Part shown: piece after piece, positions 1 to 64,000 of the stretch
How positions within the stretch are numbered: position 1 is the stretch's first letter
How the letters are laid out: each line of letters opens with the position of its first letter
IMG/VR virus record: IMGVR_UViG_3300030202_001345
Location: 858-64,857 of that record
Origin: a virus
Taxonomy: Duplodnaviria > Caudoviricetes
DNA length: 64,000 bases
Reading direction: 5' to 3' (one strand)
Notes under the pieces: generated by a model
Told to the model about the DNA's origin: nothing
What the model saw: only the letters and a program-made list of their open reading frames with translations
Databases searched by the model: none
Position numbers and translations under genes: made by a program

Positions 1-125
1 TAATGTAAACAATTTTTACACTAATCAAAATCATGTTAAAGCTGTAGACAACTTAAGGAGAACTACCAACGCGACTAAAGATCAGTTGGCTAGAATGTTT
101 AATCAAATAAATCAATACGCATAGT

Positions 126-446
126 ATGGCAAGTATAATAGCAACTAGTATAGACCTTACTAAAATACCTAAAGATAAGATTATCAATGGTAAAAAAGGT
201 AAATACTTACCTATTACTATTACATTAAATGATGAATTAGATCAATTCGGAAACAATGGTCCAGTTGTAGTACAACAAACCAAAGAAGAAAGAGATGCTA
301 AATCAGACAAGGTTTACCTTGGTAATGTAAAAGTAGTATGGACAAATGATAACAATGTTGGTGTTGCTCCTAAACAGGAGTTTGCAGCAGCAGCCCCCGC
401 GGGTAAGCCGGGTGGTTCTAATGAACCAGATGACTTACCATTTTAG
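126..446 (+). CDS. Single-stranded DNA-binding protein (Bacteroidetes phage type)
   Basis: 106 aa; SIDLTKI/GKKGKY OB-like N-terminus; flexible tail ending in acidic DDLPF; lies just upstream of the primase-helicase. Confidence 0.7.
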   Translation: MASIIATSIDLTKIPKDKIINGKKGKYLPITITLNDELDQFGNNGPVVVQQTKEERDAKSDKVYLGNVKVVWTNDNNVGVAPKQEFAAAAPAGKPGGSNEPDDLPF

Positions 447-762
447 TTTAATTTTATGTTTGTTTGTTAGCTTAGTAGGACTTGGTCAGGAGGTTCAATG
501 GATTCCTCTTGATCAAGCCGAAAAGCTTAATCAACAAACCGGTAAACCAATAATTATTCTTGAAGAAAATCACGATAGAATAGTATATTTATATAACTTA
601 ATAAACAAAAACAAAGATTATATAAATGAACATTATTTACCTGTTAAGATTAAAACGTCATCCGAGGACGATAAAATAATAATTAAATCTCAAATTAAAA
701 TAACTATCATGGGCTATATGTCAGATAGAGGATTTAAAAAATCATTAGAAATAAATAAATAA
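430..762 (+). CDS. Secreted thioredoxin-fold-like protein lacking CxxC
   Basis: In-frame ATG at 430 gives a signal peptide MTYHFSLILCLFVSLVGLG followed by QEVQWIPLDQAEKLNQQTGKPIII, like Bacteroidetes thioredoxin-family N-termini. Confidence 0.45.
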   Translation: MTYHFSLILCLFVSLVGLGQEVQWIPLDQAEKLNQQTGKPIIILEENHDRIVYLYNLINKNKDYINEHYLPVKIKTSSEDDKIIIKSQIKITIMGYMSDRGFKKSLEINK

Positions 763-2481
763 ATGCAGACAACAGAGATCAATGGTTTTGTAATTGACGA
801 GTTCAATATACATAAGCTAGAAACTGGAAAAAAGCAGGGTACATGCCCTCTTTGTTCCCACGCTAGGAAGCCCAAGAATCAAAAGGCAAAATGTGCCTCT
901 TATGATTGGGAACGTGGTCTCGGTACTTGTCACAACTGTAACACATCATTTCAACTACATACATATCAAAGAAAAGGAGCTAGCGAAAGAGTTTACGCTA
1001 GACCTGATCAGCCAGATCCTGAATATCCGGAGCTAGCAGATGACAAAGTGTTGAAATGGTTTGAAACTAGAGGAATATCACCAGAGACCTTGCTTGACTG
1101 TCAAGTTACTCAAGGCTCTGAGTGGATGCCTCAGACCGGTAAAACCGAGAATACAATAAAGTTTCAATACTTTATGGGCGATCAACTTATTAATGTTAAA
1201 TACAGAGATGGTCGTAAGAATTTTAAATTATATAAAGGCGCTGAAAAAGTATTTTATAATATTAATAGTATTGTAGGATATGATAACTGTATTATAACAG
1301 AAGGCGAAATGGATGTATTAGCTTTTCACGAAGCTGGAGTTACAAACGTTGTATCGGTTCCTAATGGCGCAACACTTACTAATAATAATTTAGATTATTT
1401 AGATAATTGTATAGATTATTTTGAAGACAAAGAAAAAGTAATAATAGCGGTAGATAAAGATGAAGCCGGACAAATGCTACAGCAAGAATTAGTCCGTAGA
1501 CTAGGCGCTGAAGTTTGCTTTTTAGTTGACTTTGATGAGTGTAAAGACGCTAATGAATACCTACAGAAATATGGCAAAGAAAAATTACAAGAGTGTGTTA
1601 CCACAGCAAGACCGTACCCGCTTGAAAACGTCACAACGTTCAAAGATATCGAAAACGAAGTCACAGATTTCGTTAAACACGGTTTTAAACCTGGATTTCA
1701 AATTGGTCTTAAAAACTTTGATGATATTTTTTCAACGTACACCCGTCAGTTTATTACTGTTACTGGCATACCTAGTAGCGGTAAGTCTGATTTTGTTGAC
1801 CAAATGGTTGTAGGTTATAATCAAAACTATGGCTGGAAAACTGCTTTTGCATCTCCAGAAAATCAACCAACATATCTTCATGCTCATAAGCTTATGCGTA
1901 AAGTATGGGGCGATATGCCCGACGTTAATGACATAGGTAGCGCTAAATGGAAAGAGGTTGCTAACCATGTCAATGATAATTTTTATTTTATAGACATGGA
2001 TAAATACAGTTTAGAAGCAGTGCTTAGAAAAGGAGCAGAGCTTGTTAAACGTAAAGGTATTAAATGCCTTGTAATTGATCCTTACAATAAAGTAAGAGAT
2101 ACAAACGCAGCGTCAGACGATGTCAATAGATATACTATGGATTATTTGGCTAAAATAGAACAGTTTTGTAGAAAATATGATGTGTTAACTTTTATAGTAG
2201 CACACCCTACAAAAATGTATAAAGGCCAAGATGGCAAAATGGAAGAACCTAATATGTATAATATTAAAGGTGGTGGTGAATGGTATGATGCTAGTTATCA
2301 CGGGTTATTAGTACATAGAGATTATGAGGCTAAAAATACTAAAGTTAAGGTATTAAAAGTTAAATTTCAAAACCTTGGTGAAAACGGAGCTGAATGCTTC
2401 TTTACATGGGAGCCTAAGTCAGGTTCATTTGTACCACAAGTAAATACAGTATCAGATGACAGCGGCCTTCCGTGGGAATAA
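763..2481 (+). CDS. DNA primase-helicase (T7 gp4/Twinkle-like)
   Basis: N-terminal Zn ribbon CPLC..CHNC; TOPRIM motifs ITEGEMD and DKDEAG; SF4 helicase Walker A GIPSSGKS; LVIDPY; VAHP. Confidence 0.95.
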   Translation: MQTTEINGFVIDEFNIHKLETGKKQGTCPLCSHARKPKNQKAKCASYDWERGLGTCHNCNTSFQLHTYQRKGASERVYARPDQPDPEYPELADDKVLKWFETRGISPETLLDCQVTQGSEWMPQTGKTENTIKFQYFMGDQLINVKYRDGRKNFKLYKGAEKVFYNINSIVGYDNCIITEGEMDVLAFHEAGVTNVVSVPNGATLTNNNLDYLDNCIDYFEDKEKVIIAVDKDEAGQMLQQELVRRLGAEVCFLVDFDECKDANEYLQKYGKEKLQECVTTARPYPLENVTTFKDIENEVTDFVKHGFKPGFQIGLKNFDDIFSTYTRQFITVTGIPSSGKSDFVDQMVVGYNQNYGWKTAFASPENQPTYLHAHKLMRKVWGDMPDVNDIGSAKWKEVANHVNDNFYFIDMDKYSLEAVLRKGAELVKRKGIKCLVIDPYNKVRDTNAASDDVNRYTMDYLAKIEQFCRKYDVLTFIVAHPTKMYKGQDGKMEEPNMYNIKGGGEWYDASYHGLLVHRDYEAKNTKVKVLKVKFQNLGENGAECFFTWEPKSGSFVPQVNTVSDDSGLPWE

Positions 2482-2734
2482 ACAAAAAAGTACCATGGGT
2501 ACATATCAAAGAAGCAGTGAAGAAGATGAAGCTTTGTACTGGTGTATAGCTAACAACGTTTGTATATCTCCTAGACAAATTAAATGGGGTGAAGGCAAAT
2601 GGGTTTTAGATATTGAAACAGGTATATACCCTAACAGAAAATTATTAGGAACAAGTGAAGCTTTTGGTCCTGTAGAAATATGGCAAAAGCAATGTGAATA
2701 CGCTAAATATTATTATGACAAATACAAAAATTAA
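2456..2734 (+). CDS. Hypothetical protein
   Basis: ORF tightly packed in the replication operon; real start may be an internal ATG. Confidence 0.55.
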   Translation: MTAAFRGNKQKSTMGTYQRSSEEDEALYWCIANNVCISPRQIKWGEGKWVLDIETGIYPNRKLLGTSEAFGPVEIWQKQCEYAKYYYDKYKN

Positions 2735-3365
2735 TTTTAAAACAGCAAGTGAAGCTTTCGATTATTTTTATATTAAAATAAAAGATAAGGGTCAGGTTTT
2801 TCAAGACACTAAAGCTTTGTTTAATATTGGGTTTTATATACACAACCCTTCTGATAAACAGATAAAAGCAAGGTATAGAAAATGGAATAAAGATTATGCA
2901 GAAGCCGAATGGCAATGGTACTTATCAGGTGATCCTAACATTAAAAAGCTAGGCGAACTTTATGGTAGTATACCTCCTATATGGGAGCGTATGGCTAACA
3001 GTGATGGTAATGTAATGTCTAACTATGGTTGGCAATGGAATCGTAATGATCAAATACATTATGTCGTAGGTAAGTTAAGAGAAGATCCAGAAACTAGACA
3101 CGCGGCTATAAGTATATATGACGCCAAAGAATATGATCAATATAGAAACGACACACCGTGTACCTACGCGGTACAGTTTACAATACTAGACGGTATGTTA
3201 AACATGTCTGTCTATATGCGTTCTAATGATCTCTGGTACGGCTTCTGTAATGATCAATACCAATTTGCATCATTACAACAAATGGTTGCAGAAAGACTGG
3301 AAAGACCAGTTGGCTGGTATTACCACCACGCCCACAACCTACACTTATATAACAATAAATTATAA
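2715..3365 (+). CDS. Thymidylate synthase-fold enzyme, dCMP hydroxymethylase/methylase-like
   Basis: EWQWYLSG; catalytic DTPCT; MRSNDLWYGFCND, with Asp at the nucleotide-specificity position; HNLHLY. Confidence 0.85.
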   Translation: MTNTKINFKTASEAFDYFYIKIKDKGQVFQDTKALFNIGFYIHNPSDKQIKARYRKWNKDYAEAEWQWYLSGDPNIKKLGELYGSIPPIWERMANSDGNVMSNYGWQWNRNDQIHYVVGKLREDPETRHAAISIYDAKEYDQYRNDTPCTYAVQFTILDGMLNMSVYMRSNDLWYGFCNDQYQFASLQQMVAERLERPVGWYYHHAHNLHLYNNKL

Positions 3366-3367
3366 CT

Positions 3368-4144
3368 ATGTATTATTTATACCATATACCGGGTAAAAAG
3401 ATCGGTGTAACACGTAATCTTAATAACAGGGTTACTCTTATGCAAGGCTATAAGAAGGGTGAATATGAAGTTCTTGACCAGTCAGAAGATATAAATTATA
3501 TATCAGACAAGGAAATAGAACTTCAACAGTCTTATGGCTATAAAATAGATATGAAACCTTATAAAAAATTATTTAATAAAATGAAAATAAACGCAACAGA
3601 ACAGACCTCAACATTCCCTGTGCCCGTCAATAAGTTAAAAGGCAGACTAAGGGATAACATAGGTTTAACGTGGAAAACAGAGTTCGGCCAGTTTGAAATA
3701 ACAAAAGAGAACATCAAGTGGATTATGCACAATGTAAAAACATCTATGTTTAACAACGATAGATCTTATATTTATAATAAAGCTTTTTATGAAGCTTATT
3801 TTAATCCTAAAGACAATCCTAATAAATGCATATCTAATAATTCAGATTGTGAAAGATTTGATCTTATTAGAGAATGGGCACAAACTAGAGGATTATATGA
3901 TAAAGGTAATACTCATACTCAATATGTCAAGCTACAAGAAGAAGCTGGTGAACTAGCCAAAGCATTATTACAAAACGATTATGATGAAGTAAATGATGCG
4001 ATCGGTGATATGGTTGTTGTGTTAACAAATTTAGCACACCTACATGGAACAGAGATAGAGCATTGTATTGATGACGCATACAAAGTTATTAGCAAACGCA
4101 CAGGCAAAATGATTAACGGAACATTTGTGAAAGATGAAAATTAG
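3368..4144 (+). CDS. MazG-like NTP pyrophosphohydrolase with N-terminal GIY-YIG-like domain
   Basis: C-terminal KLQEEAGELA..DAIGDMVVVL MazG motif; N-terminal YYLYHI..KIGVT..L..R. Confidence 0.75.
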   Translation: MYYLYHIPGKKIGVTRNLNNRVTLMQGYKKGEYEVLDQSEDINYISDKEIELQQSYGYKIDMKPYKKLFNKMKINATEQTSTFPVPVNKLKGRLRDNIGLTWKTEFGQFEITKENIKWIMHNVKTSMFNNDRSYIYNKAFYEAYFNPKDNPNKCISNNSDCERFDLIREWAQTRGLYDKGNTHTQYVKLQEEAGELAKALLQNDYDEVNDAIGDMVVVLTNLAHLHGTEIEHCIDDAYKVISKRTGKMINGTFVKDEN

Positions 4145-4445
4145 AACTGAAGACAAGATAGTACAAGCTGTACTAAGGAAGATGGACGAACGTAGCTTAA
4201 TAGGTCAAAAGAAATATGGAGCTACAATGATGCAAGAGATTGAAGGTCAGGAAAAAGATCTTAATCGTTTTTTAATCGACGTACAAGAAGAACTAATGGA
4301 TGCGTTGTTATATATCGAAGCTGCTAAAAGATGTTTGACTGATGAGATAGAAGAAGCTATGTTAAATAGAATGAATATAATAGGTCAAAACGGTAATGAT
4401 GGTTTACATTACGATATACAAGTAAACGATGAAGAAGTTTTATAA
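4134..4445 (+). CDS. Small all-alpha NTP-PPase-like protein (nucleotide-modification associated)
   Basis: RSLIGQKKYG...VQEELMDALLY with an EExxD motif. Confidence 0.5.
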   Translation: MKIRTEDKIVQAVLRKMDERSLIGQKKYGATMMQEIEGQEKDLNRFLIDVQEELMDALLYIEAAKRCLTDEIEEAMLNRMNIIGQNGNDGLHYDIQVNDEEVL

Positions 4446-4884
4446 AAAGAAAAAACGAGGACCTGTACAGTCGAAAAAGATTATATATGATAATATAACT
4501 TTTGCATCAGGTTTAGAACGTTATATGTATATGGCTTTAAAAAAAGCTAAGATCAGAGCTTTGTATGAAGGAGAAACATTTGAGCTTCAAGAAGGTTTTG
4601 ATTTTCCATTTGAATCATTTGAGCGTTGTGGAAATGGTAAAGGTGATTATAAAAATAGAGGTAATAAAAAAATACTCAATATAAAATACACACCTGATTT
4701 TGTTGGTAAAGGTTTTATAATAGAAACTAAAGGCCGAGCAAATGAATCATTTCCACTTAGATGGAAAATGTTTAAAAAGCTATTAACAGAAAATAAAATA
4801 GCACCGTTAACTTTGTATAAACCACAAAATCAAAAAGAATGCGACGAAACAATAAGGTTAATCCTAAACTCGAGAAAGAGTTAG
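4429..4884 (+). CDS. Endonuclease I / Holliday junction resolvase (T7 gp3-like)
   Basis: FASGLE..YE..YTPDF..IETKG PD-(D/E)xK motif. Confidence 0.85.
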   Translation: MKKFYKKKKRGPVQSKKIIYDNITFASGLERYMYMALKKAKIRALYEGETFELQEGFDFPFESFERCGNGKGDYKNRGNKKILNIKYTPDFVGKGFIIETKGRANESFPLRWKMFKKLLTENKIAPLTLYKPQNQKECDETIRLILNSRKS

Positions 4885-5012
4885 CAAGACGTAAGTATGC
4901 TGAGCGTCAAATAGATACTTGGTGGAAATGGAGTTTTAATATTAGAGGAAAAGTATTGTATAAAGAATTAGTAGAAGTACAAAACAAATACGGAATAAAA
5001 ACACATGGCTAA
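4839..5012 (+). CDS. Hypothetical 57-aa protein
   Basis: Translated by hand as MRRNNKVNPKLEKELARRKY...; fills the gap and overlaps both neighbours. Confidence 0.5.
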   Translation: MRRNNKVNPKLEKELARRKYAERQIDTWWKWSFNIRGKVLYKELVEVQNKYGIKTHG

Positions 5013-5139
5013 AATAAATCTATTTACCTACAAAAAAGAAAAAAGAAAGAAAAGACCTGGAGTACATGCCAAGTCTAAAAATAGTAATTGTAAACAAAGT
5101 ATAAATTATGTCAAAAAATATAAAGGACAAGGACGTTAA
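5005..5139 (+). CDS. Small basic protein, 44 aa (C-terminal KKYKGQGR)
   Basis: MAKINLFTYKKEKRKKRPGVHAK...KKYKGQGR; resembles the YRGQG-type small phage proteins. Confidence 0.55.
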   Translation: MAKINLFTYKKEKRKKRPGVHAKSKNSNCKQSINYVKKYKGQGR

Positions 5140-5272
5140 AGATAACTGGTCTTTGTCAGTAGGATTTTACCCCGGCATATTGCTGGGCGGTAGAACTTAC
5201 GAAGAAGAAAAACAAGTAACACATGTTTTATATCTACCATTTGTAGATATAGCATTAGAAATATATAATTAG
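5108..5272 (+). CDS. Hypothetical 54-aa protein
   Basis: MSKNIKDKD...LYLPFVDIALEIYN; ends immediately before nrdB. Confidence 0.55.
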   Translation: MSKNIKDKDVKDNWSLSVGFYPGILLGGRTYEEEKQVTHVLYLPFVDIALEIYN

Positions 5273-5273
5273 T

Positions 5274-6272
5274 ATGGCTGCACCTATATTTACCCCAAGA
5301 ATACCTTATAAACCTTTTGAGTACCCTGAGTATTATACTGAGGGTTGGTTAAAGCAAGCTCAAGCATTTTGGCTGCACACTGAAATACCTATGTCTGGCG
5401 ACGTTAAAGACTGGAACGAAAAATTAACTGATGCAGAGAAAAACCTAGTAGGAAATATCCTGCTAGGCTTTGCTCAGACTGAATGCGCTGTGTCAGATTA
5501 TTGGACGCAGAAAGTAGTTGGTTGGTTTCCTAAGCATGAGATACAACAAATGGCTATGATGTTTGGATCTCAAGAAACAATACACGCGGTAGCTTATAGT
5601 TATTTAAATGAAACACTAGGGCTTGAAGATTTTTCAGCGTTCCTACATGAGCCAGCTACAGCGGCTAGATTTGATAACCTTGTAGCATATGAAGGCAATG
5701 ATCCAGTAGGCATAGGTAAATCACTAGCTACGTTTTCTGCTTTTGCAGAAGGAGTTAGTTTGTATTCTGCTTTTGCTGTACTATATAGTTTTCAACTACG
5801 TAATTTATTAAAAGGTATTGGCCAACAAATGAAATGGTCAGTAAGAGATGAAAGTCTACACAGTAAAATGGGCTGCCAACTGTTTAGACAAATGTGTTCA
5901 CAAATACCAGGGTTAAAAGAAGAATGTGAACCTCATATATTTGAAGCAGCCTTAACAATGCACAATGCTGAGATGACTTACATTAGTAAGATATTTGAGA
6001 TGGGTGATATAGAAGGAATTAAAAAATATGACTTGGTACAATTTATTAAAAAGAGGGTTGGAGATAAGCTTTCGGAACTTGGGTATAAAACTAAAAAATA
6101 CAAAAGCCACGACTGGACACCGGATAAAAGTTATGACCAAAAAGGAGTGGATGCTCTTTCTTGGTTTGATCATCTTACCGGGGGTCATACCCATACTGAT
6201 TTCTTTGCAATACGTTCGACTGATTACTCAAAGCCTAATGAAGGCGAGGACTTCGAAGACATGTGGGATTAA
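5274..6272 (+). CDS. nrdB: Ribonucleotide reductase class I beta subunit
   Basis: Di-metal ligands QTECAV, ETIH, EGVSLY, DESLH; radical Tyr in HAVAY; C-terminal TDFFAIRSTDY. Confidence 0.95.
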   Translation: MAAPIFTPRIPYKPFEYPEYYTEGWLKQAQAFWLHTEIPMSGDVKDWNEKLTDAEKNLVGNILLGFAQTECAVSDYWTQKVVGWFPKHEIQQMAMMFGSQETIHAVAYSYLNETLGLEDFSAFLHEPATAARFDNLVAYEGNDPVGIGKSLATFSAFAEGVSLYSAFAVLYSFQLRNLLKGIGQQMKWSVRDESLHSKMGCQLFRQMCSQIPGLKEECEPHIFEAALTMHNAEMTYISKIFEMGDIEGIKKYDLVQFIKKRVGDKLSELGYKTKKYKSHDWTPDKSYDQKGVDALSWFDHLTGGHTHTDFFAIRSTDYSKPNEGEDFEDMWD

Positions 6273-6310
6273 AGTAAATATAACTGAAGACGATATAAAT
6301 AAAGATTTAT

Positions 6311-6541
6311 ATGAAAGAGAATAAATTATTAGAAATGAAAAACAAGGTAGAAGCTTTAACAAATATTGCTCAACACCTTTTAACAGAAACAGCTCACATA
6401 AAAGAACTAGCAGTTGGTACTTTAGAGCTAATAAAAAATATGCCCGCCTATGACGAAGCAGTTAAAAAGCTTAAAGAACAAGTTACTAAGGATCCTAGTG
6501 AGAACAAGGAGACTGACGCCGATAGAGAAATTATCAAGTAG
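6311..6541 (+). CDS. Hypothetical coiled-coil protein
   Basis: 76-aa ORF in the operon. Confidence 0.55.
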   Translation: MKENKLLEMKNKVEALTNIAQHLLTETAHIKELAVGTLELIKNMPAYDEAVKKLKEQVTKDPSENKETDADREIIK

Positions 6542-6722
6542 AATAGGTTACTTTGGAGCTGGATGTTTACTTGCAGCTCACTGGACACTAGAACCTAAAT
6601 TATATATAGCAGGATTTGTTTGTGTATTAATTCAGGTAGCATCTCGTAAACAATGGAACTTAGTAGTACTAAACATTAATGGGTTAATAGCCTGGACAAA
6701 ACATTTAATTAGCAACTTATGA
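6450..6722 (+). CDS. Small multi-TM membrane protein
   Basis: Three hydrophobic stretches in the C-terminal ~60 aa; stop overlaps the nrdA start. Confidence 0.5.
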   Translation: MTKQLKSLKNKLLRILVRTRRLTPIEKLSSRIGYFGAGCLLAAHWTLEPKLYIAGFVCVLIQVASRKQWNLVVLNINGLIAWTKHLISNL

Positions 6723-8419
6723 ATTGGAATAACAATTGGATAAAAGATGTAGATTACCCTGCGTGGGGAGATACTGATGTATATAAAAAAACTATTACTG
6801 GAGGTTATTTATTAGAAGATGAAACTCCAGCTGACGCTTATAAACGTGTTTGTAAAACTGTAGCAAGAAGATTAAATCGTCCAGAGCTTTGTGATATATT
6901 TTATGAATACATTTGGAACGGTTGGTTGTGCTTAGCGTCTCCAGTTTTATCTAATACAGGTACTGATAGAGGTTTACCTATTAGTTGCTTTGGTATTGAC
7001 GTTGCTGATAGCATTCATGACATTGGTACTAAAAATTTAGAGATGATGCTACTCGCTAAACACGGCGGTGGAGTTGGTATCGGTATAAATCAAATAAGAC
7101 CCGCCGGAGCTAAAATAACAGGAAATGGAACAAGTGATGGCGTTGTGCCGTTTTGTAAAATATACGATTCAACAATACTTGCCACTAATCAAGGATCTGT
7201 CAGACGAGGAGCTGCATCAGTTAATATTAACATTGATCACCCCGATTTCGAAGAGTGGCTCGAGATACGTGAACCCAAAGGAGACATTAATAGACAATCA
7301 CTTAACCTGCACCAATGCGCTGTTGTCGGTGATAAGTTTATGCGAAAACTTGAACAAGGAGATGGACAAGCTAGAAAACGTTGGGGAAAATTACTTCAAA
7401 AGCGTAAAGCGACTGGAGAACCTTACATCTTATTTAAAGGGAATACAAATAAGAATAACCCCAGCGCATACAAAGATAACGGATTAAAAGTACATATGAC
7501 TAACATATGTTCTGAAATAGTTTTACACACAGATGAGTCACATAGTTTTGTATGTTGTTTGTCTTCTTTAAACTTAGCTAAATACGATGAGTGGAAAAAT
7601 ACAAATATTATTTATGACAGCATATGGTTCCTTGATGGAGTGCTTGAAGAGTTTATACAAAAAGCTAAAGGCAAAATTGGTTTTGCCAACTCAGTACGTT
7701 CCGCAGAAAAGGGTCGCGCCCTCGGGCTTGGTGTTCTTGGTTGGCATACCTATCTCCAGGAAAAAAGCATTGCTTTTGAAGGTTTACCAGCTCAGTTTGA
7801 AACTAGGAAAATATTTTCGCAAATTAAAATTGAAAGTGAAAGAGCTAGTATGGACCTTGCAGAGATATATGGAGAACCTTTATGGTGTGCTGGAACTGGT
7901 TTTCGTAATACCCACTTACGTGCTATTGCTCCTACTGTTAGCAACAGCAAACTTAGTGGAAACATCTCACCAGGCATTGAACCGTGGGCTGCAAATGTTT
8001 TCACGGAGCAATCTGCTAAAGGTACTTTCATACGTAAAAATCCTACACTTGAAAAATTATTGGAAGAAAAAGGATTAAATACAAGGTATGTATGGGATAA
8101 AATATTATCTGACGGAGGTTCAGTGCAAGATATAAAAGAGTTAGACGAAGAAACAAAAGAAGTTTTTAAAACGTTTAAAGAAATAAATCAACTAGAGTTA
8201 GTAAGACAAGCTGGTTTGCGACAACAATATATAGATCAATCTGTTAGTTTGAATCTAGCTTTTCCTAGTCAGTCATCACCTAAGTGGTTAAACAAAGTTC
8301 ATTTTGATGCTTGGAAGAAAGGTGTTAAAACTTTATACTATATGAGAACAGAGTCTGTACTACGTGGTGATATAGCTGATAAAGCAACTAGTGAAGATTG
8401 TGTTGCTTGTGACGGATAG
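6719..8419 (+). CDS. nrdA: Ribonucleotide reductase class I alpha subunit (no ATP cone)
   Basis: SPVLSN, ISCF, GGGVG, TNICSEI, CCLSSLN, APTVSNS, KTLYY; C-terminal CVACDG. Confidence 0.95.
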   Translation: MNWNNNWIKDVDYPAWGDTDVYKKTITGGYLLEDETPADAYKRVCKTVARRLNRPELCDIFYEYIWNGWLCLASPVLSNTGTDRGLPISCFGIDVADSIHDIGTKNLEMMLLAKHGGGVGIGINQIRPAGAKITGNGTSDGVVPFCKIYDSTILATNQGSVRRGAASVNINIDHPDFEEWLEIREPKGDINRQSLNLHQCAVVGDKFMRKLEQGDGQARKRWGKLLQKRKATGEPYILFKGNTNKNNPSAYKDNGLKVHMTNICSEIVLHTDESHSFVCCLSSLNLAKYDEWKNTNIIYDSIWFLDGVLEEFIQKAKGKIGFANSVRSAEKGRALGLGVLGWHTYLQEKSIAFEGLPAQFETRKIFSQIKIESERASMDLAEIYGEPLWCAGTGFRNTHLRAIAPTVSNSKLSGNISPGIEPWAANVFTEQSAKGTFIRKNPTLEKLLEEKGLNTRYVWDKILSDGGSVQDIKELDEETKEVFKTFKEINQLELVRQAGLRQQYIDQSVSLNLAFPSQSSPKWLNKVHFDAWKKGVKTLYYMRTESVLRGDIADKATSEDCVACDG

Positions 8420-8431
8420 ATAGTAATTATT

Positions 8432-8466
8432 AAAAAAGAAAAGGAGGCCTTGAGCCTCCTTTCTTA
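8432..8466. terminator. Bidirectional intrinsic terminator between the convergent arms
   Basis: aagaaaaggaggc-cttga-gcctccttttctt inverted repeat flanked by A/T tracts. Confidence 0.85.
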
Positions 8467-8496
8467 TATAGGAACTTTTGGGTATGGTACGCCCAT
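8464..8496 (-). CDS. Putative 10-aa microprotein MGVPYPKVPI
   Basis: ATG preceded by A-rich leader caacaataaa; last ORF before the terminator. Confidence 0.3.
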   Translation of the reverse strand: MGVPYPKVPI

Positions 8497-8525
8497 TTTA
8501 TTGTTGTTCCTTTTGTTTCCTCTGC

Positions 8526-8564
8526 TTAACAAAGACCGCAGTAGCCATTACATATTGGACACAT
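8526..8564 (-). CDS. Putative 12-aa Cys-rich microprotein MCPICNGYCGLC
   Basis: CxxC-x3-CxxC; A-rich leader aataaaataaat before the ATG. Confidence 0.45.
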   Translation of the reverse strand: MCPICNGYCGLC

Positions 8565-8648
8565 ATTTATTTTATTTATAGTTTTTAAACATTGATTTGT
8601 ATAGCAATTTGTTCCAAGCTTGCTTAAACTTGAAAATAAATTTTCTCA

Positions 8649-8810
8649 TTATTTCTTTTTTTCATTTTTTAATTGTATCCATTTAGTTACAGTATAACCT
8701 ATAGTTACAATAAGTAGTAATACTTTCAGTCCCATTTCTATATCTGTGAGTGTGGTTACGCCTAGTGTTGATCCGTTTATTAAGTAAAGTTTTAAGTTTT
8801 GTATATCCAT
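8649..8810 (-). CDS. Small membrane protein (holin-like), 53 aa
   Basis: MDIQNLKLYLING...GLKVLLLIVTIGYTVTKW..KKK; hydrophobic helix plus basic tail. Confidence 0.55.
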   Translation of the reverse strand: MDIQNLKLYLINGSTLGVTTLTDIEMGLKVLLLIVTIGYTVTKWIQLKNEKKK

Positions 8811-8821
8811 TGCCTGTTAAT

Positions 8822-11800
8822 TTATTCCCATTCGTCTATATTTAGAACTGATTCTTTTTTCTTTTTCTTTTTATTCCCTGTTGTATCTCTATCCATACCA
8901 AGTTCCCAGTCTTGATAACCCATAAGCATAGAGATTCTTTGCCACATTTCTACATCATCAAATAATGCTCCATCTATATTCTGAGCTTTTCTTAAGGCTC
9001 TGTCCATAGGCACGTTTGTGGTTGCAGATATTATATTTGCCAATGCCATATAAGCCTCGTTGTCTAAACTAAACTCCATGTCATTAAACGCTCCATACTC
9101 TGCGGATATAGCAGCGCTTCTTAATTTTCTTGCTTTTGAACCTATTGTAGGTGATACGTTTAACACTTCAAATATCGCCGCGTCATAAGCTTTCTTCCCG
9201 TCTTTTTCCTGTATTTGTTTTATTTTCATTAACGTGTTTTTAACCATAGATGCTGTAGCACCGTATAATCCCATACCTCTCAATAACGAGTCAGCCATAC
9301 CATTAGCAACTCTACCAGACTTAGCCATTAGCTTATCGTCTGTTTCATCATCGCCAAACGCAATACCAAACATAGCATTTTGTATAGCGTTAAACATAAG
9401 GTTTTGTATAAATCCATAGTAAACTATTTTAGAAGCGTTTGTTTTCCAATTACCTCTGCCGTTTACTAAATCTAAATAAGCTTTCTTTTGTATTCTCATG
9501 TACTGCATAGGTGTGTTAGCAAAAGCTAATATAACCCTACCTAGATCACTAGCTTGCTGTTGGCTTATTTTATCAGTTCTACTTGACTGTTGAGAGTTTT
9601 CAGCTATCTCTCTAAAATCTCTAAAAGCTCTTTCTTCTGCTACTTTTTCAGACAAACCTTTTTTCTTATAAGTGTTTAATCTGTTTCTATAAAACGTAGC
9701 ACCACCAGAAGCTATAGCAAAACTATCTGCATACCTAGTAAAAACAAAACCTTTATTTAACATATAGTTTATTAATCCTCTACCTCCACCGGACTCTGCT
9801 ATTTCTGATTCAGATATGTTTAACTTTAAACCATTACGTCTAGAGATTAAATAATCTGAGTTCATTAACTTTAAAAAGTCTTTAGAATATTGAGGCATGT
9901 TACCTAAAGCTTTACCAGCAGCCATAGGATTATTATCTGTCCAGTTAACAAAGTTAATAGATGATATTGTCTGCAACACAGCGGATCTAGTATTTAAGAA
10001 CATGATAGCACCTACTGAATTATTAATATAGTCAAGTACTTTGTTTTCTAAATTGTTTCTTGATTTTCTATTTCTACCAGTCTTCATTCTAGATATAGTA
10101 CCCTCTAAAGCATCTCTATAGCTTTTACCAAAAGCAGCTTGAAGTTTATTTAAATTAGCTTCACTAAATATTTGATTAACATTTTCTGTCCAACCATACT
10201 GCTCTAGATATTCAGATCTTTTTACATCTCTTAATAAATTTCTAGCATCTAAAGTTAAGTTACCACTAAGCCAATCAGCCTTAGGTGGAGACCAACCAGA
10301 GTTTTTAGTAGTTAATAACAATTGATCTGCAAACGCCTCGAGCTTAGGATTATCTTTAACTAATTTATTTAAGTCTCTTAAATCTGCTTTACTTAAACCA
10401 GGAACTTCTAATCCCATCTTAGTCCACATTCTAACTCTTACAGCTGTTTCGTTAGTGAAACCAGTGTCATTAGTCTTTTTAAGATTTTTAGGTACTACAC
10501 CTAAGCTTTTTTTCAAAGCTTTAATATCTTGCGCTAGCTTAACCTGATCTTTAGAAATCATTTCTTCTGCTTTAGCAAAAGGATCATTTAAATATTTCTT
10601 ATAAAACTCTTGTTGTTTTTCTCCAACCTTACCTTTACCTAATGTTTTATAAAGTAATCCCATAAAGTCTTCAGCACCAGGAGAAACTATGTAATCAAAC
10701 CTACCTTTTCCTCTGCCTACAACTTCAGCTTTTGCTCTACCAAATACTTTATCAGCACCGATGCCTGATTTATTTTGTATTATCTCGTTAAACGTTTTGT
10801 TTAGATCAACTTGTTGTAAAGCTAGTTGGACTTTGCTTTTTACGTCTATAACATCTAAAACAGATTTAACAGCTTTAACATTTTTTACAGCATCATCTAC
10901 AAAATAAAAATCATTATAACCTTTAGCAGCCTTATCTAATATCCAGTTTGACTTTGCTGTTGGGCTACCGTTTTCTAAACCAGTAATATTTTTAAGAGGT
11001 ATGTCAATACCTATTCCTTTTAAAAACTTATGAATAGCATTAGCTGACGCTTGAGGTCTTGCTGTTAACACAAACATGTTTTCATTACCAAATTTTCCTA
11101 TAGCTTTTTTAATTCTTGGAACTAGAGGACCGGGCTTCCCGTCAATTACTTTATTAAATTCAGAAAAATCGAATTTTGCTCCTTGAGCTTCTAAGGCTTC
11201 TGAACGCTTAGCAAATTCTGTAGCATTAAGTTTACCTTTCTTGCCATTAGGCAACGTGTAAAGTACGTTAGATTTAGATCTAGCTAATGTGTCATCAAAA
11301 TCGTATACACTTATACCCTTAGTTTCTTTTTTTAATCTTCTAGCTAAAGCTAAAGCCTTATCTCTATTAGACATGTTGTTTAGTAATTCAGATTTACTAA
11401 GATCAATTTGTGATAATGTGCCTGACTTTTTAGCTAAAGCTTTATCAGCTTCATATGACTGTTTAGTTTGTTTAGGATTTGCTAATTCATATTTAGCTAT
11501 TTCTACATTAGGCTTACTAGGTTCTAATGACAACCTACCCATAGCATCTTGCAGCTGTGGTACTTCTAATTTTCTAACTGATTGACCTAGCTTTTGTGCA
11601 TTTTGTTGCATTAGCTTGTCATAAAGAGTTTCTTTAAAACCACTTTCAACTGTTACGTAATCTTTTAATTGTTTTAAATCTAAAATCATACGAGATAAAC
11701 CAGCGGTATTAGTTGTGCCACCAAGCTTATCTATAACATCTAAATATTTTTTAAACGATATAACACCTTGATAATCGTTCATTATTTTTCTACCGTCTTT

Positions 11801-14800
11801 AGCCCACTTACCCTCTACAATAGCCTTAGCTTCTTGCATTGATTGTTCTAAAGAAGATTTTAAATGTTCAAGTTTCATTGTGCCTACACTACCTGTTTTT
11901 TTAACAGCCATAATAGGAACTAATTGTCTACCATAACCTTGTATAGTGCTGGAATTAGCCGCTGCTAAATCATATATAGTTCTTGCCCTTGCTTCAAACT
12001 CTGCTGGTGTTTTTGCATCATATAGATACTTTTGTTTAATGACGCCCATAGCATAATACACATCTGCCTTGTAAGCATTATCGCTTGCATTTATATATTT
12101 TTTAAGTGCGCTTAAGTCATTAGTATCAAAATACTTTTTTAAAGCATTTTTTTGTTGAGACTCAGTCATGAAATCTCCTGGTTTTATATTATCAAATACT
12201 TCACCTAAATATTTTTCACCAAGATTATCAATTATTCTTTTGTATTGGTTTTTACTAACAGGGCTTTCTGACATTAAATTACCATCTGTAGTTATTTTAG
12301 CACCATCAGGACCAACATTTCTACCAGTGCCTCTACTGCTACTACCAAACGATTGCAATAAAGTTTCTTTAGTTTTCAAAAAGTCTGGTAAATTTTTAGG
12401 ATAATATTTTGCTAAGTCTTCTATGTTTTTAAAGAAACCTTCTATTCTAGCTGTGTCAAATAAAGAAATATCACCTTGAGTGCTACGCATTGATTTGCCA
12501 GTTACTCCGTCTATAATGTTTTCTATCTTAACACCCTTTGGCGCACCACTAGCTTCAGCTATTTTCATATCAGCTTTAGGAGCTTTTTTAAATGTAGGTG
12601 CTTCTGTTTTACCACGAGCAGCCTCTGACTCAGACATTTTAATAGACTCAGTCTCTATGAACTTAGCAACATCTGGATATAATTTTCTAAATCCTTCTGG
12701 ATCTCTTGAGTAATTAGCAAAGGCTGTAAATACTTTTTCTATACTACTTAAAGTTTTTGGCTTGTTAGGCGCGTTTAAAATAACTTGAGCCATGCGTGGA
12801 TTTTTACCATCAGCCAAGTCTCTAATAACAGAATTAGATTCAGGTCCTGTACCTTGAGCTTCTCTAGCTACTTTGTTTTTTAATCCTCTAAAAACTAATT
12901 CAGTTAAACCTTTTATAGTTTGTACTTGTGCATCTCTATATAAAGCACCAGCTGGTTCTTTTAATATATCTTGTATATCTTTTATACTAAGATCTTTTCT
13001 TAATTCCCAGTTGCCACTATTGTTTTTTCTATATAATAATTTTTTAAGATTGTTTGGTACACCTGTTGCCTTGCCACCAGCTGTAAATCCTTCTGGTATT
13101 ATATTTAAAACAGCTTGCGCGTTTTTATTTAGATCCGATCTTAATTGTCTAAAACCTTCTATTGCAACTTTAGGTAAATTACGTTTTGGACTTGTAAACC
13201 ACTCAGCTAGTGGATTACCTTTTGAATCTACAATACCATATGTTTCAGCAAGTAACTTAGCTTCAGCTTCAGTTAAACGCAAAGACTTATAGGTTTCCTT
13301 AGACATGTCTCTATTACTTATATCCTTTTGCATTTCAGGTATAAGATCTTTTTGAACATCTATAGTTAAATCTAATTCTCTAGGATCTGTTTTCTTAACT
13401 CTAGGTTTTGGTTTAGGCGCGTCTAAGTTTTCAGCTTTAAAACCTCCAGTATCTGCAATACCCCTAATATTACTAATGTCTTCGTTAATACGCTTAGTCA
13501 TGTCTAACCCAGCTTCCTCGTATATTTCTTTTCTACGAGATTTAATTGTATTACCAAGGTATGTCATTACCTCTGTGCTACCGTCGTAGTTATCCAGCAT
13601 ACCAGTCTTTCTACCTTTTGCTACTCCTAAAAGTTGATATACTAAAACATCTGTTATAGCGCTTTGTTGTACGTCACCTAGCTTAGTACTAAAACCTAAA
13701 GCTTGATTTATTAAAGCTTGATTATCTTTAATTAAATCATAAATATCTTTACCGTAATCACCAGATTTGTTTTTAATATTTTCTGCTAATTCTCTATTAC
13801 GTTGTTGTTGAGTTTTTAAAAGCTCTTGACCAGCTTTATCTAAGTTTAATTTTTGTCCGGTTTGAGTGTTAATAAGATCGTATACTTTACCGCCTTTTTG
13901 TTTTTGTATTTTAATATCTTTAAAACGCTGTATCATACCAGGACTGTATTCACCAGATCCTACGCTTTGTCCATATCTACTTAAAAAATTTATTACTTTT
14001 TGTGGTGTGTTTAGATCTGGCAATAAGCCTTTCATTGGTGTGTCTCCAAGTGTTTTTTCTAAAGAACCATAAATATCTTGTACTATTTTTCCAAATACAT
14101 TATTAGTAACAATGCTTTCGTAGTTTTTAGGATCTCTTAATAAATCTACAACAGCAGCCGTATACTCTTCATTAAAACTATTTTTATCCTGTATTTTTTC
14201 GTATGCTTTTTCAACAGCACTTTTTAAACCTCCTTTTATATTTTTAATACCAAATTGCCAGTCTACACCGTTAAGTGTTTTAGATATGTTTCTTGCTAAA
14301 CTACCAGACAAGCCAACATCGTTTTTAAATTGTTGTCTCATCATTGTGTGAAATATCTCATGAGGCACTGTACCTGGAGTCATCTTGTTTACATTAACTC
14401 TAACCAAAGGTGGTTTGCTTCCTCTAAAAACAACTTCTGTTTTACCAGATTTATTTAATTTAAAATCAAAAGCAGGTTGATCTGACTTTGTAGCTTTTTT
14501 ATATTGTCTATTATACTTTTCAAACAAAGACTGAGTATCTGCCATTAAAATATCTTTGTTTAAATATCTCTCTCTGTTTTCTGATACCTTTATTTGTTTA
14601 CTTACTTCTTGATATAACTGTACCTTGTTTATGTATTGGCTATCATTTTTTTCAAGGTCACTTCTTTTGCCTTTACTTTCCATCTTCATAATGTCAATAA
14701 GTAATTCCATTTGAAGATTCTTTTTACCCTGCATTGTTAAAGCAAAATCTGCCTTACGAGACTTACCAGTTGCCATGTGGCTGAAACCAATTAAACTAAA

Positions 14801-17431
14801 TTGTATTGTTTCCATTAAAGCATGCTTAGCCCAGTCAGACATGTTACCATATTTTTCTTCGACAAATGTTTGCATGTCAGTTTGGCCTAACATAGATTGA
14901 ACCATTGCTTCTAAAGGCGCAGCAGTTTGAGCACCGGCAGCACCACCAAGTCCAGAGTAAAAACCTTTTTCTATAAAAGGATTAAAAACAGCGTACTCTC
15001 CTTTAAATATATTTGTTGGCAATACTTTTCTCATAGCAGCACCACCCAATACAAATCCAAAACCAGCACCAACCGGCATGTCAACACCAAACAAAGGATC
15101 CAACGCTGCCATTTTAGCTTCTTCTTGTAAACCTAATATACCTAAAGCTTGCAGCTTTTGAAAAGCACTACCACTTACCTGTGTTAAACCTTTTGATTTA
15201 GAATAAGCATCAACAGTCATTTTAGCTCTTCTCGCCCTAGCCGCAACAACTGCTTGTGATAAAGGTGTTACGCTATTTTTACCTGTTTTAGCTAAATACG
15301 TAACGTTTTTTAATTTACTTAAATATCTTCCTGTTCCTAAAAAATTTCCAGTACCACCTGTTAAATAAGTAACAGCAGCAAGTTCAGCAATCATAGGGAC
15401 AAAACCTCCCATACCGCGTACTAGTTCTTCTCCAAAACCTACTTCAAAAGCTTCTTCTTGTTCTGTGGTAAGCTCTATTGGTTTTTCACCTTCTTCTAAC
15501 GTAGAATTAATATTACTAATTAAGTCTTGAGTTCGGTTTAATACGTCTCTGGTAGTTTCTATTTCAATAGCCTCACCTCCGAAAGTAGGTAAAGCCTCAC
15601 CAAGACCTTCTACAAAATTCATTATCATGTTTCCGTTTAGCGCTAAATCATTTGCGCTTAGAGAACCTGGATCTACATTTAATAAATATAATTCTTTCCA
15701 GGCTTCACGTTGTACTTCTAATCTTTTTTGTGTTTCTTTAAAGTTAGCAACAGTTGCGTTTAAACCTCTAGCGTCTGGAGCACCTTCAATTCCTGATATT
15801 TCTTTTAAATCTTTTATTTCTTTATCAGCGCTATAGCCACCATAAAATTGATTGTAACCTTTTAATGAACCTAACCAGGGGTCAATACCTCTTGACAGCT
15901 TCATCATGTCTTTCATCTTAACACCTCTAACAACATAAAAATCTCCTCCAGTACCACTAGCTTCTAGGTTTGGTTTATAACCATACTGTTTTAATTTTTC
16001 TAATTGCTTTGAGAAACTTACTCTTATATCAAATTTAATATCGTTTATATCTTTTTTAAACTCTCCGTACTCCATGTTAAACACATTGTACTTGGATTTA
16101 ACAGTAGCAAAATCATTGTTCTTCATTATTTCTTGAAGATTTACTTTTGCTATATTATACTTATCGGTTAAGTCTTCTTCATCTCTTACTATTATACCAC
16201 CCTCTTCACCAACCGGTACTATTCTTCTTCTACCTGTTTCTAGATCAAATAAAAATTTAGTATTTTTACCAAATATTTCTTTCATCAATAGATCTCTTCT
16301 TGCTTCTAGTTTTTTGATTTCATTAACAGTGCCTCCATACTCTCCGTAACCTAAGTTTTGAAAGTTTTCATTAAGAGTTATTTCCTTGTTTATAAGTGAG
16401 GCATTTATACTTGCTAGTTCTTTTTCTTTAGGATTTACAATTTCTTGTATTTGTTGAATTTTTAAATTTTGTAAAGCTAGTGAGCTGTTTTCGTTCTCTA
16501 GTAATGGTAAGTATTGTTGCTCATAAACTCTATCAAAATTATCTTTTACTTCGTTTAATTGAATATCTTCTATTATGCTATTTACTTTTTTAGTTATTTG
16601 ATATTCAGGTAAATAACCACCATTATCTTTATATAATTGTGAAACGTTTTTTCTAACATATTTTTGAAAGTCAGCAGATTTAGATCCTTTCATTATACTA
16701 TTTATAGGCATATAAGAATCAACACTAAGATCTTCTTCATCTAAAAAATCTATTTTCAATTGAGGTATGTTAGTTAAAACTTCTTCTTCAAAAACTTCCA
16801 CGTTTTGATTAAATTGTTTTTGAGCCTCTGAATCAAAATTTAATTTTAAAAATTCGTTTATTTGCCCTTCACCAGTGTGAGTAGGTTTGTCTATTAAACC
16901 TACCGCTTGACCTAACCTTAATGCTAAACCGGTAGCATTAATACCACCACCTGGGGGTGATGGCCCTTCATAATACTCTGGGTTTAAAGCTACTTCTATT
17001 TTGTTTCCATTTAAAGCTTCTATACCAATTCTACTAGAACCTCTTTTTGTAAAGCTAAATCCTCCATTTTCTCCACCATACAATGTATTATACGCATTGA
17101 CTAAGTCCTGCGTATCTTGTGATTTAAAATCTGGAATTTCAATTATATCAGTATATTTTCTATCTTCAGGTATAACAACCTCTGTTTTACTAGGTGTTAC
17201 AACTTCCCACTCATCAATATTTAATTCCGATGAAGAGTTTTCCGAATCTGATTCCATATTCTCGGATGCTACCGGGGTTATTGGTGTTACAGTCGCATCC
17301 TCTGCCACAACACCTTCTGCTTTTTTTGAGTAACCTAGGTTAGCTGCTTCAGTTTCCCAATCGTCACCAAACATATCTTTTAAAGATTGTACAGTTACCT
17401 CGTTACCATCTCCATCTATGTATATTTCCAT
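8822..17431 (-). CDS. Giant multidomain virion/ejection (polyvalent) protein, 2869 aa
   Basis: Last in the ejection-protein block; zincin HEIFH..EE (~14350); sigma-region-2-like segment (~13500-13760); HAD phosphatase motifs DFDDT/LTAR/K/FVDD (~10830-11320); hydrophobic helical C-terminus. Confidence 0.75.
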   Translation of the reverse strand: MEIYIDGDGNEVTVQSLKDMFGDDWETEAANLGYSKKAEGVVAEDATVTPITPVASENMESDSENSSSELNIDEWEVVTPSKTEVVIPEDRKYTDIIEIPDFKSQDTQDLVNAYNTLYGGENGGFSFTKRGSSRIGIEALNGNKIEVALNPEYYEGPSPPGGGINATGLALRLGQAVGLIDKPTHTGEGQINEFLKLNFDSEAQKQFNQNVEVFEEEVLTNIPQLKIDFLDEEDLSVDSYMPINSIMKGSKSADFQKYVRKNVSQLYKDNGGYLPEYQITKKVNSIIEDIQLNEVKDNFDRVYEQQYLPLLENENSSLALQNLKIQQIQEIVNPKEKELASINASLINKEITLNENFQNLGYGEYGGTVNEIKKLEARRDLLMKEIFGKNTKFLFDLETGRRRIVPVGEEGGIIVRDEEDLTDKYNIAKVNLQEIMKNNDFATVKSKYNVFNMEYGEFKKDINDIKFDIRVSFSKQLEKLKQYGYKPNLEASGTGGDFYVVRGVKMKDMMKLSRGIDPWLGSLKGYNQFYGGYSADKEIKDLKEISGIEGAPDARGLNATVANFKETQKRLEVQREAWKELYLLNVDPGSLSANDLALNGNMIMNFVEGLGEALPTFGGEAIEIETTRDVLNRTQDLISNINSTLEEGEKPIELTTEQEEAFEVGFGEELVRGMGGFVPMIAELAAVTYLTGGTGNFLGTGRYLSKLKNVTYLAKTGKNSVTPLSQAVVAARARRAKMTVDAYSKSKGLTQVSGSAFQKLQALGILGLQEEAKMAALDPLFGVDMPVGAGFGFVLGGAAMRKVLPTNIFKGEYAVFNPFIEKGFYSGLGGAAGAQTAAPLEAMVQSMLGQTDMQTFVEEKYGNMSDWAKHALMETIQFSLIGFSHMATGKSRKADFALTMQGKKNLQMELLIDIMKMESKGKRSDLEKNDSQYINKVQLYQEVSKQIKVSENRERYLNKDILMADTQSLFEKYNRQYKKATKSDQPAFDFKLNKSGKTEVVFRGSKPPLVRVNVNKMTPGTVPHEIFHTMMRQQFKNDVGLSGSLARNISKTLNGVDWQFGIKNIKGGLKSAVEKAYEKIQDKNSFNEEYTAAVVDLLRDPKNYESIVTNNVFGKIVQDIYGSLEKTLGDTPMKGLLPDLNTPQKVINFLSRYGQSVGSGEYSPGMIQRFKDIKIQKQKGGKVYDLINTQTGQKLNLDKAGQELLKTQQQRNRELAENIKNKSGDYGKDIYDLIKDNQALINQALGFSTKLGDVQQSAITDVLVYQLLGVAKGRKTGMLDNYDGSTEVMTYLGNTIKSRRKEIYEEAGLDMTKRINEDISNIRGIADTGGFKAENLDAPKPKPRVKKTDPRELDLTIDVQKDLIPEMQKDISNRDMSKETYKSLRLTEAEAKLLAETYGIVDSKGNPLAEWFTSPKRNLPKVAIEGFRQLRSDLNKNAQAVLNIIPEGFTAGGKATGVPNNLKKLLYRKNNSGNWELRKDLSIKDIQDILKEPAGALYRDAQVQTIKGLTELVFRGLKNKVAREAQGTGPESNSVIRDLADGKNPRMAQVILNAPNKPKTLSSIEKVFTAFANYSRDPEGFRKLYPDVAKFIETESIKMSESEAARGKTEAPTFKKAPKADMKIAEASGAPKGVKIENIIDGVTGKSMRSTQGDISLFDTARIEGFFKNIEDLAKYYPKNLPDFLKTKETLLQSFGSSSRGTGRNVGPDGAKITTDGNLMSESPVSKNQYKRIIDNLGEKYLGEVFDNIKPGDFMTESQQKNALKKYFDTNDLSALKKYINASDNAYKADVYYAMGVIKQKYLYDAKTPAEFEARARTIYDLAAANSSTIQGYGRQLVPIMAVKKTGSVGTMKLEHLKSSLEQSMQEAKAIVEGKWAKDGRKIMNDYQGVISFKKYLDVIDKLGGTTNTAGLSRMILDLKQLKDYVTVESGFKETLYDKLMQQNAQKLGQSVRKLEVPQLQDAMGRLSLEPSKPNVEIAKYELANPKQTKQSYEADKALAKKSGTLSQIDLSKSELLNNMSNRDKALALARRLKKETKGISVYDFDDTLARSKSNVLYTLPNGKKGKLNATEFAKRSEALEAQGAKFDFSEFNKVIDGKPGPLVPRIKKAIGKFGNENMFVLTARPQASANAIHKFLKGIGIDIPLKNITGLENGSPTAKSNWILDKAAKGYNDFYFVDDAVKNVKAVKSVLDVIDVKSKVQLALQQVDLNKTFNEIIQNKSGIGADKVFGRAKAEVVGRGKGRFDYIVSPGAEDFMGLLYKTLGKGKVGEKQQEFYKKYLNDPFAKAEEMISKDQVKLAQDIKALKKSLGVVPKNLKKTNDTGFTNETAVRVRMWTKMGLEVPGLSKADLRDLNKLVKDNPKLEAFADQLLLTTKNSGWSPPKADWLSGNLTLDARNLLRDVKRSEYLEQYGWTENVNQIFSEANLNKLQAAFGKSYRDALEGTISRMKTGRNRKSRNNLENKVLDYINNSVGAIMFLNTRSAVLQTISSINFVNWTDNNPMAAGKALGNMPQYSKDFLKLMNSDYLISRRNGLKLNISESEIAESGGGRGLINYMLNKGFVFTRYADSFAIASGGATFYRNRLNTYKKKGLSEKVAEERAFRDFREIAENSQQSSRTDKISQQQASDLGRVILAFANTPMQYMRIQKKAYLDLVNGRGNWKTNASKIVYYGFIQNLMFNAIQNAMFGIAFGDDETDDKLMAKSGRVANGMADSLLRGMGLYGATASMVKNTLMKIKQIQEKDGKKAYDAAIFEVLNVSPTIGSKARKLRSAAISAEYGAFNDMEFSLDNEAYMALANIISATTNVPMDRALRKAQNIDGALFDDVEMWQRISMLMGYQDWELGMDRDTTGNKKKKKKESVLNIDEWE

Positions 17432-17437
17432 ATTATA

Positions 17438-19354
17438 TTATTTAAGTAATGTTTTTTGTATAAACTTTGAAATTATTTTTTTATCTCCTTTACTTAATGG
17501 TATATTAAATTGCTCTGAAAAATACTCACCATTTTTCATAACAGGTAGTTTAACTGTTATTTTGTTTCCAAAAAAAGGATCATCATTTATAATATCTACT
17601 CCAGGTACTTTTTCTTTTAACTCTGCAAATGTTATCTGTTCACCTTTATATCTAAGAGGAAGATCATCTATATTATCAACTGCATCGTCTGTTTGAGCCA
17701 TTGTTATATAATTAACTATATCATTAGCTGCTGTAGAGTTTGTTGATGCGGCTGGCACATACTCACCTGGTTTTAAATTATATTGTTCGGGTAGTTTTAA
17801 CAATCTACGTAATTTACTAGCACCCTCACTATATAAATCACCAGCTGGAATTGTAAACACACCGTACTCAGCTGCTTTTCCTGATGATGTTTGACCGCCA
17901 CCAATTGTATACTTATCCGAAGATCCAGCAAGTCTTTCTATTGTTATACCGTTAATTAAATCTAAAGTATCTAAGTTACCATCTACAATGGCCCTGTTAA
18001 ATTGAATAGATAAAGCTTCTTGTGCTTTAGACGCGTCGCTTCCTTTATTACCAGAACCTTTAGACATAGCTGCTACGTTTATTTTAGATGTATAATATCT
18101 ATTGTTACCATCTTCATCTTTGTCTATTTTAAGCCCAGTTGTTTCGATGGTTTGATCTACTAACACTCTACTTAAAATTTCTTCTTGTGCGTTAACAAAA
18201 GTTATTGGAACACCTTTTGAATCTACCCTACCTTTCATACCAAATGGATTATAGTTAGGGCTTTTTTCATCGTTGTTATAAACACCCTCTACCATAGTCA
18301 CAAAGTCTTTGTATTCGTTAGGAAAAATATTACCTTTAATATTGTTGTTCATTTTTAAATTTACTTCGTAGAAGTTTTTAATTGCATTGTATCCCATACC
18401 CGCAACACCACTAATTTCCCCCACAGCAGCTGCATTCATTTGAGATAGCGGAACTTCTAGATCGTAATATGTTCTTATGTCTTGCTTGGTACCTGTTTTT
18501 GTTTTACCGTCGGCGGAGTATACACTACCTATATCAATACTTATATCGTCTCCATCAACATATTTAGGATCTAATATACCTTTAGCTGTTAATAGATTAA
18601 AACCATCAGGACCAGGCCCTAACTTTTTAGAAAACTCTTGAAATACTTGAGGCACTTCTTGTATAAAATCATTGTCTTCGCTGTCGTCTAATTCCATCCA
18701 CTTCTTTGCAGATATAGTACGCGCAGGCATAACATCTCCATTTCCGTTTTTACCACTTACTACAAGTTTTAAATCATTATCTGTTTCATCATATTTTAAA
18801 CTTATATTAGATCCTGGAATTTTACCAGCCATTACATTTATAAGCCATTGATTTTGCTCCTGTGAATAATTATCAGTTCCAAATACAGCAATTTGAGATC
18901 CTAAAGTATCTTTTTTTTCGTTCCAATAAGCAGTTATATCAGACCAACTAGAAGCAAAACCTTGTGTTAGGTTTAGTAGGTTTTGATAATCAGCTATAAC
19001 TTTTTTTGCTTCACCTCTTTTTTTATTATCACTAAAATCTGTCATAAGATACAACTGAGCTTGAGAAGCTACATCTATTCTATCTCTTAATATACCTGTT
19101 ACTTCGTTATCTAATGTAGGGTTTTCAGTTATTTTACCCAACTCATCAGCCCTTTTCAAAGAAAGCATGTCAACTTTATACTGCATTTCCTGCATTCTAT
19201 TTATGTTGGCTTGTCTTTCTTTTTCTTTTTGTCGCTTAAGAATATCTTGCCTTTGTCTTTCCTTTTGATACAAAGCTTCAGTTCTGCTTTGCGCTTCAAA
19301 GTATTTATTTATTGGGCTTCCACCCTGTGGTCCTGCTGGATTTTCGTAACTCAT
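17438..19354 (-). CDS. Putative internal virion/ejection protein
   Basis: 638 aa; charged coiled N-terminus; position in the podovirus core-protein block. Confidence 0.55.
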   Translation of the reverse strand: MSYENPAGPQGGSPINKYFEAQSRTEALYQKERQRQDILKRQKEKERQANINRMQEMQYKVDMLSLKRADELGKITENPTLDNEVTGILRDRIDVASQAQLYLMTDFSDNKKRGEAKKVIADYQNLLNLTQGFASSWSDITAYWNEKKDTLGSQIAVFGTDNYSQEQNQWLINVMAGKIPGSNISLKYDETDNDLKLVVSGKNGNGDVMPARTISAKKWMELDDSEDNDFIQEVPQVFQEFSKKLGPGPDGFNLLTAKGILDPKYVDGDDISIDIGSVYSADGKTKTGTKQDIRTYYDLEVPLSQMNAAAVGEISGVAGMGYNAIKNFYEVNLKMNNNIKGNIFPNEYKDFVTMVEGVYNNDEKSPNYNPFGMKGRVDSKGVPITFVNAQEEILSRVLVDQTIETTGLKIDKDEDGNNRYYTSKINVAAMSKGSGNKGSDASKAQEALSIQFNRAIVDGNLDTLDLINGITIERLAGSSDKYTIGGGQTSSGKAAEYGVFTIPAGDLYSEGASKLRRLLKLPEQYNLKPGEYVPAASTNSTAANDIVNYITMAQTDDAVDNIDDLPLRYKGEQITFAELKEKVPGVDIINDDPFFGNKITVKLPVMKNGEYFSEQFNIPLSKGDKKIISKFIQKTLLK

Positions 19355-19364
19355 ATTTTTATTT

Positions 19365-20057
19365 TTATACTATACCTGCTACCGCTCCAAATAGATTACC
19401 TGTTGCGGATTCTCTAGCAGCTCTAGCGTCTCTACCTTCTTGATAAGCTCTATCAGATAAACCTGCAACCCTATTCATCTTGGCAACTTCACGTTGTTCT
19501 GTGGCATTAAACATAAATGCTTTACCTTGAGCATCTGCGGCTTGAACTCTTTGGCCTTCAGATATTTGTATACCTTGTAGTCTTTGTTGTTCAGACATTT
19601 TCATTTGTTGCATTTGTGATTCACCTTGTGCTCTAAGTTTTTCATTAGCAGCTTCTTGTGACTCAATACTAGCTGATACACCTTTTTTAGCTTTTAGTGC
19701 TGCTTGAGCTAAAGCTGTTGCTCCACCGGCACTAGCACCTGTAGATCTTATAGTGTCTAATGTGTTAGCTAAAGAAATATCTGCCTCTTCAGCTTGCATT
19801 TCTGCTGCTTGTGTTGCAACACCTAAGCTTGCGTATGGATTAGAAATCATACCGCTTAAATCTGTTGCTAAACCAGACAGGTCAGTAGTGCTAGCATATG
19901 GGTTTACCACAGGTTGCCTACTGTTCTCCAGTCTTTGTAACTGGGCTTCTCTACGTCTTTGCTCACGTGCGGCACGTCTTTGAGCTCTTCTAGCTCTTCT
20001 ACCAGCGCCTATTGCACCAATGCCTTTTACGATTCCTGAGGCTACACTGCTTCCCAT
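19365..20057 (-). CDS. Putative ejection (pilot/cargo) protein
   Basis: Gly/Ala-rich termini and Ala/Gln-rich helical core typical of T7 gp14/P22 gp7-like proteins. Confidence 0.6.
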   Translation of the reverse strand: MGSSVASGIVKGIGAIGAGRRARRAQRRAAREQRRREAQLQRLENSRQPVVNPYASTTDLSGLATDLSGMISNPYASLGVATQAAEMQAEEADISLANTLDTIRSTGASAGGATALAQAALKAKKGVSASIESQEAANEKLRAQGESQMQQMKMSEQQRLQGIQISEGQRVQAADAQGKAFMFNATEQREVAKMNRVAGLSDRAYQEGRDARAARESATGNLFGAVAGIV

Positions 20058-20060
20058 ATT

Positions 20061-20459
20061 TTATGCGTATTTATATATTATTGAATGTTTTTCTTCTAAG
20101 ACCTCGTAGTCTAAGCTTTTTACCTTGCTTACAATACCAGGTTCTGCTGATGTTGCCCAAACAAATTTACAGCCAACTTTAATAGCATGTTTAACCATGT
20201 AATCTATTAACTTTGTTATTAATTCGTTTCTATCTTTTTCTCTATATTTTATGTTTGATACAACAAAATCTATATAAGCTATTCTAGCATTTGTAAAATA
20301 CAAATAACCAGCTGCTACGTTAACACCATCTTTTGATACTATATATCCACCTGTACTATCGTGTGGTAAATAATCTGGATCAGGTATTGGTATTTCCCAA
20401 TCAAGCCACCATTGACTTATCTCGTCAAAGTTTGACTCTTCTATTCTTTTTATTTTCAT
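20061..20459 (-). CDS. GNAT-family acetyltransferase
   Basis: VAAGYLY..AYIDFVVSN..LIDYM..GCKFVW GNAT pattern; position like T7 gp13. Confidence 0.6.
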   Translation of the reverse strand: MKIKRIEESNFDEISQWWLDWEIPIPDPDYLPHDSTGGYIVSKDGVNVAAGYLYFTNARIAYIDFVVSNIKYREKDRNELITKLIDYMVKHAIKVGCKFVWATSAEPGIVSKVKSLDYEVLEEKHSIIYKYA

Positions 20460-20470
20460 ATAATTAAATT

Positions 20471-22042
20471 TTAATAAGCAGACTCTACATAGTTTGAAGA
20501 GACTGCGAATAATTCTTTTACGCCTCCAACATCTGTAGATGAATCTGTTTGAACTGTTACAGTACAGTAGTAACCTTTTATACCAGTCATGTCTGCACCA
20601 AAAACAATTTCACCCTCAGACGGTTGTGTATCGTTGACTAAGTTAGCATAGTATTTATTTTCTTTTCTATCAAACCCCGCGTACTCTCTTGGTAATGCTG
20701 GGTTAACTGTTCCAAAAACACTAAGATAATCTAAGCGATCTACAGCTTGTCCGTCCGCTGGATTTATTACGTATTCACCTTCGTAAAAACTACTAACTGC
20801 TGGAACGTAAACCGGTGGATTACCAACACCATCAAAGTATTTAACGTAAATATTATTAAACTCATCTGGTCCAGTAGCATCGCTTTGAAAAGCATAAACT
20901 TCCCAACCATTACTTCCTTCGTAATTAACTGTTTTAAAGTTTTTAGATAAACTAACTTTAGGGTTAAATATAAATGTTATTAGCGAGTCATACTGTCTGC
21001 CATAAAAATTAGCTCTTTGACCTTGGTTGTGTTGCCATAAAGTAGGCGCAGCATCTTTATAGTTACCACCACTTTGCTGTTCTTGCTCATAACCAATAGA
21101 ATAAAAATTACCTTTTAAACTAAACATTTCAATAGGTCTATAACTAAACCTACTAGTCCAACCTAAAACAGTTTCGTCAAAAGCTAATGTTTGATATCTA
21201 GGTGGATCATTAAGTAGGCCAGGAGTAGGGTTGCTATATTCTTGTAATGATATTACATACTGCTTTTGATACATATCCCAGCCGCCGAAAACTTTTCCTA
21301 GTTTAGCGTTGCTAAAGTTAACACTACCTAGATTATCTCTAAAATAATCAAACATACCATAGTTAGATATCTCTGTTATACCATCTCTTGATAATCTTAG
21401 CACGGCGTTTCTATCCATATCCGCAAAGTACTTTCTATAACCATAGACAGCAAAGCTTTCTGGATTTCTACTAATACCATAATTACCAGCATAAGGAACT
21501 ATTTGACCTATAACTAAATTAAGTTGACTAACAGGAACGCCACCACCCTCTGCAGTATATATAGCATCTTTATCTATTAAAGCTCTACTAACTTTATTTT
21601 CTTGAAATATAATTAAGTTAGTATCTTCTGCATATAGTTTTTGTATACTACCATTTGCTGGATCAGCTGCTTTGGTAATTTCTTCTCCAACACTAAATAC
21701 GTTTGTATCGTTAATACCTGTTCTGGAATTATATATACCAGAATAAATCATAGCATTACCCCTAATAGCCCCAAGAGGTTCGTTTTCAACTAAATAAGCT
21801 TTTACACCTAGAGAAACAGATGTGTTATTATAACCGCCTCTAATTCTAGATTCTTCAATAGCCCAATCATAACCGTCTGAACCTATAGTACTAATTCTAG
21901 GGTATCCACCTAAAACCTGTGGTATACCTCTTGAACCGTCCCATACAGGCTCTGTTGGCTGTGTTGGTTGACTATTTTCATAATCATTAACTTTCTTTAA
22001 TAAGAAGGTATTAAAATATTTTACTTCTATTATCGCAGGCAT
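20471..22042 (-). CDS. Tail stabilisation/nozzle protein, C-terminal-type part
   Basis: GSIQKL..YAGNYGISRNPESFAVYG..YFAD..RNAVLRLSRDGITEIS beta-propeller-like motifs seen in crAss-like stabilisation proteins. Confidence 0.7.
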   Translation of the reverse strand: MPAIIEVKYFNTFLLKKVNDYENSQPTQPTEPVWDGSRGIPQVLGGYPRISTIGSDGYDWAIEESRIRGGYNNTSVSLGVKAYLVENEPLGAIRGNAMIYSGIYNSRTGINDTNVFSVGEEITKAADPANGSIQKLYAEDTNLIIFQENKVSRALIDKDAIYTAEGGGVPVSQLNLVIGQIVPYAGNYGISRNPESFAVYGYRKYFADMDRNAVLRLSRDGITEISNYGMFDYFRDNLGSVNFSNAKLGKVFGGWDMYQKQYVISLQEYSNPTPGLLNDPPRYQTLAFDETVLGWTSRFSYRPIEMFSLKGNFYSIGYEQEQQSGGNYKDAAPTLWQHNQGQRANFYGRQYDSLITFIFNPKVSLSKNFKTVNYEGSNGWEVYAFQSDATGPDEFNNIYVKYFDGVGNPPVYVPAVSSFYEGEYVINPADGQAVDRLDYLSVFGTVNPALPREYAGFDRKENKYYANLVNDTQPSEGEIVFGADMTGIKGYYCTVTVQTDSSTDVGGVKELFAVSSNYVESAY

Positions 22043-22046
22043 ATTA

Positions 22047-22076
22047 TTATAATTACTTGTTTTTCACTGTTTTAAC
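22047..22076 (-). promoter_or_regulatory. Putative class-2 (late) promoter GTTAAA-N14-GTAAT
   Basis: Matches the motif at 47711, 54127 and 63031. Confidence 0.5.
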
Positions 22077-25000
22077 TAGTTTAACGCTGTCAACGGTTGT
22101 TGAGTACCAGCCGTGACAGCACCATTTGCACTCACCTCCATTTTCCAAGATCTTAATTCTTGATTAGCAGAATTGCCACTACCAGGTCCATTTGTAAAAC
22201 CTTTGGCCCCAGCAAACTCAAATGGATAGTTATTAGCACCGCTGGTATTCCAATTACCAGCCTCTTCATAGTTAGTACCACCACTTCCAACTGTTCTTAC
22301 ATTTATTGTACCTGATGAACCAAATGTTTTTGGTATTGTTAAATCAGTGTCCGTGTAAAGCTGTGTAATATATCTAAACAATGGTTCTTTAGCATATACA
22401 ACCTGAGTTCCTGCGTTTGGTATTACATTTGGGTTTGTACTAGGGAAACTTACTCTATATTTAAACGCTCTTTGATTTCCAAAGTCGTAATAAAAATCAC
22501 CAAATGTAATTTGAAAACCATTTCCAGCTAAACTAAAACCACTTGATTGATTTACCTGGCTACCACAAAGCTGAGTATTACACGGCCAGTTATTATTATT
22601 CATGTTGTATGTTGCTATTCTATAATCACCTGGCGTGTCGAATGCAAATGTTCTTGACGCGTAACAAGACACAACCTGTGAAGTGCTACTACTTTGTTGA
22701 GGTACTCTTGTTTGCCACCTTCCAAAACCATTTATGTTACTACCGCCACTCGAACTAGTTGCTAAATATAATTGACCAAACTGCCATTCTGAAGTTAGAT
22801 TTGTTGAATGCCTCCACTCACCTTGAGAGTAATTAAGGGTTGAGCTACCTGGGCTTAAGTTACCTGTGTAATCACCATTTAAATCTGTTGCTGCAACCCA
22901 TTGAGTGCCACCTACAGGTTTGTAATCTATATTAAAACTACCAAAACTATACATGAAGCCACTATTACCACCTGGTCCGCCCACTCCCTGATCATCGTTT
23001 CCAAATCCACCATCGTTACTAGATCCACAAAAAGTATTTTGATTGTTTGACACTAAAGTAATATTTATAAAAGCTGTACCATCTACTATACCTGGTTGAT
23101 TTACAAAACCTGTAGCAGAAGATCCACCAGCCATTCTAAAAACACTGTGATTATATGCTGAATTAGTTGTACCACAAGTAACAACATTTTCGTTACAATC
23201 TGCACATTTTTCTAAACTTGTAAAACCTTGAGCGCTACCCGCTGGAGAACCTGGAAAACCAACAGTGGCTGCTGGCGGTATCGCCTGAAAACCTTGGTCT
23301 GCAAGACCCATTTGACTAAAAGCTGTTGCTGAACTCATTGAGTCAGCAAAAAATATTGTAGCAGCTTCACCAACACTAAAATTACCAAATAAATTTCCTG
23401 TAAAAGAACCTGTTAAAGGTGTTTCTCCAAATATAACTTGAAAAGTTGATGTATCTACAACTCCATTAGAATCAGTTAATGTAACTGTTAAATCATAAGC
23501 ACCTATTGCTGTTCCGTCTTGTGTTAATCTACCATATCTTTTTCCTGTGGTTTGATCTTGATAGTTTACTATATCAAACGGACTGTTAGGCGTAGCTTGA
23601 CCACCAACCTGTACGCTAGTAATATTCCAAGTTAAATCATGCTCATACATTAAATCACCCTGTATTTGCTGTGTTTGGTTATTTATGTTTGAGCCATTGT
23701 ATCCTATGAAATCATACATAGGTGGCCGGTTAGGAAGTTGGTTTGTTGGGCCTTGACCTTCTTGAAAAGAATAATTTCGTGTTGTAAAAGGATTTGCTAT
23801 TAAAGAAGAAACATTTGTTAATTGATTATTACTAACTGTAAATGATGAAGGTGTTGCTCCTGGAACAGGTACACCTGTGGCGTCTGCTTCTATAATACTA
23901 AAACTAAACTGATACGTATTAGCTACGTCGTTAGGTGAAAAACCATCTTTGTAAAAATACTGTCCTTTAGTTGCTATATAATAACTATCATAAGAATAAG
24001 GTTGATTACCTGTGCTACCATCTAGCATTATTTGTCCTTCTGAAACTTTAACTAATTGAAAGTAGTTAGTAACATCATTACCTACACCATCAACAACACT
24101 AAAAATATCATTACCAGCAGCGTCAGTCGCTATAGCTGTATAAGTTATTGGTGTGCCACCAGAATCTTCTGGAGCAAAATTACCATTAGCGTTGGCAGAT
24201 GATATACCTACAAACTTAGTTTGTATACCACTGTTAGGATTACCGAAAGCACCACCAACAACTGTTACTAAGTATGCGTTGCCATCATCAACAACACTAG
24301 TTACTGTGGGTGAACCAGTTGTATTTCCTACAGGTACTGTATTTAATATCCTGTCTTCATTTCCTTGCCAAACATTTTTTGGAAATCTTGCAGTTCTATT
24401 TGCAGAACCTTGTACTCTAGAAGCAAATACCCCTAAAGCTTGTAAGCCTGGGTAAAGATTTATAGGTATGGTATTAACGCCTGATGCATCTACAAAAGGA
24501 GCACCAGTAGCTTCACTATAATTTAAGCTTGCGCTTTCTTCTAAAAAGAAGTTATAGTTGTCTAAGCCAGCCGCGATACTTGTGTTGTTTTCTACAACAA
24601 AATTTAAATCACTAATTAAACCTGATGTAGTAGTTTCATAATATATGTCTAATCTAGATATATTAGGTTCTGTCTCATATATAGCTAGTTGAGGCGTCAT
24701 ATTGGTATTTAAACTTGATGACGATATAACACCTATGTTAATAGGATCGTTAACACCCCTTGTTGTGGTAATTCTAGCTATTAAAGGTTTTGTGTCTATT
24801 TGATATAGATTGTCTTGACCAGTAGTACTTAAAGTATCAAACACCATATTTGAATCCGCTGTTGTTGCTATATTACTTACAATATGAGCAAATACACCTG
24901 GGTAAAACTGAGTGTTAGCAGTTGCTGGGGTAACAGCAGTTTGACCTTGTTGAGTGACTGGTAGGTTTGTAACTCTACCAAATAATCTTACGGAACTTCT

Positions 25001-27106
25001 AAATTGTTTTTGTTCTGGTCCTACCTCTGATAAATCTCTTGGTACTTTATTTATATTATCATTTATTAATACAACATTGGCTGTATAATTTTCTTCACCT
25101 GTTGGGAATGGAGCTAAGTCAGTTGGAGGAGGAGTTGCTGATGTCTGCTCAGGATAACCATTTAATATACCAGGTAAATATACATTATAATACTCTTGTT
25201 CATTTTGTTTTACTACAATTTTATAAGAATACCAACCTAATGGATTATAATCAGGACTTTGTTTGTTACCGTTATAAACACCAGGATAAAAATTACCAGA
25301 AGTTAAAACCGGTGCTGTAGGTATTATATTGTTTACATTAATTTTTAAAGAATCACCTGGCCACACTGAGGCAACCTCATCTCCTTGAGGTGGATTTGGA
25401 TTTCTATATGGTACATAAACAGTAGATAAACCAGCAGCAGAATCTGTACCATCATTAGATAGTATTGTTGTTGATGATCTACCATATCTATCTGATAAAA
25501 CAAACCCAACTTGATAGTTTCTATTTTGCTTTAAAGAATGATTAGGATATTCTACATAACTTGTTTTCCATTGCACTGGATAGTTAGTACCGTCTATAAT
25601 GTCTTCAATGTCAAAATCTTGTTTCTCAGAAACATTAACATTATAATCTATTGAGGCGGGTGGTGAATGCTTTGTTTGAAAGTTACTGTAAACTATTCTA
25701 TTACTTATAACTTCTTGACCAAAGGCTTTTACAGGTATTTTATCGTAAACCCTAACTATTTCGTTTGACGGTAGTGTTTGAAAAGGTTTTGTAGAATTGT
25801 AGTCATAAGTAAATACTGTGGTTGCGTCAGCAACAGCAGCAACTCTTGTAGCTTCTATAGTATCAACAACTTGTATTGCTTGTGTATCAGATTCTTTAAA
25901 TAATATTTGAAGATTTTTTATTTTAAAATTATTTATAAGATCTTGACCTATTGATGGTAGTGGAACTTTTAAGGTTATTTGATTAACTTTGTTTTCCATA
26001 AAATCAACAACTGTACTTCTATAAGCTTGTTCTTGATCTTCGTTTACACTAGTGTCTGGATCATCAAACTCTGTTTCATTTAAGAAATAACCATCTTGTT
26101 TTGGTATAAAAGCCTCTTGTGTGTAAGGAGCCATTAATGAATACGTGTTATCTTCAAACTGAAATCTATAGCTAAACCTTACAAACTTGTCTGTTAAAAA
26201 ATCCGGATCACCTTGGAAATCAATATTGAAATAAGGGTTTTTATTAAATGTAACAATTTCAGACACGAACCACTCTGCGTTTTGGTTATCCGTAATTATA
26301 GACCATAATTGTGTACCTGGTGGTGAAGGATTTTGTTCTATTATTTGAACTATAGTTGTTACTACACCTTGATCACTAGCCCACTCTACTTGATCACCCA
26401 CAACTGGATTACCTATAACAGCTGATCCGCTAACATCAAATGAAACACCCGTGGTATCAGCCACTGGCGTAAGCTCACCTCCACCGCCTGGGTAAAATTC
26501 GCTAACAACATCTTTCATTGTTGTTTCATAAGGAACCGCGGCTGACGGCGCTAGCGCGCTAGACTGCCAAAGATCAATAGGTTGATAAGGATTATAAGAA
26601 GCAACACTAACTTGATCTTCATTAAAATAATAATTATCTGGTTTTGTAACGTCTATACGTCTAGGTTGATTTCTGTTGTCTGTAAAAAACAATAAATTTT
26701 CTAATAAGTTTACACCTATTACAGGGTATAATGTTGAAAAATTAAGAAACTCATCTTGTACATGTAAAGTTAATTGATTACTTCCACTACCTGTATTTAC
26801 GCTTACTATAGCATGGTTTGCATTTGGATTATATGCTTCACCATTATTGCTAGTCATGAAGAAAAATATAGTATTAGTATCTTCTGAAACAAAAGTTCCT
26901 ATGCAAGTTACGTCATCATCAAGACTTTGCCAAAAATCTACTAAAGCAGTATTACCTATAACATTTTCTAAAGCTCCAACATCTGAAGATTCTGACCTAC
27001 TAATAGCTACATTAATAGCGTCTCTATACTCGCCGCTAGGTAGCAATCGATCGTCTAAGTCTTTATTCATCTTAGACTTTATAAAAGCATTTTTAACTTC
27101 AGCCAT
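22076..27106 (-). CDS. Tail stabilisation/nozzle protein, N-terminal-type part with long C-terminal extension
   Basis: MNKDLDDRLLPSGEYRDAIN start; LFFTDNRNQPRRI; FSYRFQFED; NRIVYSNF; SLKQNRNYQVG. Confidence 0.7.
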   Translation of the reverse strand: MAEVKNAFIKSKMNKDLDDRLLPSGEYRDAINVAISRSESSDVGALENVIGNTALVDFWQSLDDDVTCIGTFVSEDTNTIFFFMTSNNGEAYNPNANHAIVSVNTGSGSNQLTLHVQDEFLNFSTLYPVIGVNLLENLLFFTDNRNQPRRIDVTKPDNYYFNEDQVSVASYNPYQPIDLWQSSALAPSAAVPYETTMKDVVSEFYPGGGGELTPVADTTGVSFDVSGSAVIGNPVVGDQVEWASDQGVVTTIVQIIEQNPSPPGTQLWSIITDNQNAEWFVSEIVTFNKNPYFNIDFQGDPDFLTDKFVRFSYRFQFEDNTYSLMAPYTQEAFIPKQDGYFLNETEFDDPDTSVNEDQEQAYRSTVVDFMENKVNQITLKVPLPSIGQDLINNFKIKNLQILFKESDTQAIQVVDTIEATRVAAVADATTVFTYDYNSTKPFQTLPSNEIVRVYDKIPVKAFGQEVISNRIVYSNFQTKHSPPASIDYNVNVSEKQDFDIEDIIDGTNYPVQWKTSYVEYPNHSLKQNRNYQVGFVLSDRYGRSSTTILSNDGTDSAAGLSTVYVPYRNPNPPQGDEVASVWPGDSLKINVNNIIPTAPVLTSGNFYPGVYNGNKQSPDYNPLGWYSYKIVVKQNEQEYYNVYLPGILNGYPEQTSATPPPTDLAPFPTGEENYTANVVLINDNINKVPRDLSEVGPEQKQFRSSVRLFGRVTNLPVTQQGQTAVTPATANTQFYPGVFAHIVSNIATTADSNMVFDTLSTTGQDNLYQIDTKPLIARITTTRGVNDPINIGVISSSSLNTNMTPQLAIYETEPNISRLDIYYETTTSGLISDLNFVVENNTSIAAGLDNYNFFLEESASLNYSEATGAPFVDASGVNTIPINLYPGLQALGVFASRVQGSANRTARFPKNVWQGNEDRILNTVPVGNTTGSPTVTSVVDDGNAYLVTVVGGAFGNPNSGIQTKFVGISSANANGNFAPEDSGGTPITYTAIATDAAGNDIFSVVDGVGNDVTNYFQLVKVSEGQIMLDGSTGNQPYSYDSYYIATKGQYFYKDGFSPNDVANTYQFSFSIIEADATGVPVPGATPSSFTVSNNQLTNVSSLIANPFTTRNYSFQEGQGPTNQLPNRPPMYDFIGYNGSNINNQTQQIQGDLMYEHDLTWNITSVQVGGQATPNSPFDIVNYQDQTTGKRYGRLTQDGTAIGAYDLTVTLTDSNGVVDTSTFQVIFGETPLTGSFTGNLFGNFSVGEAATIFFADSMSSATAFSQMGLADQGFQAIPPAATVGFPGSPAGSAQGFTSLEKCADCNENVVTCGTTNSAYNHSVFRMAGGSSATGFVNQPGIVDGTAFINITLVSNNQNTFCGSSNDGGFGNDDQGVGGPGGNSGFMYSFGSFNIDYKPVGGTQWVAATDLNGDYTGNLSPGSSTLNYSQGEWRHSTNLTSEWQFGQLYLATSSSGGSNINGFGRWQTRVPQQSSSTSQVVSCYASRTFAFDTPGDYRIATYNMNNNNWPCNTQLCGSQVNQSSGFSLAGNGFQITFGDFYYDFGNQRAFKYRVSFPSTNPNVIPNAGTQVVYAKEPLFRYITQLYTDTDLTIPKTFGSSGTINVRTVGSGGTNYEEAGNWNTSGANNYPFEFAGAKGFTNGPGSGNSANQELRSWKMEVSANGAVTAGTQQPLTALN

Positions 27107-27112
27107 TTAATT

Positions 27113-28624
27113 CTAGTGTTTTATCCATTTAGATTTACCACGCATAACTTGTACTATCTCGTCAAGTTTAATATTTGATAATCTTATTTTAGCATTTCTT
27201 AATTTAGCATATCTATCTTTTTTAAACCTCATAACCACGTACTCTGGTTGATTGGCTCTTGTTGATAGTATTGAATATAATATTGCCGAGTACATAGCAT
27301 CTTCCGCTAGCTTAGGAACTTTAGTATCTAAGTCGTAAGCTAAGCCATCTGATATGTATTCTAGTATTATTATTTTATCTCTAAGGTTTGCAGAAAAACT
27401 TATTTTACCCTCTCTTTCATTCATGTTAAACCAACCGTTGTAGTTAGCGTATTGAGGATCCATACCATAAAGCTCGCCATAACCCGCGTATAATCCAAAA
27501 CCCCAATCCCCAAACTGTAAAAGATAACCTAACCAGGTTTCGTCTACTAATTGGTTAAAATATCTATAAGCATTTGTACCCCATCTTTCTTCTACTATAG
27601 ATGTTCCAGAAATATTAGCATCGTAAACATCTTGTATAGGAACACCTTTGCCATCTTGTAAAGGCATTCTATAAGGACTTTGAGTTAAGTTGTTTGACGG
27701 ATATATAGGGTGTTTTACACCTTGACTATCATACCAACCCATACTAACATAGTTAACATAATCTTGAGGTAGTATAACGCTTAGGTTGTGAGGTATTGTA
27801 AGCTCTTGGCTTTTAATACTTTTTAATGTATCATAACTAAACTCTTGCATAGCTCGTTTAGCAAAGAATATTAGATCAGTTCTTTTTACACTAGGTATTA
27901 ATTTACCCGCGCCAACATAAGCAACTAAAAAATTATTTATAATATCTTTTAATTTTACATAAGCATAACTACCATAATTTTCCTCAACAACATCTCCAAA
28001 CGCTTTATCATTTAATGTGGTGCCATACTTGCCTCCATCTAATTTTTTTAATTGTACTACAATATATGAGTTTTCATCAAAATTAGTAAAATACTCAAAC
28101 GTGGTAACACTGCCCCCACCACCATAAAGTAATGTACCATATATCAATTCTATCCATGAAACAGTATACTCATTAGTAGCGGCATCGTAAGTTACATTAC
28201 TTAGTCTAGCAAATCTTACACCTGCAGAACCTGGTGTCCACACAACTTGCGATCCTTCAGCTTCAAACTTCATACCAATTTTAGGTATTATTCCACCTGC
28301 TGGAACCGTAAACACGGCTTGCGCAGCACCTGGAGGAGACGCAGAAGTATCTGTGGTAGAACCTGTACCTAAAAAGCTTATTGTATTTCCGACTACTCTA
28401 AACTGATTGTTTGTGGAATTTTGCTCTTCATAACTACCTGGTAAACCAGTAATACTATTGTATATTTTAAAGTTGTTTTGATTATAGTTTTGATTACTAG
28501 GATCATCACTTAAAAATTTTAACTTAGTATCAAATGTTGTAGTAAATTCAAATTGATCAATAACAGTCTGAAATGATTGAGCTCCTTCGTAATATTGCCT
28601 ATTGTTTTCTTGTATTAATGCCAT
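27113..28624 (-). CDS. Tail ring/adaptor protein
   Basis: LPQDYVNYVS...LEYISDGL...AKLRNAKIRLSN pattern of Bacteroidetes podovirus ring proteins. Confidence 0.6.
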   Translation of the reverse strand: MALIQENNRQYYEGAQSFQTVIDQFEFTTTFDTKLKFLSDDPSNQNYNQNNFKIYNSITGLPGSYEEQNSTNNQFRVVGNTISFLGTGSTTDTSASPPGAAQAVFTVPAGGIIPKIGMKFEAEGSQVVWTPGSAGVRFARLSNVTYDAATNEYTVSWIELIYGTLLYGGGGSVTTFEYFTNFDENSYIVVQLKKLDGGKYGTTLNDKAFGDVVEENYGSYAYVKLKDIINNFLVAYVGAGKLIPSVKRTDLIFFAKRAMQEFSYDTLKSIKSQELTIPHNLSVILPQDYVNYVSMGWYDSQGVKHPIYPSNNLTQSPYRMPLQDGKGVPIQDVYDANISGTSIVEERWGTNAYRYFNQLVDETWLGYLLQFGDWGFGLYAGYGELYGMDPQYANYNGWFNMNEREGKISFSANLRDKIIILEYISDGLAYDLDTKVPKLAEDAMYSAILYSILSTRANQPEYVVMRFKKDRYAKLRNAKIRLSNIKLDEIVQVMRGKSKWIKH

Positions 28625-28628
28625 TTAG

Positions 28629-29393
28629 TTAACTTTTTGCGTTTGCTTCATCTTGCATTACTTGCTGTGTAGCTACTTGTATTATTTGTGGATCTTTTAC
28701 AATTACACCAGCGTAAGCTAATATTCTTAATATTAAGCTTGTTTGTTCAGATTGGTGAAGTTCAAATTGTATAGAACCAGATGGTGGATTTGCCGATGAA
28801 TCATATTGCTCACTGTCGTAAACATATTGACCCCTGCTACCTACTGTAAAACCCCACAGTGGTGGTATAGGTTTTCTAACAAAATCTATACTAATTACAT
28901 TACTTGTATTAATGTTGTTTGGTGATACATACAACTTTTCACCTTCATATAAGTATACAGGAAAATCATCTGTAGCAGTTAAAAAAGGAGAACTTTGTGA
29001 GTTGTAAAAATCAGTTCTATTAACTCTTTCTAATTCTTTAACTTCACCAAAAGGATTGGTGTATGTAACTAAACCTAGTCTATAGAATTCAACGACTTGG
29101 CCTAAACTATTTGTTATAGTTTGTGGTATTGTAAAGTAATTAGAAGTGTAGGAAAGTGTAGCGGAGTTTTTAAATATAGATAATTTTTCATCTATATTCA
29201 TTTGCCTATCAGCGTAGTCTACATCCGCTTGAGGTACACGTAACTGTTGATTTAAGTCTTCAAAGTATTGCTCAAAGATTTGCAATTGTACTTGATCTGC
29301 CACGCTGTTAAATTCTTGTGGCGTCATATAACCACGTTGTTCTTTATTTAGAATTAACAACACGGTTGAGTATACAGTGTTTACGTTTACCAT
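28629..29393 (-). CDS. Tail ring/tubular protein
   Basis: ILNKEQRGYMTPQEFN motif; position downstream of MCP. Confidence 0.6.
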   Translation of the reverse strand: MVNVNTVYSTVLLILNKEQRGYMTPQEFNSVADQVQLQIFEQYFEDLNQQLRVPQADVDYADRQMNIDEKLSIFKNSATLSYTSNYFTIPQTITNSLGQVVEFYRLGLVTYTNPFGEVKELERVNRTDFYNSQSSPFLTATDDFPVYLYEGEKLYVSPNNINTSNVISIDFVRKPIPPLWGFTVGSRGQYVYDSEQYDSSANPPSGSIQFELHQSEQTSLILRILAYAGVIVKDPQIIQVATQQVMQDEANAKS

Positions 29394-29415
29394 TTTATAT
29401 TTTTAAGTTAATATA

Positions 29416-29435
29416 AAGGCGGCCGAAACCGCCTT
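29416..29435 (-). terminator. GC-rich hairpin (terminator or processing site)
   Basis: aaggcgg-ccgaaa-ccgcctt in an intergenic gap. Confidence 0.55.
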
Positions 29436-29451
29436 ATATTAAGATTACATG

Positions 29452-30225
29452 TTATTTAAACTTTTTCTCTATTGATTTGTAAACTTCAACTCCGTCATCG
29501 GTTTTAAAGAATGCAGCCATAGCAGAATAAGGATTTTCATCATATGGTATTGTCATTAATTTTTTGCCATTACTAGCCCAATTAAAAGTTCTTTGATCTT
29601 GTGATAAAGAAATTATTTTAGCCTCTGTTGCTTTTATAGCAAAGTTTCTAAGTTCAATATTCTCATCATTAGCAAGGTCTAAAAACAATTTAGGATTTCT
29701 TTTAGCATAAATAATTATATCTCTTTTTAACTCTTTTGAAGTTAATTTAGATACTTTATTACCAAACTCAACTCTTAATATTGCTTCAGCTAGATCTATA
29801 TCCATGTTAGCAGCAGCGTTTAAAGCTTCTATTTCTACCGCCATGTAATCTAGTGCGTCTTCAGCGTCAGCAACTGTGTTGACTTCTGCATATTTTTTAC
29901 CCAATAGAGGGTGATATAGTGAAAGTAATTTTTGTAATGATTGATACTGTTTTGGAACGTGTAACGAACCTTTTTTAAACATAATATGTCCTAATGTAGC
30001 TTCACCTTTTTGTTCATCTACAAATGGACTAGAATGATTAGTAGCGTATCTTAATTCTCTTACTCCACCTAATTCTTCATCAAACCAAGTTAAAGGGTAT
30101 CTTTTACCATGTCTTGATGGAATAGTTAATGTTAAAGGATTATACTTACCTAAAACATAATAGTGTCTGTCTTTAATCTCCCAACCTTTTTCTAGTTGTG
30201 AAGATACTTTTTTTTCTTTTGTCAT
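29452..30225 (-). CDS. Conserved hypothetical structural-module protein
   Basis: 257-aa ORF directly after MCP. Confidence 0.6.
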   Translation of the reverse strand: MTKEKKVSSQLEKGWEIKDRHYYVLGKYNPLTLTIPSRHGKRYPLTWFDEELGGVRELRYATNHSSPFVDEQKGEATLGHIMFKKGSLHVPKQYQSLQKLLSLYHPLLGKKYAEVNTVADAEDALDYMAVEIEALNAAANMDIDLAEAILRVEFGNKVSKLTSKELKRDIIIYAKRNPKLFLDLANDENIELRNFAIKATEAKIISLSQDQRTFNWASNGKKLMTIPYDENPYSAMAAFFKTDDGVEVYKSIEKKFK

Positions 30226-30254
30226 AATATAATATAATATAAAAGTTAAAAATA

Positions 30255-30304
30255 AGGGTCAGGGCACCCGTTGAGCATTAAGCTTTTTGGTGCCCGTGTA
30301 CCTT
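30255..30304 (-). terminator. Long bulged hairpin downstream of MCP
   Basis: aagg..gggcacc..agc/gct..ggtgccc..cctt nested complementarity. Confidence 0.5.
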
Positions 30305-30313
30305 ATATAAATA

Positions 30314-31822
30314 TTAGATGCCTTTGAATAAAACAAAGTTGTTAGCAGCTTGCACACATAAACATCTTTCAGATAGGAAGTTTACTTCCATCGCATCAAG
30401 ATCAGATGTGAACGCTCCACCAACGGAACCTGTTAACCAAGACTTCATTCGTCTGTCGTCAGCTTGTGATGCTCTATATCTCACGTGTAGGAATGGTCGT
30501 CTAATGTTTGTACCTAAAATTTGGTCATAAACAGTAGATGTTCCAGCCGGTACTAATACACCGTCAATAGAACTTACACCGTATCCAACAACTGGAGCAG
30601 TCTCAATCGCACCTCTTGTAGAAGCGTCGTTTAAGTATTTCCAGTCTGTTTTATAGAAATCATAAGAACCTCGTCTAAAACCAGAGAATCCTAAGTTAAG
30701 TGCCATTTGCTCAGAGTTTTCAAATAAACCATAAGCAGTACCACCTTCGCCTCCAGCAGAAATACCAGCAAGCATGTCATCAAAAGATAATGCAGTTTCT
30801 CTGTTTAAGAAAAGCATGTTCTCTTCAATAGCACCTTGAGTATCTAAGTTTCTAAGAATAGAATCGAAAGAATCTAACTGAGAAACACCTCCAACAGGAG
30901 CAGCGTTAAACCCAACGTTAATGTTACCTCTATCTTCGATAGCAGCAAATAAACCTTGAGTACCTTTGAATCCAGCAGCAGCAGCAGATCCAGCAGGAGC
31001 ACCCGCAGCATCAGCTAACTCACCTTCAACAACAGACATTTCTAGATAATCTTCAAATCTAAGTCTTGTTTCAGACTCAGCTTTTAAATACCATAAATAT
31101 CCTGATGTTCCATCTTCAGTAGCTACTTCAACCCAACCGATCTGAGCAGTGTCAGAACCAGATACAACATATTTGTTTCTGATAATAATTGGTGAATTAG
31201 AAAACTGAGTAAATGATGGTGTTATACTTTGATAACCATTAACAGCACCTGCACCAGCAGTGTTGTTAGCGATAGAGCTTCCTTTTCCATACTCAGAACC
31301 TGAAACAAATATTTTAATATTTGTAGTTGCTAAGTTAGAAAGATCAGCCGCACCGTATACAGCTACAGTTAACGCACCAGTTGCAGTGTTACTTGCAGTA
31401 ACAACACCTTTAGCTTCTTGTCCAGTCTCGTCCATCATAACGATAGTTTGATTTGGAGATATAACGTTAGCTACAAAATCTTTAGGATCAGCTGGAGCTA
31501 GGTCTACAGGAATTGTTATTGTGTTTACTTGGTCGTTATCACAACCTTCGTAACCGATGTGTAATCTGTTTTGTTCTGACCAGATAACTTGGTCTGATGT
31601 CATTGGCATTTCAGCGCCTACCATTCTTAGGAAACCAGATAACGTTCGGTTACCGTATCTCTCTACTTCTTGTTCGTAGATTTCGGGTAGATATTGCTGA
31701 GCAAATGAATCAGAATCACCTGGATTTGCGCCTCCGTTAAACGACAAATAGTTAGAATCTAGTATTTGTTGTTTCTGAGACGGCTTGATTGTCCCGAATA
31801 ACGGGCTTACATTTTGACTCAT
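30314..31822 (-). CDS. Major capsid protein
   Basis: 502 aa after scaffold and portal; EVERYGNRT, WSEQNRLH, GTQGLFAAI, GFSGFRRGSYDFYKTDWKYLND, EVNFLSERCL. Confidence 0.85.
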   Translation of the reverse strand: MSQNVSPLFGTIKPSQKQQILDSNYLSFNGGANPGDSDSFAQQYLPEIYEQEVERYGNRTLSGFLRMVGAEMPMTSDQVIWSEQNRLHIGYEGCDNDQVNTITIPVDLAPADPKDFVANVISPNQTIVMMDETGQEAKGVVTASNTATGALTVAVYGAADLSNLATTNIKIFVSGSEYGKGSSIANNTAGAGAVNGYQSITPSFTQFSNSPIIIRNKYVVSGSDTAQIGWVEVATEDGTSGYLWYLKAESETRLRFEDYLEMSVVEGELADAAGAPAGSAAAAGFKGTQGLFAAIEDRGNINVGFNAAPVGGVSQLDSFDSILRNLDTQGAIEENMLFLNRETALSFDDMLAGISAGGEGGTAYGLFENSEQMALNLGFSGFRRGSYDFYKTDWKYLNDASTRGAIETAPVVGYGVSSIDGVLVPAGTSTVYDQILGTNIRRPFLHVRYRASQADDRRMKSWLTGSVGGAFTSDLDAMEVNFLSERCLCVQAANNFVLFKGI

Positions 31823-31827
31823 AATTA

Positions 31828-33027
31828 TTAATTTTTAATTGTTACTTTTTTGATTTTTAATTTTGAAGAATCAATACCACTTAGTGCTTTTACTTTTATT
31901 CCATTAACAAAAACCTCTCCACTCGCAGTTTTACGAGGCTCTTGGTCTATGTTCTTGGATTTAGCCATCATATCTCTTACAGCATCGGCTTTACCTTGCT
32001 CATAGAAATGACTTGCTATAGTATCAGCATTTTCCGCAGCGTATATAGCTTTGTGATAACCAGCCACATCTACCACGTTACCCTCTTTATCGAGAAACTT
32101 CTCAATAGTGTTGGCAACATTAGACTGTCTATCTGCAACAGCATTAGGGTTTTTAATATTATATCTAAATATTTTTTGGCCTAGTTTGAAATCAAAACCT
32201 TTGAATTCTGCGCCAAATAGATTTTTAGTACTGTGTTTAAAATCTTCATGTTGTCGGTTTGCTATATCTTTTTCTTCATTATAGCGGCTGAAAAAGTCCA
32301 TTGCTTTTTGTTGCTCTTGAGTAACGCCCGGTCTCAACTTGATCTCGTCGTAATATTTACTCTTTGCATTTTCTAAAAAGCCTTGTGCTTTTGCAACTTC
32401 TTCTTTAAACGCAATTTTTTTCTTGCGAATTTCTTTTGGTTCATCAACCTCTTCGTCATAATCAAAGTCTTCTAATAAAAGACTTACATCTTCATGATCT
32501 AAATGAGGTTTAGTTTGTTTATAATACTCTCTTATTAAAGCTGTATTATCAACACTAGAGTAGTCAGCATTTAATCTAACATAATCCTCTATATTACCAC
32601 CAGTATCCTCCATAAAGGAAACTAGTTTTTCAATATTTTCTGGTAAAGCTTTGCCTGCTACTTGATTATCTCTTATAGCTTCTTTTACTTCTTGCTCTAC
32701 TTTTTTTGTTTCTTCTTGTACCTGCTCCTCTGTTACTTCTTGGATAGGAAGCTCAACATTCGAGCTGGGCTCTTGTACTTGTTCTTCCACTTCAGGTATA
32801 TCTCTGGTTTGTTTATCTTCAACCAGTTCATCTGTTTTAGGCTCTGAAACGGCATTGTTTTCTTTTTTAATTTCAACTTTTGTAACCTCAGGAACAACTT
32901 CACCTTGAGCTTCTGGAGCTGTGTTAGGTATATCTACTTTAGTTACGTTATTAATTTTACCTAAGTTTTTAGGTTTTTTAGGTGTTTTAATTTTAAATTC
33001 ACCTTCTTGTTTTACTTGTTCTGACAT
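31828..33027 (-). CDS. Capsid scaffolding protein
   Basis: Acidic low-complexity N-terminus; HFYEQGKADA motif; lies between portal and MCP. Confidence 0.7.
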   Translation of the reverse strand: MSEQVKQEGEFKIKTPKKPKNLGKINNVTKVDIPNTAPEAQGEVVPEVTKVEIKKENNAVSEPKTDELVEDKQTRDIPEVEEQVQEPSSNVELPIQEVTEEQVQEETKKVEQEVKEAIRDNQVAGKALPENIEKLVSFMEDTGGNIEDYVRLNADYSSVDNTALIREYYKQTKPHLDHEDVSLLLEDFDYDEEVDEPKEIRKKKIAFKEEVAKAQGFLENAKSKYYDEIKLRPGVTQEQQKAMDFFSRYNEEKDIANRQHEDFKHSTKNLFGAEFKGFDFKLGQKIFRYNIKNPNAVADRQSNVANTIEKFLDKEGNVVDVAGYHKAIYAAENADTIASHFYEQGKADAVRDMMAKSKNIDQEPRKTASGEVFVNGIKVKALSGIDSSKLKIKKVTIKN

Positions 33028-33054
33028 AATATAATATAATAGTTAATAAATAAT

Positions 33055-35475
33055 TTATTGCGGCTCAAATTGTTCTAAGCCAAAGCCATCTAGATTATCA
33101 AATCCAGCTGACTCAAAGTTTGTAGGTAGCGTATCATTTTTTCTTTGATCAATCATTTGTGATTGTTGCGAACCTACTATTTTTACTCTTTTATCTTTAC
33201 GATCTTCTATTTCTTTTTCTTTAGTTTTAGCAGCTTGCATTTGAGCTTGAGCTAATTGTATATTGTAATTAAACTCTTCAGCCATTAAAAGCTTTTTAAT
33301 TTCAGCTTCTGTTTGCATGCGTTGTATTTCAAACTGAGATTTAGCTTGCTCTATTTGAACTTTAGATTCAGTTAAAGCTTGTTGTTTTTGCATTTCAGCT
33401 AAAGAAGCTGCCTCTGATGTTTCAGCATTAGCCTTAGCTTGAGCTTGTATATTCATCATTTGAGCTTGTTGATCTCTTTCTCTTTTCTTTTTCTGAGCTA
33501 TTTTTAATTTAGCATTAGCTAATTTAAGGTTTTTAATTGCTCTTAAATCTATAGCGTCAGATAAATCTATGCTTTGTTGTTGTAAAGCCATTTGAATGTT
33601 TTGCTCTAGCATAGCTTTTTCCTCTTCATCTGGTTCTAATTCTAAATATATACCAAACTCCATTAACTGTCTTTCCATTAACTCACCAAGAGTAGCTGTA
33701 TTAAACATAGATATTGAATCAACTAAAGCTTGTCTTGTTAAAGGAAAAGCTAATGCATCTGCTGCTCGCAGCGCTATGTTTTCACAATTACGTAAGGTTA
33801 AATATAAACAGGATTGTAGAATATGTCTTGTGGCTGTATTACTGTTAGCGGCTGCTAATTTTTGTAAACCAACCAACGATCCTATTTCAGGAGTACTAGC
33901 ATCTCTAGCCTCATTTAGCCCCGTCACATCTCTGATCATTTGTAAATAATACTGATAAGTTTGTATTAAGCTAGCTATTTTAGCATTACCACTACTTGTT
34001 TGTAGTTCTTGAATAGGTACCTTACCTCTGTTAGGATCACCCTCTTGTGTTAAACTTCTACCAACAATACTACCAGTCTGGAAGTACATGTTTAAAGCTT
34101 CTTGCGGGTTATAGTTTGTTCCATTACCTAGATCAACCTCTGCTAAACCATCAACATCTACAAAAACACCATCTGGTACCATACGTGATAACACTTGTTG
34201 TAATTTTAAATGTGTTATTTGTATCATATCAGCAAAGGCTGTAATACGACTAACTGTGGATTCTATTCTACCCTTATACATACGAGGAGCACATATGTTA
34301 TAGTTCATGTTTACTTTAGCTATATTACTCATTGGTCGAGTCATATTTTTTGCTAACTCCCATCTAAGCATTTTATTCATGCCTAGTATTTTTGCTCCTG
34401 AATACAAAACTTCTATTGACCTAGACGCTCTTTCAAAGTTATCATTTTTAGGAGGATTAAAAGTATCTGGTTTTTCTAATGCTTTTTCTAAACCATTTTC
34501 AGATCTTTTAATTTTAAAAACTTGATCTTGATATGTTTTATATTCAAAATATAAAATGTTTACAGTATTGTTATTATCATACTGACCATAGTAATTATTT
34601 CTAAAATTAGAATTACCAGGAAATTTTTCTATTTCTTTTAAATCTTCAGGCGTTAAATAAGAATATTGTTTTTTAAGTTCTTCTAAACTTATTTGTTTAA
34701 CTTCACCTACATAATATATATCCTCAAAATTAGGATCTTCAGTGTAAGAATAAACTAAGTTAGCAGGATCAACATACTCAACACCAATACCGTTAGCTAA
34801 ATTAAAACTAGTCTTACTACAACCTATACCTAATACAACTAAATCTTGAAGTAATCTTCTTTTAGTTAACTGGTATCTATTTCTTTGTAACACATTTTCT
34901 ATTAACTCTTCTTCTGCTATTTCTACAGATTGTTTATAGGTTAATTGCATGTGCAGATCAATCTCTTCTTGAGATTCAGGTAAAGAATCAGGATCTGTTA
35001 TTGTATAAAAATCTAAACCTGTTTTTTCTTTTGTTTCATTTAATAAATCTTTACCATACATATCACGCATTAAACCAGCTGCGTAATTTGTTCTTTGCTT
35101 TACAGACTCAGGGTCTTGAGCAAAAGCTTTTATATCATAAACTTTTGATGACATACCATTTACTAGTATATCAACAAACTTAGGTATAATAGGCACTGGC
35201 TTCCAATCAAGATTTAAATAGCTTAAGTCACCATTTATTGATAACTCATCTTTATATTTTTGTACTGACTGCTCTCCTCTAGCATATAATCTTAAAGAAT
35301 TAAAATACTGCCAGTTGTTTCCAAACCTGCCAGCTGCTCCAAGACCTCTATCACCAGCCCACCATTCACCTTCTATAGCCCTAGCAACTGCTAATCCATA
35401 TTCCATTGTGCTTTTCTCTTCATCTGGTACCACCTGACTAGGGAAAGAACTATTTGGATTTGTATATATATTCAT
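33055..35475 (-). CDS. Portal protein
   Basis: 806 aa after TerL; LRLYARGEQ, LDWKPVPIIPKFVD, IRDVTGLNEARD; Q-rich C-terminal barrel. Confidence 0.9.
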   Translation of the reverse strand: MNIYTNPNSSFPSQVVPDEEKSTMEYGLAVARAIEGEWWAGDRGLGAAGRFGNNWQYFNSLRLYARGEQSVQKYKDELSINGDLSYLNLDWKPVPIIPKFVDILVNGMSSKVYDIKAFAQDPESVKQRTNYAAGLMRDMYGKDLLNETKEKTGLDFYTITDPDSLPESQEEIDLHMQLTYKQSVEIAEEELIENVLQRNRYQLTKRRLLQDLVVLGIGCSKTSFNLANGIGVEYVDPANLVYSYTEDPNFEDIYYVGEVKQISLEELKKQYSYLTPEDLKEIEKFPGNSNFRNNYYGQYDNNNTVNILYFEYKTYQDQVFKIKRSENGLEKALEKPDTFNPPKNDNFERASRSIEVLYSGAKILGMNKMLRWELAKNMTRPMSNIAKVNMNYNICAPRMYKGRIESTVSRITAFADMIQITHLKLQQVLSRMVPDGVFVDVDGLAEVDLGNGTNYNPQEALNMYFQTGSIVGRSLTQEGDPNRGKVPIQELQTSSGNAKIASLIQTYQYYLQMIRDVTGLNEARDASTPEIGSLVGLQKLAAANSNTATRHILQSCLYLTLRNCENIALRAADALAFPLTRQALVDSISMFNTATLGELMERQLMEFGIYLELEPDEEEKAMLEQNIQMALQQQSIDLSDAIDLRAIKNLKLANAKLKIAQKKKRERDQQAQMMNIQAQAKANAETSEAASLAEMQKQQALTESKVQIEQAKSQFEIQRMQTEAEIKKLLMAEEFNYNIQLAQAQMQAAKTKEKEIEDRKDKRVKIVGSQQSQMIDQRKNDTLPTNFESAGFDNLDGFGLEQFEPQ

Positions 35476-37680
35476 TTACTTAATTATTTTTGACATATGT
35501 CCTTTATTATTATATTTTTTAAATCCTAAAGGACTTGATTGTACAACACGTTCTGATATTGGTCTATATCTATGTTTGTTACACGCCATTAACGCTAAAC
35601 CAGAGCTAATTGATGCATCATGTTTTGTTCTATTATTTATATTAAATCTAGCCCAGTCGTTTAATGTTCTTTGAAAATACATATTACCGTAACCTTGACT
35701 TAATAAACCCACGTGTTGTTCTATATATGTTTCTATAGCTGCTGCGTGAGCTTGCTTCATGTCTTCACTAGAGTTAGGTATACCACCTATTTCTCTTTCA
35801 GTAACTGATAACTTTAATTTATCAGGTCTATTCATACTAAAACCTCTATAACCTCTTCTTTTAAAATGATATAATAATCTAGGTTTATTGTTTTCTGCTA
35901 GTATTGGCATGCCATAAAAAATACAAGCCATTAATACATCTTCAAAAAATATTTCAGCTGTTTGAGGTCTAGCTATATACTCTAAAAAAAATTGATTTGG
36001 AGGCGCATCCTCCATACTAAACTTGGTTAAACCATGTAAAGCTCCATTGGATCCTCTTCTATCTACGGTTCCTGATATGTCATAACTATCACAACCAAAA
36101 GCACCTATGTGTTCGTTTCCAGGATATTTTAATCCTTTTTTTAATGCTACATTATTTTGTAGATGTAACGGTGGAACCCAACTAATTAAAAACCTACCGT
36201 CATTGTTTGGGTAAAAAATAACTCTTGTGTCTTGAGTTCCGTTTTCCCAACGAAAAGAACCTTTTGTTATTATGTTTGTATTTCTAATATCTTCATTGTA
36301 ATCAACTTGTTGATATATCTTAGTTAGATTAAATAAAGATGATTTTGCTTCATCTCTAAAAGCGTGTTGCTCAGTTCTTGGGAATTGTCTATAAAATTCA
36401 TTTAAAGCCTCTTGGTCTCCTTTTAATCCATCAACTTCATTTTGCCAATAATTTATTACACCTAAATTTATTTTATTCCCATGCGGCCCAATAGTTTCTT
36501 TTTTTGGATCTTCGAATACAGGTACGCCATAAGAATCAATGTATCCTTCGTAGTTCCATTCCATAGGTATGAACAAACTATATAATCCTGAGCGAGTCTG
36601 TCCATTGGCGTTTCTTTTTGTAACATCTGAGTCATAGTAAAGTTTTTTAAAGTTTTCTCCACCTTTGTCTAGCGCGTTGCTAGTTGATCCCATCATGCAT
36701 TTACCTACTACTCTACTACCTAATCTTAATGTTGTTTTCGTAACACGCCAGTTGTTGAGGATGTTGTTTGGCCTTTCCCACTTACCGGATTCGTCGTGAA
36801 CGAGGAGTTTAAGCTTCTCTCCATCATAGGAGTTGTCGCCGGTATTTTTCCAATCGATAGTGGTATCGAGTCCTGCAAGATCGGTCTTGGTCTCGTTGTT
36901 GTCGAGTTTCCTTCTTGTGAACTTGGATGCTGGTACCCTGTAGGCAAGCTCGGTCTTGGGACGGTCCATACCGTCCTGTATCGGTTTGAAAAAGAACGGG
37001 TAATTGACCGATATTGGGACGACTTTATCAGTGAACATTGTTTTTGCATCGGGCCCAGATTTGGACAATATTCCGTACCGTGAGTCGGAATTAATAGTTG
37101 CAAGATTAACCACTTCTCCTGAGGCCATAAACGAAAATCCTGATCTACGATTTTTAAGATAGCACATTCCATAACTTCTGGCGTCTGCTTTACAAGCTTC
37201 CCAGAAAATGTAGAATAATCTATTTGCTTCCCTAAAATCTGGTTTCCCAACATCAATCTTGGACCACTGCAGGTACATATAGTGAGTACCAGTAAGGTAA
37301 GTAGCCACATCTTTATTATAGAACCAAAAGCCCTGTTCTCTTCTAATAAATTCTTTATCAATGTAATCATACCAGTCTTCTTTAAATTCTATAGGATAAG
37401 TATCCCAGTCAAATCTTGTTTTTATTTTTTTTAACTCTTCAGGTATAATTGATCTACTCCACGTATTGTTATCAAATTTAACTACATCACTTTGTTTTGG
37501 TAACGCAATTTTTAAATTTTGTATTTCATACACATCACCAATCTCACCACTTTTACTTATAACTATAACATCGTGTTCTTCGTTATAACCATATTTCCAT
37601 TTTTTACCTCTATTTAGTTTTTTTAAAACATGAGGTTTAATGTGATCTTCTAGTACTTTATATAAATCTTGCTTATACAT
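35476..37680 (-). CDS. terL: Terminase large subunit
   Basis: LKNRRSGFS Walker A; LVHDESGKW Walker B; GSTSN; FGCDSYD nuclease; HDASISSG. Confidence 0.95.
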   Translation of the reverse strand: MYKQDLYKVLEDHIKPHVLKKLNRGKKWKYGYNEEHDVIVISKSGEIGDVYEIQNLKIALPKQSDVVKFDNNTWSRSIIPEELKKIKTRFDWDTYPIEFKEDWYDYIDKEFIRREQGFWFYNKDVATYLTGTHYMYLQWSKIDVGKPDFREANRLFYIFWEACKADARSYGMCYLKNRRSGFSFMASGEVVNLATINSDSRYGILSKSGPDAKTMFTDKVVPISVNYPFFFKPIQDGMDRPKTELAYRVPASKFTRRKLDNNETKTDLAGLDTTIDWKNTGDNSYDGEKLKLLVHDESGKWERPNNILNNWRVTKTTLRLGSRVVGKCMMGSTSNALDKGGENFKKLYYDSDVTKRNANGQTRSGLYSLFIPMEWNYEGYIDSYGVPVFEDPKKETIGPHGNKINLGVINYWQNEVDGLKGDQEALNEFYRQFPRTEQHAFRDEAKSSLFNLTKIYQQVDYNEDIRNTNIITKGSFRWENGTQDTRVIFYPNNDGRFLISWVPPLHLQNNVALKKGLKYPGNEHIGAFGCDSYDISGTVDRRGSNGALHGLTKFSMEDAPPNQFFLEYIARPQTAEIFFEDVLMACIFYGMPILAENNKPRLLYHFKRRGYRGFSMNRPDKLKLSVTEREIGGIPNSSEDMKQAHAAAIETYIEQHVGLLSQGYGNMYFQRTLNDWARFNINNRTKHDASISSGLALMACNKHRYRPISERVVQSSPLGFKKYNNKGHMSKIIK

Positions 37681-37952
37681 TACGTAGATCTTCCTTCTGC
37701 AAACCCTTTAAAACTTCTTTCTTTAGTTTTTTTAGGTTTTTCATTTAATAAATTTTCTTCTTCTTGTATGCGTTGTAGTATTTCAAACGCATCAAATATA
37801 GCTAACTTTTTTGTAGCTGCTGCGTTTTTTAAACGATCAGCTGATATGTCATCGTCTGAATCTACAATAGGTTCTTTAGCAACCTTAATTAACTCATCAA
37901 CTGCTTTTTGCCCAGCTTGGATTATACTCTTCTTCGTTTCCTTTATATTCAT
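37680..37952 (-). CDS. Putative terminase small subunit
   Basis: 90-aa helical protein abutting terL; RLKNAAATKKLAIFDAFEIL. Confidence 0.45.
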   Translation of the reverse strand: MNIKETKKSIIQAGQKAVDELIKVAKEPIVDSDDDISADRLKNAAATKKLAIFDAFEILQRIQEEENLLNEKPKKTKERSFKGFAEGRST

Positions 37953-38502
37953 ATTTAATTAAAATGTCATCAACGTCTAAACAATATAATCGTTGATTAT
38001 TTATTATAAACTCAAATTCACGATTGTTAGGAAAGCCAACAAGATCTCCCTCGTTTATTCCCTGCACTTCTAAGAGCTTATTACCGTGTTTAAGTATACC
38101 AACATTCTTTTGCTCTTTTTCAAGCGTTAGATTGTTATTATTTTTAATAGGCATAACGAAACATCTAGTACCAAACGAGTGCCATTTAACAACACGTTTA
38201 TAAAGATATATTTGATCGGGTTGACAAAAAAACATATCCTCTTTAAATTTCTTACTACTGTCTACAGCTTCACCTTTAACATTATAGTATCTTCTAAAAA
38301 CATTGTGATGTATAATAACCTCATCTCCCTCTTCTATAACAGTATTGTAAGCTGTTGGTACATTCATAACAACTGCTTTTCTATTTATAAACTTAAACTT
38401 TTCTATACTACTATTTAGTATTAAGTCTTTGTCTTCTACTTTTATAGAATTATCATATCGATCACCTATCGGTTTAACGATAAAATTCCAAACACTTTTC
38501 AT
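37897..38502 (-). CDS. Tandem GroES-like protein
   Basis: Two GroES-like repeats (IEEGDEVIIHHN; INEGDLVGF..FIINNQRLY). Confidence 0.55.
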   Translation of the reverse strand: MKSVWNFIVKPIGDRYDNSIKVEDKDLILNSSIEKFKFINRKAVVMNVPTAYNTVIEEGDEVIIHHNVFRRYYNVKGEAVDSSKKFKEDMFFCQPDQIYLYKRVVKWHSFGTRCFVMPIKNNNNLTLEKEQKNVGILKHGNKLLEVQGINEGDLVGFPNNREFEFIINNQRLYCLDVDDILIKYEYKGNEEEYNPSWAKSS

Positions 38503-38738
38503 TAATATTGTAAATCATACTCAACAGATATAGCCATGTTAGAATTAAATTTTTTCCACGGTAATATTTCGTTGTTCTTTTTTATAAAAATGTTATAAGC
38601 GTTTTCTTCGTCTTTAATTATATCACTTATGATATGGTTTCCATAAACCTCTTGACCAACCGAGTAATGCATCGCATTGTCTTTGTATTCAGAACCTATG
38701 CTGATTTTTCTTATTTTAGATTCCACTTTCTTTTTCAA
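38502..38738 (-). CDS. Hypothetical protein
   Basis: IRKISIG..AMHYSVGQ; overlapping operon. Confidence 0.6.
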   Translation of the reverse strand: MKKKVESKIRKISIGSEYKDNAMHYSVGQEVYGNHIISDIIKDEENAYNIFIKKNNEILPWKKFNSNMAISVEYDLQY

Positions 38739-38958
38739 TTGGTGTGTAGGTACCGTTTGTTAAATCGATATTTACTGATCCATACTCTGCTTCTAATTCT
38801 TTTTTAGTTTCCTCTACAGCTTCATTTAAATTACCAAGCTTGTGAAGCATAGCGTGTTTTTGAGATGCTACACCACCTATTTGAATAAGTAGTTCTTTTA
38901 TTTCCTCTTGTTGTTTTACAACTTTTTCTAATTGTGCTTTTTTTATTTTTTTTGCCAT
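38716..38958 (-). CDS. Small coiled-coil protein
   Basis: ELEAEYGSVNIDLTNG C-terminal motif. Confidence 0.6.
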   Translation of the reverse strand: MAKKIKKAQLEKVVKQQEEIKELLIQIGGVASQKHAMLHKLGNLNEAVEETKKELEAEYGSVNIDLTNGTYTPIEKESGI

Positions 38959-38983
38959 TGTATTAAATTTAATTGATTATCTA

Positions 38984-39442
38984 CTATTTATTATTACTTA
39001 TACTTTTAAATTTTTCCGCTCCACGTGAACCAAAATAGGCTACATAAACAGTTACTAAAAGTGTTTTGAGTAAATCTACCCAACTTTTTTCTACACTAAA
39101 ACCCCATTCAAAACTATCTAATATTATAAACAATACCATAGATACTGTTAAAAATATAAGTGACATAGGTCTAGTGTTTTTACTTAACCATGAATCTGAT
39201 TTCATATCGCTAACCCAGCGTTTTGAAACCTCTTCCATCTCAACCATATCAAGCTCTAACAGCTTCATGGCTTTTTCTTTATCTTCTGGTGGTAACTCTG
39301 GATCGTTGTTTATTAAGTTTTTAACCACGCCTAACAAACCTTTATCTGGCATCACATCTCCTATGGCTTGTACAAGACCTGATTTACCTAATAAAAATTG
39401 TCCGACTTTAGTGTCTTTAAACTTTTTTCTTTTATCACTCAT
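38984..39442 (-). CDS. Holin-like membrane protein (3TM-holin type)
   Basis: SDSWLSKNTRP followed by two TM helices and AYFGSRGAEK. Confidence 0.65.
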   Translation of the reverse strand: MSDKRKKFKDTKVGQFLLGKSGLVQAIGDVMPDKGLLGVVKNLINNDPELPPEDKEKAMKLLELDMVEMEEVSKRWVSDMKSDSWLSKNTRPMSLIFLTVSMVLFIILDSFEWGFSVEKSWVDLLKTLLVTVYVAYFGSRGAEKFKSISNNK

Positions 39443-39639
39443 TACATTTTCTTTTCAATAACATACTTTGCGCCTGGAAATGTATAATCATAACCAGGAT
39501 ACATAACCTTAGTATATCCTCTATCATCAGTACCAAGCACTTTAAACTCAACACCTTTCATAGTAATATTACCTCCGGGAATAACGTTATATGGTTTGTT
39601 AACATCGGGACTATCTTTTTTATAACCCTTTAAACTCAT
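39442..39639 (-). CDS. Hypothetical protein
   Basis: ITMKGV..GTDD.G..KVMYPG.DY.FPG conserved-looking module. Confidence 0.6.
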   Translation of the reverse strand: MSLKGYKKDSPDVNKPYNVIPGGNITMKGVEFKVLGTDDRGYTKVMYPGYDYTFPGAKYVIEKKM

Positions 39640-39640
39640 A

Positions 39641-40954
39641 TTAATCGCATGGAGGACATGGAGGACAATTACCTTTACGCACGTTTCTCGCTGTCTTTTT
39701 GTCTTTTATTTTCTTTTTTGTTTTATCAACAAAATTACCTATAATTTTACCAATTTTAGGTAGTTTAACTTTCGCATCTACATCAGCATCAACACTAACA
39801 TTAACACCTCTTTTTTTCTTTTTAGTAAGATCATCAGATGATGAACTAGATAATGTTTCTGTCGATGAAGGTGTAACTTTTGTTTCATCATTAGTCATAT
39901 AACTTAGTGTGCCCGCAAAAGACTTGTTGTTTTGACCTGCTATATTTTCTTTTGGTTTGTTAAAACCTGAGCAACCTTCTGCATTAGGATTTTTTTCACA
40001 CCTAGATTTTTCTTTTTTATAGTATTCGTACGTTTCACCACCTATTTCATGAGCTTTTGGACCACCAGAACTTGCAGGTTTTTCGTAGTCATCTTGACTT
40101 ACGTTAGTTCTTGTACCACTACCATAATCAACAGTTACATTTTCTTCACTCCTATTTATAGGATTTGGATTTGATGCTTGCATAACTTTAGCCATACCAC
40201 TTCCTTCAGAAGATGCTAAAGCCATAATATTGCTTTTCATTTGGTAACCCATACCACTATTCATACCTACTTTAGCTTCAACTTTTCTAAAACCTGAGTT
40301 AATAAGATCTTGGTTTCTTTTGTTAAATACATCTTCGTTTTCAAACGTTTCTGTTTTTTCAACACCTGGTATAACTTCTGATTTTTCTGGAGTAACTGTA
40401 GTTATTTTACTAATTGTTTTTCTAGCAACTGGTTTTACTACTTCAGTTCTTTTTCCTGCAGTAACATCAATATCGGCGTCAACTTTAATTCCAGGTCCTT
40501 TAGGATTTTTAGCGTCTGCATAAGCAACCGCGTCATTACCTCTAATTCTTCTTTTCTTTTTATCGCCAACCGCAATACCGTGTTCTTGACTAGTTGTTAC
40601 GGTTTGACCTCTATACTGGCCATGCCCATCCATCATAGTAGAAGATGTAAACCCTCCGTCAGCTAATTTGTTAGCAGCGTCTTTCATAGCTTTTCTACCA
40701 CCGCTATAAAGATTTTTAACATTGTTACCAGCCGCAACATTATTAACACCGTCAATACCTCCAGCTATAACCTGCCCATCTTTTATTAATACGCTACCAG
40801 TTCCTTTTAATCCTTTTCGTATTTCTTTTTTAGCTTTAAAATACTTTTTTTCTCTTTGTCTTTGCTCTTTGTTTCCAAATATTGATCGAGCAAAATTACT
40901 TAATTGTTTAGGTCCTTCACCTTCGTGAGGAAGACCCTTCATTGTAAATGCCAT
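39641..40954 (-). CDS. Basic hypothetical protein (starts MAFTMKG, ends CPPCPPCD)
   Basis: Likely start at the internal ATG 40954 with an A-rich leader. Confidence 0.6.
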   Translation of the reverse strand: MAFTMKGLPHEGEGPKQLSNFARSIFGNKEQRQREKKYFKAKKEIRKGLKGTGSVLIKDGQVIAGGIDGVNNVAAGNNVKNLYSGGRKAMKDAANKLADGGFTSSTMMDGHGQYRGQTVTTSQEHGIAVGDKKKRRIRGNDAVAYADAKNPKGPGIKVDADIDVTAGKRTEVVKPVARKTISKITTVTPEKSEVIPGVEKTETFENEDVFNKRNQDLINSGFRKVEAKVGMNSGMGYQMKSNIMALASSEGSGMAKVMQASNPNPINRSEENVTVDYGSGTRTNVSQDDYEKPASSGGPKAHEIGGETYEYYKKEKSRCEKNPNAEGCSGFNKPKENIAGQNNKSFAGTLSYMTNDETKVTPSSTETLSSSSSDDLTKKKKRGVNVSVDADVDAKVKLPKIGKIIGNFVDKTKKKIKDKKTARNVRKGNCPPCPPCD

Positions 40955-40964
40955 AGTTTTAATT

Positions 40965-41315
40965 TTATACGTTATATTTATTGTCTTTAAATTTCGTGCC
41001 AGACAGCTGATAAGCTTGCGCTTCATAGCCTAGTTGTTTTGGATCACCTGACAAAGCTCTGGCGCTGTGTTTTGGTATTGTCTCACCTTTCCAATAAATA
41101 TTTTGATCGTCATAATCTAATTCACCGGATTTCATTTGAGCGACGTGGACACTCTCGTGCCCCTCAACTTCTTTATGAAACTTTGGATCTAGCTTGTCAT
41201 TAAGTATAATCACCTGATTTTTAAGTGATTCACCTAAAACCCCTGGACCTAAATCACGTTGATAAACGGGAGTTATATCCGACTCGTATGGTGGGTTATT
41301 TAGTTTAAATGCCAT
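40965..41315 (-). CDS. Small zincin-like metallopeptidase
   Basis: HESVH (HExxH) with downstream YEAQAY third ligand. Confidence 0.6.
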   Translation of the reverse strand: MAFKLNNPPYESDITPVYQRDLGPGVLGESLKNQVIILNDKLDPKFHKEVEGHESVHVAQMKSGELDYDDQNIYWKGETIPKHSARALSGDPKQLGYEAQAYQLSGTKFKDNKYNV

Positions 41316-41316
41316 G

Positions 41317-41475
41317 CTATTTTCTTTTAAATGGTATCATTCTATTTAAAGCTTGTTTTCTACTCTCACAACCACAAGGAATACCAAGTCCTTCTGATAA
41401 CATATTAACAGCAGCCTTAATACCTGTTGGTCTGGTTATTTTATTTTCTATAAAATCTCCTAAACCTTTGTCCAT
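41317..41475 (-). CDS. Small protein (KGLGD..TGIK..CGC..R..LN type), 52 aa
   Basis: Translated by hand as MDKGLGDFIENKITRPTGIKAAVNMLSEGLGIPCGCESRKQALNR. Confidence 0.6.
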   Translation of the reverse strand: MDKGLGDFIENKITRPTGIKAAVNMLSEGLGIPCGCESRKQALNRMIPFKRK

Positions 41476-41756
41476 TACGCTCCTTTTTTATCAGGGTTTT
41501 GATCTGAAACAATAGGCATGTCGTTAAAATATCTATTACTTGACATGTGTTTAGATATTTGACAACCACCCATCATGTTAACTCCCTTGCTATACATTCC
41601 AGCTGCTTCTGCTTTTTTACTCATAGCACCACTTATAAGTGTAGGTAGTACCTTAGCAGCAATAGCTCCTAATATTTTTGGCGCTCCAGGTTCACTTTTT
41701 TGGTGAGCTGGCCCGCAATGTTGTATGTGGCCTTTGCCACTTTTATCGTGTCCCAT
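41475..41756 (-). CDS. Small hypothetical protein
   Basis: 93-aa ORF; amphipathic ILGAIAAKVLPTLISG segment. Confidence 0.55.
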   Translation of the reverse strand: MGHDKSGKGHIQHCGPAHQKSEPGAPKILGAIAAKVLPTLISGAMSKKAEAAGMYSKGVNMMGGCQISKHMSSNRYFNDMPIVSDQNPDKKGA

Positions 41757-41767
41757 AATTTTAATTT

Positions 41768-42043
41768 TTAATGATGTTTTTTATCGTACTTTAAATCTCC
41801 AGCTAGTTTTGAAATATGTTTTTCATCAGCTGTCATTTTTTCATCGCTATGTCCATGATGATCATCATATAAAACATCTCTTTTAAGATAGTCCATATGA
41901 GCAGCATCATCTCTTTCAGCGGCTGCAACATTACAATCAGTTACATGTGTATGTCCGTGTTGATCGTATTTTGCGTAGTGTGGGTGATTACCCGTATATT
42001 TTCCATAGTGACCTTTTTCATGATCACAACAACCTTTTCCCAT
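41768..42043 (-). CDS. His/Asp-rich small protein
   Basis: 14 His and 3 Cys in 91 aa. Confidence 0.6.
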   Translation of the reverse strand: MGKGCCDHEKGHYGKYTGNHPHYAKYDQHGHTHVTDCNVAAAERDDAAHMDYLKRDVLYDDHHGHSDEKMTADEKHISKLAGDLKYDKKHH

Positions 42044-42053
42044 AATTATTAAT

Positions 42054-42410
42054 TTAGTTTGTTAATTTTGAAGCAGCTTTTTTTCCTATATTTTTAGCGG
42101 CTAATTTAGCATATGCTTTTGATAAAACCTTATAAGCGCCTTTACCACCTATTAAATCTATAGCACCGCCTCCTTGATTCATCATTGGATTACTTGGCCC
42201 AGTTATATTGTGAACAAACCTTTTGCCTAATGTACTAAAAAAACCTCCTACACCTCCACCTTCTTCAAACTGAGGAGTGTTAGCTACATGTTCTTTATAC
42301 GCTGACAGTCCTGGCATTTCAAAAATAACTTCCGTAGGTTTAACTTCAACACTACTGTTAGCAGAATCTCCAGACGAGTACATAACAGGTCCTTTCATTT
42401 TAAAAGCCAT
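42054..42410 (-). CDS. Small hypothetical protein (starts MAFKMKG)
   Basis: 118-aa ORF in the operon. Confidence 0.55.
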   Translation of the reverse strand: MAFKMKGPVMYSSGDSANSSVEVKPTEVIFEMPGLSAYKEHVANTPQFEEGGGVGGFFSTLGKRFVHNITGPSNPMMNQGGGAIDLIGGKGAYKVLSKAYAKLAAKNIGKKAASKLTN

Positions 42411-42544
42411 TACTTCTTTTTCTTAATTGGTTTACAATCAGGCACACGTCTATCACCTTTCTTTTTAAAAGTAGCTTTACCGTTTACTATATGAGTATAA
42501 CCAGTCCAGCAAGGAGTTTTTTTCTTTTTAATTTTATTAGCCAT
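42410..42544 (-). CDS. Small basic protein (PCWxGY..VPxC type), 44 aa
   Basis: MANKIKKKKTPCWTGYTHIVNGKATFKKKGDRRVPDCKPIKKKK; start/stop overlaps on both sides. Confidence 0.6.
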   Translation of the reverse strand: MANKIKKKKTPCWTGYTHIVNGKATFKKKGDRRVPDCKPIKKKK

Positions 42545-42837
42545 TACTTCTTTTTCTTTTTTACAACTTTACCATTATCATCGTACTCTAAAAACGGAGG
42601 TAATTTCTTTTTACCTTTTTCTTTACCATCCGACTTTTGCTTAGGTCCACCTTTAGATTTACAACCAAAATTATTAGCATAGTTAGCCATTTCAACTACA
42701 GATTTACTATAGTCATCTTTATTAGCCATGACCGCACTAGCGGCTGAACAGGTGTCTTTACCTTTCATATTCTTTTTCACCCACGCGGTGAACTTACCTT
42801 TATTTTTATCTTTTATTTCTGGGAATTGATTTGCCAT
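42544..42837 (-). CDS. Small basic protein
   Basis: IKDKNKGKFTAW...ANYANNF. Confidence 0.55.
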   Translation of the reverse strand: MANQFPEIKDKNKGKFTAWVKKNMKGKDTCSAASAVMANKDDYSKSVVEMANYANNFGCKSKGGPKQKSDGKEKGKKKLPPFLEYDDNGKVVKKKKK

Positions 42838-42840
42838 GAT

Positions 42841-43107
42841 TTACCATTTTACTTTGTTAGCCCAATATGCTGCACTAAATACTCCTTTAGCAATATTCTT
42901 AGCGTGTCTAGCTTTAAAGCTTTTACGTCTTGCTTTTGACTTAGCGTCTTTCTTTTTACCAGCAGTGCTTACACCTTGCTGGCCAAATCTAATTATCTTC
43001 TCTTTACCACCTTTACAAGCCTTAACTATATGAGACTTTGTTTTGTGGCCGGATGTTTTCTTGGGCTTATTACATGCCAGATCTGATTTCTTAAATTTGT
43101 TTGCCAT
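42841..43107 (-). CDS. Small basic protein (KIIRFGQQG..RKSFKARH..YWA type)
   Basis: Likely start MANKFKK at 43107. Confidence 0.6.
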   Translation of the reverse strand: MANKFKKSDLACNKPKKTSGHKTKSHIVKACKGGKEKIIRFGQQGVSTAGKKKDAKSKARRKSFKARHAKNIAKGVFSAAYWANKVKW

Positions 43108-43108
43108 T

Positions 43109-43534
43109 TTATAAATTACAATATTCAGCTTGAACATCAAAGCAAGGACAGGATTTAGCCGCAAACTCGTTGTGACCATGTATCGTTGCTTTTGGATGTA
43201 GCTTTTTTAATATTCTTAATAGTTCTAATAGCGTTGCTATTTGTTCAGATGTTCTAGTGTCTTTAGCTATCCACTTACCATTAGAACCTCTTTCAGCCTC
43301 AACACCACCAATATAGCAAATACCTATACTGCCTTTATTGTGGCCTTTTACGTGAGCACCTGTTTCTGTTATAGGTCTACCATATTCTATCATACCGTCT
43401 AAACCTATTACATAATGGTAACCAATACCTCGCCACCCTCTGGCTTTGTGCCATTCATCTATTGTAGCTGCAGATATTTCTTTACCTTCTTGTGTAGCAG
43501 AGCAATGTATAATGATTTTGTTTACATCTCTCAT
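43109..43534 (-). CDS. N-acetylmuramoyl-L-alanine amidase (T7-lysozyme-like endolysin)
   Basis: IIIHCSAT, GWRGIGYHYVI, GAHVKGHN, GICYIGG, HGHNEF..KSCP. Confidence 0.93.
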   Translation of the reverse strand: MRDVNKIIIHCSATQEGKEISAATIDEWHKARGWRGIGYHYVIGLDGMIEYGRPITETGAHVKGHNKGSIGICYIGGVEAERGSNGKWIAKDTRTSEQIATLLELLRILKKLHPKATIHGHNEFAAKSCPCFDVQAEYCNL

Positions 43535-43749
43535 TAACCCATCTTAGCGATAGTAGTAATAGGTCCAGCTATATACTTACTAGGGTATTTAGATACTTGC
43601 ATACCTGTTATACCTGCACTCCAACCTGGAGCGTGTAATCTACCGTGCTGGTCTAGTGGTCCGTCCCATATATAAGATTCACCTACTATACCTACTTTTC
43701 CTTTACCGTGCATTTCTGCGTGTGGATCGTTTTTATAATGATTTGCCAT
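43534..43749 (-). CDS. Hypothetical protein
   Basis: 71-aa ORF in the operon. Confidence 0.5.
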   Translation of the reverse strand: MANHYKNDPHAEMHGKGKVGIVGESYIWDGPLDQHGRLHAPGWSAGITGMQVSKYPSKYIAGPITTIAKMG

Positions 43750-43760
43750 AATTTTAATTT

Positions 43761-44567
43761 TTATTTATAAAATAATTTGCTTGCTAACTCTGATATTGAT
43801 CTTGTTTTAAATAATTCTCCTGCAGCATTTTTATTCATTATGTCTTGCATTCCTGGAGATACATCAAACGTATTGTTAGCAGCTTTAGCAGCGGTTTTTG
43901 GCACTGGGCCTGACAACGCGCTTTTAACAACGTCTTTTCTTTTTTGTGTTGCTAAACCAGTTCTATCTTCTTTTTTCAAATGACCTTGATTTGTTTTAGC
44001 AGCTTTGTAATCTTGAAGAGCACTAAATTTTTTATACCTTTTTTCTAATCTAGCAACCTGCGCATGACGACCTTGACTTTTAGCTTTGTCAATTTTACTC
44101 TCAAAACTTTGATCTGTTCTTTTACCTAGCAAAGCACCTGGTTTAAATAATTTAGCTGCTTGATCAAACAATCCTTTTTCCTCACCTTGGTCTTGCTTAG
44201 AGTTGTCCATTCCGCTAGGTGTAAAGTAATCAACACTAGGAGTTGATGATCCGCCCGTTGCCGTGCTGTTTACAGGTGAAACACCAGCATAGTTACTAGG
44301 CATTACGCTAACTGGTGCAACAGTGTTAGTTAAAGACGGTTTGCTAGTTTGCCTTGGCATTGCCACTTGTTGATATTGGCTAGAGTCGGTTTGTTTTAAT
44401 TCAACCGGTGCAACCATCATTGCGCCTTGTGGATTTCCATATATAGAATCTGCTGTTCCTTGAGCACCAGCACTAAAATTATTATTATCTGCGCCTAAGC
44501 TATAAGGATCTGCCTCCATACTCGTTTGCCTGAAGCCTTTCTTTTTTAAGTTACATTTATGTGGCAT
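43761..44567 (-). CDS. Low-complexity hypothetical protein
   Basis: 268-aa ORF. Confidence 0.55.
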   Translation of the reverse strand: MPHKCNLKKKGFRQTSMEADPYSLGADNNNFSAGAQGTADSIYGNPQGAMMVAPVELKQTDSSQYQQVAMPRQTSKPSLTNTVAPVSVMPSNYAGVSPVNSTATGGSSTPSVDYFTPSGMDNSKQDQGEEKGLFDQAAKLFKPGALLGKRTDQSFESKIDKAKSQGRHAQVARLEKRYKKFSALQDYKAAKTNQGHLKKEDRTGLATQKRKDVVKSALSGPVPKTAAKAANNTFDVSPGMQDIMNKNAAGELFKTRSISELASKLFYK

Positions 44568-44569
44568 AG

Positions 44570-45088
44570 TTATCTTTTTATTGAGTTGTTTCTTTGTTCT
44601 TCTGTACCGTAAATAGATTGCATAGTAAGTCCAGCTTGCGGGCCAAAAGTGCTAAACGATGGTCTTTTGTATGCTCGATGTTGTCCAGGCATACCTGTGT
44701 TAACTGGAGCTGTTGCTTCTGGTAGTGGTGCTGGATTAGGCGGAGGTGTTATACCTTCAGCCACAGCGTCTTCGCTGCCACCGCCTTGTAATTCCTGTAT
44801 ATCAGCTTCTATGTTAGAAACTCTTTCACCTAATCCACTAATATTGTCATTAACACCTTGCATACCTTGAGTTTGTTGCAAGGCTTTTCTTTTATTAATT
44901 TCATTTGTAAACAATGAGCTCAATTTTCTACCAGCCCCTCTGCTTAAAAGCGAATTGTTCATACCACTTAAACCATCAACATGGCCTTGGAGTTGGTCCA
45001 TAGAAAGACTAGTTAAGTCTCTACTAGCTTTTCTAGCTCGCGAAAAATTGACTACGCTGCCTGCAAGGCTACCACTTCCTGATCCCAT
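44570..45088 (-). CDS. Hypothetical protein with coiled coil and Pro-rich linker
   Basis: 172-aa ORF. Confidence 0.55.
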   Translation of the reverse strand: MGSGSGSLAGSVVNFSRARKASRDLTSLSMDQLQGHVDGLSGMNNSLLSRGAGRKLSSLFTNEINKRKALQQTQGMQGVNDNISGLGERVSNIEADIQELQGGGSEDAVAEGITPPPNPAPLPEATAPVNTGMPGQHRAYKRPSFSTFGPQAGLTMQSIYGTEEQRNNSIKR

Positions 45089-45091
45089 AGT

Positions 45092-45538
45092 TTATCTGTT
45101 TTTATCTTTATTTACGTTATATATAGATGTTATCATAACCTTGTCTATATATCTTTTACCTTTCATTATAGGGTTTCTTTTTTCACTTGTAGGTATATCC
45201 TCTAACCCAAGCATAATACGGTACACTCTTTTAATTAACTGCTTACACTTAAATGAAACTTTATAAATGTTGTATTTCTGAGTTGTTCGATTATTATGTC
45301 TAAAGACTTTTATCCAATCATCATTCAGCAACTTGTTCCAGCGTCTATTGTTCCAGCTAAAAGAGTATGTACCTATTTCAAAATCATGCCTGGTGAACAT
45401 GTCTAAACAATCGAGATATATCAAGAGTTCAAACTCTGCATCTGTTAAATTATAACTTTTGCACGCCCACTTTCGTATTATTCTATAATGTTTTAATAAA
45501 TTTAATTCTTTTAAATTATCCGGCTCTAATCTTCTCAT
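45092..45538 (-). CDS. Putative winged-helix (MarR-like) protein
   Basis: YNLTDAEFELLIYL..KLLNDDWIKV..YKVS pattern. Confidence 0.45.
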   Translation of the reverse strand: MRRLEPDNLKELNLLKHYRIIRKWACKSYNLTDAEFELLIYLDCLDMFTRHDFEIGTYSFSWNNRRWNKLLNDDWIKVFRHNNRTTQKYNIYKVSFKCKQLIKRVYRIMLGLEDIPTSEKRNPIMKGKRYIDKVMITSIYNVNKDKNR

Positions 45539-45801
45539 ATCACAATCACTACATCAGTATCTTTTACAATGCAATAATTTTCTCCATTTATATCTATTTT
45601 GTGATTAGCGCTTTTATCGTAGAATATTTCATCATTTTCTTTAATACCACAAACCACATCTCCTACACTTATAACTAAACCTTTATGGTATCTTATATCT
45701 ACCCTTTGTTGTTTAGCTAAAAGCAAACCACCTTTAGTTTTTTCTGTACCTTGTTTTTCTGGTTGTATTAAAATGTTTCTACCTATTGCTTTCATCTCCA
45801 A
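45535..45801 (-). CDS. groES: Co-chaperonin GroES
   Basis: KAIGRNILI, TKGGLLL mobile loop, GLVISVG, VKDTDVV. Confidence 0.9.
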   Translation of the reverse strand: MEMKAIGRNILIQPEKQGTEKTKGGLLLAKQQRVDIRYHKGLVISVGDVVCGIKENDEIFYDKSANHKIDINGENYCIVKDTDVVIVI

Positions 45802-47332
45802 TTCTTAAATTGTTAATTACACAATCTGTAGATAATATGGTAGTTGCAACTGATGCAGCGTTTTTTAAAGCGCTTTTAGTTACAAGCAAAGGATCTACTA
45901 TACCTTCGTTTATCATATTTACTTCATCACCGGTTATTACATTTATACCTGTGCCATTACCTTTTGGCTTATTGTAGTCAACTAAACCAGCGTTTTCTAA
46001 TATAGTAGTAAAGGGATATGTTAAAGCTTTTAATAAAGCCATATGCCCTTCTGATTTTTTTACTACAAAAAGAGAAGCGTCATATAAAGCAACACCACCT
46101 CCTGCAACTATACCTTCTTTAACAGCTGCTTTTGTAGCACAAATAGCATCTTCTATTCTATCACTTTTTTCTTTTAACTCTACTTCTGAGTTGGCTCCAA
46201 CTTTGACAACAGCCACTTTAGCGGAGAGACGAGCAAGGCGTTTTTCCAACTGAATGATTTCACCTGGGCTACCAGCTTCTTCCAATTGTTTTTTAACTTC
46301 TTTAACCAGCTCTTGAACCTCGCTATTAGATGTATCAACTTGTATAATAGTCTCGTTATCATTTGTACTGCTTTTTATACATTGTCCTAAATGCTCTTGT
46401 TGTATAATAGTTAAATCATCACCTAGCTCTTCATTTATAACCGTAGCTCCAGTTAATATTGAAAGATCACTAAGTGTGTCTTTTTTATTAATACCATAAG
46501 TAGGAGCATTAACAACGTTAATTTTTATATTTCCTTTTACTTTATTCATTGCAAGCGCTGAAACTACTGGTGGTTCTAAATCACCTATAATAAGTAGTGG
46601 CTTGTTATTTTTTATTACAAACTCTAAAACACTTTGTATTTGTCTAATAGTGTTTACTGGTGATTCAATAATTAACACCCAAGGGTTTTCTAACTCAGCA
46701 ACTCTTTTTTCTTTACTAGTAATAAAGTTATCATTTACAAGGCCTTTACCATACTGAACACCATCTACAATTTCTACGCTAGTTTCATTGTGTGTAGTTG
46801 GTTCCATTATAACAACTCCTGTTTCATTTACAGCTTTAAAAGCTTTACCTATTATTTTACCTAACTTTATATCGTTGTTAGTTGATATTGTAGCAACTTG
46901 ATCAATAATATCTCCAGATACTTTTATAGCGTTATCTTCTAAATATTCTATAACTTGATCAACAGCATCGTTAATACCTTCTTTTATTTCTCTTACACTA
47001 GCTTGTTTTTTACTAGCTTCGTGTAATATAGCGTGCGCTAGCACTGTTGCTGTTGTTGTTCCATCACCTGCTTCTTGCACTGTTTGTTTAGCAGCTTGCT
47101 TTAGCAGTGTAGCACCCATGTTTTCTACAGGGTCTAATAAAACAATAGACTCTGCAACAGTTACACCGTCTTTTGTTATAATAGGTTTTCCGTTTTGATT
47201 CTCCAGTATAACACACTGGCCGCTAGCCCCAAGAGTGGAGCTAACAGCTTTAGTGAGTTTATCTATACCGTTGAATATCTTTTCCTTGGCTTGATCACCA
47301 AAGTTAAGATTTTTTACAATCTTATCTGACAT
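45779..47332 (-). CDS. groEL: Chaperonin GroEL
   Basis: ITKDGVTVA, AGDGTTTATVLA, EDAICATKAAVKEGIVAGGG, GIVDP..VTKSAL. Confidence 0.97.
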   Translation of the reverse strand: MSDKIVKNLNFGDQAKEKIFNGIDKLTKAVSSTLGASGQCVILENQNGKPIITKDGVTVAESIVLLDPVENMGATLLKQAAKQTVQEAGDGTTTATVLAHAILHEASKKQASVREIKEGINDAVDQVIEYLEDNAIKVSGDIIDQVATISTNNDIKLGKIIGKAFKAVNETGVVIMEPTTHNETSVEIVDGVQYGKGLVNDNFITSKEKRVAELENPWVLIIESPVNTIRQIQSVLEFVIKNNKPLLIIGDLEPPVVSALAMNKVKGNIKINVVNAPTYGINKKDTLSDLSILTGATVINEELGDDLTIIQQEHLGQCIKSSTNDNETIIQVDTSNSEVQELVKEVKKQLEEAGSPGEIIQLEKRLARLSAKVAVVKVGANSEVELKEKSDRIEDAICATKAAVKEGIVAGGGVALYDASLFVVKKSEGHMALLKALTYPFTTILENAGLVDYNKPKGNGTGINVITGDEVNMINEGIVDPLLVTKSALKNAASVATTILSTDCVINNLRIGDESNR

Positions 47333-47358
47333 AATTTAATTAGATTTTATTTAATTTA

Positions 47359-47649
47359 CTATTCAAAGGTTTTAACTACTTTAGGTCCTTTTATAAAGTC
47401 GAGTTTTTTAGTATAATGCTCTATGCTACCGTCTATAGCAGCTTCAGCACTTTCTAATGTTTCTCGTCTTGTAACATCAATCCAAGTATCTTCTAAATCT
47501 TTATACTCAGTTTGATAAAACCCATTAGGTAGTTGAACAATTCTCCAATTCTTTTTTTCGACAAGGTGTTTCCAAAAGTCTTTGGTTTCCTCGGATACCT
47601 GTGGGTTGGAGTTACCCCAGGTATTGGTCTTATAATAAAAATAAGTCAT
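47359..47649 (-). CDS. Hypothetical protein
   Basis: NWRIVQLPNGFYQTE; first gene after the promoter at 47711. Confidence 0.6.
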   Translation of the reverse strand: MTYFYYKTNTWGNSNPQVSEETKDFWKHLVEKKNWRIVQLPNGFYQTEYKDLEDTWIDVTRRETLESAEAAIDGSIEHYTKKLDFIKGPKVVKTFE

Positions 47650-47705
47650 CGGTTTTGGTTTTTAATTAAACTTTGGTTATGCGCTCTAACCGAGCAGGTA
47701 TACTC

Positions 47706-47735
47706 TTATCATCACTTGTTTTAAAGTATTTTTAC
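47706..47735 (-). promoter_or_regulatory. Putative class-2 promoter GTAAAA-N14-GTGAT
   Basis: Intergenic; matches three other copies. Confidence 0.5.
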
Positions 47736-47736
47736 T

Positions 47737-49653
47737 TTACGACACTCTTATTTTAAGATCACCGTTATTATGATACAACCCAAATAATGGTACTCCGCCG
47801 GCGTTAGCTGCTGAATCACTTGAATAGTTGTTATATTTACCTACGCTAGGCATGATTATGTGTCCTTCGTCGTTTGTACCAGTTCTGTTTGTTATTATTA
47901 AAGCATCTCTTCTATTACCACTAGTTGTAGAAGCACCTACTATTAAAGCACACTGTAAACCACTTTTTGAGTATTGACTGTTTGTGTAATCATTATTTTC
48001 TCCTAGTATAACACAATCATCTCCAGTACCTGTATTGAAACTGGTAGATTGAACTAAGTTTTTACCTATTAGTATTTTTTGATTTTTTTGAGAAGTGTTA
48101 TTAAAACCTATTAATATTGTTTTATTAGTAAGTGTTGGTCCACTAGTTCCGGGTATACCAGTTACATTTCCGTTACCTATTGAAAAGTTGTTACCAGTAT
48201 TACTACCATATACACTATTACTAGAACCTACAATAAAGTTTAAAGTTCCTCTATTAGTATTTCCTCTACCAGCTATTAAGCATATTTGAGATGTACTACC
48301 TGTAGTACTTGTGGTATTTGCGTTATTGTTAGATCCGCTAATAATTGAATTGTTATTACTACCAGAGTGATTATTACCTACATATAAACTATTACTTCCT
48401 CCACCAGACATAGCTGTTCCTACTAATCCTACCGCCGAAGAACCGCTGTTTATTGTTATGTTGTTTCCAATAGCAAAACAACCTTTAGTGCTATCAAAAT
48501 TTGAAGTATGATTATTACCTATTATAAGTAGTTCTTTTCCTCGTATGGGAGAATATGTAATAGCACCACCGCCAGACACCTCGTCACCGTTGGCTCTACC
48601 TACAATTATACTATCTATTGTATCTACATAGTTTGCATTACCCGCGACTATTGATGAATCAAAAACAGAAACATTAGGAGTGCCTTCATTTGTAAAAGAT
48701 CCATCACCAATAACTCTATTGTTAGATCCAACCACCAAACCTCTATCCGCACCTGAATAAACATAGTTATTATAACCACCAACAATCATACTTTCTATAG
48801 CTCCTTTTGAGTTTGGCCTCATTTGATTGTTTCTACCTACTATGAATGACGACTTAGTGTTGTTAGTAGAATCAGTGGTACCTTGACTACTATTATTCCA
48901 GCCAAACATAGCTGTACCATAATAGTTTATATTATTTGAACTAGAGTTGTTTTTTATCTCGTTGTTAAAACCACCAACTAAGGCGTTACTACCACTTTCT
49001 ATTTCATTGTTAGCTCCAAATACAGAACTATTATTACCACTAATTTTTAAACCAGATCCAGCTACTAAAACATTTGTAGCGTTACCAGTTGTTTGATTGT
49101 TTATACCGCTATAGGTACTTCTAATTACGCTATGATTAATACTGTGATTTTGACCAACCACAGCTGAATTTATTATAGCCCCAGGTGATGTTAGTGTATT
49201 CGTAGTGCCAACTAATATAGATGAAACGTTGCTACCATCAACTTCGTTACCTTGACCTACAACTAACATTTTATCACCTGTGAGCGTATTGTTAAAACCT
49301 ACTATACCTAGGTTTGAAGAACCGGAATCACCTATATTGTTTTCTGATCCAATAGAGAATGAAGATCCAAAGAAAGAAGTACTGTAAGTATTTATTACTG
49401 TATCAGCAACTGGCTCATAAGGCCATACTTCTAACCTTGGTGTTATTCTTGTTATATAGTGATTGTTTTGTGGTAGTATTTTTACACCTTCAACTACACC
49501 AGAATAACCAGTTGCATTAGCAAAACCACCTATCGTTATAAGATTATCATCTACCTCACCTTTAAACGTATAAGTAGATAGGGTACTATTTTGTTCTGGA
49601 TACACTAACAGTGATCCGTAAACATTTGAATTGTTTAATAATCCTATTGCCAT
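47737..49653 (-). CDS. Tail fibre/receptor-binding protein with YadA-like GxxN beta-roll repeats
   Basis: Dozens of (S/A)xxxGxxN repeats; C-terminal DSAANAGGVPLFGLY module. Confidence 0.7.
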   Translation of the reverse strand: MAIGLLNNSNVYGSLLVYPEQNSTLSTYTFKGEVDDNLITIGGFANATGYSGVVEGVKILPQNNHYITRITPRLEVWPYEPVADTVINTYSTSFFGSSFSIGSENNIGDSGSSNLGIVGFNNTLTGDKMLVVGQGNEVDGSNVSSILVGTTNTLTSPGAIINSAVVGQNHSINHSVIRSTYSGINNQTTGNATNVLVAGSGLKISGNNSSVFGANNEIESGSNALVGGFNNEIKNNSSSNNINYYGTAMFGWNNSSQGTTDSTNNTKSSFIVGRNNQMRPNSKGAIESMIVGGYNNYVYSGADRGLVVGSNNRVIGDGSFTNEGTPNVSVFDSSIVAGNANYVDTIDSIIVGRANGDEVSGGGAITYSPIRGKELLIIGNNHTSNFDSTKGCFAIGNNITINSGSSAVGLVGTAMSGGGSNSLYVGNNHSGSNNNSIISGSNNNANTTSTTGSTSQICLIAGRGNTNRGTLNFIVGSSNSVYGSNTGNNFSIGNGNVTGIPGTSGPTLTNKTILIGFNNTSQKNQKILIGKNLVQSTSFNTGTGDDCVILGENNDYTNSQYSKSGLQCALIVGASTTSGNRRDALIITNRTGTNDEGHIIMPSVGKYNNYSSDSAANAGGVPLFGLYHNNGDLKIRVS

Positions 49654-49669
49654 ATAATTAAATTAGTTT

Positions 49670-51370
49670 TTAACCAACTTTAGTAAGCAAAGCTATATAA
49701 TCTCCAGCACCTGGTGCGGATGGTAAGTCGGTGAAATTAACTGTTATAAACTCGTTAGATCTTGTAACAGATGGATAAACAGTTGCTCCACCATTACTTT
49801 CTTTTTGTATAACTTCAATTTTAACATCTACAGCATCAACGTTCGAACCAAATAAAGCATTATCACTAACATCTATTTGCCAACCTGTTGTTCCTGTTGG
49901 GGCTCCACTTTGATTACCAATACCATCATTACTTGCATCTAAACCTACTTTAGCACCTTCAGCTCCTGGACTAGGAGTAACCCAAGTACCATCACCGCGT
50001 AAAAATGTAGCAGCAGAACCACCTGATGGTACGTAACCTACATTTGTAGTTCCAGCATATTCAAATACATTTAGTGTTACAGATCCTGTTGCGCCAGTAT
50101 TGGTTGTAATTGCTTCACCTGTAGAGGCTGTTCCGTCAGCAGAGTTTATATCAGTAACACCTTCATCAGACTGAACAATCGACCAGTTAGTTGCACTTGA
50201 AGCGTTTGCGGCAGCTGCAGTTACACCTATAATAGAATCCCCAATATCTAGTGTATCACCAGAACAGTAGAAAGAACCACCAGCAGTTGCAACTACATAG
50301 TAATCTCCAACAGCAACCGCAACTCTTGTTCCTCCGCCGCCTGGACATGTATATAAATTAGAACCAGAATTGCCTCCTGAAAGTATAGCACCTGTATCAG
50401 CTCTAAATGTTCCTTTAAAAGTTAAGCCACCAGATATTAAACCATCAACATATTGCTTAGATGTAGCATGCGTAGTAGCTGTAGGAACTAAAGGTATATT
50501 AACTTCGTTATCAAAAGTAACGTCAGTAGCTTTGTTTACGTACTCATCATCTGAAAGTTCAACAAGTACCGCACCCATTGTTTTTAATTGGATTATCTCT
50601 ACGGTATCACCTCCAGTAGTATCTCCAATTAATAGGTTTTGACCATTACTAAAATCAAATGTTACATCACCGTTGGTTGTAATTTTACCACCTCCAATTG
50701 AAAAGTTACCTGTTATACTAACATTAGTTCCGTCGTCAGTCATTGTGGAATTACCTATTGTAGTTCCATTTCCAGTAAATTTAGCCATTTTGTCAGCAGT
50801 ACCACTACCACCTATACCTGAGGCAGTATAAGCTGGAACAATCCACTCGTTGTCTTTACTTAAAAACTGAACAGTTGCTCCTGCAGAGCCACTAGTGTCT
50901 ACTGCGGAAAGATCTATAGTACCAACACTTACGTTACCTGTTGCTGAACTATTTTCTGTACCAGCTGATATATATGTACCATTAGTATTACTAAATGTTT
51001 CTACTATATTAGTAGGTACTGATGGTATTGTTGGGAAAGCTGTTATATTTCCTTCACCATTTACATAATCAGTATCAGCTCCTTCAAAACTAAAAGCTAT
51101 AGTACCACTACTTGTTATAGGTGAATTTGATATTGATATCGCATCACCATCAATAGAAGTGCCAACACTTGTTACCCCGCCGCCTACTTCAACCCAAGCT
51201 CCGTTTCCTCCTGCGTCTATAGTATATACCTTTACGACATCGTCGGTATCATGGTAGTATAATCTACCTTCTTGTAGGTCAGTGGTTGGATCTGTCCCAA
51301 GATTTTGTAGTCTAAAGTTTAACGATTCGTTGTTGTTAAACTGTAGAGTGTTTAAAAAATTTATTGCCAT
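49670..51370 (-). CDS. Tail fibre protein
   Basis: Gly/Thr-rich; HATSKQYVD, GLTFKGT, TFLRGDGTW fibre motifs. Confidence 0.7.
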   Translation of the reverse strand: MAINFLNTLQFNNNESLNFRLQNLGTDPTTDLQEGRLYYHDTDDVVKVYTIDAGGNGAWVEVGGGVTSVGTSIDGDAISISNSPITSSGTIAFSFEGADTDYVNGEGNITAFPTIPSVPTNIVETFSNTNGTYISAGTENSSATGNVSVGTIDLSAVDTSGSAGATVQFLSKDNEWIVPAYTASGIGGSGTADKMAKFTGNGTTIGNSTMTDDGTNVSITGNFSIGGGKITTNGDVTFDFSNGQNLLIGDTTGGDTVEIIQLKTMGAVLVELSDDEYVNKATDVTFDNEVNIPLVPTATTHATSKQYVDGLISGGLTFKGTFRADTGAILSGGNSGSNLYTCPGGGGTRVAVAVGDYYVVATAGGSFYCSGDTLDIGDSIIGVTAAAANASSATNWSIVQSDEGVTDINSADGTASTGEAITTNTGATGSVTLNVFEYAGTTNVGYVPSGGSAATFLRGDGTWVTPSPGAEGAKVGLDASNDGIGNQSGAPTGTTGWQIDVSDNALFGSNVDAVDVKIEVIQKESNGGATVYPSVTRSNEFITVNFTDLPSAPGAGDYIALLTKVG

Positions 51371-51376
51371 TGTTTT

Positions 51377-52063
51377 TTAGTTTAAATATGCTTTTCCTGA
51401 AAATGCAGCAGAAAAAGTCAGTGTTAATTCATTTTCGTTATTGTATGTTATTCCACCCTCTACAGTAGAGTTGGCACTATCTACGACAGTAACCGAAGGA
51501 AATTTTTCTAAATCATGAGTTATAACCCATGTCGATGCTGGTAATCCTTGTTCGTAAACAAACGTCTTATCACCACTACCGCTTTGTTCTGGTTCTTTAG
51601 CTATACTATAGTATTGCAAAAATTGCAAACCACCGTTACCACTTACAAACGTTAAGTTCATAAGGTAATTACCAGATACAGTCTCTAATATTAAAGAGTT
51701 AAAAGTAAAAACACCAAATTGTCCTAAGTTGTTTCTATTTTGTATAAATATTTCATCGCCTACCAACGACTGTAAATATGGTAAAGCGTTAGAGCTATTT
51801 TTCATTATTGGCGTTATCATTAACTCTGTTATGTTTTGAAACAAAGTATTGTTACCACCAAATGAAGGAAAATATATAGAACTTCTTTCAGGTATTCCCT
51901 CGCTATCTGAAGTTTTAAATTGCCAGCTTACATTAGAATCCTTTACAACACTACTAATAGCGTTGATAGAAAAATTCTTAGTCTGGCCTGTTTGTACATC
52001 AGTACCGATTATAATGTCTGAACCATCAGGTACGCCTATTTGGTACGATGAAATTTTTGCCAT
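51377..52063 (-). CDS. Tail fibre adaptor/structural protein
   Basis: MAKISSY N-terminus; WVITHDLEKFPSVTVVD..FSGKAYLN C-terminus. Confidence 0.6.
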   Translation of the reverse strand: MAKISSYQIGVPDGSDIIIGTDVQTGQTKNFSINAISSVVKDSNVSWQFKTSDSEGIPERSSIYFPSFGGNNTLFQNITELMITPIMKNSSNALPYLQSLVGDEIFIQNRNNLGQFGVFTFNSLILETVSGNYLMNLTFVSGNGGLQFLQYYSIAKEPEQSGSGDKTFVYEQGLPASTWVITHDLEKFPSVTVVDSANSTVEGGITYNNENELTLTFSAAFSGKAYLN

Positions 52064-52073
52064 GTTCTATTTT

Positions 52074-54074
52074 TTATACTGGGTCAACATCAAGAGTTCC
52101 GCTGTTGTTTACTGATACTATATATTCAGTTCCATCTGGAGACGTTAACACAAGTCCATTTCCTGCTTGTTCTATTCTTACATCTCCTTTTGTTACTTTT
52201 ATATCATTAGATGAGAGACCGTCAGCTGTTAATACAAGATTAGCGTCACTTACTATTAAATCCTTGCTATCATCTACAGTGTCTATTTTTAAATTGCTAG
52301 AGGTATCTTGATACACACTCCAGTTATAACCTCCGAGAGACGTAAGAGAATTAAATTTAATTTCATCAGTAATTAATTCACTTCGCTGCAAATCATTTCC
52401 TACTGTTACAGTAAGAGTTGCACCACCAACATCAAGTGATACTGAATCACCTGCGGTGTAGTCTGAGCCTGGGTCAACAACACTAAATGTATCAATACCT
52501 GAACCGCTAGTTATTTCATCTACTAATATAGTTAAACCAGATCCACTACCTGTAGACGCGGTTGTAGTATAAACATCACCTTCATTATATCCACTACCAG
52601 CATTTACTACTTGAAGCGCTATGTTTTCTGATTGTTGAATTCTAATAAAACCACCACTGTTATATAAACCTCCATATGGTATACCAGATTGCAACGCTAC
52701 TTCATCATCGTTAAAATCAAATGTTGGAACCGTAGGTAGTATTACTCTAGGTACTTGTCTTACAGCATTTTTAAAAACCCCGCCCTCTGTTATCATCAAC
52801 GCGTTTGCGATATCGCTATTATTACTTCCTGTGGCAACTACAAATTTTGTTCTACCTAATCCAGTCGGATTATTTTGAGACGGATATACGCTTGCATCGT
52901 TTCTATAACCTAAAGTCATACATTCAGTTGTGGCAGTTAAATCTCCACCAATATTAAAATTGTTTCGATGCGCTATATTATCGCCTCCTAAATTTGCTAT
53001 ATTATATCCAAAAGTAAATGAATTTGTTTCTGTATGTTTTAAATCGTTGTCATGTCCTACAACAAAGCTTAGTCCACCGCTTGGAGGAGCCGCGCTTCCA
53101 TCTTGAGTAGTAAGTGAGTTAGCTGAACCAATTATTATAGAGTTATTAAGACCAGCTGTACTAGCCCCAATATCATAACCCATTACATTGTTTAATCCAA
53201 TTACATGAGAGTTAGTGGAATATTTTAATACGTTACCAGATCCTACAACTGCTGAGTTGACGGATGCCTTTGTGGTGTTACCTCCACCAAAAGATACTGA
53301 TCTATCTGAATTATCAGTGATTTGATTGTTTTCACCTACGGTTAAACAATGATCAGATCCTGATATTATATCATTACTTCCTGCACCTATTATTGCTGAT
53401 GTTTCACTTACTACTGGATTAGCAGGGTTATTAGAAATTATTAATCCTTTTCTAAAAGAAACTACACCTTCAACGTCTAATCCAAAATTTGCATTAGCAG
53501 CTTTGTTTATACCTACGTGTTTACTGCTTGGGTCTATAGTTATTCCATTAGAATTTTCTATAATTTGAGAATCACCTATAACACCTTGACCACCTGCTGT
53601 CCATTTTACAATATTATTTGTAGTACCAGTTCCTGAAACAGTACCAGATGGTGCATCCGGCATAGTAAACGTTTCAATATTTACACCAGAAACATGACCG
53701 CTTGCATCTGTTGACACTGAATTGATTACATCAAAGTCATCACCAAACTGTAAGTCTGTTTGACCGCTTGTGTTTGTTCTTCCTACTACGCTGTGATTGA
53801 TTACTACGTTCTGACCTAGGTCTGGGTTAATTTCTGTGTTAATTAATAAACCACCGCTAAAATTAAGGGCTTGTGAGATTAAGTCTACGCTGCCCGTGGT
53901 CCCGCTGTTTGAAGAAATGTCTAATGTGTTAGCTGGTTGCTGCCCTTGAAAGTATGCAGAAAGCTTAGTTAACGTCACGGATTTTGTAGCGTTATTGTCT
54001 GAAATATCGCTTATTGGCATTAAGTCTCCTGCTGCCAAAGTTCCTATCTCAGGGTATGAATAAATTATTGCCAT
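52074..54074 (-). CDS. Tail fibre protein
   Basis: MAIIYSYP N-terminus; GxxN repeats; C-terminal LTSPDGT..VSVNNSG. Confidence 0.7.
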   Translation of the reverse strand: MAIIYSYPEIGTLAAGDLMPISDISDNNATKSVTLTKLSAYFQGQQPANTLDISSNSGTTGSVDLISQALNFSGGLLINTEINPDLGQNVVINHSVVGRTNTSGQTDLQFGDDFDVINSVSTDASGHVSGVNIETFTMPDAPSGTVSGTGTTNNIVKWTAGGQGVIGDSQIIENSNGITIDPSSKHVGINKAANANFGLDVEGVVSFRKGLIISNNPANPVVSETSAIIGAGSNDIISGSDHCLTVGENNQITDNSDRSVSFGGGNTTKASVNSAVVGSGNVLKYSTNSHVIGLNNVMGYDIGASTAGLNNSIIIGSANSLTTQDGSAAPPSGGLSFVVGHDNDLKHTETNSFTFGYNIANLGGDNIAHRNNFNIGGDLTATTECMTLGYRNDASVYPSQNNPTGLGRTKFVVATGSNNSDIANALMITEGGVFKNAVRQVPRVILPTVPTFDFNDDEVALQSGIPYGGLYNSGGFIRIQQSENIALQVVNAGSGYNEGDVYTTTASTGSGSGLTILVDEITSGSGIDTFSVVDPGSDYTAGDSVSLDVGGATLTVTVGNDLQRSELITDEIKFNSLTSLGGYNWSVYQDTSSNLKIDTVDDSKDLIVSDANLVLTADGLSSNDIKVTKGDVRIEQAGNGLVLTSPDGTEYIVSVNNSGTLDVDPV

Positions 54075-54121
54075 GTTTGTTTTTTTAGTTGTTATGTTTT
54101 ACATGTGCGTACCATAGTTAT

Positions 54122-54151
54122 ATATACTCACAGGTTTTGAAGCGAATTTAC
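54122..54151 (-). promoter_or_regulatory. Putative class-2 promoter GTAAAT-N14-GTGAG heading the late arm
   Basis: Upstream of the first late gene; matches the other copies. Confidence 0.5.
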
Positions 54152-54180
54152 ACTAATAATCGTATATTACAGACGTATAG

Positions 54181-54223
54181 TGACAAAAGCCTATTACTTA
54201 TATATACTATATAGCTACTGTCA
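54181..54223. promoter_or_regulatory. 43-bp operator-like element TGACA-N33-TGTCA, copy 1
   Basis: Inverted copy at 61625-61667 shares GCCTATTACT and TATACTAT. Confidence 0.6.
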
Positions 54224-54438
54224 TATAAAATTGTTATGTATAGAGAGGTATAGTGTAGCACCTCACCTTTTTATCTGTAATCCTTATTTAAAATTCGTTT
54301 TACTTTTGCGGGTTCGCCTTGTTTTCCACGTTTCGATGCGTATATACTCGTTTTATCGCGTATTTGCCCCCGCCTTTATGACTTTTCCTACGGGACTATG
54401 ACAATCTGTCACATGACATAATGACATACTAGTATATT

Positions 54439-54468
54439 ACAGACATATTACTACAATAAATGGATAAT
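54439..54468 (+). promoter_or_regulatory. Early promoter copy 1, ACAGACA-N15-TGGATAAT
   Basis: Seven copies with invariant 15-nt spacer. Confidence 0.75.
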
Positions 54469-54551
54469 ATATATGTAATCAATTAGATAATGAGAGTCAA
54501 AGCGGAATACATACTAACTAAAATAAATAAGTAAACAAAACTACACTCATC

Positions 54552-54581
54552 ACAGACAAAATATAACACTAATTGGATAAT
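54552..54581 (+). promoter_or_regulatory. Early promoter copy 2
   Basis: ACAGACA-N15-TGGATAAT. Confidence 0.8.
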
Positions 54582-54610
54582 AATATAAATACTAATAAAT
54601 AATAAATATC

Positions 54611-54841
54611 ATGAGTAAATTAAATTCTAAAAGATTCGTCGTAAGACAATCACTAATCGGTAAAAACCAAGTAATCAATGTTGAATTCAAAAGCGGAAAG
54701 ACTTTCACTTACAATCACGATAAAGTGTATGAGCTAATGAAAGATAACTTATCAAAGTTAAACTGCTGGGAAAAGTATAAGTCTTACACTTCAAGTACTT
54801 CAATTCCAAGAGTATTACAAGGTGAAGTAGAAGTATTGTAA
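54611..54841 (+). CDS. First early hypothetical protein
   Basis: 76 aa; A-rich leader; downstream of two promoters. Confidence 0.65.
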   Translation: MSKLNSKRFVVRQSLIGKNQVINVEFKSGKTFTYNHDKVYELMKDNLSKLNCWEKYKSYTSSTSIPRVLQGEVEVL

Positions 54842-54860
54842 CAAGTATTTCTACTAACTA

Positions 54861-54903
54861 AGTGGCGCGTTGAGCTGTGTAGCATCACCACTATAAATAA
54901 CGT
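54861..54903 (+). ncRNA. Putative H-type pseudoknot element
   Basis: AGTGG/CCACT stem; loop GCGTT can pair with downstream AACGT after ATAAAT. Confidence 0.3.
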
Positions 54904-54918
54904 TGAACAGAGCAATAT

Positions 54919-55022
54919 GGGTAACTACATGGACAGTAGCGTATCATACAATGGCTGCAAGCTGGCTTCGGTTGGCAGTGTAAGTTGTGTACGGCGTAGA
55001 GGTTCGAATCCTCTCTTATCCA
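54919..55022 (+). ncRNA. tRNA-like / tmRNA-TLD-like RNA 1
   Basis: Acceptor GGGTAAC/CTTATCC-A (G3-U70); T-arm AGAGG-TTCGAAT-CCTCT; long cUUCGg-capped hairpin in place of an anticodon arm. Confidence 0.6.
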
Positions 55023-55044
55023 CTAATAATAAATAAATATAACT

Positions 55045-55251
55045 ATGTCAAATTTCAAATTCAGAGGATTTATTCCTGCAGTAACTAAATACGTAAAATC
55101 AAAACCACTAGCAGAATTAGTGGCGGAAGTAATAGCTTTCGGAGTACTAATGCCATTAGCTGTTGGCGGAATAACTTTCTTCGTCTTTATGATGATAACA
55201 GGTCAAGTAGATTATTCAGCGATGGATATTAACTGTGGAATATGCTACTAA
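55045..55251 (+). CDS. Small membrane protein
   Basis: Long hydrophobic segment; C-terminal CGIC. Confidence 0.55.
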   Translation: MSNFKFRGFIPAVTKYVKSKPLAELVAEVIAFGVLMPLAVGGITFFVFMMITGQVDYSAMDINCGICY

Positions 55252-55358
55252 TGAGAAGTTATTACAGTAAACTACAACAGAGATTTATAGCTCGTGAAGA
55301 ATACTTTGACGAGCTACTCTTTGGAACTCTCAATGATGAGAACTATGACAAGCCAATC

Positions 55359-55388
55359 ACAAACAAATTCAGTAAAAAACTGGATAAT
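55359..55388 (+). promoter_or_regulatory. Early promoter copy 3
   Basis: ACAAACA-N15-TGGATAAT. Confidence 0.8.
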
Positions 55389-55547
55389 AATATAAACTAA
55401 TTAATAACTTTTAAAACCTAATAATCATGGGACATCAAAATACTTACTTACTAAAAATCTCTTTCAGAGTATACAAAAAACATTTTAACTCACTAACTCC
55501 TGAAGAAAAAAGTAATGTATGGGATATATACTATGACTTCTACTAAT

Positions 55548-55841
55548 ATGAGTGCAATAAAAACATTTACACACAGAGGCGTTGACTATGATTATCATGA
55601 GTGGACAACTTGGAACGGCAAACCTGCAAGTGGTTATACTATAACTAACCATCCAACGTTTGCAATAACTAGTCCACGAGTGCAACAACTGTCAACTCAA
55701 ACTAAAGAACAAGCTATCGCTAAGATAGATGATTACTTCGACAGAGAAGATCACTACAAAGAAATGGCTAAACTTCACGACGCTGGGTGTCAAGCGTATT
55801 ACGATTCTAAGACTAGATGGGATAATTTTACAGGCGATTAA
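55548..55841 (+). CDS. Early hypothetical protein
   Basis: Likely start MSAIKTF. Confidence 0.55.
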   Translation: MSAIKTFTHRGVDYDYHEWTTWNGKPASGYTITNHPTFAITSPRVQQLSTQTKEQAIAKIDDYFDREDHYKEMAKLHDAGCQAYYDSKTRWDNFTGD

Positions 55842-56080
55842 CATTAAATAATTAACTATGCAATTTATACTAACATGCCCTAACGGCAAAGTGATCGATA
55901 TGTCTCACTACATTTCTCAACAAATGGAAGGTGAGTTAACTAGACAAGATGTACTTAACAGAATAGAATTCTATAAATCAACTAATACAAAATAACTATG
56001 GAAGATTGGATAAATATGTACAAGACGGGTGAAATAACACTCGAAACTTTACTCGAACTACTTGGTGGTTACGTATAATC

Positions 56081-56110
56081 ACAGACAGAATAATAAATCT
56101 ATTGGATAAT
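56081..56110 (+). promoter_or_regulatory. Early promoter copy 4
   Basis: ACAGACA-N15-TGGATAAT. Confidence 0.8.
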
Positions 56111-56125
56111 AATATAAATTTAATT

Positions 56126-56314
56126 ATGCAAAACACATTCAAACAAGTTAACAAAACTACTATCAAACTAAATAATACTACCTACAAAGGTTACAACGTA
56201 GGCGATCTACCTCCTTCGTTCGGCTTTAAATACAAAGACGACAAACAAGGTAAATACCAATGGTTTAACTACAACGGTTTAACTTACATAGAAAAAACAT
56301 TATTACCATGGTAG
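56126..56314 (+). CDS. Early hypothetical protein
   Basis: ATG at 56126 just after the promoter. Confidence 0.55.
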   Translation: MQNTFKQVNKTTIKLNNTTYKGYNVGDLPPSFGFKYKDDKQGKYQWFNYNGLTYIEKTLLPW

Positions 56315-56559
56315 TTACTAATATGAAAGAATTATGTGCTTATGCAGATAATAAGCGCAAACAAGCAGCCAAAGAGCACAGGCTTAAAAACGCTCATGAA
56401 GGTTATTGTAGTGGACTTACCTCTGCCGAGTACAACCGAGTACGAATCAGTGGCAAGAAATCTTATGGAGCCAAGGCACGTAAGTTCACCCATAACCGTA
56501 TGTGGAAACATCAATCAAGATATTCAGTTAAACAATTAATAGAAATAGTAAAAAAATGA
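56308..56559 (+). CDS. Early hypothetical basic protein
   Basis: 83-aa ORF in an overlapping operon. Confidence 0.55.
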   Translation: MVVTNMKELCAYADNKRKQAAKEHRLKNAHEGYCSGLTSAEYNRVRISGKKSYGAKARKFTHNRMWKHQSRYSVKQLIEIVKK

Positions 56560-56822
56560 GCGATACAGTAACTAAATGGCATGAAATGCAAGATGAAAAC
56601 AAAGAAATAATAACAGCAGACGAGTCAGCAAAGTATATATTTTTACTAGATTTTAATGACGGTAAAGTATATAGATATGACATAAGCGTGTTATGTACAG
56701 ATGAAAACTGGTGGAATCCTGATACAGAGTCTTGTGAAGCGTTTTTATATGGAGCAGGTCACAAATTAGGTGACTGTGAATGGATGGTAACTAACAATAA
56801 AGGAATAGAATTTGGAAACTAA
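56556..56822 (+). CDS. Early hypothetical acidic protein
   Basis: 88-aa ORF with ATGA overlap. Confidence 0.55.
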   Translation: MSDTVTKWHEMQDENKEIITADESAKYIFLLDFNDGKVYRYDISVLCTDENWWNPDTESCEAFLYGAGHKLGDCEWMVTNNKGIEFGN

Positions 56823-56988
56823 TGAGTAAAATGAAAGAACTAGATTTGATTGCACAAGGTGTAGCAGATCACATGAAAGAAATCATTGAAGACAGTGTTG
56901 ATTGGCAACTAGCTGACCAACCACTTGACGGTGATGACTATCAAGAAATGAAAGAGTATGTAATAAATGTTGCACTTAATAAATTATT

Positions 56989-57018
56989 ACAAACAAAATA
57001 AATTATCTTTTGGATAAT
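56989..57018 (+). promoter_or_regulatory. Early promoter copy 5
   Basis: ACAAACA-N15-TGGATAAT. Confidence 0.8.
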
Positions 57019-57035
57019 AATATAAACAAAAAAAT

Positions 57036-57224
57036 ATGTATTGTAAATGCGGCACAGAAGTGCACCCTGTAAGATTAAAGCTAGGCTACAAAACTTGTAT
57101 GCCTTGCTCAACAACTCAAACGTACTCTTATGTACCTATCATCGAGCACAAAACAGGTAATACAATACAAATAGTTAGCCAAGAAGTAAGTGCATCAGTG
57201 CACAAAGCTTGGCGTAGAAAATAG
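57036..57224 (+). CDS. C4 zinc-finger protein (DksA/TraR-finger-like)
   Basis: CKCGTEVHPVRLKLGYKTCMPC resembles CxxCG.xI..xRL....xxCxxC. Confidence 0.55.
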   Translation: MYCKCGTEVHPVRLKLGYKTCMPCSTTQTYSYVPIIEHKTGNTIQIVSQEVSASVHKAWRRK

Positions 57225-57244
57225 CGCTAATTCGATACGGCGCG

Positions 57245-57426
57245 AGGCGGCGGCATACTGGTCACGTTAGTTGAAGGGTAAGGCGGATAAAGCTTATAGG
57301 CGATTACCGGAGCGATCACTAAGTGAAGCTCGACCGTGGTGCGTTATAAGTAGCTATAACTTCAGCAAAACAGAAAGAGCGGATAAATGACAATACTAGT
57401 TAACTACCAGTCCGTAACTGCTGCCT
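57245..57426 (+). ncRNA. Putative ~180-nt structured ncRNA of unknown class
   Basis: GC-rich intergenic; closing stem AGGCGGCGG/CTGCTGCCT; ACTGGT/ACCAGT; GTTGAAG/CTTCAGC; internal hairpins GAGC..TCAC-TAA-GTGA..GCTC and GTTATA/TATAAC. Confidence 0.6.
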
Positions 57427-57429
57427 TAT

Positions 57430-57528
57430 GGGCGTGAAATGGTTAGAAGCTAAGAACAGTAACGCACGGCGAAAGCTATGAGCAAACAACTGTGACGCTT
57501 AACGCAGGTTCGATTCCTGCCACGTCCA
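57430..57528 (+). ncRNA. tmRNA-TLD-like RNA 2 (mini-tmRNA without mRNA domain)
   Basis: Acceptor GGGCGTG/CACGTCC-A (G3-U70, A73); unstemmed D-loop AAATGGTTAG; AAGC/GCTT and ACAGT/ACTGT stems with a GAAA loop; T-arm GCAGG-TTCGATT-CCTGC. Confidence 0.7.
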
Positions 57529-57548
57529 CTAAATTAAATATAACAACT

Positions 57549-57929
57549 ATGACTAAATATGAATTAGAACAAAGGTATCTCGAAGCAGACTTTGTTTGGA
57601 ATATGCTAACTAAGTATGGCATACAAGAAATTACTACAATGCGACAAGCTAAAAATGATACAAGAGCTTTTAGAATGCCTACAGGTCAAATAATAGCGTC
57701 ATACAAATCAGGTATGGTACGTAGATGTGACAGTAGCGATAGAATATGGCAACTAAATCCTAAGTACAAAACTAAAACTAGATGGGTGTTTCTAACAGAA
57801 AATGGCTTAGAAACTAAAGAATATGAAACGTGGGCTAGAGCCGCTATATATTCTAGACTAGCTAGGTTAAACTTTATACTACAATACTACTTAAGAAATT
57901 ACAAACAAAATAATAAATCTATTGGATAA
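57549..57929 (+). CDS. Early hypothetical protein
   Basis: Real start at ATG 57549; the upstream extension in the ORF track overlaps the ncRNA. Confidence 0.6.
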   Translation: MTKYELEQRYLEADFVWNMLTKYGIQEITTMRQAKNDTRAFRMPTGQIIASYKSGMVRRCDSSDRIWQLNPKYKTKTRWVFLTENGLETKEYETWARAAIYSRLARLNFILQYYLRNYKQNNKSIG

Positions 57930-57930
57930 T
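57901..57930 (+). promoter_or_regulatory. Early promoter copy 6
   Basis: ACAAACA-N15-TGGATAAT; ATG only 5 nt downstream. Confidence 0.8.
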
Positions 57931-57935
57931 AATAT

Positions 57936-58172
57936 ATGAAAAAACCAAAAACCGTCTACGACAACTTATTGCCCGACGTTAAAAAAGCTTTGCAAACTAG
58001 TGCTAGAAAGTACAGTGCTGCAAAAAGATTAAAATATACATTAATGTCAAAGTTAATGTGGTATGAACTAACCATCAACGATATTAGAGATTTGATTAGC
58101 TACAGCGAACTAAATAGCTGGGAATTAGAAGCTTACTCTTTTATGTACGGTGATAAAATTATGAAAAAATGA
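57936..58172 (+). CDS. Early hypothetical protein
   Basis: 78-aa ORF. Confidence 0.55.
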   Translation: MKKPKTVYDNLLPDVKKALQTSARKYSAAKRLKYTLMSKLMWYELTINDIRDLISYSELNSWELEAYSFMYGDKIMKK

Positions 58173-58612
58173 ATAAAAAAATTATTACTGACGATATAAT
58201 CGACGAAAGATTGGAAGCGCGTGGTGTAGAAATTGATCTTGACCATGATAAAGCTTTAGAAAAAATACAAGATCATTATGAGTTTAGACTAGTAAGTGAT
58301 TGGAATGGCACACCTGACTACAGTATATACACTGAAACCACAGCAGATGGTTACGAAGTATGGGTTGCTACAAGCGGTGATGGTAGAAATGTATGTATAA
58401 ATGAGGATGTACACTACTATGAAAACGACTTATCAGAGAAACTAGTTGAAGCTATGACTGATTACAACGAGTTAATCTATGTAGATGATCTTGAATCTTA
58501 TTATGTTCAGGACGCGGTTACAGAAGCATATGAGTCATACTATAACGACATGAAGCAAGAAGTTGAAAACGAATTAATAGAAGAAGGATATGAACACGAA
58601 AAGTCAAATTAA
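58169..58612 (+). CDS. Highly acidic early protein
   Basis: 147 aa, very D/E-rich. Confidence 0.6.
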   Translation: MNKKIITDDIIDERLEARGVEIDLDHDKALEKIQDHYEFRLVSDWNGTPDYSIYTETTADGYEVWVATSGDGRNVCINEDVHYYENDLSEKLVEAMTDYNELIYVDDLESYYVQDAVTEAYESYYNDMKQEVENELIEEGYEHEKSN

Positions 58613-58853
58613 GCCTAAGTGGTTTAAAGGTAGTTGGTACACCGAGGGTGATACAGTTACAAATCCCTTTAGTGGCGAGTCATATCCACTAACAGGGCCA
58701 GAGTTAAGTATATACGACTTTATACAAGGTATGAACTTTGTGTTCGCCGCAACACCAAGAAATGTAAATGAACAACAGTTAAAAGATTTTCATAAAGCTT
58801 TAAACTGGTTCAGAAAACATAATATAAAAGCATACATGGTCTTATTAGACTAA
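58590..58853 (+). CDS. Hypothetical protein
   Basis: VTNPFSGE..LSIYDFI..AYMVLLD. Confidence 0.6.
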   Translation: MNTKSQIKPKWFKGSWYTEGDTVTNPFSGESYPLTGPELSIYDFIQGMNFVFAATPRNVNEQQLKDFHKALNWFRKHNIKAYMVLLD

Positions 58854-58858
58854 AAAAT

Positions 58859-58932
58859 TGCGCTGTGGAGCAGTTGGTCAGCTCGCTAGGCTCATAACCT
58901 AGAGGTCGCAGGTTCGAATCCTGCTGGCGCAC
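58859..58932 (+). tRNA. tRNA-Met (CAT), initiator-like body
   Basis: Cloverleaf: TGCGCTG/TGGCGCA, D-stem GAGC/GCTC, CTAGG-CTCATAA-CCTAG, GCAGG-TTCGAAT-CCTGC; no encoded CCA. Confidence 0.9.
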
Positions 58933-58934
58933 CT

Positions 58935-59135
58935 ATGAAATTTATAAAATATACAATAGTATGGATAAGTCAAAATCTAGCTATCCCATTTTGGGTAGTT
59001 GGACATATACACTTGTCCATACACTCGTTTCATGATCTATACGAGCTTCTTGCTAGTATAGGCATGAACTTAATAGTATTAACCGGCTTTATTATAGATT
59101 ATAAAGCACAAAACACAAATAAAAATGGCAACTAG
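58935..59135 (+). CDS. Small two-TM membrane protein
   Basis: Hydrophobic with His cluster GHIHLSIH. Confidence 0.55.
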   Translation: MKFIKYTIVWISQNLAIPFWVVGHIHLSIHSFHDLYELLASIGMNLIVLTGFIIDYKAQNTNKNGN

Positions 59136-59583
59136 AAACTTAACAATGGTCGTAGATAGACGACACGCTGAGGAATCAGACCTTGGTTTTGCAGATAATC
59201 CCTCTGTATTTAATGACAAAAGCTATGTAAATATGTATTTACATCACGATGGTTATCCTGAATGGCAAGGTGTACAAATAGCAAATTGGCTACAAACTAA
59301 TCCTAGTCAAGATGGTAGCAGATTAGCCGCTAAATTAGTTCATGATATGTACTATGACAGCTGCTACTTATACTCTGATCTATTACACATAGACCATCAA
59401 TATACTTATATTATATGGTCAGGCAAAAAAGACAGATGGGTAAGCTGTTGGGACAACTACAATAGCTATAACGTGTTTGTTTTAAAACCAGAAAAAATTA
59501 TATCTAAATATATGGACGATATGGAATACACTGATTTTGCTAACGGAAATACAAGGTATGATAAAATTACAGACATAATATAA
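59125..59583 (+). CDS. Conserved phage hypothetical protein (MATR..YxHxDGYP type)
   Basis: MATRN...MYLHHDGYPEWQG. Confidence 0.6.
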   Translation: MATRNLTMVVDRRHAEESDLGFADNPSVFNDKSYVNMYLHHDGYPEWQGVQIANWLQTNPSQDGSRLAAKLVHDMYYDSCYLYSDLLHIDHQYTYIIWSGKKDRWVSCWDNYNSYNVFVLKPEKIISKYMDDMEYTDFANGNTRYDKITDII

Positions 59584-59598
59584 ATGAATTTGGATAAT
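59569..59598 (+). promoter_or_regulatory. Early promoter copy 7
   Basis: ACAGACA-N15-TGGATAAT. Confidence 0.75.
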
Positions 59599-59607
59599 AA
59601 TAATGAA

Positions 59608-59856
59608 ATGTTTGATTTAAGCAAGTTTGATGATTATATAGATCAGTTAACTGAGTTAGTATTTGCTCGTATTATAGATAAATACGGTGACATTTACCCA
59701 TTAAACTTTACAACAAATCAAGAAGAAATATTAGTAAGTGAATTAGCTAGACTACAAACACAGCTAGCTATGCTAGAAGATAGACAAGAGTACGAAAAAT
59801 GTGCTATTGTTAAAATGAGAATAACTAAAATTGAATTAAAATTAAAAAACCTATGA
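59608..59856 (+). CDS. Protein with UVR-like C-terminal hairpin
   Basis: EDRQEYEKCAIVK resembles the UvrB/C motif; start moved downstream of the promoter. Confidence 0.5.
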   Translation: MFDLSKFDDYIDQLTELVFARIIDKYGDIYPLNFTTNQEEILVSELARLQTQLAMLEDRQEYEKCAIVKMRITKIELKLKNL

Positions 59857-60683
59857 TAAAACCTATGCTTGCACACAAGTATGATGACAGTAGAGTTGAC
59901 TGGTCTAAACCTGTGTACATACAACCAAAGCTAGACGGTGTTCGATGTGTGTTTACTAAAGACGGCGCATACTCACGTACTAGTAAAGAATTTAAAAATC
60001 TAGCTCATATTGAAGCAGAATTAATACCGTTTTTCAAAGAACGACCAGATTTTGTACTTGATGGTGAGTTATATAATCACAACTTAAAAAATGATTTCGA
60101 AAAGATTATATCATTAGTTCGTAAGCAAAAACCTACAGCAGATGATAGACTAGAAGCTAGAAGATTAGTACAGTTTCATATTTACGATTATATAGATGGC
60201 CGCTACAATAGCTACAAAACTCGTATGCAAAGCCTAGCAACATCAGATCTATATAGTCCAAGTATACAATACGTGCCTGCAAAGCTAGTTGATAGTTATA
60301 ATTATGCTAGAGAATTACATCAAGAGTTTCTTGATCAAGGTTACGAAGGTTCTATCATAAGACTAGATGGCTTATACAAGCACGGTAGGTCTTACGATCT
60401 AATGAAATTTAAAGACTTCAGCGATACTGAAGCAACCATCATAGGTTATGAATTAGGTAAGGGTAAGAGACAAGGCACGCTCGGAAAGTTCATTATGTTA
60501 GATGACGAAGGTATACAGTTCGGTTGTCCGCCGGGCAAAGGTTATACCTACAAGGATTTAGCTAATATGTTACTGAAAGTTAATGACTACATAGGTCAGC
60601 GTGCTACCTTTACTTATTTTCAACGAACTAAAGCAGGTTCATACAGACACCCGCTATTCAAATGTATTAGAAATTATGAGTAA
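59853..60683 (+). CDS. ATP-dependent DNA ligase
   Basis: KPMLA, QPKLDGVR, LDGELY, YEGSIIR, LMKFK, YRHP. Confidence 0.95.
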   Translation: MIKPMLAHKYDDSRVDWSKPVYIQPKLDGVRCVFTKDGAYSRTSKEFKNLAHIEAELIPFFKERPDFVLDGELYNHNLKNDFEKIISLVRKQKPTADDRLEARRLVQFHIYDYIDGRYNSYKTRMQSLATSDLYSPSIQYVPAKLVDSYNYARELHQEFLDQGYEGSIIRLDGLYKHGRSYDLMKFKDFSDTEATIIGYELGKGKRQGTLGKFIMLDDEGIQFGCPPGKGYTYKDLANMLLKVNDYIGQRATFTYFQRTKAGSYRHPLFKCIRNYE

Positions 60684-60782
60684 AGTAATATGGAAATTAT
60701 ATAATGATAACATGATAAGTGAAGAGGTAGCTCATATCTTATTAGATGCTCATTACAATAGATTACAAAATAAAAGATATAA

Positions 60783-60947
60783 ATGAAAAAACTATGGAGA
60801 CACTGGGCAAGAGCTCTTGGTGAAAAAGTAGGGGAAAGTAACAAGGATGCAGATAAAGTAGCATTTTTTAGAACTTTAATTATATTACAGGCTATAATTG
60901 CTAACGCTTTTATTGTATGGAATATACTAAAACGATGGAATGAATGA
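60783..60947 (+). CDS. Small membrane protein (WxxWxxALGEK type), 54 aa
   Basis: Translated by hand as MKKLWRHWARALGEK..DADKVAFFRTLIIL. Confidence 0.55.
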   Translation: MKKLWRHWARALGEKVGESNKDADKVAFFRTLIILQAIIANAFIVWNILKRWNE

Positions 60948-61408
60948 ATATATTTTATTTACATAAGGATCCTGTAAAAGCTGCAGAGATGCAATACAAT
61001 AAGCATGTGGTTAAAATGATCTTAGAATCAGCCCAAATGCTTTGTACAGCACATAGATACTATGGTAATGAAGACGTGCCTTATAAAACAGCACATCTAA
61101 ACCATCCGTCAACTATATGGTGTAGACAAAACAGTAGACAATACGTGTGGTTATATAATCATATGATTGCTTTAGGTGAGGAGTATACAAAACGTTATGG
61201 TAAAGAGCATTTAACAATAACTAAATGCAAAATACCATTAATGTTCTTACCTCCTTTAATACCTTGTAATCAAGATTTTAATGAACCACCACAAGCTATG
61301 CCAGACGAGTATAAAGTCGAAGGTGATAGTATAACGGCTTATTGGAACTATTATATTGGTGACAAAAGCCATATAGCTAATATTAAAAAAGAAAAAATAT
61401 ATGAGTAA
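60944..61408 (+). CDS. Pyrimidine-dimer DNA glycosylase-like protein (DenV superfamily)
   Basis: MNIFYL..KHVVKMILESAQMLCTAH..HLNHPSTIW..EYTKRYGKEH..PQAMPDEYK. Confidence 0.75.
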   Translation: MNIFYLHKDPVKAAEMQYNKHVVKMILESAQMLCTAHRYYGNEDVPYKTAHLNHPSTIWCRQNSRQYVWLYNHMIALGEEYTKRYGKEHLTITKCKIPLMFLPPLIPCNQDFNEPPQAMPDEYKVEGDSITAYWNYYIGDKSHIANIKKEKIYE

Positions 61409-61443
61409 AAAACTAGTACAACACTTAATTAAAACAAATTTTT

Positions 61444-61647
61444 ATGGAATTGCTGATAAAATTAAAAAGGCGCAAAAGAAAAATACAACACGTAGAGTTT
61501 CTAAGAACGCAAATAAATAATCTACATAATCAGATAGTAATAGATACCATAAATGGTATTGATGCTTCTAATAAGGCTATATTAATTAAAAAGTATAATA
61601 GAAGATTAAATATAATAGAGGGCATGACAAATGCCTTAATAGTATAA
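61444..61647 (+). CDS. Hypothetical basic protein
   Basis: 67-aa ORF. Confidence 0.4.
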   Translation: MELLIKLKRRKRKIQHVEFLRTQINNLHNQIVIDTINGIDASNKAILIKKYNRRLNIIEGMTNALIV

Positions 61648-61667
61648 ATAGTAATAGGCTAATGTCA
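61625..61667. promoter_or_regulatory. 43-bp operator-like element, copy 2 (inverted), covering the HTH gene start
   Basis: Reverse complement aligns with 54181-54223. Confidence 0.6.
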
Positions 61668-62279
61668 CAAGATAGAAAAATGAAATGGTTAAATGATAGG
61701 AGGATAATATATCGTTATGACGGTATAGATCAACCTGACATTGAAACCAAACAGTATAAATACTATGAAAATGGTACATACAGCTGCTATCACTTGTTTA
61801 ATACTAAAGCAAAGATCACAACATACAAATCACTGAAATGGCATTTACTTGTATTGTTTTATCTAAATGAAGATAATGAATATAGTTCAAGCCCTTTCTT
61901 TGAGCATTTAGCTAGATTTATAGCTAAAAAAGATAATGGCTTTGTAACATTTTTTATAAGTGAAAAAGCTTTAAATGATATGATCATAGATGTATATCAA
62001 CATGGTGGTGATGCGCCTAAGAACAAGCTACGTAAAGTTATATTTAAACCGTACAATATGCTAACGCTTAATCAAAAGCTTAGTATTGTAGGTAAACTAA
62101 TTGGTAGACGTAGTATTTGTAAAGAAACAATTTACCAAGCTATGATTGACATATCAGAACATCGAAAGATTACAATGCGATGGCTTGCTGAGGTACTCGG
62201 TGTATCACAGAGAACAGTATACCGTCACATGTGTGATGAATTAAAACTCGCAAAACAAGAAATGAATGAGGAAATATAA
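61662..62279 (+). CDS. DNA-binding protein with C-terminal HTH (candidate origin-binding protein/regulator)
   Basis: ITMRWLAEVLGVSQRTVYRHM helix-turn-helix. Confidence 0.65.
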   Translation: MSQDRKMKWLNDRRIIYRYDGIDQPDIETKQYKYYENGTYSCYHLFNTKAKITTYKSLKWHLLVLFYLNEDNEYSSSPFFEHLARFIAKKDNGFVTFFISEKALNDMIIDVYQHGGDAPKNKLRKVIFKPYNMLTLNQKLSIVGKLIGRRSICKETIYQAMIDISEHRKITMRWLAEVLGVSQRTVYRHMCDELKLAKQEMNEEI

Positions 62280-63021
62280 TATACAAAACTATATTAGGTA
62301 TAAAGAAGATTTAAAATCTACAATGCCTAAAGAAAAATTTTATGATTATTACACCCGTGATGAAATGATAGTAAAGTTTATGCCATTGGTAGAAAACTTA
62401 GCTAGAAAATTTTCAACCGGAGATCAAGCTTCAGGTATACTTAGTATACTAGATTTATTGCAAATAGGCAACGAAGCTTTAACAAGAGCCGTAGATAAAC
62501 TAGAGTGGGACAAATTAACTGACTCTGAAGATATTGAAAAAACTCTTAAATCATTTTTTAGTAAACGTATCAAAGGTGCTATTCGTAGACGAATTGATAG
62601 ACATAGAGGTAATATGCGTATACCAGAACACAAGATGAATGAGATACGTAAAAACCCTAAAGATAAAAAAATGGTTGAAATGTTTTTTAATAGTATATTT
62701 TTATCTATTGATGCTCAACCATTGAATGAGGAAGGTGAATCTATGGTTCAACAACTTCCTGATAAGTCAGAACCTTACAATGTTGCTTTTTTAAATATAT
62801 ACTTAAAAAGTTTATTAAAGAAACATTTAAACGAAGTACAATATGAAGTACTAAGATTAAGCTATGGTTTAGACTGTGATAAGCACTCAGCTAAAGAAAT
62901 TGCAGCAAAATTACATATCAATGGAACAAGCAATTATGTGCGTGTTTCAGAGCTAAAAAAAGATGCTATAAATAAGCTGATTGAAAATGTCGATCACTCG
63001 CAAGTGCTTGACTATCTGTAA
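62266..63021 (+). CDS. Phage sigma70-family sigma factor
   Basis: Region 2 LVENLARKF..DLLQIGNEALTRAVDK..RIKGAI; MRIPEH; region 4 VLRLSYGL..SAKEIA..RVSELKKDAINKL. Confidence 0.88.
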   Translation: MRKYNIQNYIRYKEDLKSTMPKEKFYDYYTRDEMIVKFMPLVENLARKFSTGDQASGILSILDLLQIGNEALTRAVDKLEWDKLTDSEDIEKTLKSFFSKRIKGAIRRRIDRHRGNMRIPEHKMNEIRKNPKDKKMVEMFFNSIFLSIDAQPLNEEGESMVQQLPDKSEPYNVAFLNIYLKSLLKKHLNEVQYEVLRLSYGLDCDKHSAKEIAAKLHINGTSNYVRVSELKKDAINKLIENVDHSQVLDYL

Positions 63022-63030
63022 GTTATAAAT

Positions 63031-63060
63031 GTAAAACAATATATTTATGTGTAATTATAT
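63031..63060 (+). promoter_or_regulatory. Putative class-2 promoter GTAAAA-N14-GTAAT
   Basis: Directly after the sigma gene, heading the recombination genes. Confidence 0.5.
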
Positions 63061-63083
63061 AAGTATACCAAATACCTAGAATT

Positions 63084-63632
63084 ATGAATATAAACGAAAA
63101 ACTAACTGTCATTCAGACAAAGTTTAAATCTAAGAAATCTAGATTTAATTCATTCGGCAAATATTACTTTCGCAGTGCCGAAGACATTCTCGAAGCTATT
63201 AAACCCTTTGAAAAGGAGTTAGGTGTGTATGTTACAATTGGTGAAAAACTACTTGAAACAAGCCCTATGCCTATCATTGAGACAACAGCAACTATTTGTG
63301 ATGGTGAACATACTATTAATGCTACGGCTATAGTAGGTGTTGATCTGAATCAAAAAGGTATGCAAGTGCCTCAACAATTTGGAACAGCTTCAAGTTATGG
63401 AAAAAAATATGCGTTAGGAAATTTGTTCTTAATAGACGACACACAAGATAGTGACGCTACAAATGAACACGGTAAAAAGAAATTTACGCCAAAAAAACCA
63501 ACTTTAACCTCTAAAACAGATCCAGCTTATGAAAAAGCGGTTCAGTACGTAACAGCAGGTGGTAAAGTATCAGCTATAAAAGCTAAATATGCTCTATCTA
63601 AAGAAATAGAAGGAGCATTAACAACACTATAA
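63084..63632 (+). CDS. ERF-family single-strand annealing protein
   Basis: NSFGKYYFRSAEDILEAIKP..Q.FGTASSYGKKYALGNLFLIDD..DSD. Confidence 0.85.
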   Translation: MNINEKLTVIQTKFKSKKSRFNSFGKYYFRSAEDILEAIKPFEKELGVYVTIGEKLLETSPMPIIETTATICDGEHTINATAIVGVDLNQKGMQVPQQFGTASSYGKKYALGNLFLIDDTQDSDATNEHGKKKFTPKKPTLTSKTDPAYEKAVQYVTAGGKVSAIKAKYALSKEIEGALTTL

Positions 63633-63633
63633 T

Positions 63634-64000
63634 ATGAACAAAGAAAAAGCAATTGAAAAGCTACGTGATGACGAGCATTACTACGGACCTTTCGGTAAGA
63701 AATATCTAAGTAATTCTGACATCGGTACTTTGCTTACAAATCCTTTAGCTTTAGGAAAGCAGCAAGCAGCGCGACCTGCTTTTCTAGTTGGCGGATATTT
63801 TCACACAGCTATACTAGAGCCTGACAAGCTTAGTAAGTTTAAGATAATACAAAGTACAACTAGAAATACTAAAGCATACAAAGAGATGTCTGGTGGTGAA
63901 CTATGCTTGTTACAGCATGAAGTAGATGCTATAGAGTTAATGACAGATAAAATGTTAGCTAACAATATATGCAAAGGTTTAATACGTGATAGTAATACAG
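63634..64000 (+). CDS. Exonuclease VIII/RecE-like PD-(D/E)xK nuclease (5' part, truncated by window end)
   Basis: MNKEK..YY..YLSNSDI..AFLVGGYFHTAILEPDK. Confidence 0.65.
   Translation, partial: MNKEKAIEKLRDDEHYYGPFGKKYLSNSDIGTLLTNPLALGKQQAARPAFLVGGYFHTAILEPDKLSKFKIIQSTTRNTKAYKEMSGGELCLLQHEVDAIELMTDKMLANNICKGLIRDSNT

Follow-up and report, generated by a model that had tools for sequence, protein, structure and literature searches.

Within a 2,869-aa protein encoded by a 64.9-kb, podovirus-like phage of marine Flavobacteriia, a helical stretch of about 110 residues (aa ~1208–1317) very probably has the sigma2 fold, or is a remote homologue of domain 2 of the sigma-70 family (regions 1.2–2.4), through which bacterial sigma factors bind the polymerase core and melt promoters, because family-level sequence tests and fold predictions all point to sigma-70 region 2. 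As the giant protein contains this predicted sigma2-fold stretch, the phage may deliver an RNA-polymerase-targeting module together with its DNA. The best overall explanation, to which we assign a probability of roughly 0.5, is that a sigma2 module in a packaged giant protein docks on the host RNA polymerase (RNAP).

The window, by which we mean the whole 64,000-nucleotide stretch of DNA analysed, carries the giant ORF (P0001; positions 8822–17431, minus strand) as the last gene of a minus-strand structural block that runs from terminase and portal through structural proteins to the giant ORF itself. The sigma2-like domain, recognised from the AF2 model, fold searches, hhalign and PDB profiles, occupies 13481–13810 on the minus strand. 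A first-pass annotation had singled out a peptide, LIKDNQALINQALGF...MLDNYDGSTEVMTYLGNTIKSRRKEIY, as a possible sigma region 2 within 13500–13770, and it is indeed encoded there, as aa 1233–1304 of the giant ORF (13520–13735, minus strand). Pfam and PHROG scans of the giant protein, entire and in pieces, gave nothing meaningful, and their Iso_dh, Sec10_N and DUF2243 matches were rejected as noise; weak phmmer matches of aa 950–1550 to isopropylmalate dehydrogenase in the PDB, all of them outside the sigma2-like segment, were also set aside. We make no transmembrane claim, because a Kyte–Doolittle scan found no 19-residue window scoring 1.5 or more. When the giant protein was compared by tblastn with 50,697 cultured-phage records, there was one match only, in the C-terminal part, where aa 2553–2699 align with gp074 of the cultured podovirus Tenacibaculum phage Gundel_1 (27.7% identity, E 2e-6), a 2,482-aa product annotated as ‘structural protein’; one other family member searched against the same 50,697 records gave zero matches. 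Packaging of the giant protein is thus suggested by the position of its gene in the structural block and by this weak match to a structural protein.

The module is conserved in giant proteins of related marine phages. A 601-aa query recovered 44 proteins covering the segment, many of them 1,400–3,000 aa long, and the module forms two sub-families, A (17–31 sequences) and B (20 sequences), which are mutually homologous (hhalign Prob 94.5%, P 7.6e-8). It lies at the same location in giant ORFs of related phages (sub-family A in 10 of 50 records and B in 15 of 50, at least 24 of them distinct), while a profile search left it undetected in 26 of the 50, and the 3,859-aa counterpart in MW202828.1 did not match the A3 profile.

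It is at the level of this family, and not in the single window sequence, that the resemblance to sigma region 2 proposed earlier emerges, in the register originally proposed. Pfam hmmscan of the window segment gave no Sigma70_r2 match at E ≤ 10, and PF04542 (Sigma70_r2) was unmatched at the same cutoff by 11 members of sub-family A and three of sub-family B; the module lies below every curated sigma family threshold, whereas PF04542 does detect the free-standing sigma of the same phage. With a shallow alignment of five sequences, the hhalign score against sigma region 2 was only 10.4. Alignments of 17–50 homologues scored 27–32 against a set of 52 region-2 sequences from bacterial sigmas (P 4.4e-5 to 2.1e-4), with Prob 69% and P 4.4e-5 for sub-family A, Prob 51% and P 1.5e-4 for sub-family B, and Prob 64% and P 6.6e-5 for the merged set of 50. 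The register was identical in every run, and the top score among the controls, made from 30 shuffles of the columns, from reversed alignments and from 66 windows elsewhere in the same proteins, was 15.9. Probabilities nevertheless ranged from 37 to 69%, and the sequence E-values are all marginal (0.01–0.6).

Searches made blind to the hypothesis also returned sigma factors. A hmmsearch of 177,635 PDB sequences with profile A3 had a single match at E ≤ 10, to sigB (8x6g_H, E 0.05). With profile A5, a sigma N-terminal domain ranked first (8b3z_A, E 0.044) and four of the 13 matches were sigma chains, with sigma-K and a pair of FliA chains among them; with alignment A2, of 11 sequences, no sigma emerged from the PDB, the sole match being an RNase HI fragment (E 1.2). 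In a member-by-member scan of NCBIfam, nine of the 12 families matched at E ≤ 1 were sigma factors, five of the nine coming from one member, whose alignments lie in the N-terminal portion of the sigma models, and among 30 neighbours in the ESM Atlas, Sigma70_r2 was the sole named family. The equivalent PHROG scan was noisy: two sigma PHROGs, each from one member, appeared among 30 weak families, and a terminase small subunit and an RNR family likewise came from one member each.

AF2, run without templates, modelled the window domain with a pLDDT of 81.3 and a pTM of 0.71, predicting helices at aa 1209–1220, 1226–1236, 1238–1245, 1256–1268, 1288–1298, 1300–1306 and 1311–1323. When this model was compared with 48,161 chains by VIA-align, the best 11 rows were all sigma factors, as were 19 of the top 21, including AlgU (Z 6.7, rmsd 3.1, 89 aligned) and region 2 of SigC (Z 6.5, 84/89 residues). 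Foldseek placed sigma entries at nine of the first 10 PDB ranks, with TM scores of 0.53–0.54 against isolated sigma2 domains and E-values of at least 0.1, and in BFVD the first rank went to a phage FliA-type sigma, all named rows among the first 11 ranks being phage sigma. An independent AF2 model of sub-family B (pLDDT 74.4) behaved in the same way in VIA-align, with sigma factors in all of its best 10 rows and the first row from outside a transcription complex at rank 22; it matched sigB at Z 8.6, sigma28 at Z 8.3 and the Escherichia coli sigma70 fragment 1sig_A at Z 8.2 (rmsd 2.5, 86 aligned). Both models also matched 7d7d_F, a chain from the late transcription complex of T4 (Z 5.0 for the window domain, 6.5 for B). 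The sigma2 helical bundle that the first-pass annotation had proposed to look for in a predicted structure was therefore found, with the qualification that VIA Z values of 5–8.6 fall within the range (Z below 8–13) for which the tool warns of common helical arrangements. It is the specificity of the match lists that makes the case for sigma2, and no single score is decisive.

The helix equivalent to region 2.2 (aa 1256–1268, QSAITDVLVYQLL; 13628–13666, minus strand), placed by hhalign register, secondary structure and conservation profile, is the least conserved helix of the module, keeping its hydrophobic pattern alone across the family and carrying indels between sub-families A and B. In real sigmas, region 2.2 is the beta-prime contact. 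The best-conserved part (aa 1278–1306, MLDNYDGSTEVMTYLGNTIKSRRKEIYEE; 13514–13600, minus strand), defined by alignments and by HMMER matches to sigB, sigE and sigK chains, is the equivalent of the sigma 2.2/2.3 loop plus region 2.3–2.4 (FD..g.kFSTY..), and within it lies the (F/V)(S/M)TY(L/I) position, with no tryptophan pair after it. Region 2.3 is the -10-reading part of sigma, and the aromatic wedge residues of region 2.3/2.4 bind the -10 element. The hallmarks of sigma region 2 that the module does not retain are the DLxQE signature and the region 2.3 tryptophan pair, at the second of which ECF sigmas also deviate. Beyond the module, a low-confidence charged linker (aa 1318–1346; 13394–13480, minus strand) was delimited from the AF2 model and the alignment, with pLDDT below 50 at model residues 111–128.

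It is possible, though on the doubtful side, that the sigma2 fold has been kept here without any contact to RNAP, perhaps as a structural spacer, or as an element that binds single-stranded or duplex DNA ends within an ejected or internal protein. The poor conservation and indels of the region-2.2-like helix would be consistent with such a role, as would the absence of sigma partner domains and the high variability of the module, which varies more than any other part of the protein: between the giant protein and P0006, a relative 53% identical to it, no stretch is less conserved, and in roughly half of the relatives the module is undetectable. Yet two diverged sub-families keep both the fold and the Y.P....FSTYL core, and to our knowledge the sigma2 fold is otherwise known almost solely from RNAP initiation factors. 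Moreover, according to Iyer et al. (2017; PMC5512222, main text), the polyvalent proteins that the giant protein resembles are assembled from effector modules directed at host systems, which also argues against such a role.

The surroundings of the module resemble such proteins in other respects. About 200 aa upstream of the sigma2-like peptide, motif and alignment mark HEIFH (aa 1024–1028; 14348–14362, minus strand) as the HExxH of a module that is putatively a zincin-like metallopeptidase. All homologues whose recovered stretch extends that far retain the motif, which makes 21 of the 22 in the alignment with the query, the other one starting just before the motif position, and a conserved EE roughly 60 aa past it in the alignment (aa 1088–1089; 14165–14170, minus strand) is a candidate third metal ligand, by analogy with the zincin description in the main text of PMC5512222. 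Of the zincin protease domain that had been placed N-terminal to the segment, the HExxH and its conserved downstream EE can therefore be upheld, with no Pfam match for the HExxH region. Further along the protein, sequence motifs and a weak DUF2608 match (E 0.007) delimit a HAD-phosphatase-like segment (aa ~2040–2200; 10832–11314, minus strand) with DFDDT (aa 2044–2048), FVLTARP and FVDD, which we take to be HAD motifs.

Immediately after the linker, the alignment reveals a conserved block, tYK..ia..fGi.p..i..N..fi.kNA..LPe..GkaTGvP (aa ~1347–1470; 13022–13393, minus strand). Compared with ECF and group-1/3 sigma alignments, this block (47 sequences) reached Prob 0.2–0.7% over 13 columns only, and its best 13 columns, at the sigma4.2 turn, had P 0.08–0.25. 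Sliding windows along the entire giant protein gave a top score of 20.6 against sigma, which was the region-2 window itself. By downstream-block hhalign and sliding windows, then, no sigma region 3 or 4 is detectable adjoining the module.

Promoter-like sites are found far from the giant ORF, at the head of the plus-strand arm. Seven ACARACA-N15-TGGATAAT(AATATAAA) sites, whose number the first-pass annotation had given correctly, were recovered by motif search at 54439–59598 (starts at 54439, 54552, 55359, 56081, 56989, 57901 and 59569), all on the plus strand and against 0.6 expected. With no more than one mismatch, 28 of 50 related records retain the motif. On the same strand, downstream of the sites, lies the gene for a free-standing phage sigma of 251 aa with regions 2–4 (62266–63021; PF04542 21.3 bits, PF04545 17.2 bits), which aligns with group 1/3 sigmas over 197 columns (hhalign Prob 99.4%, P 5.8e-21); such a two-domain sigma is encoded by 57 of 57 relatives, a set selected by that gene. 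The module of the giant protein has no specific relation to this free-standing sigma (hhalign Prob 1.8%).

It would be tempting to join these elements and to suppose that the virion injects a sigma that is released by self-cleavage and steers the host core RNAP to the seven promoters, replacing a virion RNAP. We consider this unlikely, and likewise doubt that specificity for the seven early promoters comes from the module. A more explicit version, in which a minimal sigma2 injected within a virion polyprotein would be freed by its own zincin-like peptidase and would open the promoters before any phage gene expression, appears improbable. The proposal does draw on the predicted sigma2 fold, on the conservation of the equivalent of region 2.3 as the best-kept part of the module, and on promoter-like sites that are real, clustered and conserved in relatives. 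Those sites are upstream of the free-standing sigma gene, and therefore that sigma would be absent when they first fire unless it were packaged; in addition, a crude Bacteroidota sigmaA consensus (TTG-N17-21-TAnnTTTG) is not enriched, with 12 occurrences against 10 expected. T4 gp55, whose late complex contributes a chain to our structural matches, offers a precedent: it is a minimal late sigma, consisting of sigma2 only, that reads a single -10-like element and shows that sigma2 can work without sigma4. However, upstream the promoters here carry an extended conserved block, spaced like a -35 element, that a module consisting of sigma2 alone could not read, and neither sigma4 nor another DNA-binding domain was found adjoining the module; for a promoter of two blocks, the two-domain sigma of all 57 relatives is the simpler explanation. 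Nor does the motif clearly follow the domain: it is present in 16 of the 24 records that have the domain and in 12 of the 26 in which the domain was not detected, a comparison in which many records are fragments. Nothing ties the seven motifs to the sigma2-like domain.

That the likeness is a chance one of a small helical bundle unrelated to sigma factors is very improbable: the lack of any curated model match, the marginal E-values, the Z range of the tool’s warning and the choice of the hypothesis by eye among a great many conceivable resemblances would allow it, but blind searches of four kinds (sequence profiles against the PDB, NCBIfam, two libraries of structures with two aligners, and the neighbours listed by a language model) rank sigma factors at the top and almost nothing else, across both sub-family profiles and both models. 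The hhalign register is constant, and the controls score no more than 16.

We return to the reading we prefer, in which the sigma2 module docks on host RNAP from within a packaged protein. The giant protein would be packaged and would enter the cell along with the DNA, and the module would act either within the polypeptide or once freed by the neighbouring peptidase-like module. It would then dock on the host RNAP core in the manner of sigma2, at the beta-prime clamp helices, capturing the polymerase at the very start of infection. Perhaps docking leads to a minimal, T4-gp55-like selection of promoters, to competition with the host sigmaA, or to tethering of the polymerase to the entering DNA. 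That the module engages host RNAP at all is about an even chance. Co-folding of the module with Flavobacteriia beta-prime residues 236–340, run without controls, scored 0.30 against a mark of 0.32 and counts neither way.

The closest likeness is to domain 2 of sigma-70 factors, especially those of the ECF and group-3 types (AlgU, SigC, sigB, sigma28, SigE/SigK), which rank best in the structure and profile comparisons and with which the module shares its predicted helical bundle, the order of the helices and a common register (L..n..li...a.gy / ..D....l.G / gi...YdP...kFSTYL....R). Sigma-70 proteins are free and 170–600 aa long, whereas the module sits at residue ~1200 of its 2,869-aa protein in a structural gene block, has a 19-residue loop in place of the 2.2/2.3 turn, and lacks region 3 or 4 and the conserved region-2.2 signature. 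T4 gp55 is a free protein made during infection that requires gp33 and the sliding clamp, and is no part of a virion protein; the module, in contrast, is built into a giant one. Free-standing phage sigmas belong to the same domain 2 fold class, that of the present phage being of a clear group-1/3 type.

Polyvalent proteins, as described in the main text of Iyer et al. (2017; PMC5512222), are injected, are built from effector modules acting on host systems and commonly include zincin-like peptidases, the N4 virion RNAP being one such fusion. The giant protein is likewise multi-domain and encoded with virion genes, and shares with them a conserved, putatively zincin-like HExxH...E module beside effector-like modules (here sigma2-like and HAD-like). 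With the N4 virion RNAP, as characterised there, the module would have in common a proposed logic of jump-starting transcription on entry, the difference being that the N4 protein is itself a polymerase, whereas the module would enlist the polymerase of the host. In the main text of PMC5512222 there are 0 occurrences of the word ‘sigma’, so a sigma domain falls outside its main-text catalogue, and full-text literature searches found no paper that reports a sigma-like domain within a protein of the virion or an ejected one.

Sigma factors are so far known as free proteins that cells synthesise or that phages produce in the course of an infection. A sigma2 domain inside a polyvalent-type protein encoded among virion genes would be a new domain context, and a sigma domain in such a protein would be a new type of effector for injected polyvalent proteins. 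Should the reading of an injected minimal sigma be true, it would constitute a third way to start phage transcription, beside the host holoenzyme and an injected virion RNAP. More generally, if the module binds host RNAP, this would explain how transcription starts in a phage whose early promoters differ from the host consensus, and a delivered-sigma strategy would join the host holoenzyme and the virion polymerases of the N4 and crAss type.

A module resembling domain 2 of the sigma-70 family (sigma2) is embedded in the giant protein of the phage's structural gene block. The window takes in bases 858-64857 of the 64,857-bp virus record. The peptide that the first-pass annotation had likened to sigma70 region 2 is indeed encoded there, on the minus strand at 13520-13735, as aa 1233-1304 of the 2,869-aa product of ORF 8822..17431 (-); the module spans aa ~1208-1317. 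This ORF is the final gene of a minus-strand block that begins with terminase (35476-37680) and portal (33055-35475) and continues through several PHROG 'virion structural proteins'. Adjacent minus-strand ORFs at 20471-22042 (523 aa) and 22076-27106 (1,676 aa) both match the 1,474-position PHROG 14478 'virion structural protein', at positions 943-1213 and 1-177, respectively, which suggests a large structural protein that has been split or rearranged.

Terminase similarity (87 records) places the phage near the 'elemo' podoviruses of Flavobacterium and near phages of Cellulophaga, Tenacibaculum, and Maribacter. In its C-terminal part, the giant protein matches gp074, a 2,482-aa 'structural protein' of the Tenacibaculum phage Gundel_1; Gundel is a podovirus, and the main text describing it mentions neither 'sigma' nor 'RNA polymerase' (PMC8776804). 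In the related freshwater podovirus MW202828.1 the genes run in the same order, and the last structural gene (741-12320) encodes 3,859 aa; it is labelled 'reticulocyte binding/rhoptry protein' in an evident annotation artefact, and its product gave no match to the sigma2-like profile. The phage also encodes a GroEL-like chaperonin at 45779-47332 (-) (phrog_5725, E 1e-131), and groEL plus a cpn10 gene are present in MW202828.1. Ribonucleotide reductase of this phage group (78-90% identity) occurs on contigs binned in Aliivibrio, Thiothrix, Nitrosomonadales, Acidimicrobiaceae, Desulfobacteraceae, and Flavobacteriales MAGs, which are most likely mis-binned phage contigs.

Scans of the giant protein, whole and in pieces, against Pfam and PHROGs returned nothing, with no Sigma70_r2 match even at E<=10; as a positive control in the same genome, PF04542 and PF04545 detect a free-standing 251-aa sigma comprising regions 2-4 (62266-63021, +). 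Against 52 region-2 sequences of sigma factors, taken from ten MAG genomes in which related phage contigs chanced to be present, hhalign gave Prob 69%, P 4.4e-5, and score 31.7 for homologues of the window's type (sub-family A), Prob 51% and P 1.5e-4 for a second, diverged type (sub-family B), and Prob 64% and P 6.6e-5 for the merged 50-sequence alignment, each time recovering the register to sigma70 region 2 that had been proposed by eye. No control scored above 15.9; the set took in reversed alignments, 30 shuffles of alignment columns, 42 windows of the giant protein, and 24 windows of deep flanking-module or reversed-family alignments. A blind hmmsearch of 177,635 distinct PDB sequences with family profile A3 yielded one match at E<=10, region 2 of S. 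aureus sigB (8x6g_H, E 0.05), and profile A5 gave a sigma N-terminal domain as its top match (8b3z_A, E 0.044), with pro-sigma-K and two FliA chains also within its 13 PDB matches. Sigma factors made up nine of the 12 families found at E<=1 in a per-member NCBIfam scan, five of the nine coming from one sub-family B member, whose alignments fall in the N-terminal portion of those models, and a language-model neighbour list contained just one named family, Sigma70_r2, assigned to 19% of one viral cluster. These PDB, NCBIfam, and language-model searches, each individually marginal and all below curated cut-offs, agree in suggesting sigma.

AlphaFold2 was run without templates, with a 27-sequence alignment free of sigma sequences for the window module, and predicted seven helices, a confident 19-residue loop, and 18 disordered residues at the end (pLDDT 81.3, pTM 0.71). 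When this model was compared with 48,161 representative chains by VIA-align, the best 11 rows were all sigma factors (AlgU, SigC, CnrH, SigW, sigmaE region 2, sigB, SigK, sigma32, ShbA, SigE, and SigI6), and sigma entries filled 19 of the top 21, the remaining two being transcription-initiation complexes. VIA-align Z values in this range, which can come from common helical arrangements, were 6.7 for AlgU (rmsd 3.1 A, 89 aligned) and 6.5 for the SigC 'Pribnow box recognition region' (84/89 residues), and the independent sub-family B model (pLDDT 74.4) gave 8.6 for sigB, 8.3 for sigma28 (rmsd 2.9), and 8.2 for the E. coli sigma70 fragment 1sig_A (rmsd 2.5, 86 aligned); in the sub-family B list, the first row other than a transcription complex comes at rank 22. 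Foldseek placed sigma entries at nine of the first 10 PDB ranks for the window model, none at E<=0.001, with TM 0.53-0.54 relative to isolated sigma2 domains, and in BFVD rank 1 and all named rows in the first 11 ranks were phage sigma factors. The first-pass annotation had staked its reading on a sigma2 helical bundle, and this is the fold that prediction and searches returned. Because four hit lists from two models are near-exclusively sigma, and the sequence evidence points the same way, we put the probability that the module has a sigma2 fold or homology at roughly 0.9.

Giant-protein homologues include close ones at 75-99% identity and one, P0006, at 53%, and conservation among them is lowest at aa ~1210-1345. 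Exhaustive searching with aa 950-1550 as the query brought in 44 proteins, many 1,400-3,000 aa long, of which about a dozen align over the module segment; P0006-type sequences were recruited by HMM iteration. Fifty of 57 related IMG/VR contigs, gathered via the free-standing sigma gene, were searched for the module: sub-family A occurs in 10 and sub-family B in 15, together in 24 distinct records, each time within an open frame of 2,100-3,500 aa. By hhalign, the two sub-families prove homologous (Prob 94.5%, P 7.6e-8, 95 columns). The family consensus (for example, ...LIenN.iI..ALGf...kGdv....i......GI...YdP...kFSTYL.n...R..iY) lies nearer to sigma than does the window's own sequence, and that of sub-family B reads ...F.iie.fkPi...iv.rr...P.fd...L..eIetG.rGi.dlI.eY.Pe.GvPLaaYIN. 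The conserved positions of the module fall mainly in its loop and region-2.3-like helix, ML..Y.P...(F/V).TYL..I..R..IY.

In both sub-families the module is directly followed by a conserved block that always travels with it (aa ~1347-1470; 13022-13393, -; tYK..ia..fGi.p..i..N..fi.kNA..LPe..GkaTGvP..l..fY) and that could be its functional partner. The block does not significantly resemble region 3 or region 4 of sigma, its best alignment covering 13 columns at the turn of region 4.2 (P 0.08-0.25), and no other window along the giant protein scores for either region. Farther along, DFDDT, FVLTARP, and FVDD (aa ~2040-2200; 10832-11314, -), invariant in a 5-sequence alignment, are presumably HAD motifs, a weak DUF2608 match being the sole support for this HAD-phosphatase-like segment. 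Upstream of the module, HExxH at aa 1024-1028 and EE ~60 residues after it are kept in the homologues covering them, and follow the HExxH...E pattern described in polyvalent proteins for their zincin-like peptidases (PMC5512222), consistent with a putative peptidase.

The free-standing sigma groups firmly with group-1/3 sigmas over regions 2-4 (hhalign Prob 99.4%, P 5.8e-21) and is conserved at 61-88% identity in the 57 contigs. Its start overlaps by 14 bases a gene for a 205-aa HTH protein (61662-62279, +) with weak Xre-like, HTH_11, and SpoIIID matches. The seven early promoters proposed at first pass exist as sites: ACARACA-N15-TGGATAAT has seven exact copies at 54439-59598, on the plus strand only, against 0.6 expected. 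All extend to ACARACA-N15-TGGATAATAATATAAA, precede small ORFs, and lie on the same strand as the free-standing sigma gene, upstream of it. A crude consensus for host-type promoters is not enriched. The motif recurs in 28 of 50 related records, clustered on one strand, with the reversed control almost without matches, and in relatives its upstream block extends to ACAAAC(A/T)AAATAC(G/A)A. It was found in 16/24 domain-positive versus 12/26 domain-negative records, many of them fragments, and so motif and module do not clearly co-occur.

As for function, the giant protein would be carried in the virion and ejected, as other polyvalent proteins are, and its module may then dock on the host RNAP core; such docking is the most likely role, at about even odds. 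Where the module aligns to region 2.2, the beta-prime contact of real sigmas, its helix keeps hydrophobic positions alone and has indels between sub-families. We consider it unlikely that the module is a fold relic without an RNAP role. Somewhat less probable still is that it serves as a delivered sigma for the seven early promoters, because their conserved upstream block demands more than a sigma2-only factor explains by itself and the same genome encodes a complete sigma. Chance resemblance to sigma is very improbable beside the hit lists of both models.

Injected giant multi-domain polyvalent proteins, among which N4 virion RNAP is included, have zincin-like peptidases as their commonest hub; 'sigma' occurs nowhere in the main text of that account (PMC5512222). 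In full-text literature searches, and in the review-type papers PMC7824862 and PMC5512222, no virion or ejected protein was found described as containing a sigma domain. The module would set the sigma-70 family in an architectural context new to it, and would add a new module to the polyvalent proteins.

What the first reader, a model, noticed from the sequence alone, without database searches (positions are those of the whole stretch)
54919..55022. Second, sequence-divergent TLD-like RNA with the same architecture
Seen: acceptor GGGTAAC/CTTATCC-A, again with G1-C72, G2-C71, G3-U70 and A73 (but a C7-C66 mismatch). It has T-arm AGAGG-TTCGAAT-CCTCT and a long hairpin (CGTA/TACG, CATACAA/TTGTGT, CTGC/GCAG, cUUCGg loop) instead of an anticodon arm. 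Both RNAs are ~100 nt, end in CCACTAA, lie under early promoters, and follow another structured element. Inference: two unrelated sequences with the same fold and Ala identity point to a selected RNA family, not chance decay.
Basis: partly seen in the sequence, partly recalled or inferred. Interest (0 to 1): 0.8.

Follow-up and report, generated by a model that had tools for sequence, protein, structure and literature searches.

The report
Anticodon-less tRNA mimic in phage operon
A marine flavobacterial phage carries a real, conserved 104-base RNA shaped like a tRNA but with a long capped hairpin where the anticodon should be, one of many such tRNA look-alikes that sit between this phage group's early genes and probably tell host tRNA-trimming enzymes where to cut.

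Summary
Window 54919-55022 (+) folds into a 6-bp acceptor stem, a D-like arm, a long arm capped by UUCG, and a canonical T arm, followed by A73 and CUAA. One-sequence folding is not significant and no Rfam family or ARAGORN claims it. Comparison settles it. There are 41 records (25 distinct sequences) of the same RNA in viral and metagenome contigs. In the 17 distinct 104-nt forms, 99.2% of cells are paired and 9 of 36 pairs show compensatory changes. It is not coding.

The alanine reading is only partly supported. G3·U70/A73 is invariant within this subfamily. But in the same slot after the upstream gene, 57 of 71 related loci carry a T-arm element and only 4 have alanine-type acceptors. Many of the others are 41-nt forms with no arm at all.

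The phages' true tRNAs share the same CUA(A/U) trailer (13 of 13), and one relative has a hammerhead core in this slot.

Best reading: a tRNA mimic cut out by RNase P and RNase Z, punctuating the early message. Charging with alanine or SmpB binding stays open.

This scan has noted such mimics before, on other DNA.

The parts
54919..55022 (+). The tRNA-like RNA, G1 to discriminator A73 (104 nt)
   Evidence: Sequence. 41 homologous records, 25 distinct. Structure counts.
54919..54924 (+). Acceptor 5' strand GGGUAA. It pairs with 55016-55021 (UUAUCC), with G3·U70 at 54921/55018.
   Evidence: 6 of 6 pairs formed in 17 of 17 and 25 of 25 distinct sequences, and they never vary. The 5' strand was fixed by the search pattern, except for position 3.
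54925..54939 (+). D-like arm: CUAC stem, AUGGACA loop (GG as in tRNA D loops), GUAG
   Evidence: RNAalifold consensus. It is invariant, so covariation does not test it.
54940..54996 (+). Long arm in place of the anticodon arm, with internal loops, capped by cUUCGg (54966-54971)
   Evidence: Compensatory changes at 22/78, 28/74, 29/73, 31/71, 44/57 and 46/55 (RNA numbering). Replaced by a shorter hairpin in the 77-79-nt forms.
54998..55014 (+). T arm: AGAGG, UUCGAAU, CCUCU
   Evidence: 3 of 5 pairs show compensatory changes and 100% of cells are paired. At least 6 stem variants occur in 25 distinct sequences.
55023..55026 (+). Conserved 3' trailer CUAA
   Evidence: 25 of 25 distinct subfamily sequences. 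The same C-U-A-(A/U) follows 13 of 13 ARAGORN tRNAs of these phages.
54861..54907 (+). Upstream hairpin motif: stem AGUGG (54861-54865) / CCACU (54888-54892), loop beginning GCGUUGA, then UAUAAAUAACGUUGAA
   Evidence: 14 distinct copies upstream of tRNA-like elements of several subfamilies, and the stem covaries. Function unknown.
54611..54841 (+). Upstream 76-codon ORF ('up76'), used as the anchor of the slot
   Evidence: ORF list, alignment A1, and 429 relatives in viral contigs. No PHROG match.
55045..55251 (+). Downstream 68-codon ORF, with its start 22 nt after A73
   Evidence: The same gene family follows 14 of 25 distinct subfamily members, and at least four other genes follow the rest.
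54553..54581 (+). Nearest upstream copy of the repeated promoter-like motif CAGACA-N17-GATAAT
   Evidence: 8 matches against 0.43 expected, 7 of them on + in 54440-59598. Promoter activity is not shown.
57430..57528 (+). The other tRNA-like RNA of the window (TLD-only tmRNA-like), for comparison
   Evidence: RF00023 34.3 bits, ends only, below the gathering score of 47.

Best explanation
54919-55022 is a non-coding, tRNA-shaped RNA embedded in an early polycistronic message, between a 76-codon and a 68-codon gene. It keeps what tRNA-end-processing enzymes read:
- an acceptor stem stacked on a T arm,
- a UUCGAAU T loop,
- a GG-containing D loop,
- a purine discriminator.
It has no anticodon loop.

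It is an elaborated member of a large family of anticodon-less tRNA mimics. These occupy the same intergenic slot, and other slots, in the early region of a clade of uncultured marine flavobacterial podophages.

Inferred mechanism:
1. Host RNase P cuts before G1.
2. RNase Z, or the host's equivalent 3' pathway, cuts after A73, as for the phage's own tRNA-Met.
3. The early message is thereby divided, and a stable small RNA is released.

What is shown: the RNA is real, structured, conserved, non-coding and modular, and its family is defined by tRNA-processing features rather than by acceptor identity.

What is inferred: the cleavages themselves. A second role for the released RNA of this subfamily, whose acceptor is sequence-invariant and alanine-like, is also only inferred.
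For: (1) Structure under selection. In 17 distinct 104-nt sequences, 99.2% of cells are paired and 9 of 36 pairs are compensatory, against 34.5-45.4% paired when partners are slid. There are 25 distinct sequences in 41 records.

(2) Family-wide, only processing-type features are kept.
- 153 non-tRNA T-arm elements lie on the gene strand of 81 sources, against 22 T-arm motif hits on the other strand. T loops are UUCGAUU, UUCGAAU or UUCGACU in 142 of the 166 + strand hits (13 of which are true tRNAs).
- 130 of the 153 have a 6-bp 5' partner followed by a GG-containing D loop. A control with the reversed 3' strand gives 14 of 153.
- Acceptor sequences differ widely.
- In 19 minimal 41-45-nt forms, all 12 pairs show compensatory changes, and pair 7:66 is unpaired in 15 of 19, as here. 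These 19 were picked by a pairing filter.

(3) The same 3' trailer as true tRNAs. C-U-A-(A/U) follows the discriminator in 13 of 13 ARAGORN tRNAs of these phages. CUAA follows 98 of the 166 + strand T-arm hits and 25 of 25 distinct subfamily members.

(4) Slot behaviour. 57 of 71 loci have an element within 400 nt after up76. In one locus without it, L202, the slot holds a hammerhead core with stems I-III and GUC (RAGATH-1 hammerhead, 28.8 bits, E 0.0052, below gathering 56.3). That fits the slot being an RNA-cleavage site.

(5) It is a module, not tied to one gene. At least 5 different genes lie downstream in 25 distinct members.

(6) Precedent. Plant-mitochondrial t-elements, which are non-canonical tRNA-like folds with a GGTTCRANYCC T arm, direct RNase P and RNase Z cuts at mRNA ends (PMC1920247, passages read).
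Against: - No cut has been seen. The RNA-library contigs laid did not cover 54856-55007, and contigs cannot show ends anyway.
- A minimal 41-nt form would suffice as a cut signal. The extra 57-nt arm with an invariant UUCG cap suggests more than punctuation. So does the invariant 3' acceptor strand: none of four structure-neutral changes was seen in 25 distinct sequences, while T stems change freely.
- The hammerhead match is below Rfam's gathering score. It is 1 locus in this slot, with 2 core matches in 81 sources.
- A covariance model of the minimal forms does not span this RNA. It gives only a local T-arm match of 11.8 bits, E 3.1. Membership of the family therefore rests on synteny and shared parts.
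- Two more distant relatives, one a cultured phage and one a complete metagenome-derived genome, gave no match to that model.
Confidence: 0.55

Rival explanations
1. A working alanine-acceptor / tmRNA-TLD analogue. After processing and CCA addition, host AlaRS charges the RNA and/or it binds SmpB. It would then interfere with, or replace, trans-translation, acting as a second, divergent partner of the TLD-only RNA at 57430-57528.
For: G1-C72, G2-C71, G3·U70 and A73 are all present and invariant: G3 in 41 of 41 records, although the pattern left that position free, and the 3' strand CUUAUCC in 40 of 41. The bacterial Ala set is given as A73, G2-C71, G3·U70, G4-C69 and G20 (PMC9976931, table passage read). 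That acceptor minihelices are charged with alanine rests on my recall of Francklyn & Schimmel 1989, whose title I saw only in that paper's reference list. [quoted passage not shown] It co-occurs with the tmRNA-like copy in the window and in L128, L129 and G002.
Against: RF00023 does not match it even at E <= 10. G4-C69 and G20 are not met: it has U4-A69, and A follows the GG. It has a D-like stem, which tmRNA TLDs lack. Of the 57 loci whose slot holds a T-arm element, 48 have a Watson-Crick 3:70 pair and varied 1:72 and 73, so the slot's function does not need alanine identity. The acceptor stack is 6+5 bp with an unpaired 7:66.
Confidence: 0.2
2. An uncleaved cis element of the message: a 5' or 3' structural cap that protects neighbouring mRNA from exonucleases, or that tunes translation of the next gene.
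For: The next ORF starts within 30 nt of the discriminator for 88 of 137 distinct elements, against 15.6% for random positions. Here the distance is 22 nt. In some relatives the element lies directly before the next promoter-like motif, i.e. at the end of a unit.
Against: The downstream gene differs among subfamily members, with at least 5 kinds. A good tRNA mimic is expected to be cut by RNase P (established knowledge; not tested here). Intergenic spacers are short throughout this genome, so closeness to a start codon is expected for any intergenic element.
Confidence: 0.1
3. A decoy for host defences or toxins that act on tRNA acceptor ends or on the T arm, soaking them up early in infection.
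For: It lies in the early region. There are several copies per phage, with varied acceptors but a constant elbow and T loop. That toxins modifying tRNA 3' ends exist is my recall, not from any call.
Against: There is no direct evidence. No paper linking phage tRNA-like decoys to acceptor-targeting defence turned up (0 papers). No defence or anti-defence gene was recognised next to it.
Confidence: 0.07
4. A short protein gene (39 codons, 54917-55036), or a decayed tRNA gene without function.
For: An ATG-started ORF of 39 codons overlaps the RNA. Rfam's tRNA model gives a weak 15.1 bits.
Against: The ATG is absent in 10 of 25 distinct homologues. Length variants of 77, 78, 79 and 104 nt break any frame. 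Substitutions are compensatory in stems. Decay would not keep 25 distinct sequences pairing at 99%.
Confidence: 0.02

Closest known systems
t-elements of plant mitochondria and the tRNA punctuation model (Forner et al. 2007, PMC1920247; passages read)
   Same: Non-canonical tRNA-like folds with a conserved GGTTCRANYCC T arm, lying between or next to coding regions. There they are shown or argued to direct RNase P and RNase Z cuts, and the excised element can be stable and receive non-encoded C/CC/CCA.
   Different: This is a bacteriophage of Flavobacteriia, not an organelle. It has no anticodon loop at all (UUCG-capped long arm), a 6-bp acceptor with an unpaired 7:66, and a conserved CUAA trailer. 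No cleavage has been shown here.
TLD-only tmRNA of mycobacteriophage DS6A (Hudson et al. 2014, PMC4131195; passages read)
   Same: A phage-encoded RNA that keeps a tRNA-like top half with an alanine-type acceptor (G3·U70, A73) and has no tag-coding part.
   Different: The Rfam tmRNA model does not match this RNA, whereas it matches the window's other copy (34.3 bits) and a relative's copy (64.1 bits). This RNA has a D-like stem, and its relatives in the same slot lack alanine identity.
Canonical tRNA (RF00005), e.g. the phage's own tRNA-Met at 58859-58933
   Same: Acceptor stem, D-loop GG, T arm with UUCGAAU, discriminator, and the same CUA(A/U) trailer.
   Different: No anticodon stem-loop. 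ARAGORN makes no call, and Rfam's tRNA model scores 15.1 bits against a gathering score of 29. There are no U8/N9 linker nucleotides in the consensus fold.
Anticodon-less tRNA mimics noted earlier by this scan in other phages (AI notes)
   Same: Acceptor plus T arm and no anticodon, between phage early genes, with a ribozyme in the equivalent slot of a relative.
   Different: Those notes describe mostly minimal forms in crAss-like, freshwater and peat phages. This one has a full cloverleaf-like layout with a long arm and an invariant alanine-type acceptor. The notes are not independent evidence.

Membership tests
tmRNA (Rfam RF00023), including TLD-only forms | Match to the tmRNA covariance model (5' and 3' TLD halves) | tested here: not met
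   No RF00023 match in 54700-55200 at E <= 10, nor in the whole genome, where only 57430-57531 is found.
tmRNA (Rfam RF00023), including TLD-only forms | Alanine acceptor identity: G3·U70 and A73 | tested here: met
   Read in the sequence. Invariant in 41 of 41 records.
tmRNA (Rfam RF00023), including TLD-only forms | mRNA-like domain with resume codon and tag reading frame | tested here: not met
   The 57 nt between the D-like arm and the T arm form one hairpin capped by UUCG. That leaves no room for a tag frame.
tmRNA (Rfam RF00023), including TLD-only forms | Binding of SmpB to the TLD elbow | not testable with these tools
   No RNA-protein prediction tool was available.
tRNA (RF00005) | Cloverleaf with an anticodon stem and 7-nt anticodon loop, scoring above the model threshold | tested here: not met
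   ARAGORN makes no call. RF00005 scores 15.1 bits against 29, and only over 54974-55022. The arm ends in a UUCG tetraloop.
Bacterial tRNA-Ala identity set (A73, G2-C71, G3·U70, G4-C69, G20; PMC9976931) | All listed determinants present | tested here: inconclusive
   A73, G2-C71 and G3·U70 are present. Position 4:69 is U-A, and the base after the D-loop GG is A. G3·U70 is the major determinant (recalled). Charging was not tested.
t-element-like / anticodon-less tRNA mimics (processing signals) | Conserved T arm of the GGTTCRANYCC type plus a pairing acceptor stem | tested here: met
   GGTTCGAATCC at 55001-55011. T stem and acceptor are 100% paired in 17 distinct sequences.
t-element-like / anticodon-less tRNA mimics (processing signals) | Lies within a transcript, between coding regions, on the coding strand | tested here: met
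   It lies between ORFs 54611-54841 and 55045-55251. 166 of 188 T-arm motifs in 81 sources are on the gene strand.
t-element-like / anticodon-less tRNA mimics (processing signals) | RNA ends coincide with the element's ends (RNase P / RNase Z cuts), with non-encoded CCA | not testable with these tools
   Only assembled contigs of RNA libraries were on offer, and none covered the element.
Minimal 41-45-nt mimic family of the same phage clade (model R1) | Full-length match to the covariance model built from 19 minimal forms | tested here: not met
   Only a local T-arm match, 11.8 bits, E 3.1. The insertion after the D loop, about 60 nt longer than in the minimal forms, is not bridged. Kinship rests on synteny, the shared unpaired 7:66, the AUGG D loop and the CUAA trailer.

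The most novel reading that the evidence does not exclude
These phages encode two unrelated lineages of anticodon-less alanine-acceptor RNAs: this cloverleaf-like one and the TLD-only tmRNA-like one. Host tRNA enzymes would excise them, add CCA and charge them with alanine, after which they act outside normal decoding. Possible actions are blocking or short-circuiting trans-translation through SmpB and EF-Tu, or feeding alanine to a non-ribosomal transfer. The plain 41-nt relatives would be the uncharged, cut-signal-only ancestors.
Probability: 0.17. Interest if true: 0.85.

Novelty: new variant of a known kind. Interest (0 to 1): 0.55.

Why it matters
If the cuts are real, a whole clade of abundant marine flavobacterial phages divides its early messages with tRNA mimics. 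That would extend tRNA punctuation and t-elements from organelles to bacteriophages. It would also explain many unannotated 'GGTTCGA' islands in phage genomes that tRNA finders skip.

This particular RNA adds a sharper question. Its acceptor is frozen in an alanine-like form while the rest of the molecule evolves by compensatory change. It therefore offers a natural test of whether a phage uses a charged, anticodon-less RNA.

In practice, the 39-codon ORF over it should not be annotated as a gene.

Tried and rejected
- Single-sequence thermodynamics gave no support (z -0.79; copy 1 z -1.37).
- An exact search for the 3' 27 nt in viral contigs found nothing.
- The search for related loci with the 666-aa neighbour found no relative.
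- megablast of 52000-60000 against cultured phages hit only the tRNA-Met. tblastn of up76 against cultured phages found nothing.
- Model R1, built from the minimal forms, neither spans this RNA nor matches two more distant relatives, NC_055853.1 and MW202828.1. That call had no positive control, so it shows nothing about absence.
- Rfam at gathering thresholds found no ribozyme in 16 loci lacking or differing in the slot element. The hammerhead in L202 was seen by eye and scores below gathering.
- The promoter/terminator scan was uninformative: 30 sites found against 22.4 expected.
- Mixing the 77-79-nt and 104-nt forms in one alignment broke the long-arm consensus, so the two classes were treated apart.
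- RNA libraries. Six runs held small shares. The four that were laid are contigs of relatives (mostly 90-95% alike), with no cover of 54856-55007. One 692-nt contig of X18 joins a relative's element to the downstream gene, but a contig shows neither a single transcript nor its absence. No conclusion was drawn.
- An attP remnant was rejected: no integrase was seen among the annotated genes, several elements occur per phage, and the full 5' strand is conserved.
- A two-piece or permuted tmRNA was rejected: RF04321 scores 15.5 bits against 47.
- Literature searches listed no paper describing such elements in phages. Only listings, and the passages named elsewhere in this report, were read. Mao et al. 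2009 was not found or read; it is cited only through PMC4131195. Supplements were not opened.

Full report
**What the window is.** The window is nearly all of a 64,857-base IMG/VR virus record rated 100% complete. Its genes include:
- primase-helicase, thymidylate synthase, MazG, both ribonucleotide reductase subunits and a chaperonin;
- DNA ligase, a sigma factor and an Erf-like protein.

Its large terminase is closest to podophages of Flavobacterium (68 records), Cellulophaga (15), Tenacibaculum (2) and Maribacter (1). The best identity is 62%, to an uncultured record.

The finding lies in an arm of small + strand genes. That arm carries seven + strand copies of a promoter-like motif, CAGACA-N17-GATAAT (8 matches in the window, 0.43 expected by chance).

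**The observation.** The sequence reads as described:
- GGGUAA (54919-54924) pairs with UUAUCC (55016-55021), giving G1-C72, G2-C71 and G3·U70.
- C7 and C66 do not pair.
- The T arm is AGAGG-UUCGAAU-CCUCU (54998-55014), followed by A73 (55022) and CUAA.

ARAGORN calls only a tRNA-Met at 58859-58933. Rfam at gathering thresholds finds only that tRNA. At relaxed thresholds the tRNA model gives 15.1 bits (gathering 29) over the 3' half, and no tmRNA match appears. A whole-genome search with RF00023 at E <= 10 finds only the other RNA, at 57430-57531 (34.3 bits, gathering 47).

The single-sequence fold is no better than shuffles (z = -0.79). On its own the sequence proves little.

**Homologues.** BLAST in five related virus records found a full-length 79%-identical copy and a shorter copy. 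An exact search with the first 21 nt found 6 viral contigs. The same pattern with position 3 left free found 35 metagenome stretches. With the window, 41 records were parsed, giving 25 distinct sequences: 17 of 104 nt and 8 of 77-79 nt with a shorter arm.

In the 17 long forms the consensus structure has 36 pairs, and 99.2% of 612 cells pair. Nine pairs show changes on both sides: three in the T stem and six in the long arm. Sliding the partners by 1-3 columns drops pairing to 34.5-45.4% (the first six sequences are). The structure was derived from these sequences, which flatters the comparison, but the compensatory changes are plain in the alignment.

It also reveals a D-like arm, CUAC-AUGGACA-GUAG, which never varies and so remains untested.

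**Not coding.** The 39-codon ORF at 54917-55036 loses its ATG in 10 of 25 distinct homologues. The 77-, 78- and 79-nt forms break any frame.

**A module.** Upstream of G1 the majority letter averages 53% over 30 positions. Downstream, CUAA is 100% conserved and the rest averages about 60%. The first 21 nt were fixed by the search, so their invariance says nothing. The next gene downstream belongs to at least five different families among the 25 distinct members, and the gene upstream is usually, though not always, the up76 family.

**The wider family, which changes the interpretation.** The upstream 76-codon gene has 429 relatives in viral contigs (alignment A1). In the 80 loci kept, plus the window:
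- A simple T-arm motif (5 paired bases, TTCRANN loop) occurs 166 times on the gene strand and 22 times on the other.
- 13 of the 166 are ARAGORN tRNAs (12 Met, 1 Gln); the other 153 are not.
- 130 of the 153 have a 6-bp 5' partner followed by a GG-containing loop. A reversed-strand control gives 14 of 153.
- Lengths cluster at 41 nt (acceptor, a 9-nt AUGGUUAAU-type loop, T arm, acceptor, discriminator). They extend to 115 nt (one parse of 174) through insertions after that loop.
- Nineteen minimal forms show compensatory changes in all 12 pairs, and 7:66 is unpaired in 15 of 19, as in this RNA. These 19 were chosen by a pairing filter, so the percentage paired is partly built in.

In the slot directly after up76, 57 of 71 loci with enough sequence carry such an element:
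- Only 4 have G1-C72/G2-C71/G3·U70/A73, all of this subfamily and counting the window.
- 48 have a Watson-Crick pair at 3:70, with acceptors such as AGUCAC, UGUCAC, AGACAU, UGAAGU and GGAGUG.
- 5 gave no 5' partner by my parse.

The other 14 loci have no element.

Alanine identity is thus a trait of this subfamily, and of the separate GGGCGUG/GGGGGUG lineage of the window's other RNA. It is not a trait of the family.

**Pointers to mechanism.**
- The true tRNAs of these phages are followed by the same C-U-A-(A/U) as the mimics: 13 of 13 tRNAs, CUAA after 98 of the 166 + strand T-arm hits, and 25 of 25 distinct subfamily members. The two kinds therefore appear to share 3'-end handling.
- In locus L202, which lacks a T-arm element, the slot holds CUGAUGAG-stem II-CGAAAC-stem III-GUC flanked by a pairing stem I. 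Rfam aligns this end to end with the RAGATH-1 hammerhead at 28.8 bits, E 0.0052, below the gathering score of 56.3. A second such core lies elsewhere in L158, making 2 strict core matches in 81 sources. A self-cleaving ribozyme in place of a tRNA mimic is what one expects if the slot's job is to be cut.
- The features conserved family-wide are those read by RNase P, RNase Z and the CCA-adding enzyme: the acceptor/T-arm stack, the T loop and the D-loop GG. This rests on established knowledge of those enzymes, not on a test here. The closest described parallel is the plant-mitochondrial t-element (PMC1920247, passages read).

**What punctuation does not explain.** Within the subfamily, the acceptor 3' strand is CUUAUCC in 40 of 41 records. 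Four single changes would keep pairing (C72U, C71U, U70C, A69G). T stems, by contrast, show at least six variants, including G·U pairs. G3 was left free in the search and is G in 41 of 41 records. The long arm keeps its UUCG cap.

This fits recognition of the acceptor sequence itself. The bacterial alanine set is given as A73, G2-C71, G3·U70, G4-C69 and G20 (PMC9976931), and this RNA has the first three. Hudson et al. note that a TLD-only molecule, chargeable or not, strongly inhibits tmRNA, perhaps by titrating SmpB (PMC4131195). I therefore keep a charged or SmpB-binding role as the main rival (0.2) and as the novel case. Nothing here tests charging or binding.

**Expression data.** Six RNA libraries held small shares of the 4.5-kb stretch. 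The four that were laid are assembled contigs of relatives and do not cover the element, so no conclusion is drawn.

**Verdict.**
- The interpretation 'selected RNA family' is supported. 'Shared Ala identity defines it' is not.
- The RNA is best described as an elaborated, anticodon-less tRNA mimic of a large phage family. It is most likely an RNase P / RNase Z processing signal whose excised product may have a further role, linked to alanine or to SmpB.
- The same general kind has been noted by this scan in at least 19 other genomes (AI notes, not independent evidence). My five literature searches listed no paper describing it in phages.

Noticed in passing
L202:4209-4279 (+) and L158:~2522-2590 (+): Hammerhead ribozyme cores (CUGAUGAG ... 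CGAAAC ... GUC with stems I-III) lie in intergenic positions of related phages' early regions. The L202 one sits 17 nt after the up76 gene, in the slot that holds tRNA mimics elsewhere. RAGATH-1 hammerhead 28.8 bits, below gathering.
   Followed up: partly
window 54861-54907 and 13 related loci: A conserved hairpin motif lies just upstream of tRNA mimics of several subfamilies. It has a covarying 5-bp stem, a loop beginning (C)GCGUU, then (U/C)UAAA-N3-5-GUUGAA. Function unknown; it resembles neither the repeated promoter-like motif nor any Rfam family.
   Followed up: partly
L150, L157, L159, L168, L177, L182, L189, L203 etc.: A second recurrent upstream motif, GGUGACU(A/C)(U/A)CCGAACC ... AAACUGG(A/U)(U/G)A(G), forms a hairpin before many tRNA mimics in related phages. 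It is absent near 54919 in the window.
   Followed up: no
L014, L019, L022, L082, L083, L101 (and L080): Unrelated viral contigs carry 104-146-nt (204 in L080) tRNA-like RNAs with almost the same acceptor (GGAUAAG or GGGUAAG / CUUAUCC-A-CUAA), a class-II-type D arm (GCGGAAUUGGUAGACGC) and a long irregular insert instead of an anticodon arm. Position 3 toggles between A (A-U) and G (G·U).
   Followed up: no
L033:1276-1378 and 3186-3292: Another 59-kb viral contig has two ~77-81-nt alanine-type tRNA-like RNAs (GGGGGUG/CACCUCC-A and GGGUGUG/CACAUCC-A) 1.9 kb apart, both followed by CUAA.
   Followed up: no
L010 and L087; L167:7552-7632: Relatives of the window's other RNA vary greatly in size with the same acceptor. 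There are 243-nt forms (GGGCGUG ... CACGUCC-A) that may keep a middle domain, and an 81-nt form that scores 64.1 bits to Rfam tmRNA, above gathering.
   Followed up: no
window 57024-57225 and 57288-57439: In RNA-library contigs of relatives, the G+C-rich stretch just upstream of the 57430 RNA has by far the highest word depth (up to 137 in X16 and 125 in X18), while neighbouring genes have little. Contig depths are a poor measure, so this is a lead only.
   Followed up: no
window 54440-59598: Seven + strand copies of CA(G/A)ACA-N15-UGGAUAAU (0.43 expected) divide the early arm into units. In some relatives this motif starts directly after a mimic's discriminator (trailer 'CAAA', 9 of 166).
   Followed up: partly
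L210:~1851-1900 (-): In one contig the subfamily RNA is preceded, 4 nt upstream, by another T-arm element (GUGGG-UUCGAAA-CCCGC-UCAGUCA-A). Mimics can therefore stand in tandem, like tRNA gene clusters.
   Followed up: no

Follow-up and report, generated by a model that had tools for sequence, protein, structure and literature searches.

The block at positions 57244–57427 on the + strand of the viral DNA analysed here is, judged by comparison of related sequences, one member of a conserved structured-RNA family, which is absent from Rfam and occurs in podovirus-like marine phages whose relatives infect Flavobacteriia. An earlier note, made from the letters of the sequence alone, had described this block as an unclassified multi-stem RNA abutting a mini-tmRNA, and had offered two interpretations: a separated mRNA-like half of a split tmRNA acting in trans, or an unrelated novel RNA. 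The observation is confirmed and the interpretation is partly supported. The novel-RNA half holds, since the fold is conserved, covarying and pseudoknotted and has zero Rfam matches, while the tmRNA half does not, as its reading frames are not conserved, tmRNA models match only the neighbouring tRNA-like domain (TLD), and the element and the TLD occur apart.

Genomic setting

The window, by which we mean the whole 64 000-nucleotide stretch that was analysed, is nearly the whole of a 64.9 kb IMG/VR virus record. Its gene content includes a portal, a large terminase, GroEL, GroES, ribonucleotide reductase and a primase–helicase; one window protein carries a crAss muzzle C-terminal domain, and a protein of 2869 amino acids gave no family match. 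The terminase shares 62% identity with its counterpart in an uncultured freshwater podovirus and about 44% with that of Flavobacterium phage elemo, the nearest deposited genome judged by terminase being MW202828.1 (62% identity). Terminase matches were found in 87 records, Cellulophaga, Tenacibaculum and Maribacter phages included, and 86 of the 87 lie below 60% identity. Because the terminase resembles those of Flavobacterium, Cellulophaga, Tenacibaculum and Maribacter phages, the host is probably a marine member of the Flavobacteriia.

The surroundings of the element are a run of small + strand ORFs, in which its nearest neighbours are as follows.

57036–57224, + strand: upstream neighbour, a 62-amino-acid ORF with a four-Cys motif
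57430–57531, + strand: TLD-only mini-tmRNA (Rfam RF00023), a neighbour outside the element
57549–57929, + strand: 126-amino-acid ORF downstream, past the TLD

The tmRNA model RF00023 matches 57430–57531 with 34.3 bits (gathering score 47; E = 3.5e-12) and does so at both model ends, with 55 nt replacing the usual 326, while RF04321 matches 57504–57567 only, with 12.7 bits (57100–57650 scanned at E up to 10). ARAGORN made no call at the TLD; together with Rfam at gathering thresholds, its sole report in the window was a tRNA-Met at 58859–58933. No SmpB gene was found in the record. The + strand stretches that separate the element from the flanking ORFs contain no sigma-70-like promoter or terminator, Bacteroidota promoters lying outside the model used.

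The element in the window

The features listed in the earlier note were recovered from the sequence. The block 57245–57426 is GC-rich, with 46.7% G+C against 34.2% for the window, and equally GC-rich 182-nt windows occur at 54 of 6382 sliding positions. The 9 bp closing stem is formed by A57245–G57253 with C57418–T57426, two G–U pairs among them, and a tenth pair, G57244–T57427, is possible. The nested stems and the two internal hairpins are present and fall within a variable insert (57271–57365). The repeat GCGGATAAA occurs twice, the copy at 57379 belonging to the conserved core and that at 57283 to the variable insert. The string ATAAAT-GAC-AAT and the ATG frame at 57387–57437, on which the split-tmRNA reading was built, are both there. 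The block end, 57426, lies 3 nt upstream of the TLD start as placed by the Rfam tmRNA model (57430), and it is plausible that a single cut would free both RNAs, as had been proposed.

The folding energy of the element was not exceptional (z = −0.82, with 43 of 200 shuffles folding equally well; z = +0.29 for the element together with the TLD), and its reality was therefore tested by comparison with relatives. By that comparison the element is clearly more than a chance arrangement of bases; by folding energy it is not. A covariance model of the element scored 129.6 bits at the element itself and 13.7 bits at the next match in the window, which thus contains a single copy.

Relatives of the element

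Searching viral contigs for exact copies of a 26-nt stretch from the TLD 3′ end gave 59 loci. When window positions 57225–57428 were compared by blastn with the upstream sequence of these loci, ten of the 59 proved to carry the outer parts of the element, its middle being absent or replaced by other sequence. A pattern taken from the 5′ part of the element, which fixes the P2 5′ strand and TTAG, identified 34 viral loci, and a pattern taken from the loop, which fixes the loop, CTAG and part of the P2 3′ strand, at least 118 metagenome loci. Once duplicates and 17 incomplete copies had been removed, the collection comprised 114 distinct full elements, from marine viral and metagenome contigs; because the search patterns fix certain columns, the invariance of these columns is in part by construction. 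A smaller alignment of 33 copies was made with MAFFT and was fitted to no structure.

Outside these collections the element was rarely met. In 50 697 deposited phage records, blastn at 1e-5 gave no element match, and at E up to 10 the only matches were to tRNA T-arms; in MW202828.1 the best match of the element model reached 13.6 bits and no TLD was found. A 17-mer search of bacterial and archaeal genome contigs returned one true element among the 120 matches listed, the others being chance matches, and this copy lies on a 629 bp contig of a Flavobacteriales metagenome-assembled genome. Four RNA runs and one possible-RNA run of marine origin contain 5–11% of the sampled words. The RNA-library contigs over the region derive from relatives with 90–95% identity and, being contigs, carry no information on RNA ends or transcription; they skip 57277–57357 or 57286–57350, as well as the TLD insert 57447–57500, and these skipped segments are read as relatives with other inserts and not as splicing. 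The element was also observed to be common in marine viromes. No prior description was found in the literature searched or in the readable supplements (six sample numbers) of PMC10690425, a study reporting, in its accessible part, 8495 candidate RNAs from IMG/VR, whose archive files may list the motif.

Architecture of the element

The alignments divide the element into the following parts.

57244–57253, + strand: P1 5′ strand, GAGGCGGCGG, pairing with 57418–57427
57254–57257, + strand: junction CATA, invariant in the 33- and 114-copy alignments, its columns falling inside the 5′-part search pattern
57258–57262, + strand: P2 5′ strand, CTGGT, pairing with 57406–57410
57263–57270, + strand: CACG, then TTAG, the 5′ strand of a candidate helix P2.1
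57271–57365, + strand: variable hairpin insert, peripheral
57366–57377, + strand: A-rich junction CAAAACAGAAAG, at least 90% conserved in both alignments
57378–57383, + strand: pseudoknot 5′ strand, AGCGGA, pairing with 57411–57416 and interleaved with P2
57384–57405, + strand: near-invariant loop TAAATGACAATA-CTAG-TTAACT, mostly invariant in the 33-copy alignment, whose members were not picked by the loop
57396–57399, + strand: candidate P2.1 3′ strand, CTAG, within the loop, which also holds the short frames of the earlier note
57406–57410, + strand: P2 3′ strand, ACCAG
57411–57416, + strand: pseudoknot 3′ strand, TCCGTA
57418–57427, + strand: P1 3′ strand, CTGCTGCCTT
57428–57429, + strand: linker AT (2 nt) to the tRNA-like domain

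The 5′ half of the plan common to the copies consists of P1, CATA, P2 (CTGGT or CAGGT), CACGTTAG, a variable hairpin and CAAAACAGAAAG, and the 3′ half of the pseudoknot 5′ strand, the loop TAAATGAYAATACTAG..AACT, the P2 3′ strand, the pseudoknot 3′ strand, AA and the P1 3′ strand. Across copies P1 measures 9–13 bp and P2 5–6 bp, about 45 bases of the fold are near-invariant and unpaired, and the linker is 2–5 nt wherever a copy abuts a tRNA-shaped gene (alignments read by eye). The insert ranges from 0 nt, in the copies L009 and L053, to about 95 nt in the window, and its sequences are unrelated between relatives, the window type being present in four of the 114 aligned copies (the window, L298, L305 and L342). 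The two minimal copies, of about 80 nt, have neither CACGTTAG nor the hairpin, and their A-rich junction is largely lost, AAAAG being left, whereas P1, P2, the pseudoknot and the loop are retained; for this reason the 95-nt insert of the window is regarded as peripheral.

Covariation

The earlier note had suggested covariation as a check, and the stems proved to be kept by compensatory changes in both alignments. Among the 33 copies 91.6% of pair cells are paired, compared with 33–52% when the partners are slid by 1–3 columns, and both sides change in 11 of 23 pairs; the 61 cells with both-side changes compare with a shuffle mean of 19.1, and none of 500 shuffles reached 61. Among the 114 copies the corresponding values are 94.3% against 27–55% in the slid controls, 12 of 27 pairs, and 207 cells against 67.5 in shuffles, again with none of 500 reaching the observed value; since the copies are related, none of these counts represents independent events. 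The covariation supports P1, P2 and the interleaved pseudoknot as a fold of a putative RNA.

All three helices contribute in the 114-copy alignment. In P1, both-side changes are seen at seven of 12 pairs, and 91.2% of cells form a pair. In P2, 99.6% of cells are paired, and its second pair, 57259/57409, is UA in 60 copies, AU in 50, UG in two and other in two. Four of the six pseudoknot pairs show both-side changes, and the central one, 57380/57414, is UA in 62 copies, CG in 46, GC in five and AU in one, with not a single unpaired case. This pseudoknot pair and the P2 pair 57259/57409 are also the top two by mutual information in the 33-copy alignment, the former having the highest value (1.43 bits); no tertiary pairs beyond the proposed helices emerged from the mutual information of these 33 copies. 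RNAalifold, to which the helices were not supplied, recovered P1 and P2 and added a 4 bp TTAG/CTAG helix (3′ strand at 57396–57399), the candidate P2.1. As the TTAG and CTAG columns never vary, covariation speaks neither for nor against this helix. The bases flanking the CTAG palindrome are A..T in most copies, T..A in three of 33, which keeps the palindrome, and A..G in six of 33, which breaks it, CTAG itself being invariant. A pairing of ACTGGT with the loop ACTAGT was considered and rejected: it is the ACCWGT strand that follows the T/A change in P2, the loop remaining ACTAG.

Two P1 positions are G–U in 109 of the 114 copies, and a G–G mismatch occurs in the middle of P1 in 45. The conserved G–U pairs would be C–A on the other strand, and the fold therefore belongs to the + strand, which is also the strand of the neighbouring genes.

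Neighbours across copies

The context of the copies was classed by pattern, and the 14 unclassified copies were then inspected. A tRNA-shaped gene lies 2–5 nt downstream in 103 of the 114 copies, being a TLD in 92 and a tRNA-Met-like gene in 11; the latter have a CAT anticodon, and ARAGORN confirms five such copies of the first set. Another structured RNA module follows the element in nine copies, and in the remaining two, L280 and L372, an AT-rich spacer and then an ORF lie downstream and nothing tRNA-like. In one locus (L282) the element and the TLD are separated by a hairpin plus seven consecutive T. The element is always on the strand of the adjacent tRNA-like gene.

Conversely, 49 of the 59 TLD loci are without the element and have other modules or none in its place, several TLDs standing directly behind the upstream ORF. 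In five records with the element before a tRNA-Met, which are 29–68% complete, neither the tmRNA model nor a T-arm pattern found a TLD; the same search succeeds in the window's own record, which served as a positive control. Upstream, the element directly follows the stop codon of the 62-amino-acid ORF in many loci, and often its neighbour is another RNA module or a different ORF. The modules of the region form a mosaic: they lie nested within each other, are exchanged between relatives and are packed with 0–8 nt between them. Rfam at E up to 1 recognized no family in the other modules of 11 related loci. The element model scored 23.6–25.1 bits (E of about 0.001–0.002) against modules of the L005 type and 14.7–15.3 bits (E = 0.26–0.36) against those of the L007 type, scores to which the TLD start included in the model possibly contributes. 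By eye only, an architecture common to the element and to both of these module types can be made out.

Possible roles

The reading that we prefer, to which we would give about an even chance, is that the element is an autonomous, compact, pseudoknotted phage RNA which is released from a precursor and acts alone. RNase P is the enzyme that generates 5′ ends in tRNA and tmRNA precursors. The element would be transcribed with the flanking small genes in one precursor, in which host RNase P would cut at the 5′ end of the tRNA-shaped RNA, 2–5 nt downstream; cleavage at the neighbouring gene thus probably sets the 3′ end of the element, just behind P1, and would leave this end protected by a helix. 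The freed RNA, closed by P1, would act on its own, most likely through binding of a protein or other partner by the invariant loop and junctions, as one of several interchangeable accessory RNA modules of the region. Signs of autonomy are the two copies that stand alone (L280 and L372), the nine that precede another module, the hairpin and T-run behind the element in L282 and the many TLD loci without the element. On the other side, a stem that stops 2–5 nt short of the cut might impede RNase P instead of helping it. A search of the window for antisense targets of the invariant loop gave 24 matches with up to three mismatches, compared with 22.1 expected. The element occurs patchily and other modules can occupy its site, which suggests that its role is accessory; our guess would be host takeover or counter-defence rather than a core function.

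The element may instead be a cis-acting leader, with a fold that controls or assists how the tRNA-shaped RNA downstream matures or folds; P1 formation, for instance, could decide the access of RNase P, possibly in response to a bound factor. The 103 copies that abut a TLD or a tRNA-Met-like gene with a 2–5 nt linker agree with a leader, as does an aptamer-like architecture with a closing stem, a pseudoknot, invariant junctions and a peripheral hairpin, and the glutamine riboswitch predicted in the tmRNA gene of phage Melnitz, in so far as the accessible part of the report describes it, offers a precedent (PMC9004378). We nevertheless hold a leader to be a minority possibility, as 11 of the 114 copies abut no tRNA-like gene, two of them standing alone before an ORF, P1 (9–13 bp) is long for a switching helix, two different kinds of tRNA-shaped RNA follow the same element, and the TLDs of 49 of the 59 loci manage without it, several of them directly following the upstream ORF. 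That the element is an active device, i.e. an RNase P-gating sensor which times TLD or tRNA-Met maturation or a self-processing ribozyme which dissects the RNA array, seems to us doubtful; in its widest form, such a reading would see the whole region as a set of exchangeable RNA aptamers that are displayed on a tRNA-like scaffold, or beside it, and target host factors. By analogy with theta ribozymes, the element might also be a new self-cleaving class that cuts the multi-module precursor at its own end. Many invariant unpaired bases surround the pseudoknot, and the modules and tRNA-like genes are only 0–8 nt apart, so that some activity must separate them; the available part of the theta-ribozyme report indicates that phages of Bacteroidota do place ribozymes against tRNAs (PMC10879173). 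A ribozyme is nonetheless unlikely: no Rfam ribozyme family matches at E up to 10 in 57100–57650 or up to 1 in 11 related loci, the strand order (P1, P2, hairpin, pseudoknot 5′, P2′, pseudoknot 3′, P1′) differs from the HDV-like order, the downstream linker has neither a fixed length nor a fixed sequence, and the tRNA is downstream of the element but, as that part of the report has it, upstream of theta ribozymes.

There is likewise only a small chance that the element is a passive protector, a fold that stays on the 3′ end of the upstream mRNA after the RNase P cut and blocks 3′ exonucleases. Its place directly behind the stop codon of the 62-amino-acid ORF in many loci and a long P1 that would stop 2–5 nt from the cut are what such a protector would show, but a protective hairpin would need far less than a conserved pseudoknot and some 45 unpaired bases that hardly vary, and the upstream neighbour is often a different ORF or another RNA module. 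A feature acting as DNA and with no RNA function, for instance a small mobile palindromic element or a hot spot of recombination, would be compatible with modules that are mosaic, nested and swapped between relatives; it is very unlikely, however, given that the helices are kept by compensatory changes, that the conserved G–U pairs would be C–A on the other strand and that the strand of the element always equals that of the adjacent tRNA-like gene. The idea of the earlier note that a separate mRNA-like domain templates a tag in trans with a TLD-only tmRNA appears to us the most improbable of all, and the split-tmRNA reading is, on the sequences compared, not supported. In tmRNA, a stop-like triplet stands a few bases before the resume codon, and TAA-AT-GAC resembles this arrangement. 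In favour of the idea are this likeness, a four-codon frame (DNTS, DNTR or HNTS, then stop) in 29 of 33 copies and a phage TLD without its coding part. The constancy of the four-codon frame, however, is that of the loop sequence itself, the candidate codons sit inside the pseudoknot loop, and in the other four copies the GAC frame runs on for 15–50 codons. The ATG frame MTILVNYQSVTAALWA ends in ..LWA in nine of 33 copies, an ending supplied by the fixed GGGCGTGA at the TLD 5′ end, into which the frame reads; its endings differ wherever P1 differs, and the ATG is missing in three of the 33. The tmRNA models match nothing in 57244–57427 (E up to 10), and there is no conserved pairing between element and TLD, the sole 8-nt complement (57339–57346 with 57460–57467) lying in two inserts that differ among relatives. 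Finally, the two occur apart, with 49 of 59 TLD loci lacking the element, none of the five records with the element and a tRNA-Met (29–68% complete) having a TLD, and L280 and L372 having no TLD beside the element.

Significance

Phage-encoded structured RNAs are few and their roles are mostly unassigned. The element described here has unusually clean comparative support, with 114 variants and a covarying pseudoknot, and its setting is a hot spot of swapped and nested RNA modules, which are also inserted into a TLD that has lost its coding part. Flavobacteriia are major degraders of algal blooms. Learning the partner or the action of the element could show how RNA is used during infection by phages of Flavobacteriia; the roles that suggest themselves, namely tRNA supply, ribosome rescue and host takeover, are guesses. 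The minimal form of about 80 nt (L009 and L053) is tractable for structure work. The present result also removes an attractive but unsupported idea, that of a tmRNA split the other way round.

Comparison with known RNAs

None of the 4227 models of Rfam 15 matches the element, either in the window at gathering thresholds or in 57100–57650 at E up to 10, and in 11 related loci (E up to 1) only tRNA matches and sub-threshold tmRNA matches were obtained; the Rfam search proposed in the earlier note thus placed the element in no family. The comparison with known systems is accordingly one of kind. The small stable RNAs of phage T4 known as species 1 and 2 (RNAs C and D) are co-transcribed with phage tRNA clusters. 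Like these, the element is a structured phage RNA beside tRNA genes of the same strand, with ends that may plausibly be made by tRNA-processing enzymes; location on the same strand and direct abutment, with a 2–5 nt linker, were found in 103 of 114 copies. In contrast, its fold, host range and modular nesting are specific to the family, and the two are likened by description only. With the mRNA-like or coding piece of tmRNA (RF00023 and RF04321) the element shares a position adjoining a TLD, a pseudoknot and a short frame behind a stop-like triplet, but it lies upstream of a complete TLD and not between or after its halves.

The strand order of the RNase P RNA core is closing stem, P2, variable hairpin, pseudoknot strand, P2′ and other pseudoknot strand. 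The element has this same order (P1–P2–P3–P4 in RNase P RNA), an A-rich junction ending in GAAAG and a position adjoining an RNase P substrate; it is, however, shorter (75–180 nt, compared with more than 200 nt), and the conserved regions are not recognized in it. Membership of RNase P RNA, with CR-I and CR-V around P4 and a model match, was considered and rejected, no RNase P model matching at E up to 10, and the likeness is a resemblance in topology only.

HDV-like ribozymes have a nested double pseudoknot with the order P1-P2-P3-P1′-P4-P2′. The different helix order of the element, its position 5′ of the tRNA and the lack of any Rfam HDV-type match led to rejection of HDV-like or theta ribozyme membership. 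Theta ribozymes, which are HDV-like, adjoin tRNAs in gut phages of Bacteroidota and Bacillota, lying 3′ of the tRNA with the cleavage site at the tRNA 3′ end, according to the available part of their description (PMC10879173). To that extent the element is similar in being structured, pseudoknotted and a few nucleotides from a phage tRNA-type gene, and the window phage has a crAss muzzle-protein domain; it differs in standing 5′ of the tRNA-type gene, in its helix order and in matching no Rfam ribozyme.

A riboswitch comprises an aptamer, an expression platform and a regulated ORF. The element was not assigned to this class, as it is not placed like a riboswitch: a tRNA-shaped gene rather than an ORF follows in 103 of 114 copies, and P1 is also long. 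In the marine phage Melnitz, a glnA-type glutamine riboswitch is predicted inside a two-piece tmRNA gene, as given in the accessible part of the report (PMC9004378). Both cases, as far as that account extends, join an aptamer-like RNA to the tmRNA gene of a marine phage; the element differs in that no glnA or Downstream-peptide model matches it, in its much longer P1, and in host group and tmRNA type. In kind, the small stable RNAs of phage tRNA operons and the aptamer-like RNA predicted in the Melnitz tmRNA gene come closest to the element.

Exchange of RNA modules around the tRNA-like domain

The window carries a mini-tmRNA reduced to the tRNA-like domain (TLD) directly 3′ of the element, the conserved pseudoknotted RNA, in the following setting.

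57036-57224, plus strand: 62-aa ORF with CxC...CxxC; in related loci, too, this ORF typically lies next to the RNA region on its upstream side
57244-57427, plus strand: the element
57430-57531, plus strand: TLD-only mini-tmRNA

The last 26 nt of this TLD are identical in 59 loci from viral contigs (L002-L060), and the TLD-only mini-tmRNA is thus widespread. Its internal insert, in sequences read by eye, is very variable and mosaic, ranging from less than 30 nt to about 110 nt across loci. Further TLD types, starting with GGGAGTGA, TTGGCATGA and GGGGGTGA, are also present.

Certain RNA modules, that is, units of structured RNA, occupy two places among the related loci, lying either within the TLD as inserts or free-standing upstream of it, as two comparisons illustrate, and nesting of modules within other modules is seen as well. 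In its behaviour the region resembles a cassette site that takes up structured RNAs.

Related loci (L-numbers; viral and metagenome contigs) carrying each unit
First comparison, module within the TLD: L004, L025, L059; upstream of the TLD: L023, L041, L046
Second comparison, module within the TLD: L052, L058; upstream of the TLD: L038, L016, L060
GACGAGTAGCTTAA ... ACATAAGTGAATAGC module: L005, L006, L009, L026, L040, L054 and many of L061-L094
GCGATTACCGG-[hairpin]-CGAYCGTGGTGCG sub-module: window, L049, L069, L074, L076, L078, L080, L280, L291 and others
T-arm-like piece: L012, L018, L025, L036, L219, L010, L028
CAGACTGGTGAAATTAGTCACACGTTGC stretch: L009, L055, L062, L065, L066, L068
Second module type: L007, L022, L030-L032, L034, L043, L047, L050, L051; L005, L012, L018, L019, L057

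Just 5′ of the element there is a recurrent module in which two conserved halves, GACGAGTAGCTTAA and ACATAAGTGAATAGC, flank a variable hairpin; it frequently adjoins the 5′ end of P1, the closing stem of the element, and had no Rfam match in the related loci searched (E up to 1). Within the element, the sub-module GCGATTACCGG-[hairpin]-CGAYCGTGGTGCG (window 57292-57345) recurs as the whole insert or as a portion of it, and part of it is found again in L036, before a tRNA-like 3′ half.

Several loci also contain, upstream of the TLD, a sequence similar to a T arm (GAGGTTCGAATCCTC, then ACTAGTTACA) that may represent a second, partial tRNA-like RNA; in L010, the sole Rfam match over this region was a weak partial one to tmRNA (14.5 bits). 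Downstream of the tRNA-type gene (TLD or tRNA-Met), several loci share some 80 nt of conserved sequence beginning with CAGACTGGTGAAATTAGTCACACGTTGC, which lacked an Rfam match in L009 (E up to 1) and may be a further module on the 3′ side of that gene.

Positions 57339-57346, in the variable insert of the element, are perfectly complementary over 8 nt to 57460-57467, in that of the TLD; the number of 8-nt complements found in 600 nt is about that expected by chance, and neither insert is conserved.

Neighbouring genes and signals

The 62-aa ORF had no Pfam or PHROG match, and its nearest named Atlas cluster, zf-dskA_traR (0.88), serves only as a lead. The sequence TTGGATAATAATAT, which may be a phage promoter or translation signal, occurs at 57010-57023 and 57922-57935, each time just 5′ of an ORF start, and similar GGATAATA motifs precede ORFs of related loci. 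Other genes of the window phage are as follows.

8822-17431, minus strand: 2869-aa ORF without a family match
20471-22042, minus strand: 523-aa protein with a crAss muzzle C-terminal domain
45535-47332, minus strand: phage-encoded GroES and GroEL

Comparison with a second module type

In a second module type, GAGAGG and CCTCTC form the closing stem, and YTGGAA pairs with TTCCAG in a helix; then come a hairpin of variable sequence, GAAAG and a pseudoknot-like helix of 7 bp, which covaries as judged by eye. Its inner hairpin bears TATAAGTCAGGG...GTAAATGACGTGCAT, and this inner motif is also found by itself, behind a 13-bp stem. The covariance model points to only a marginal relationship with the element family of the window, to which the second module type is similar in plan.
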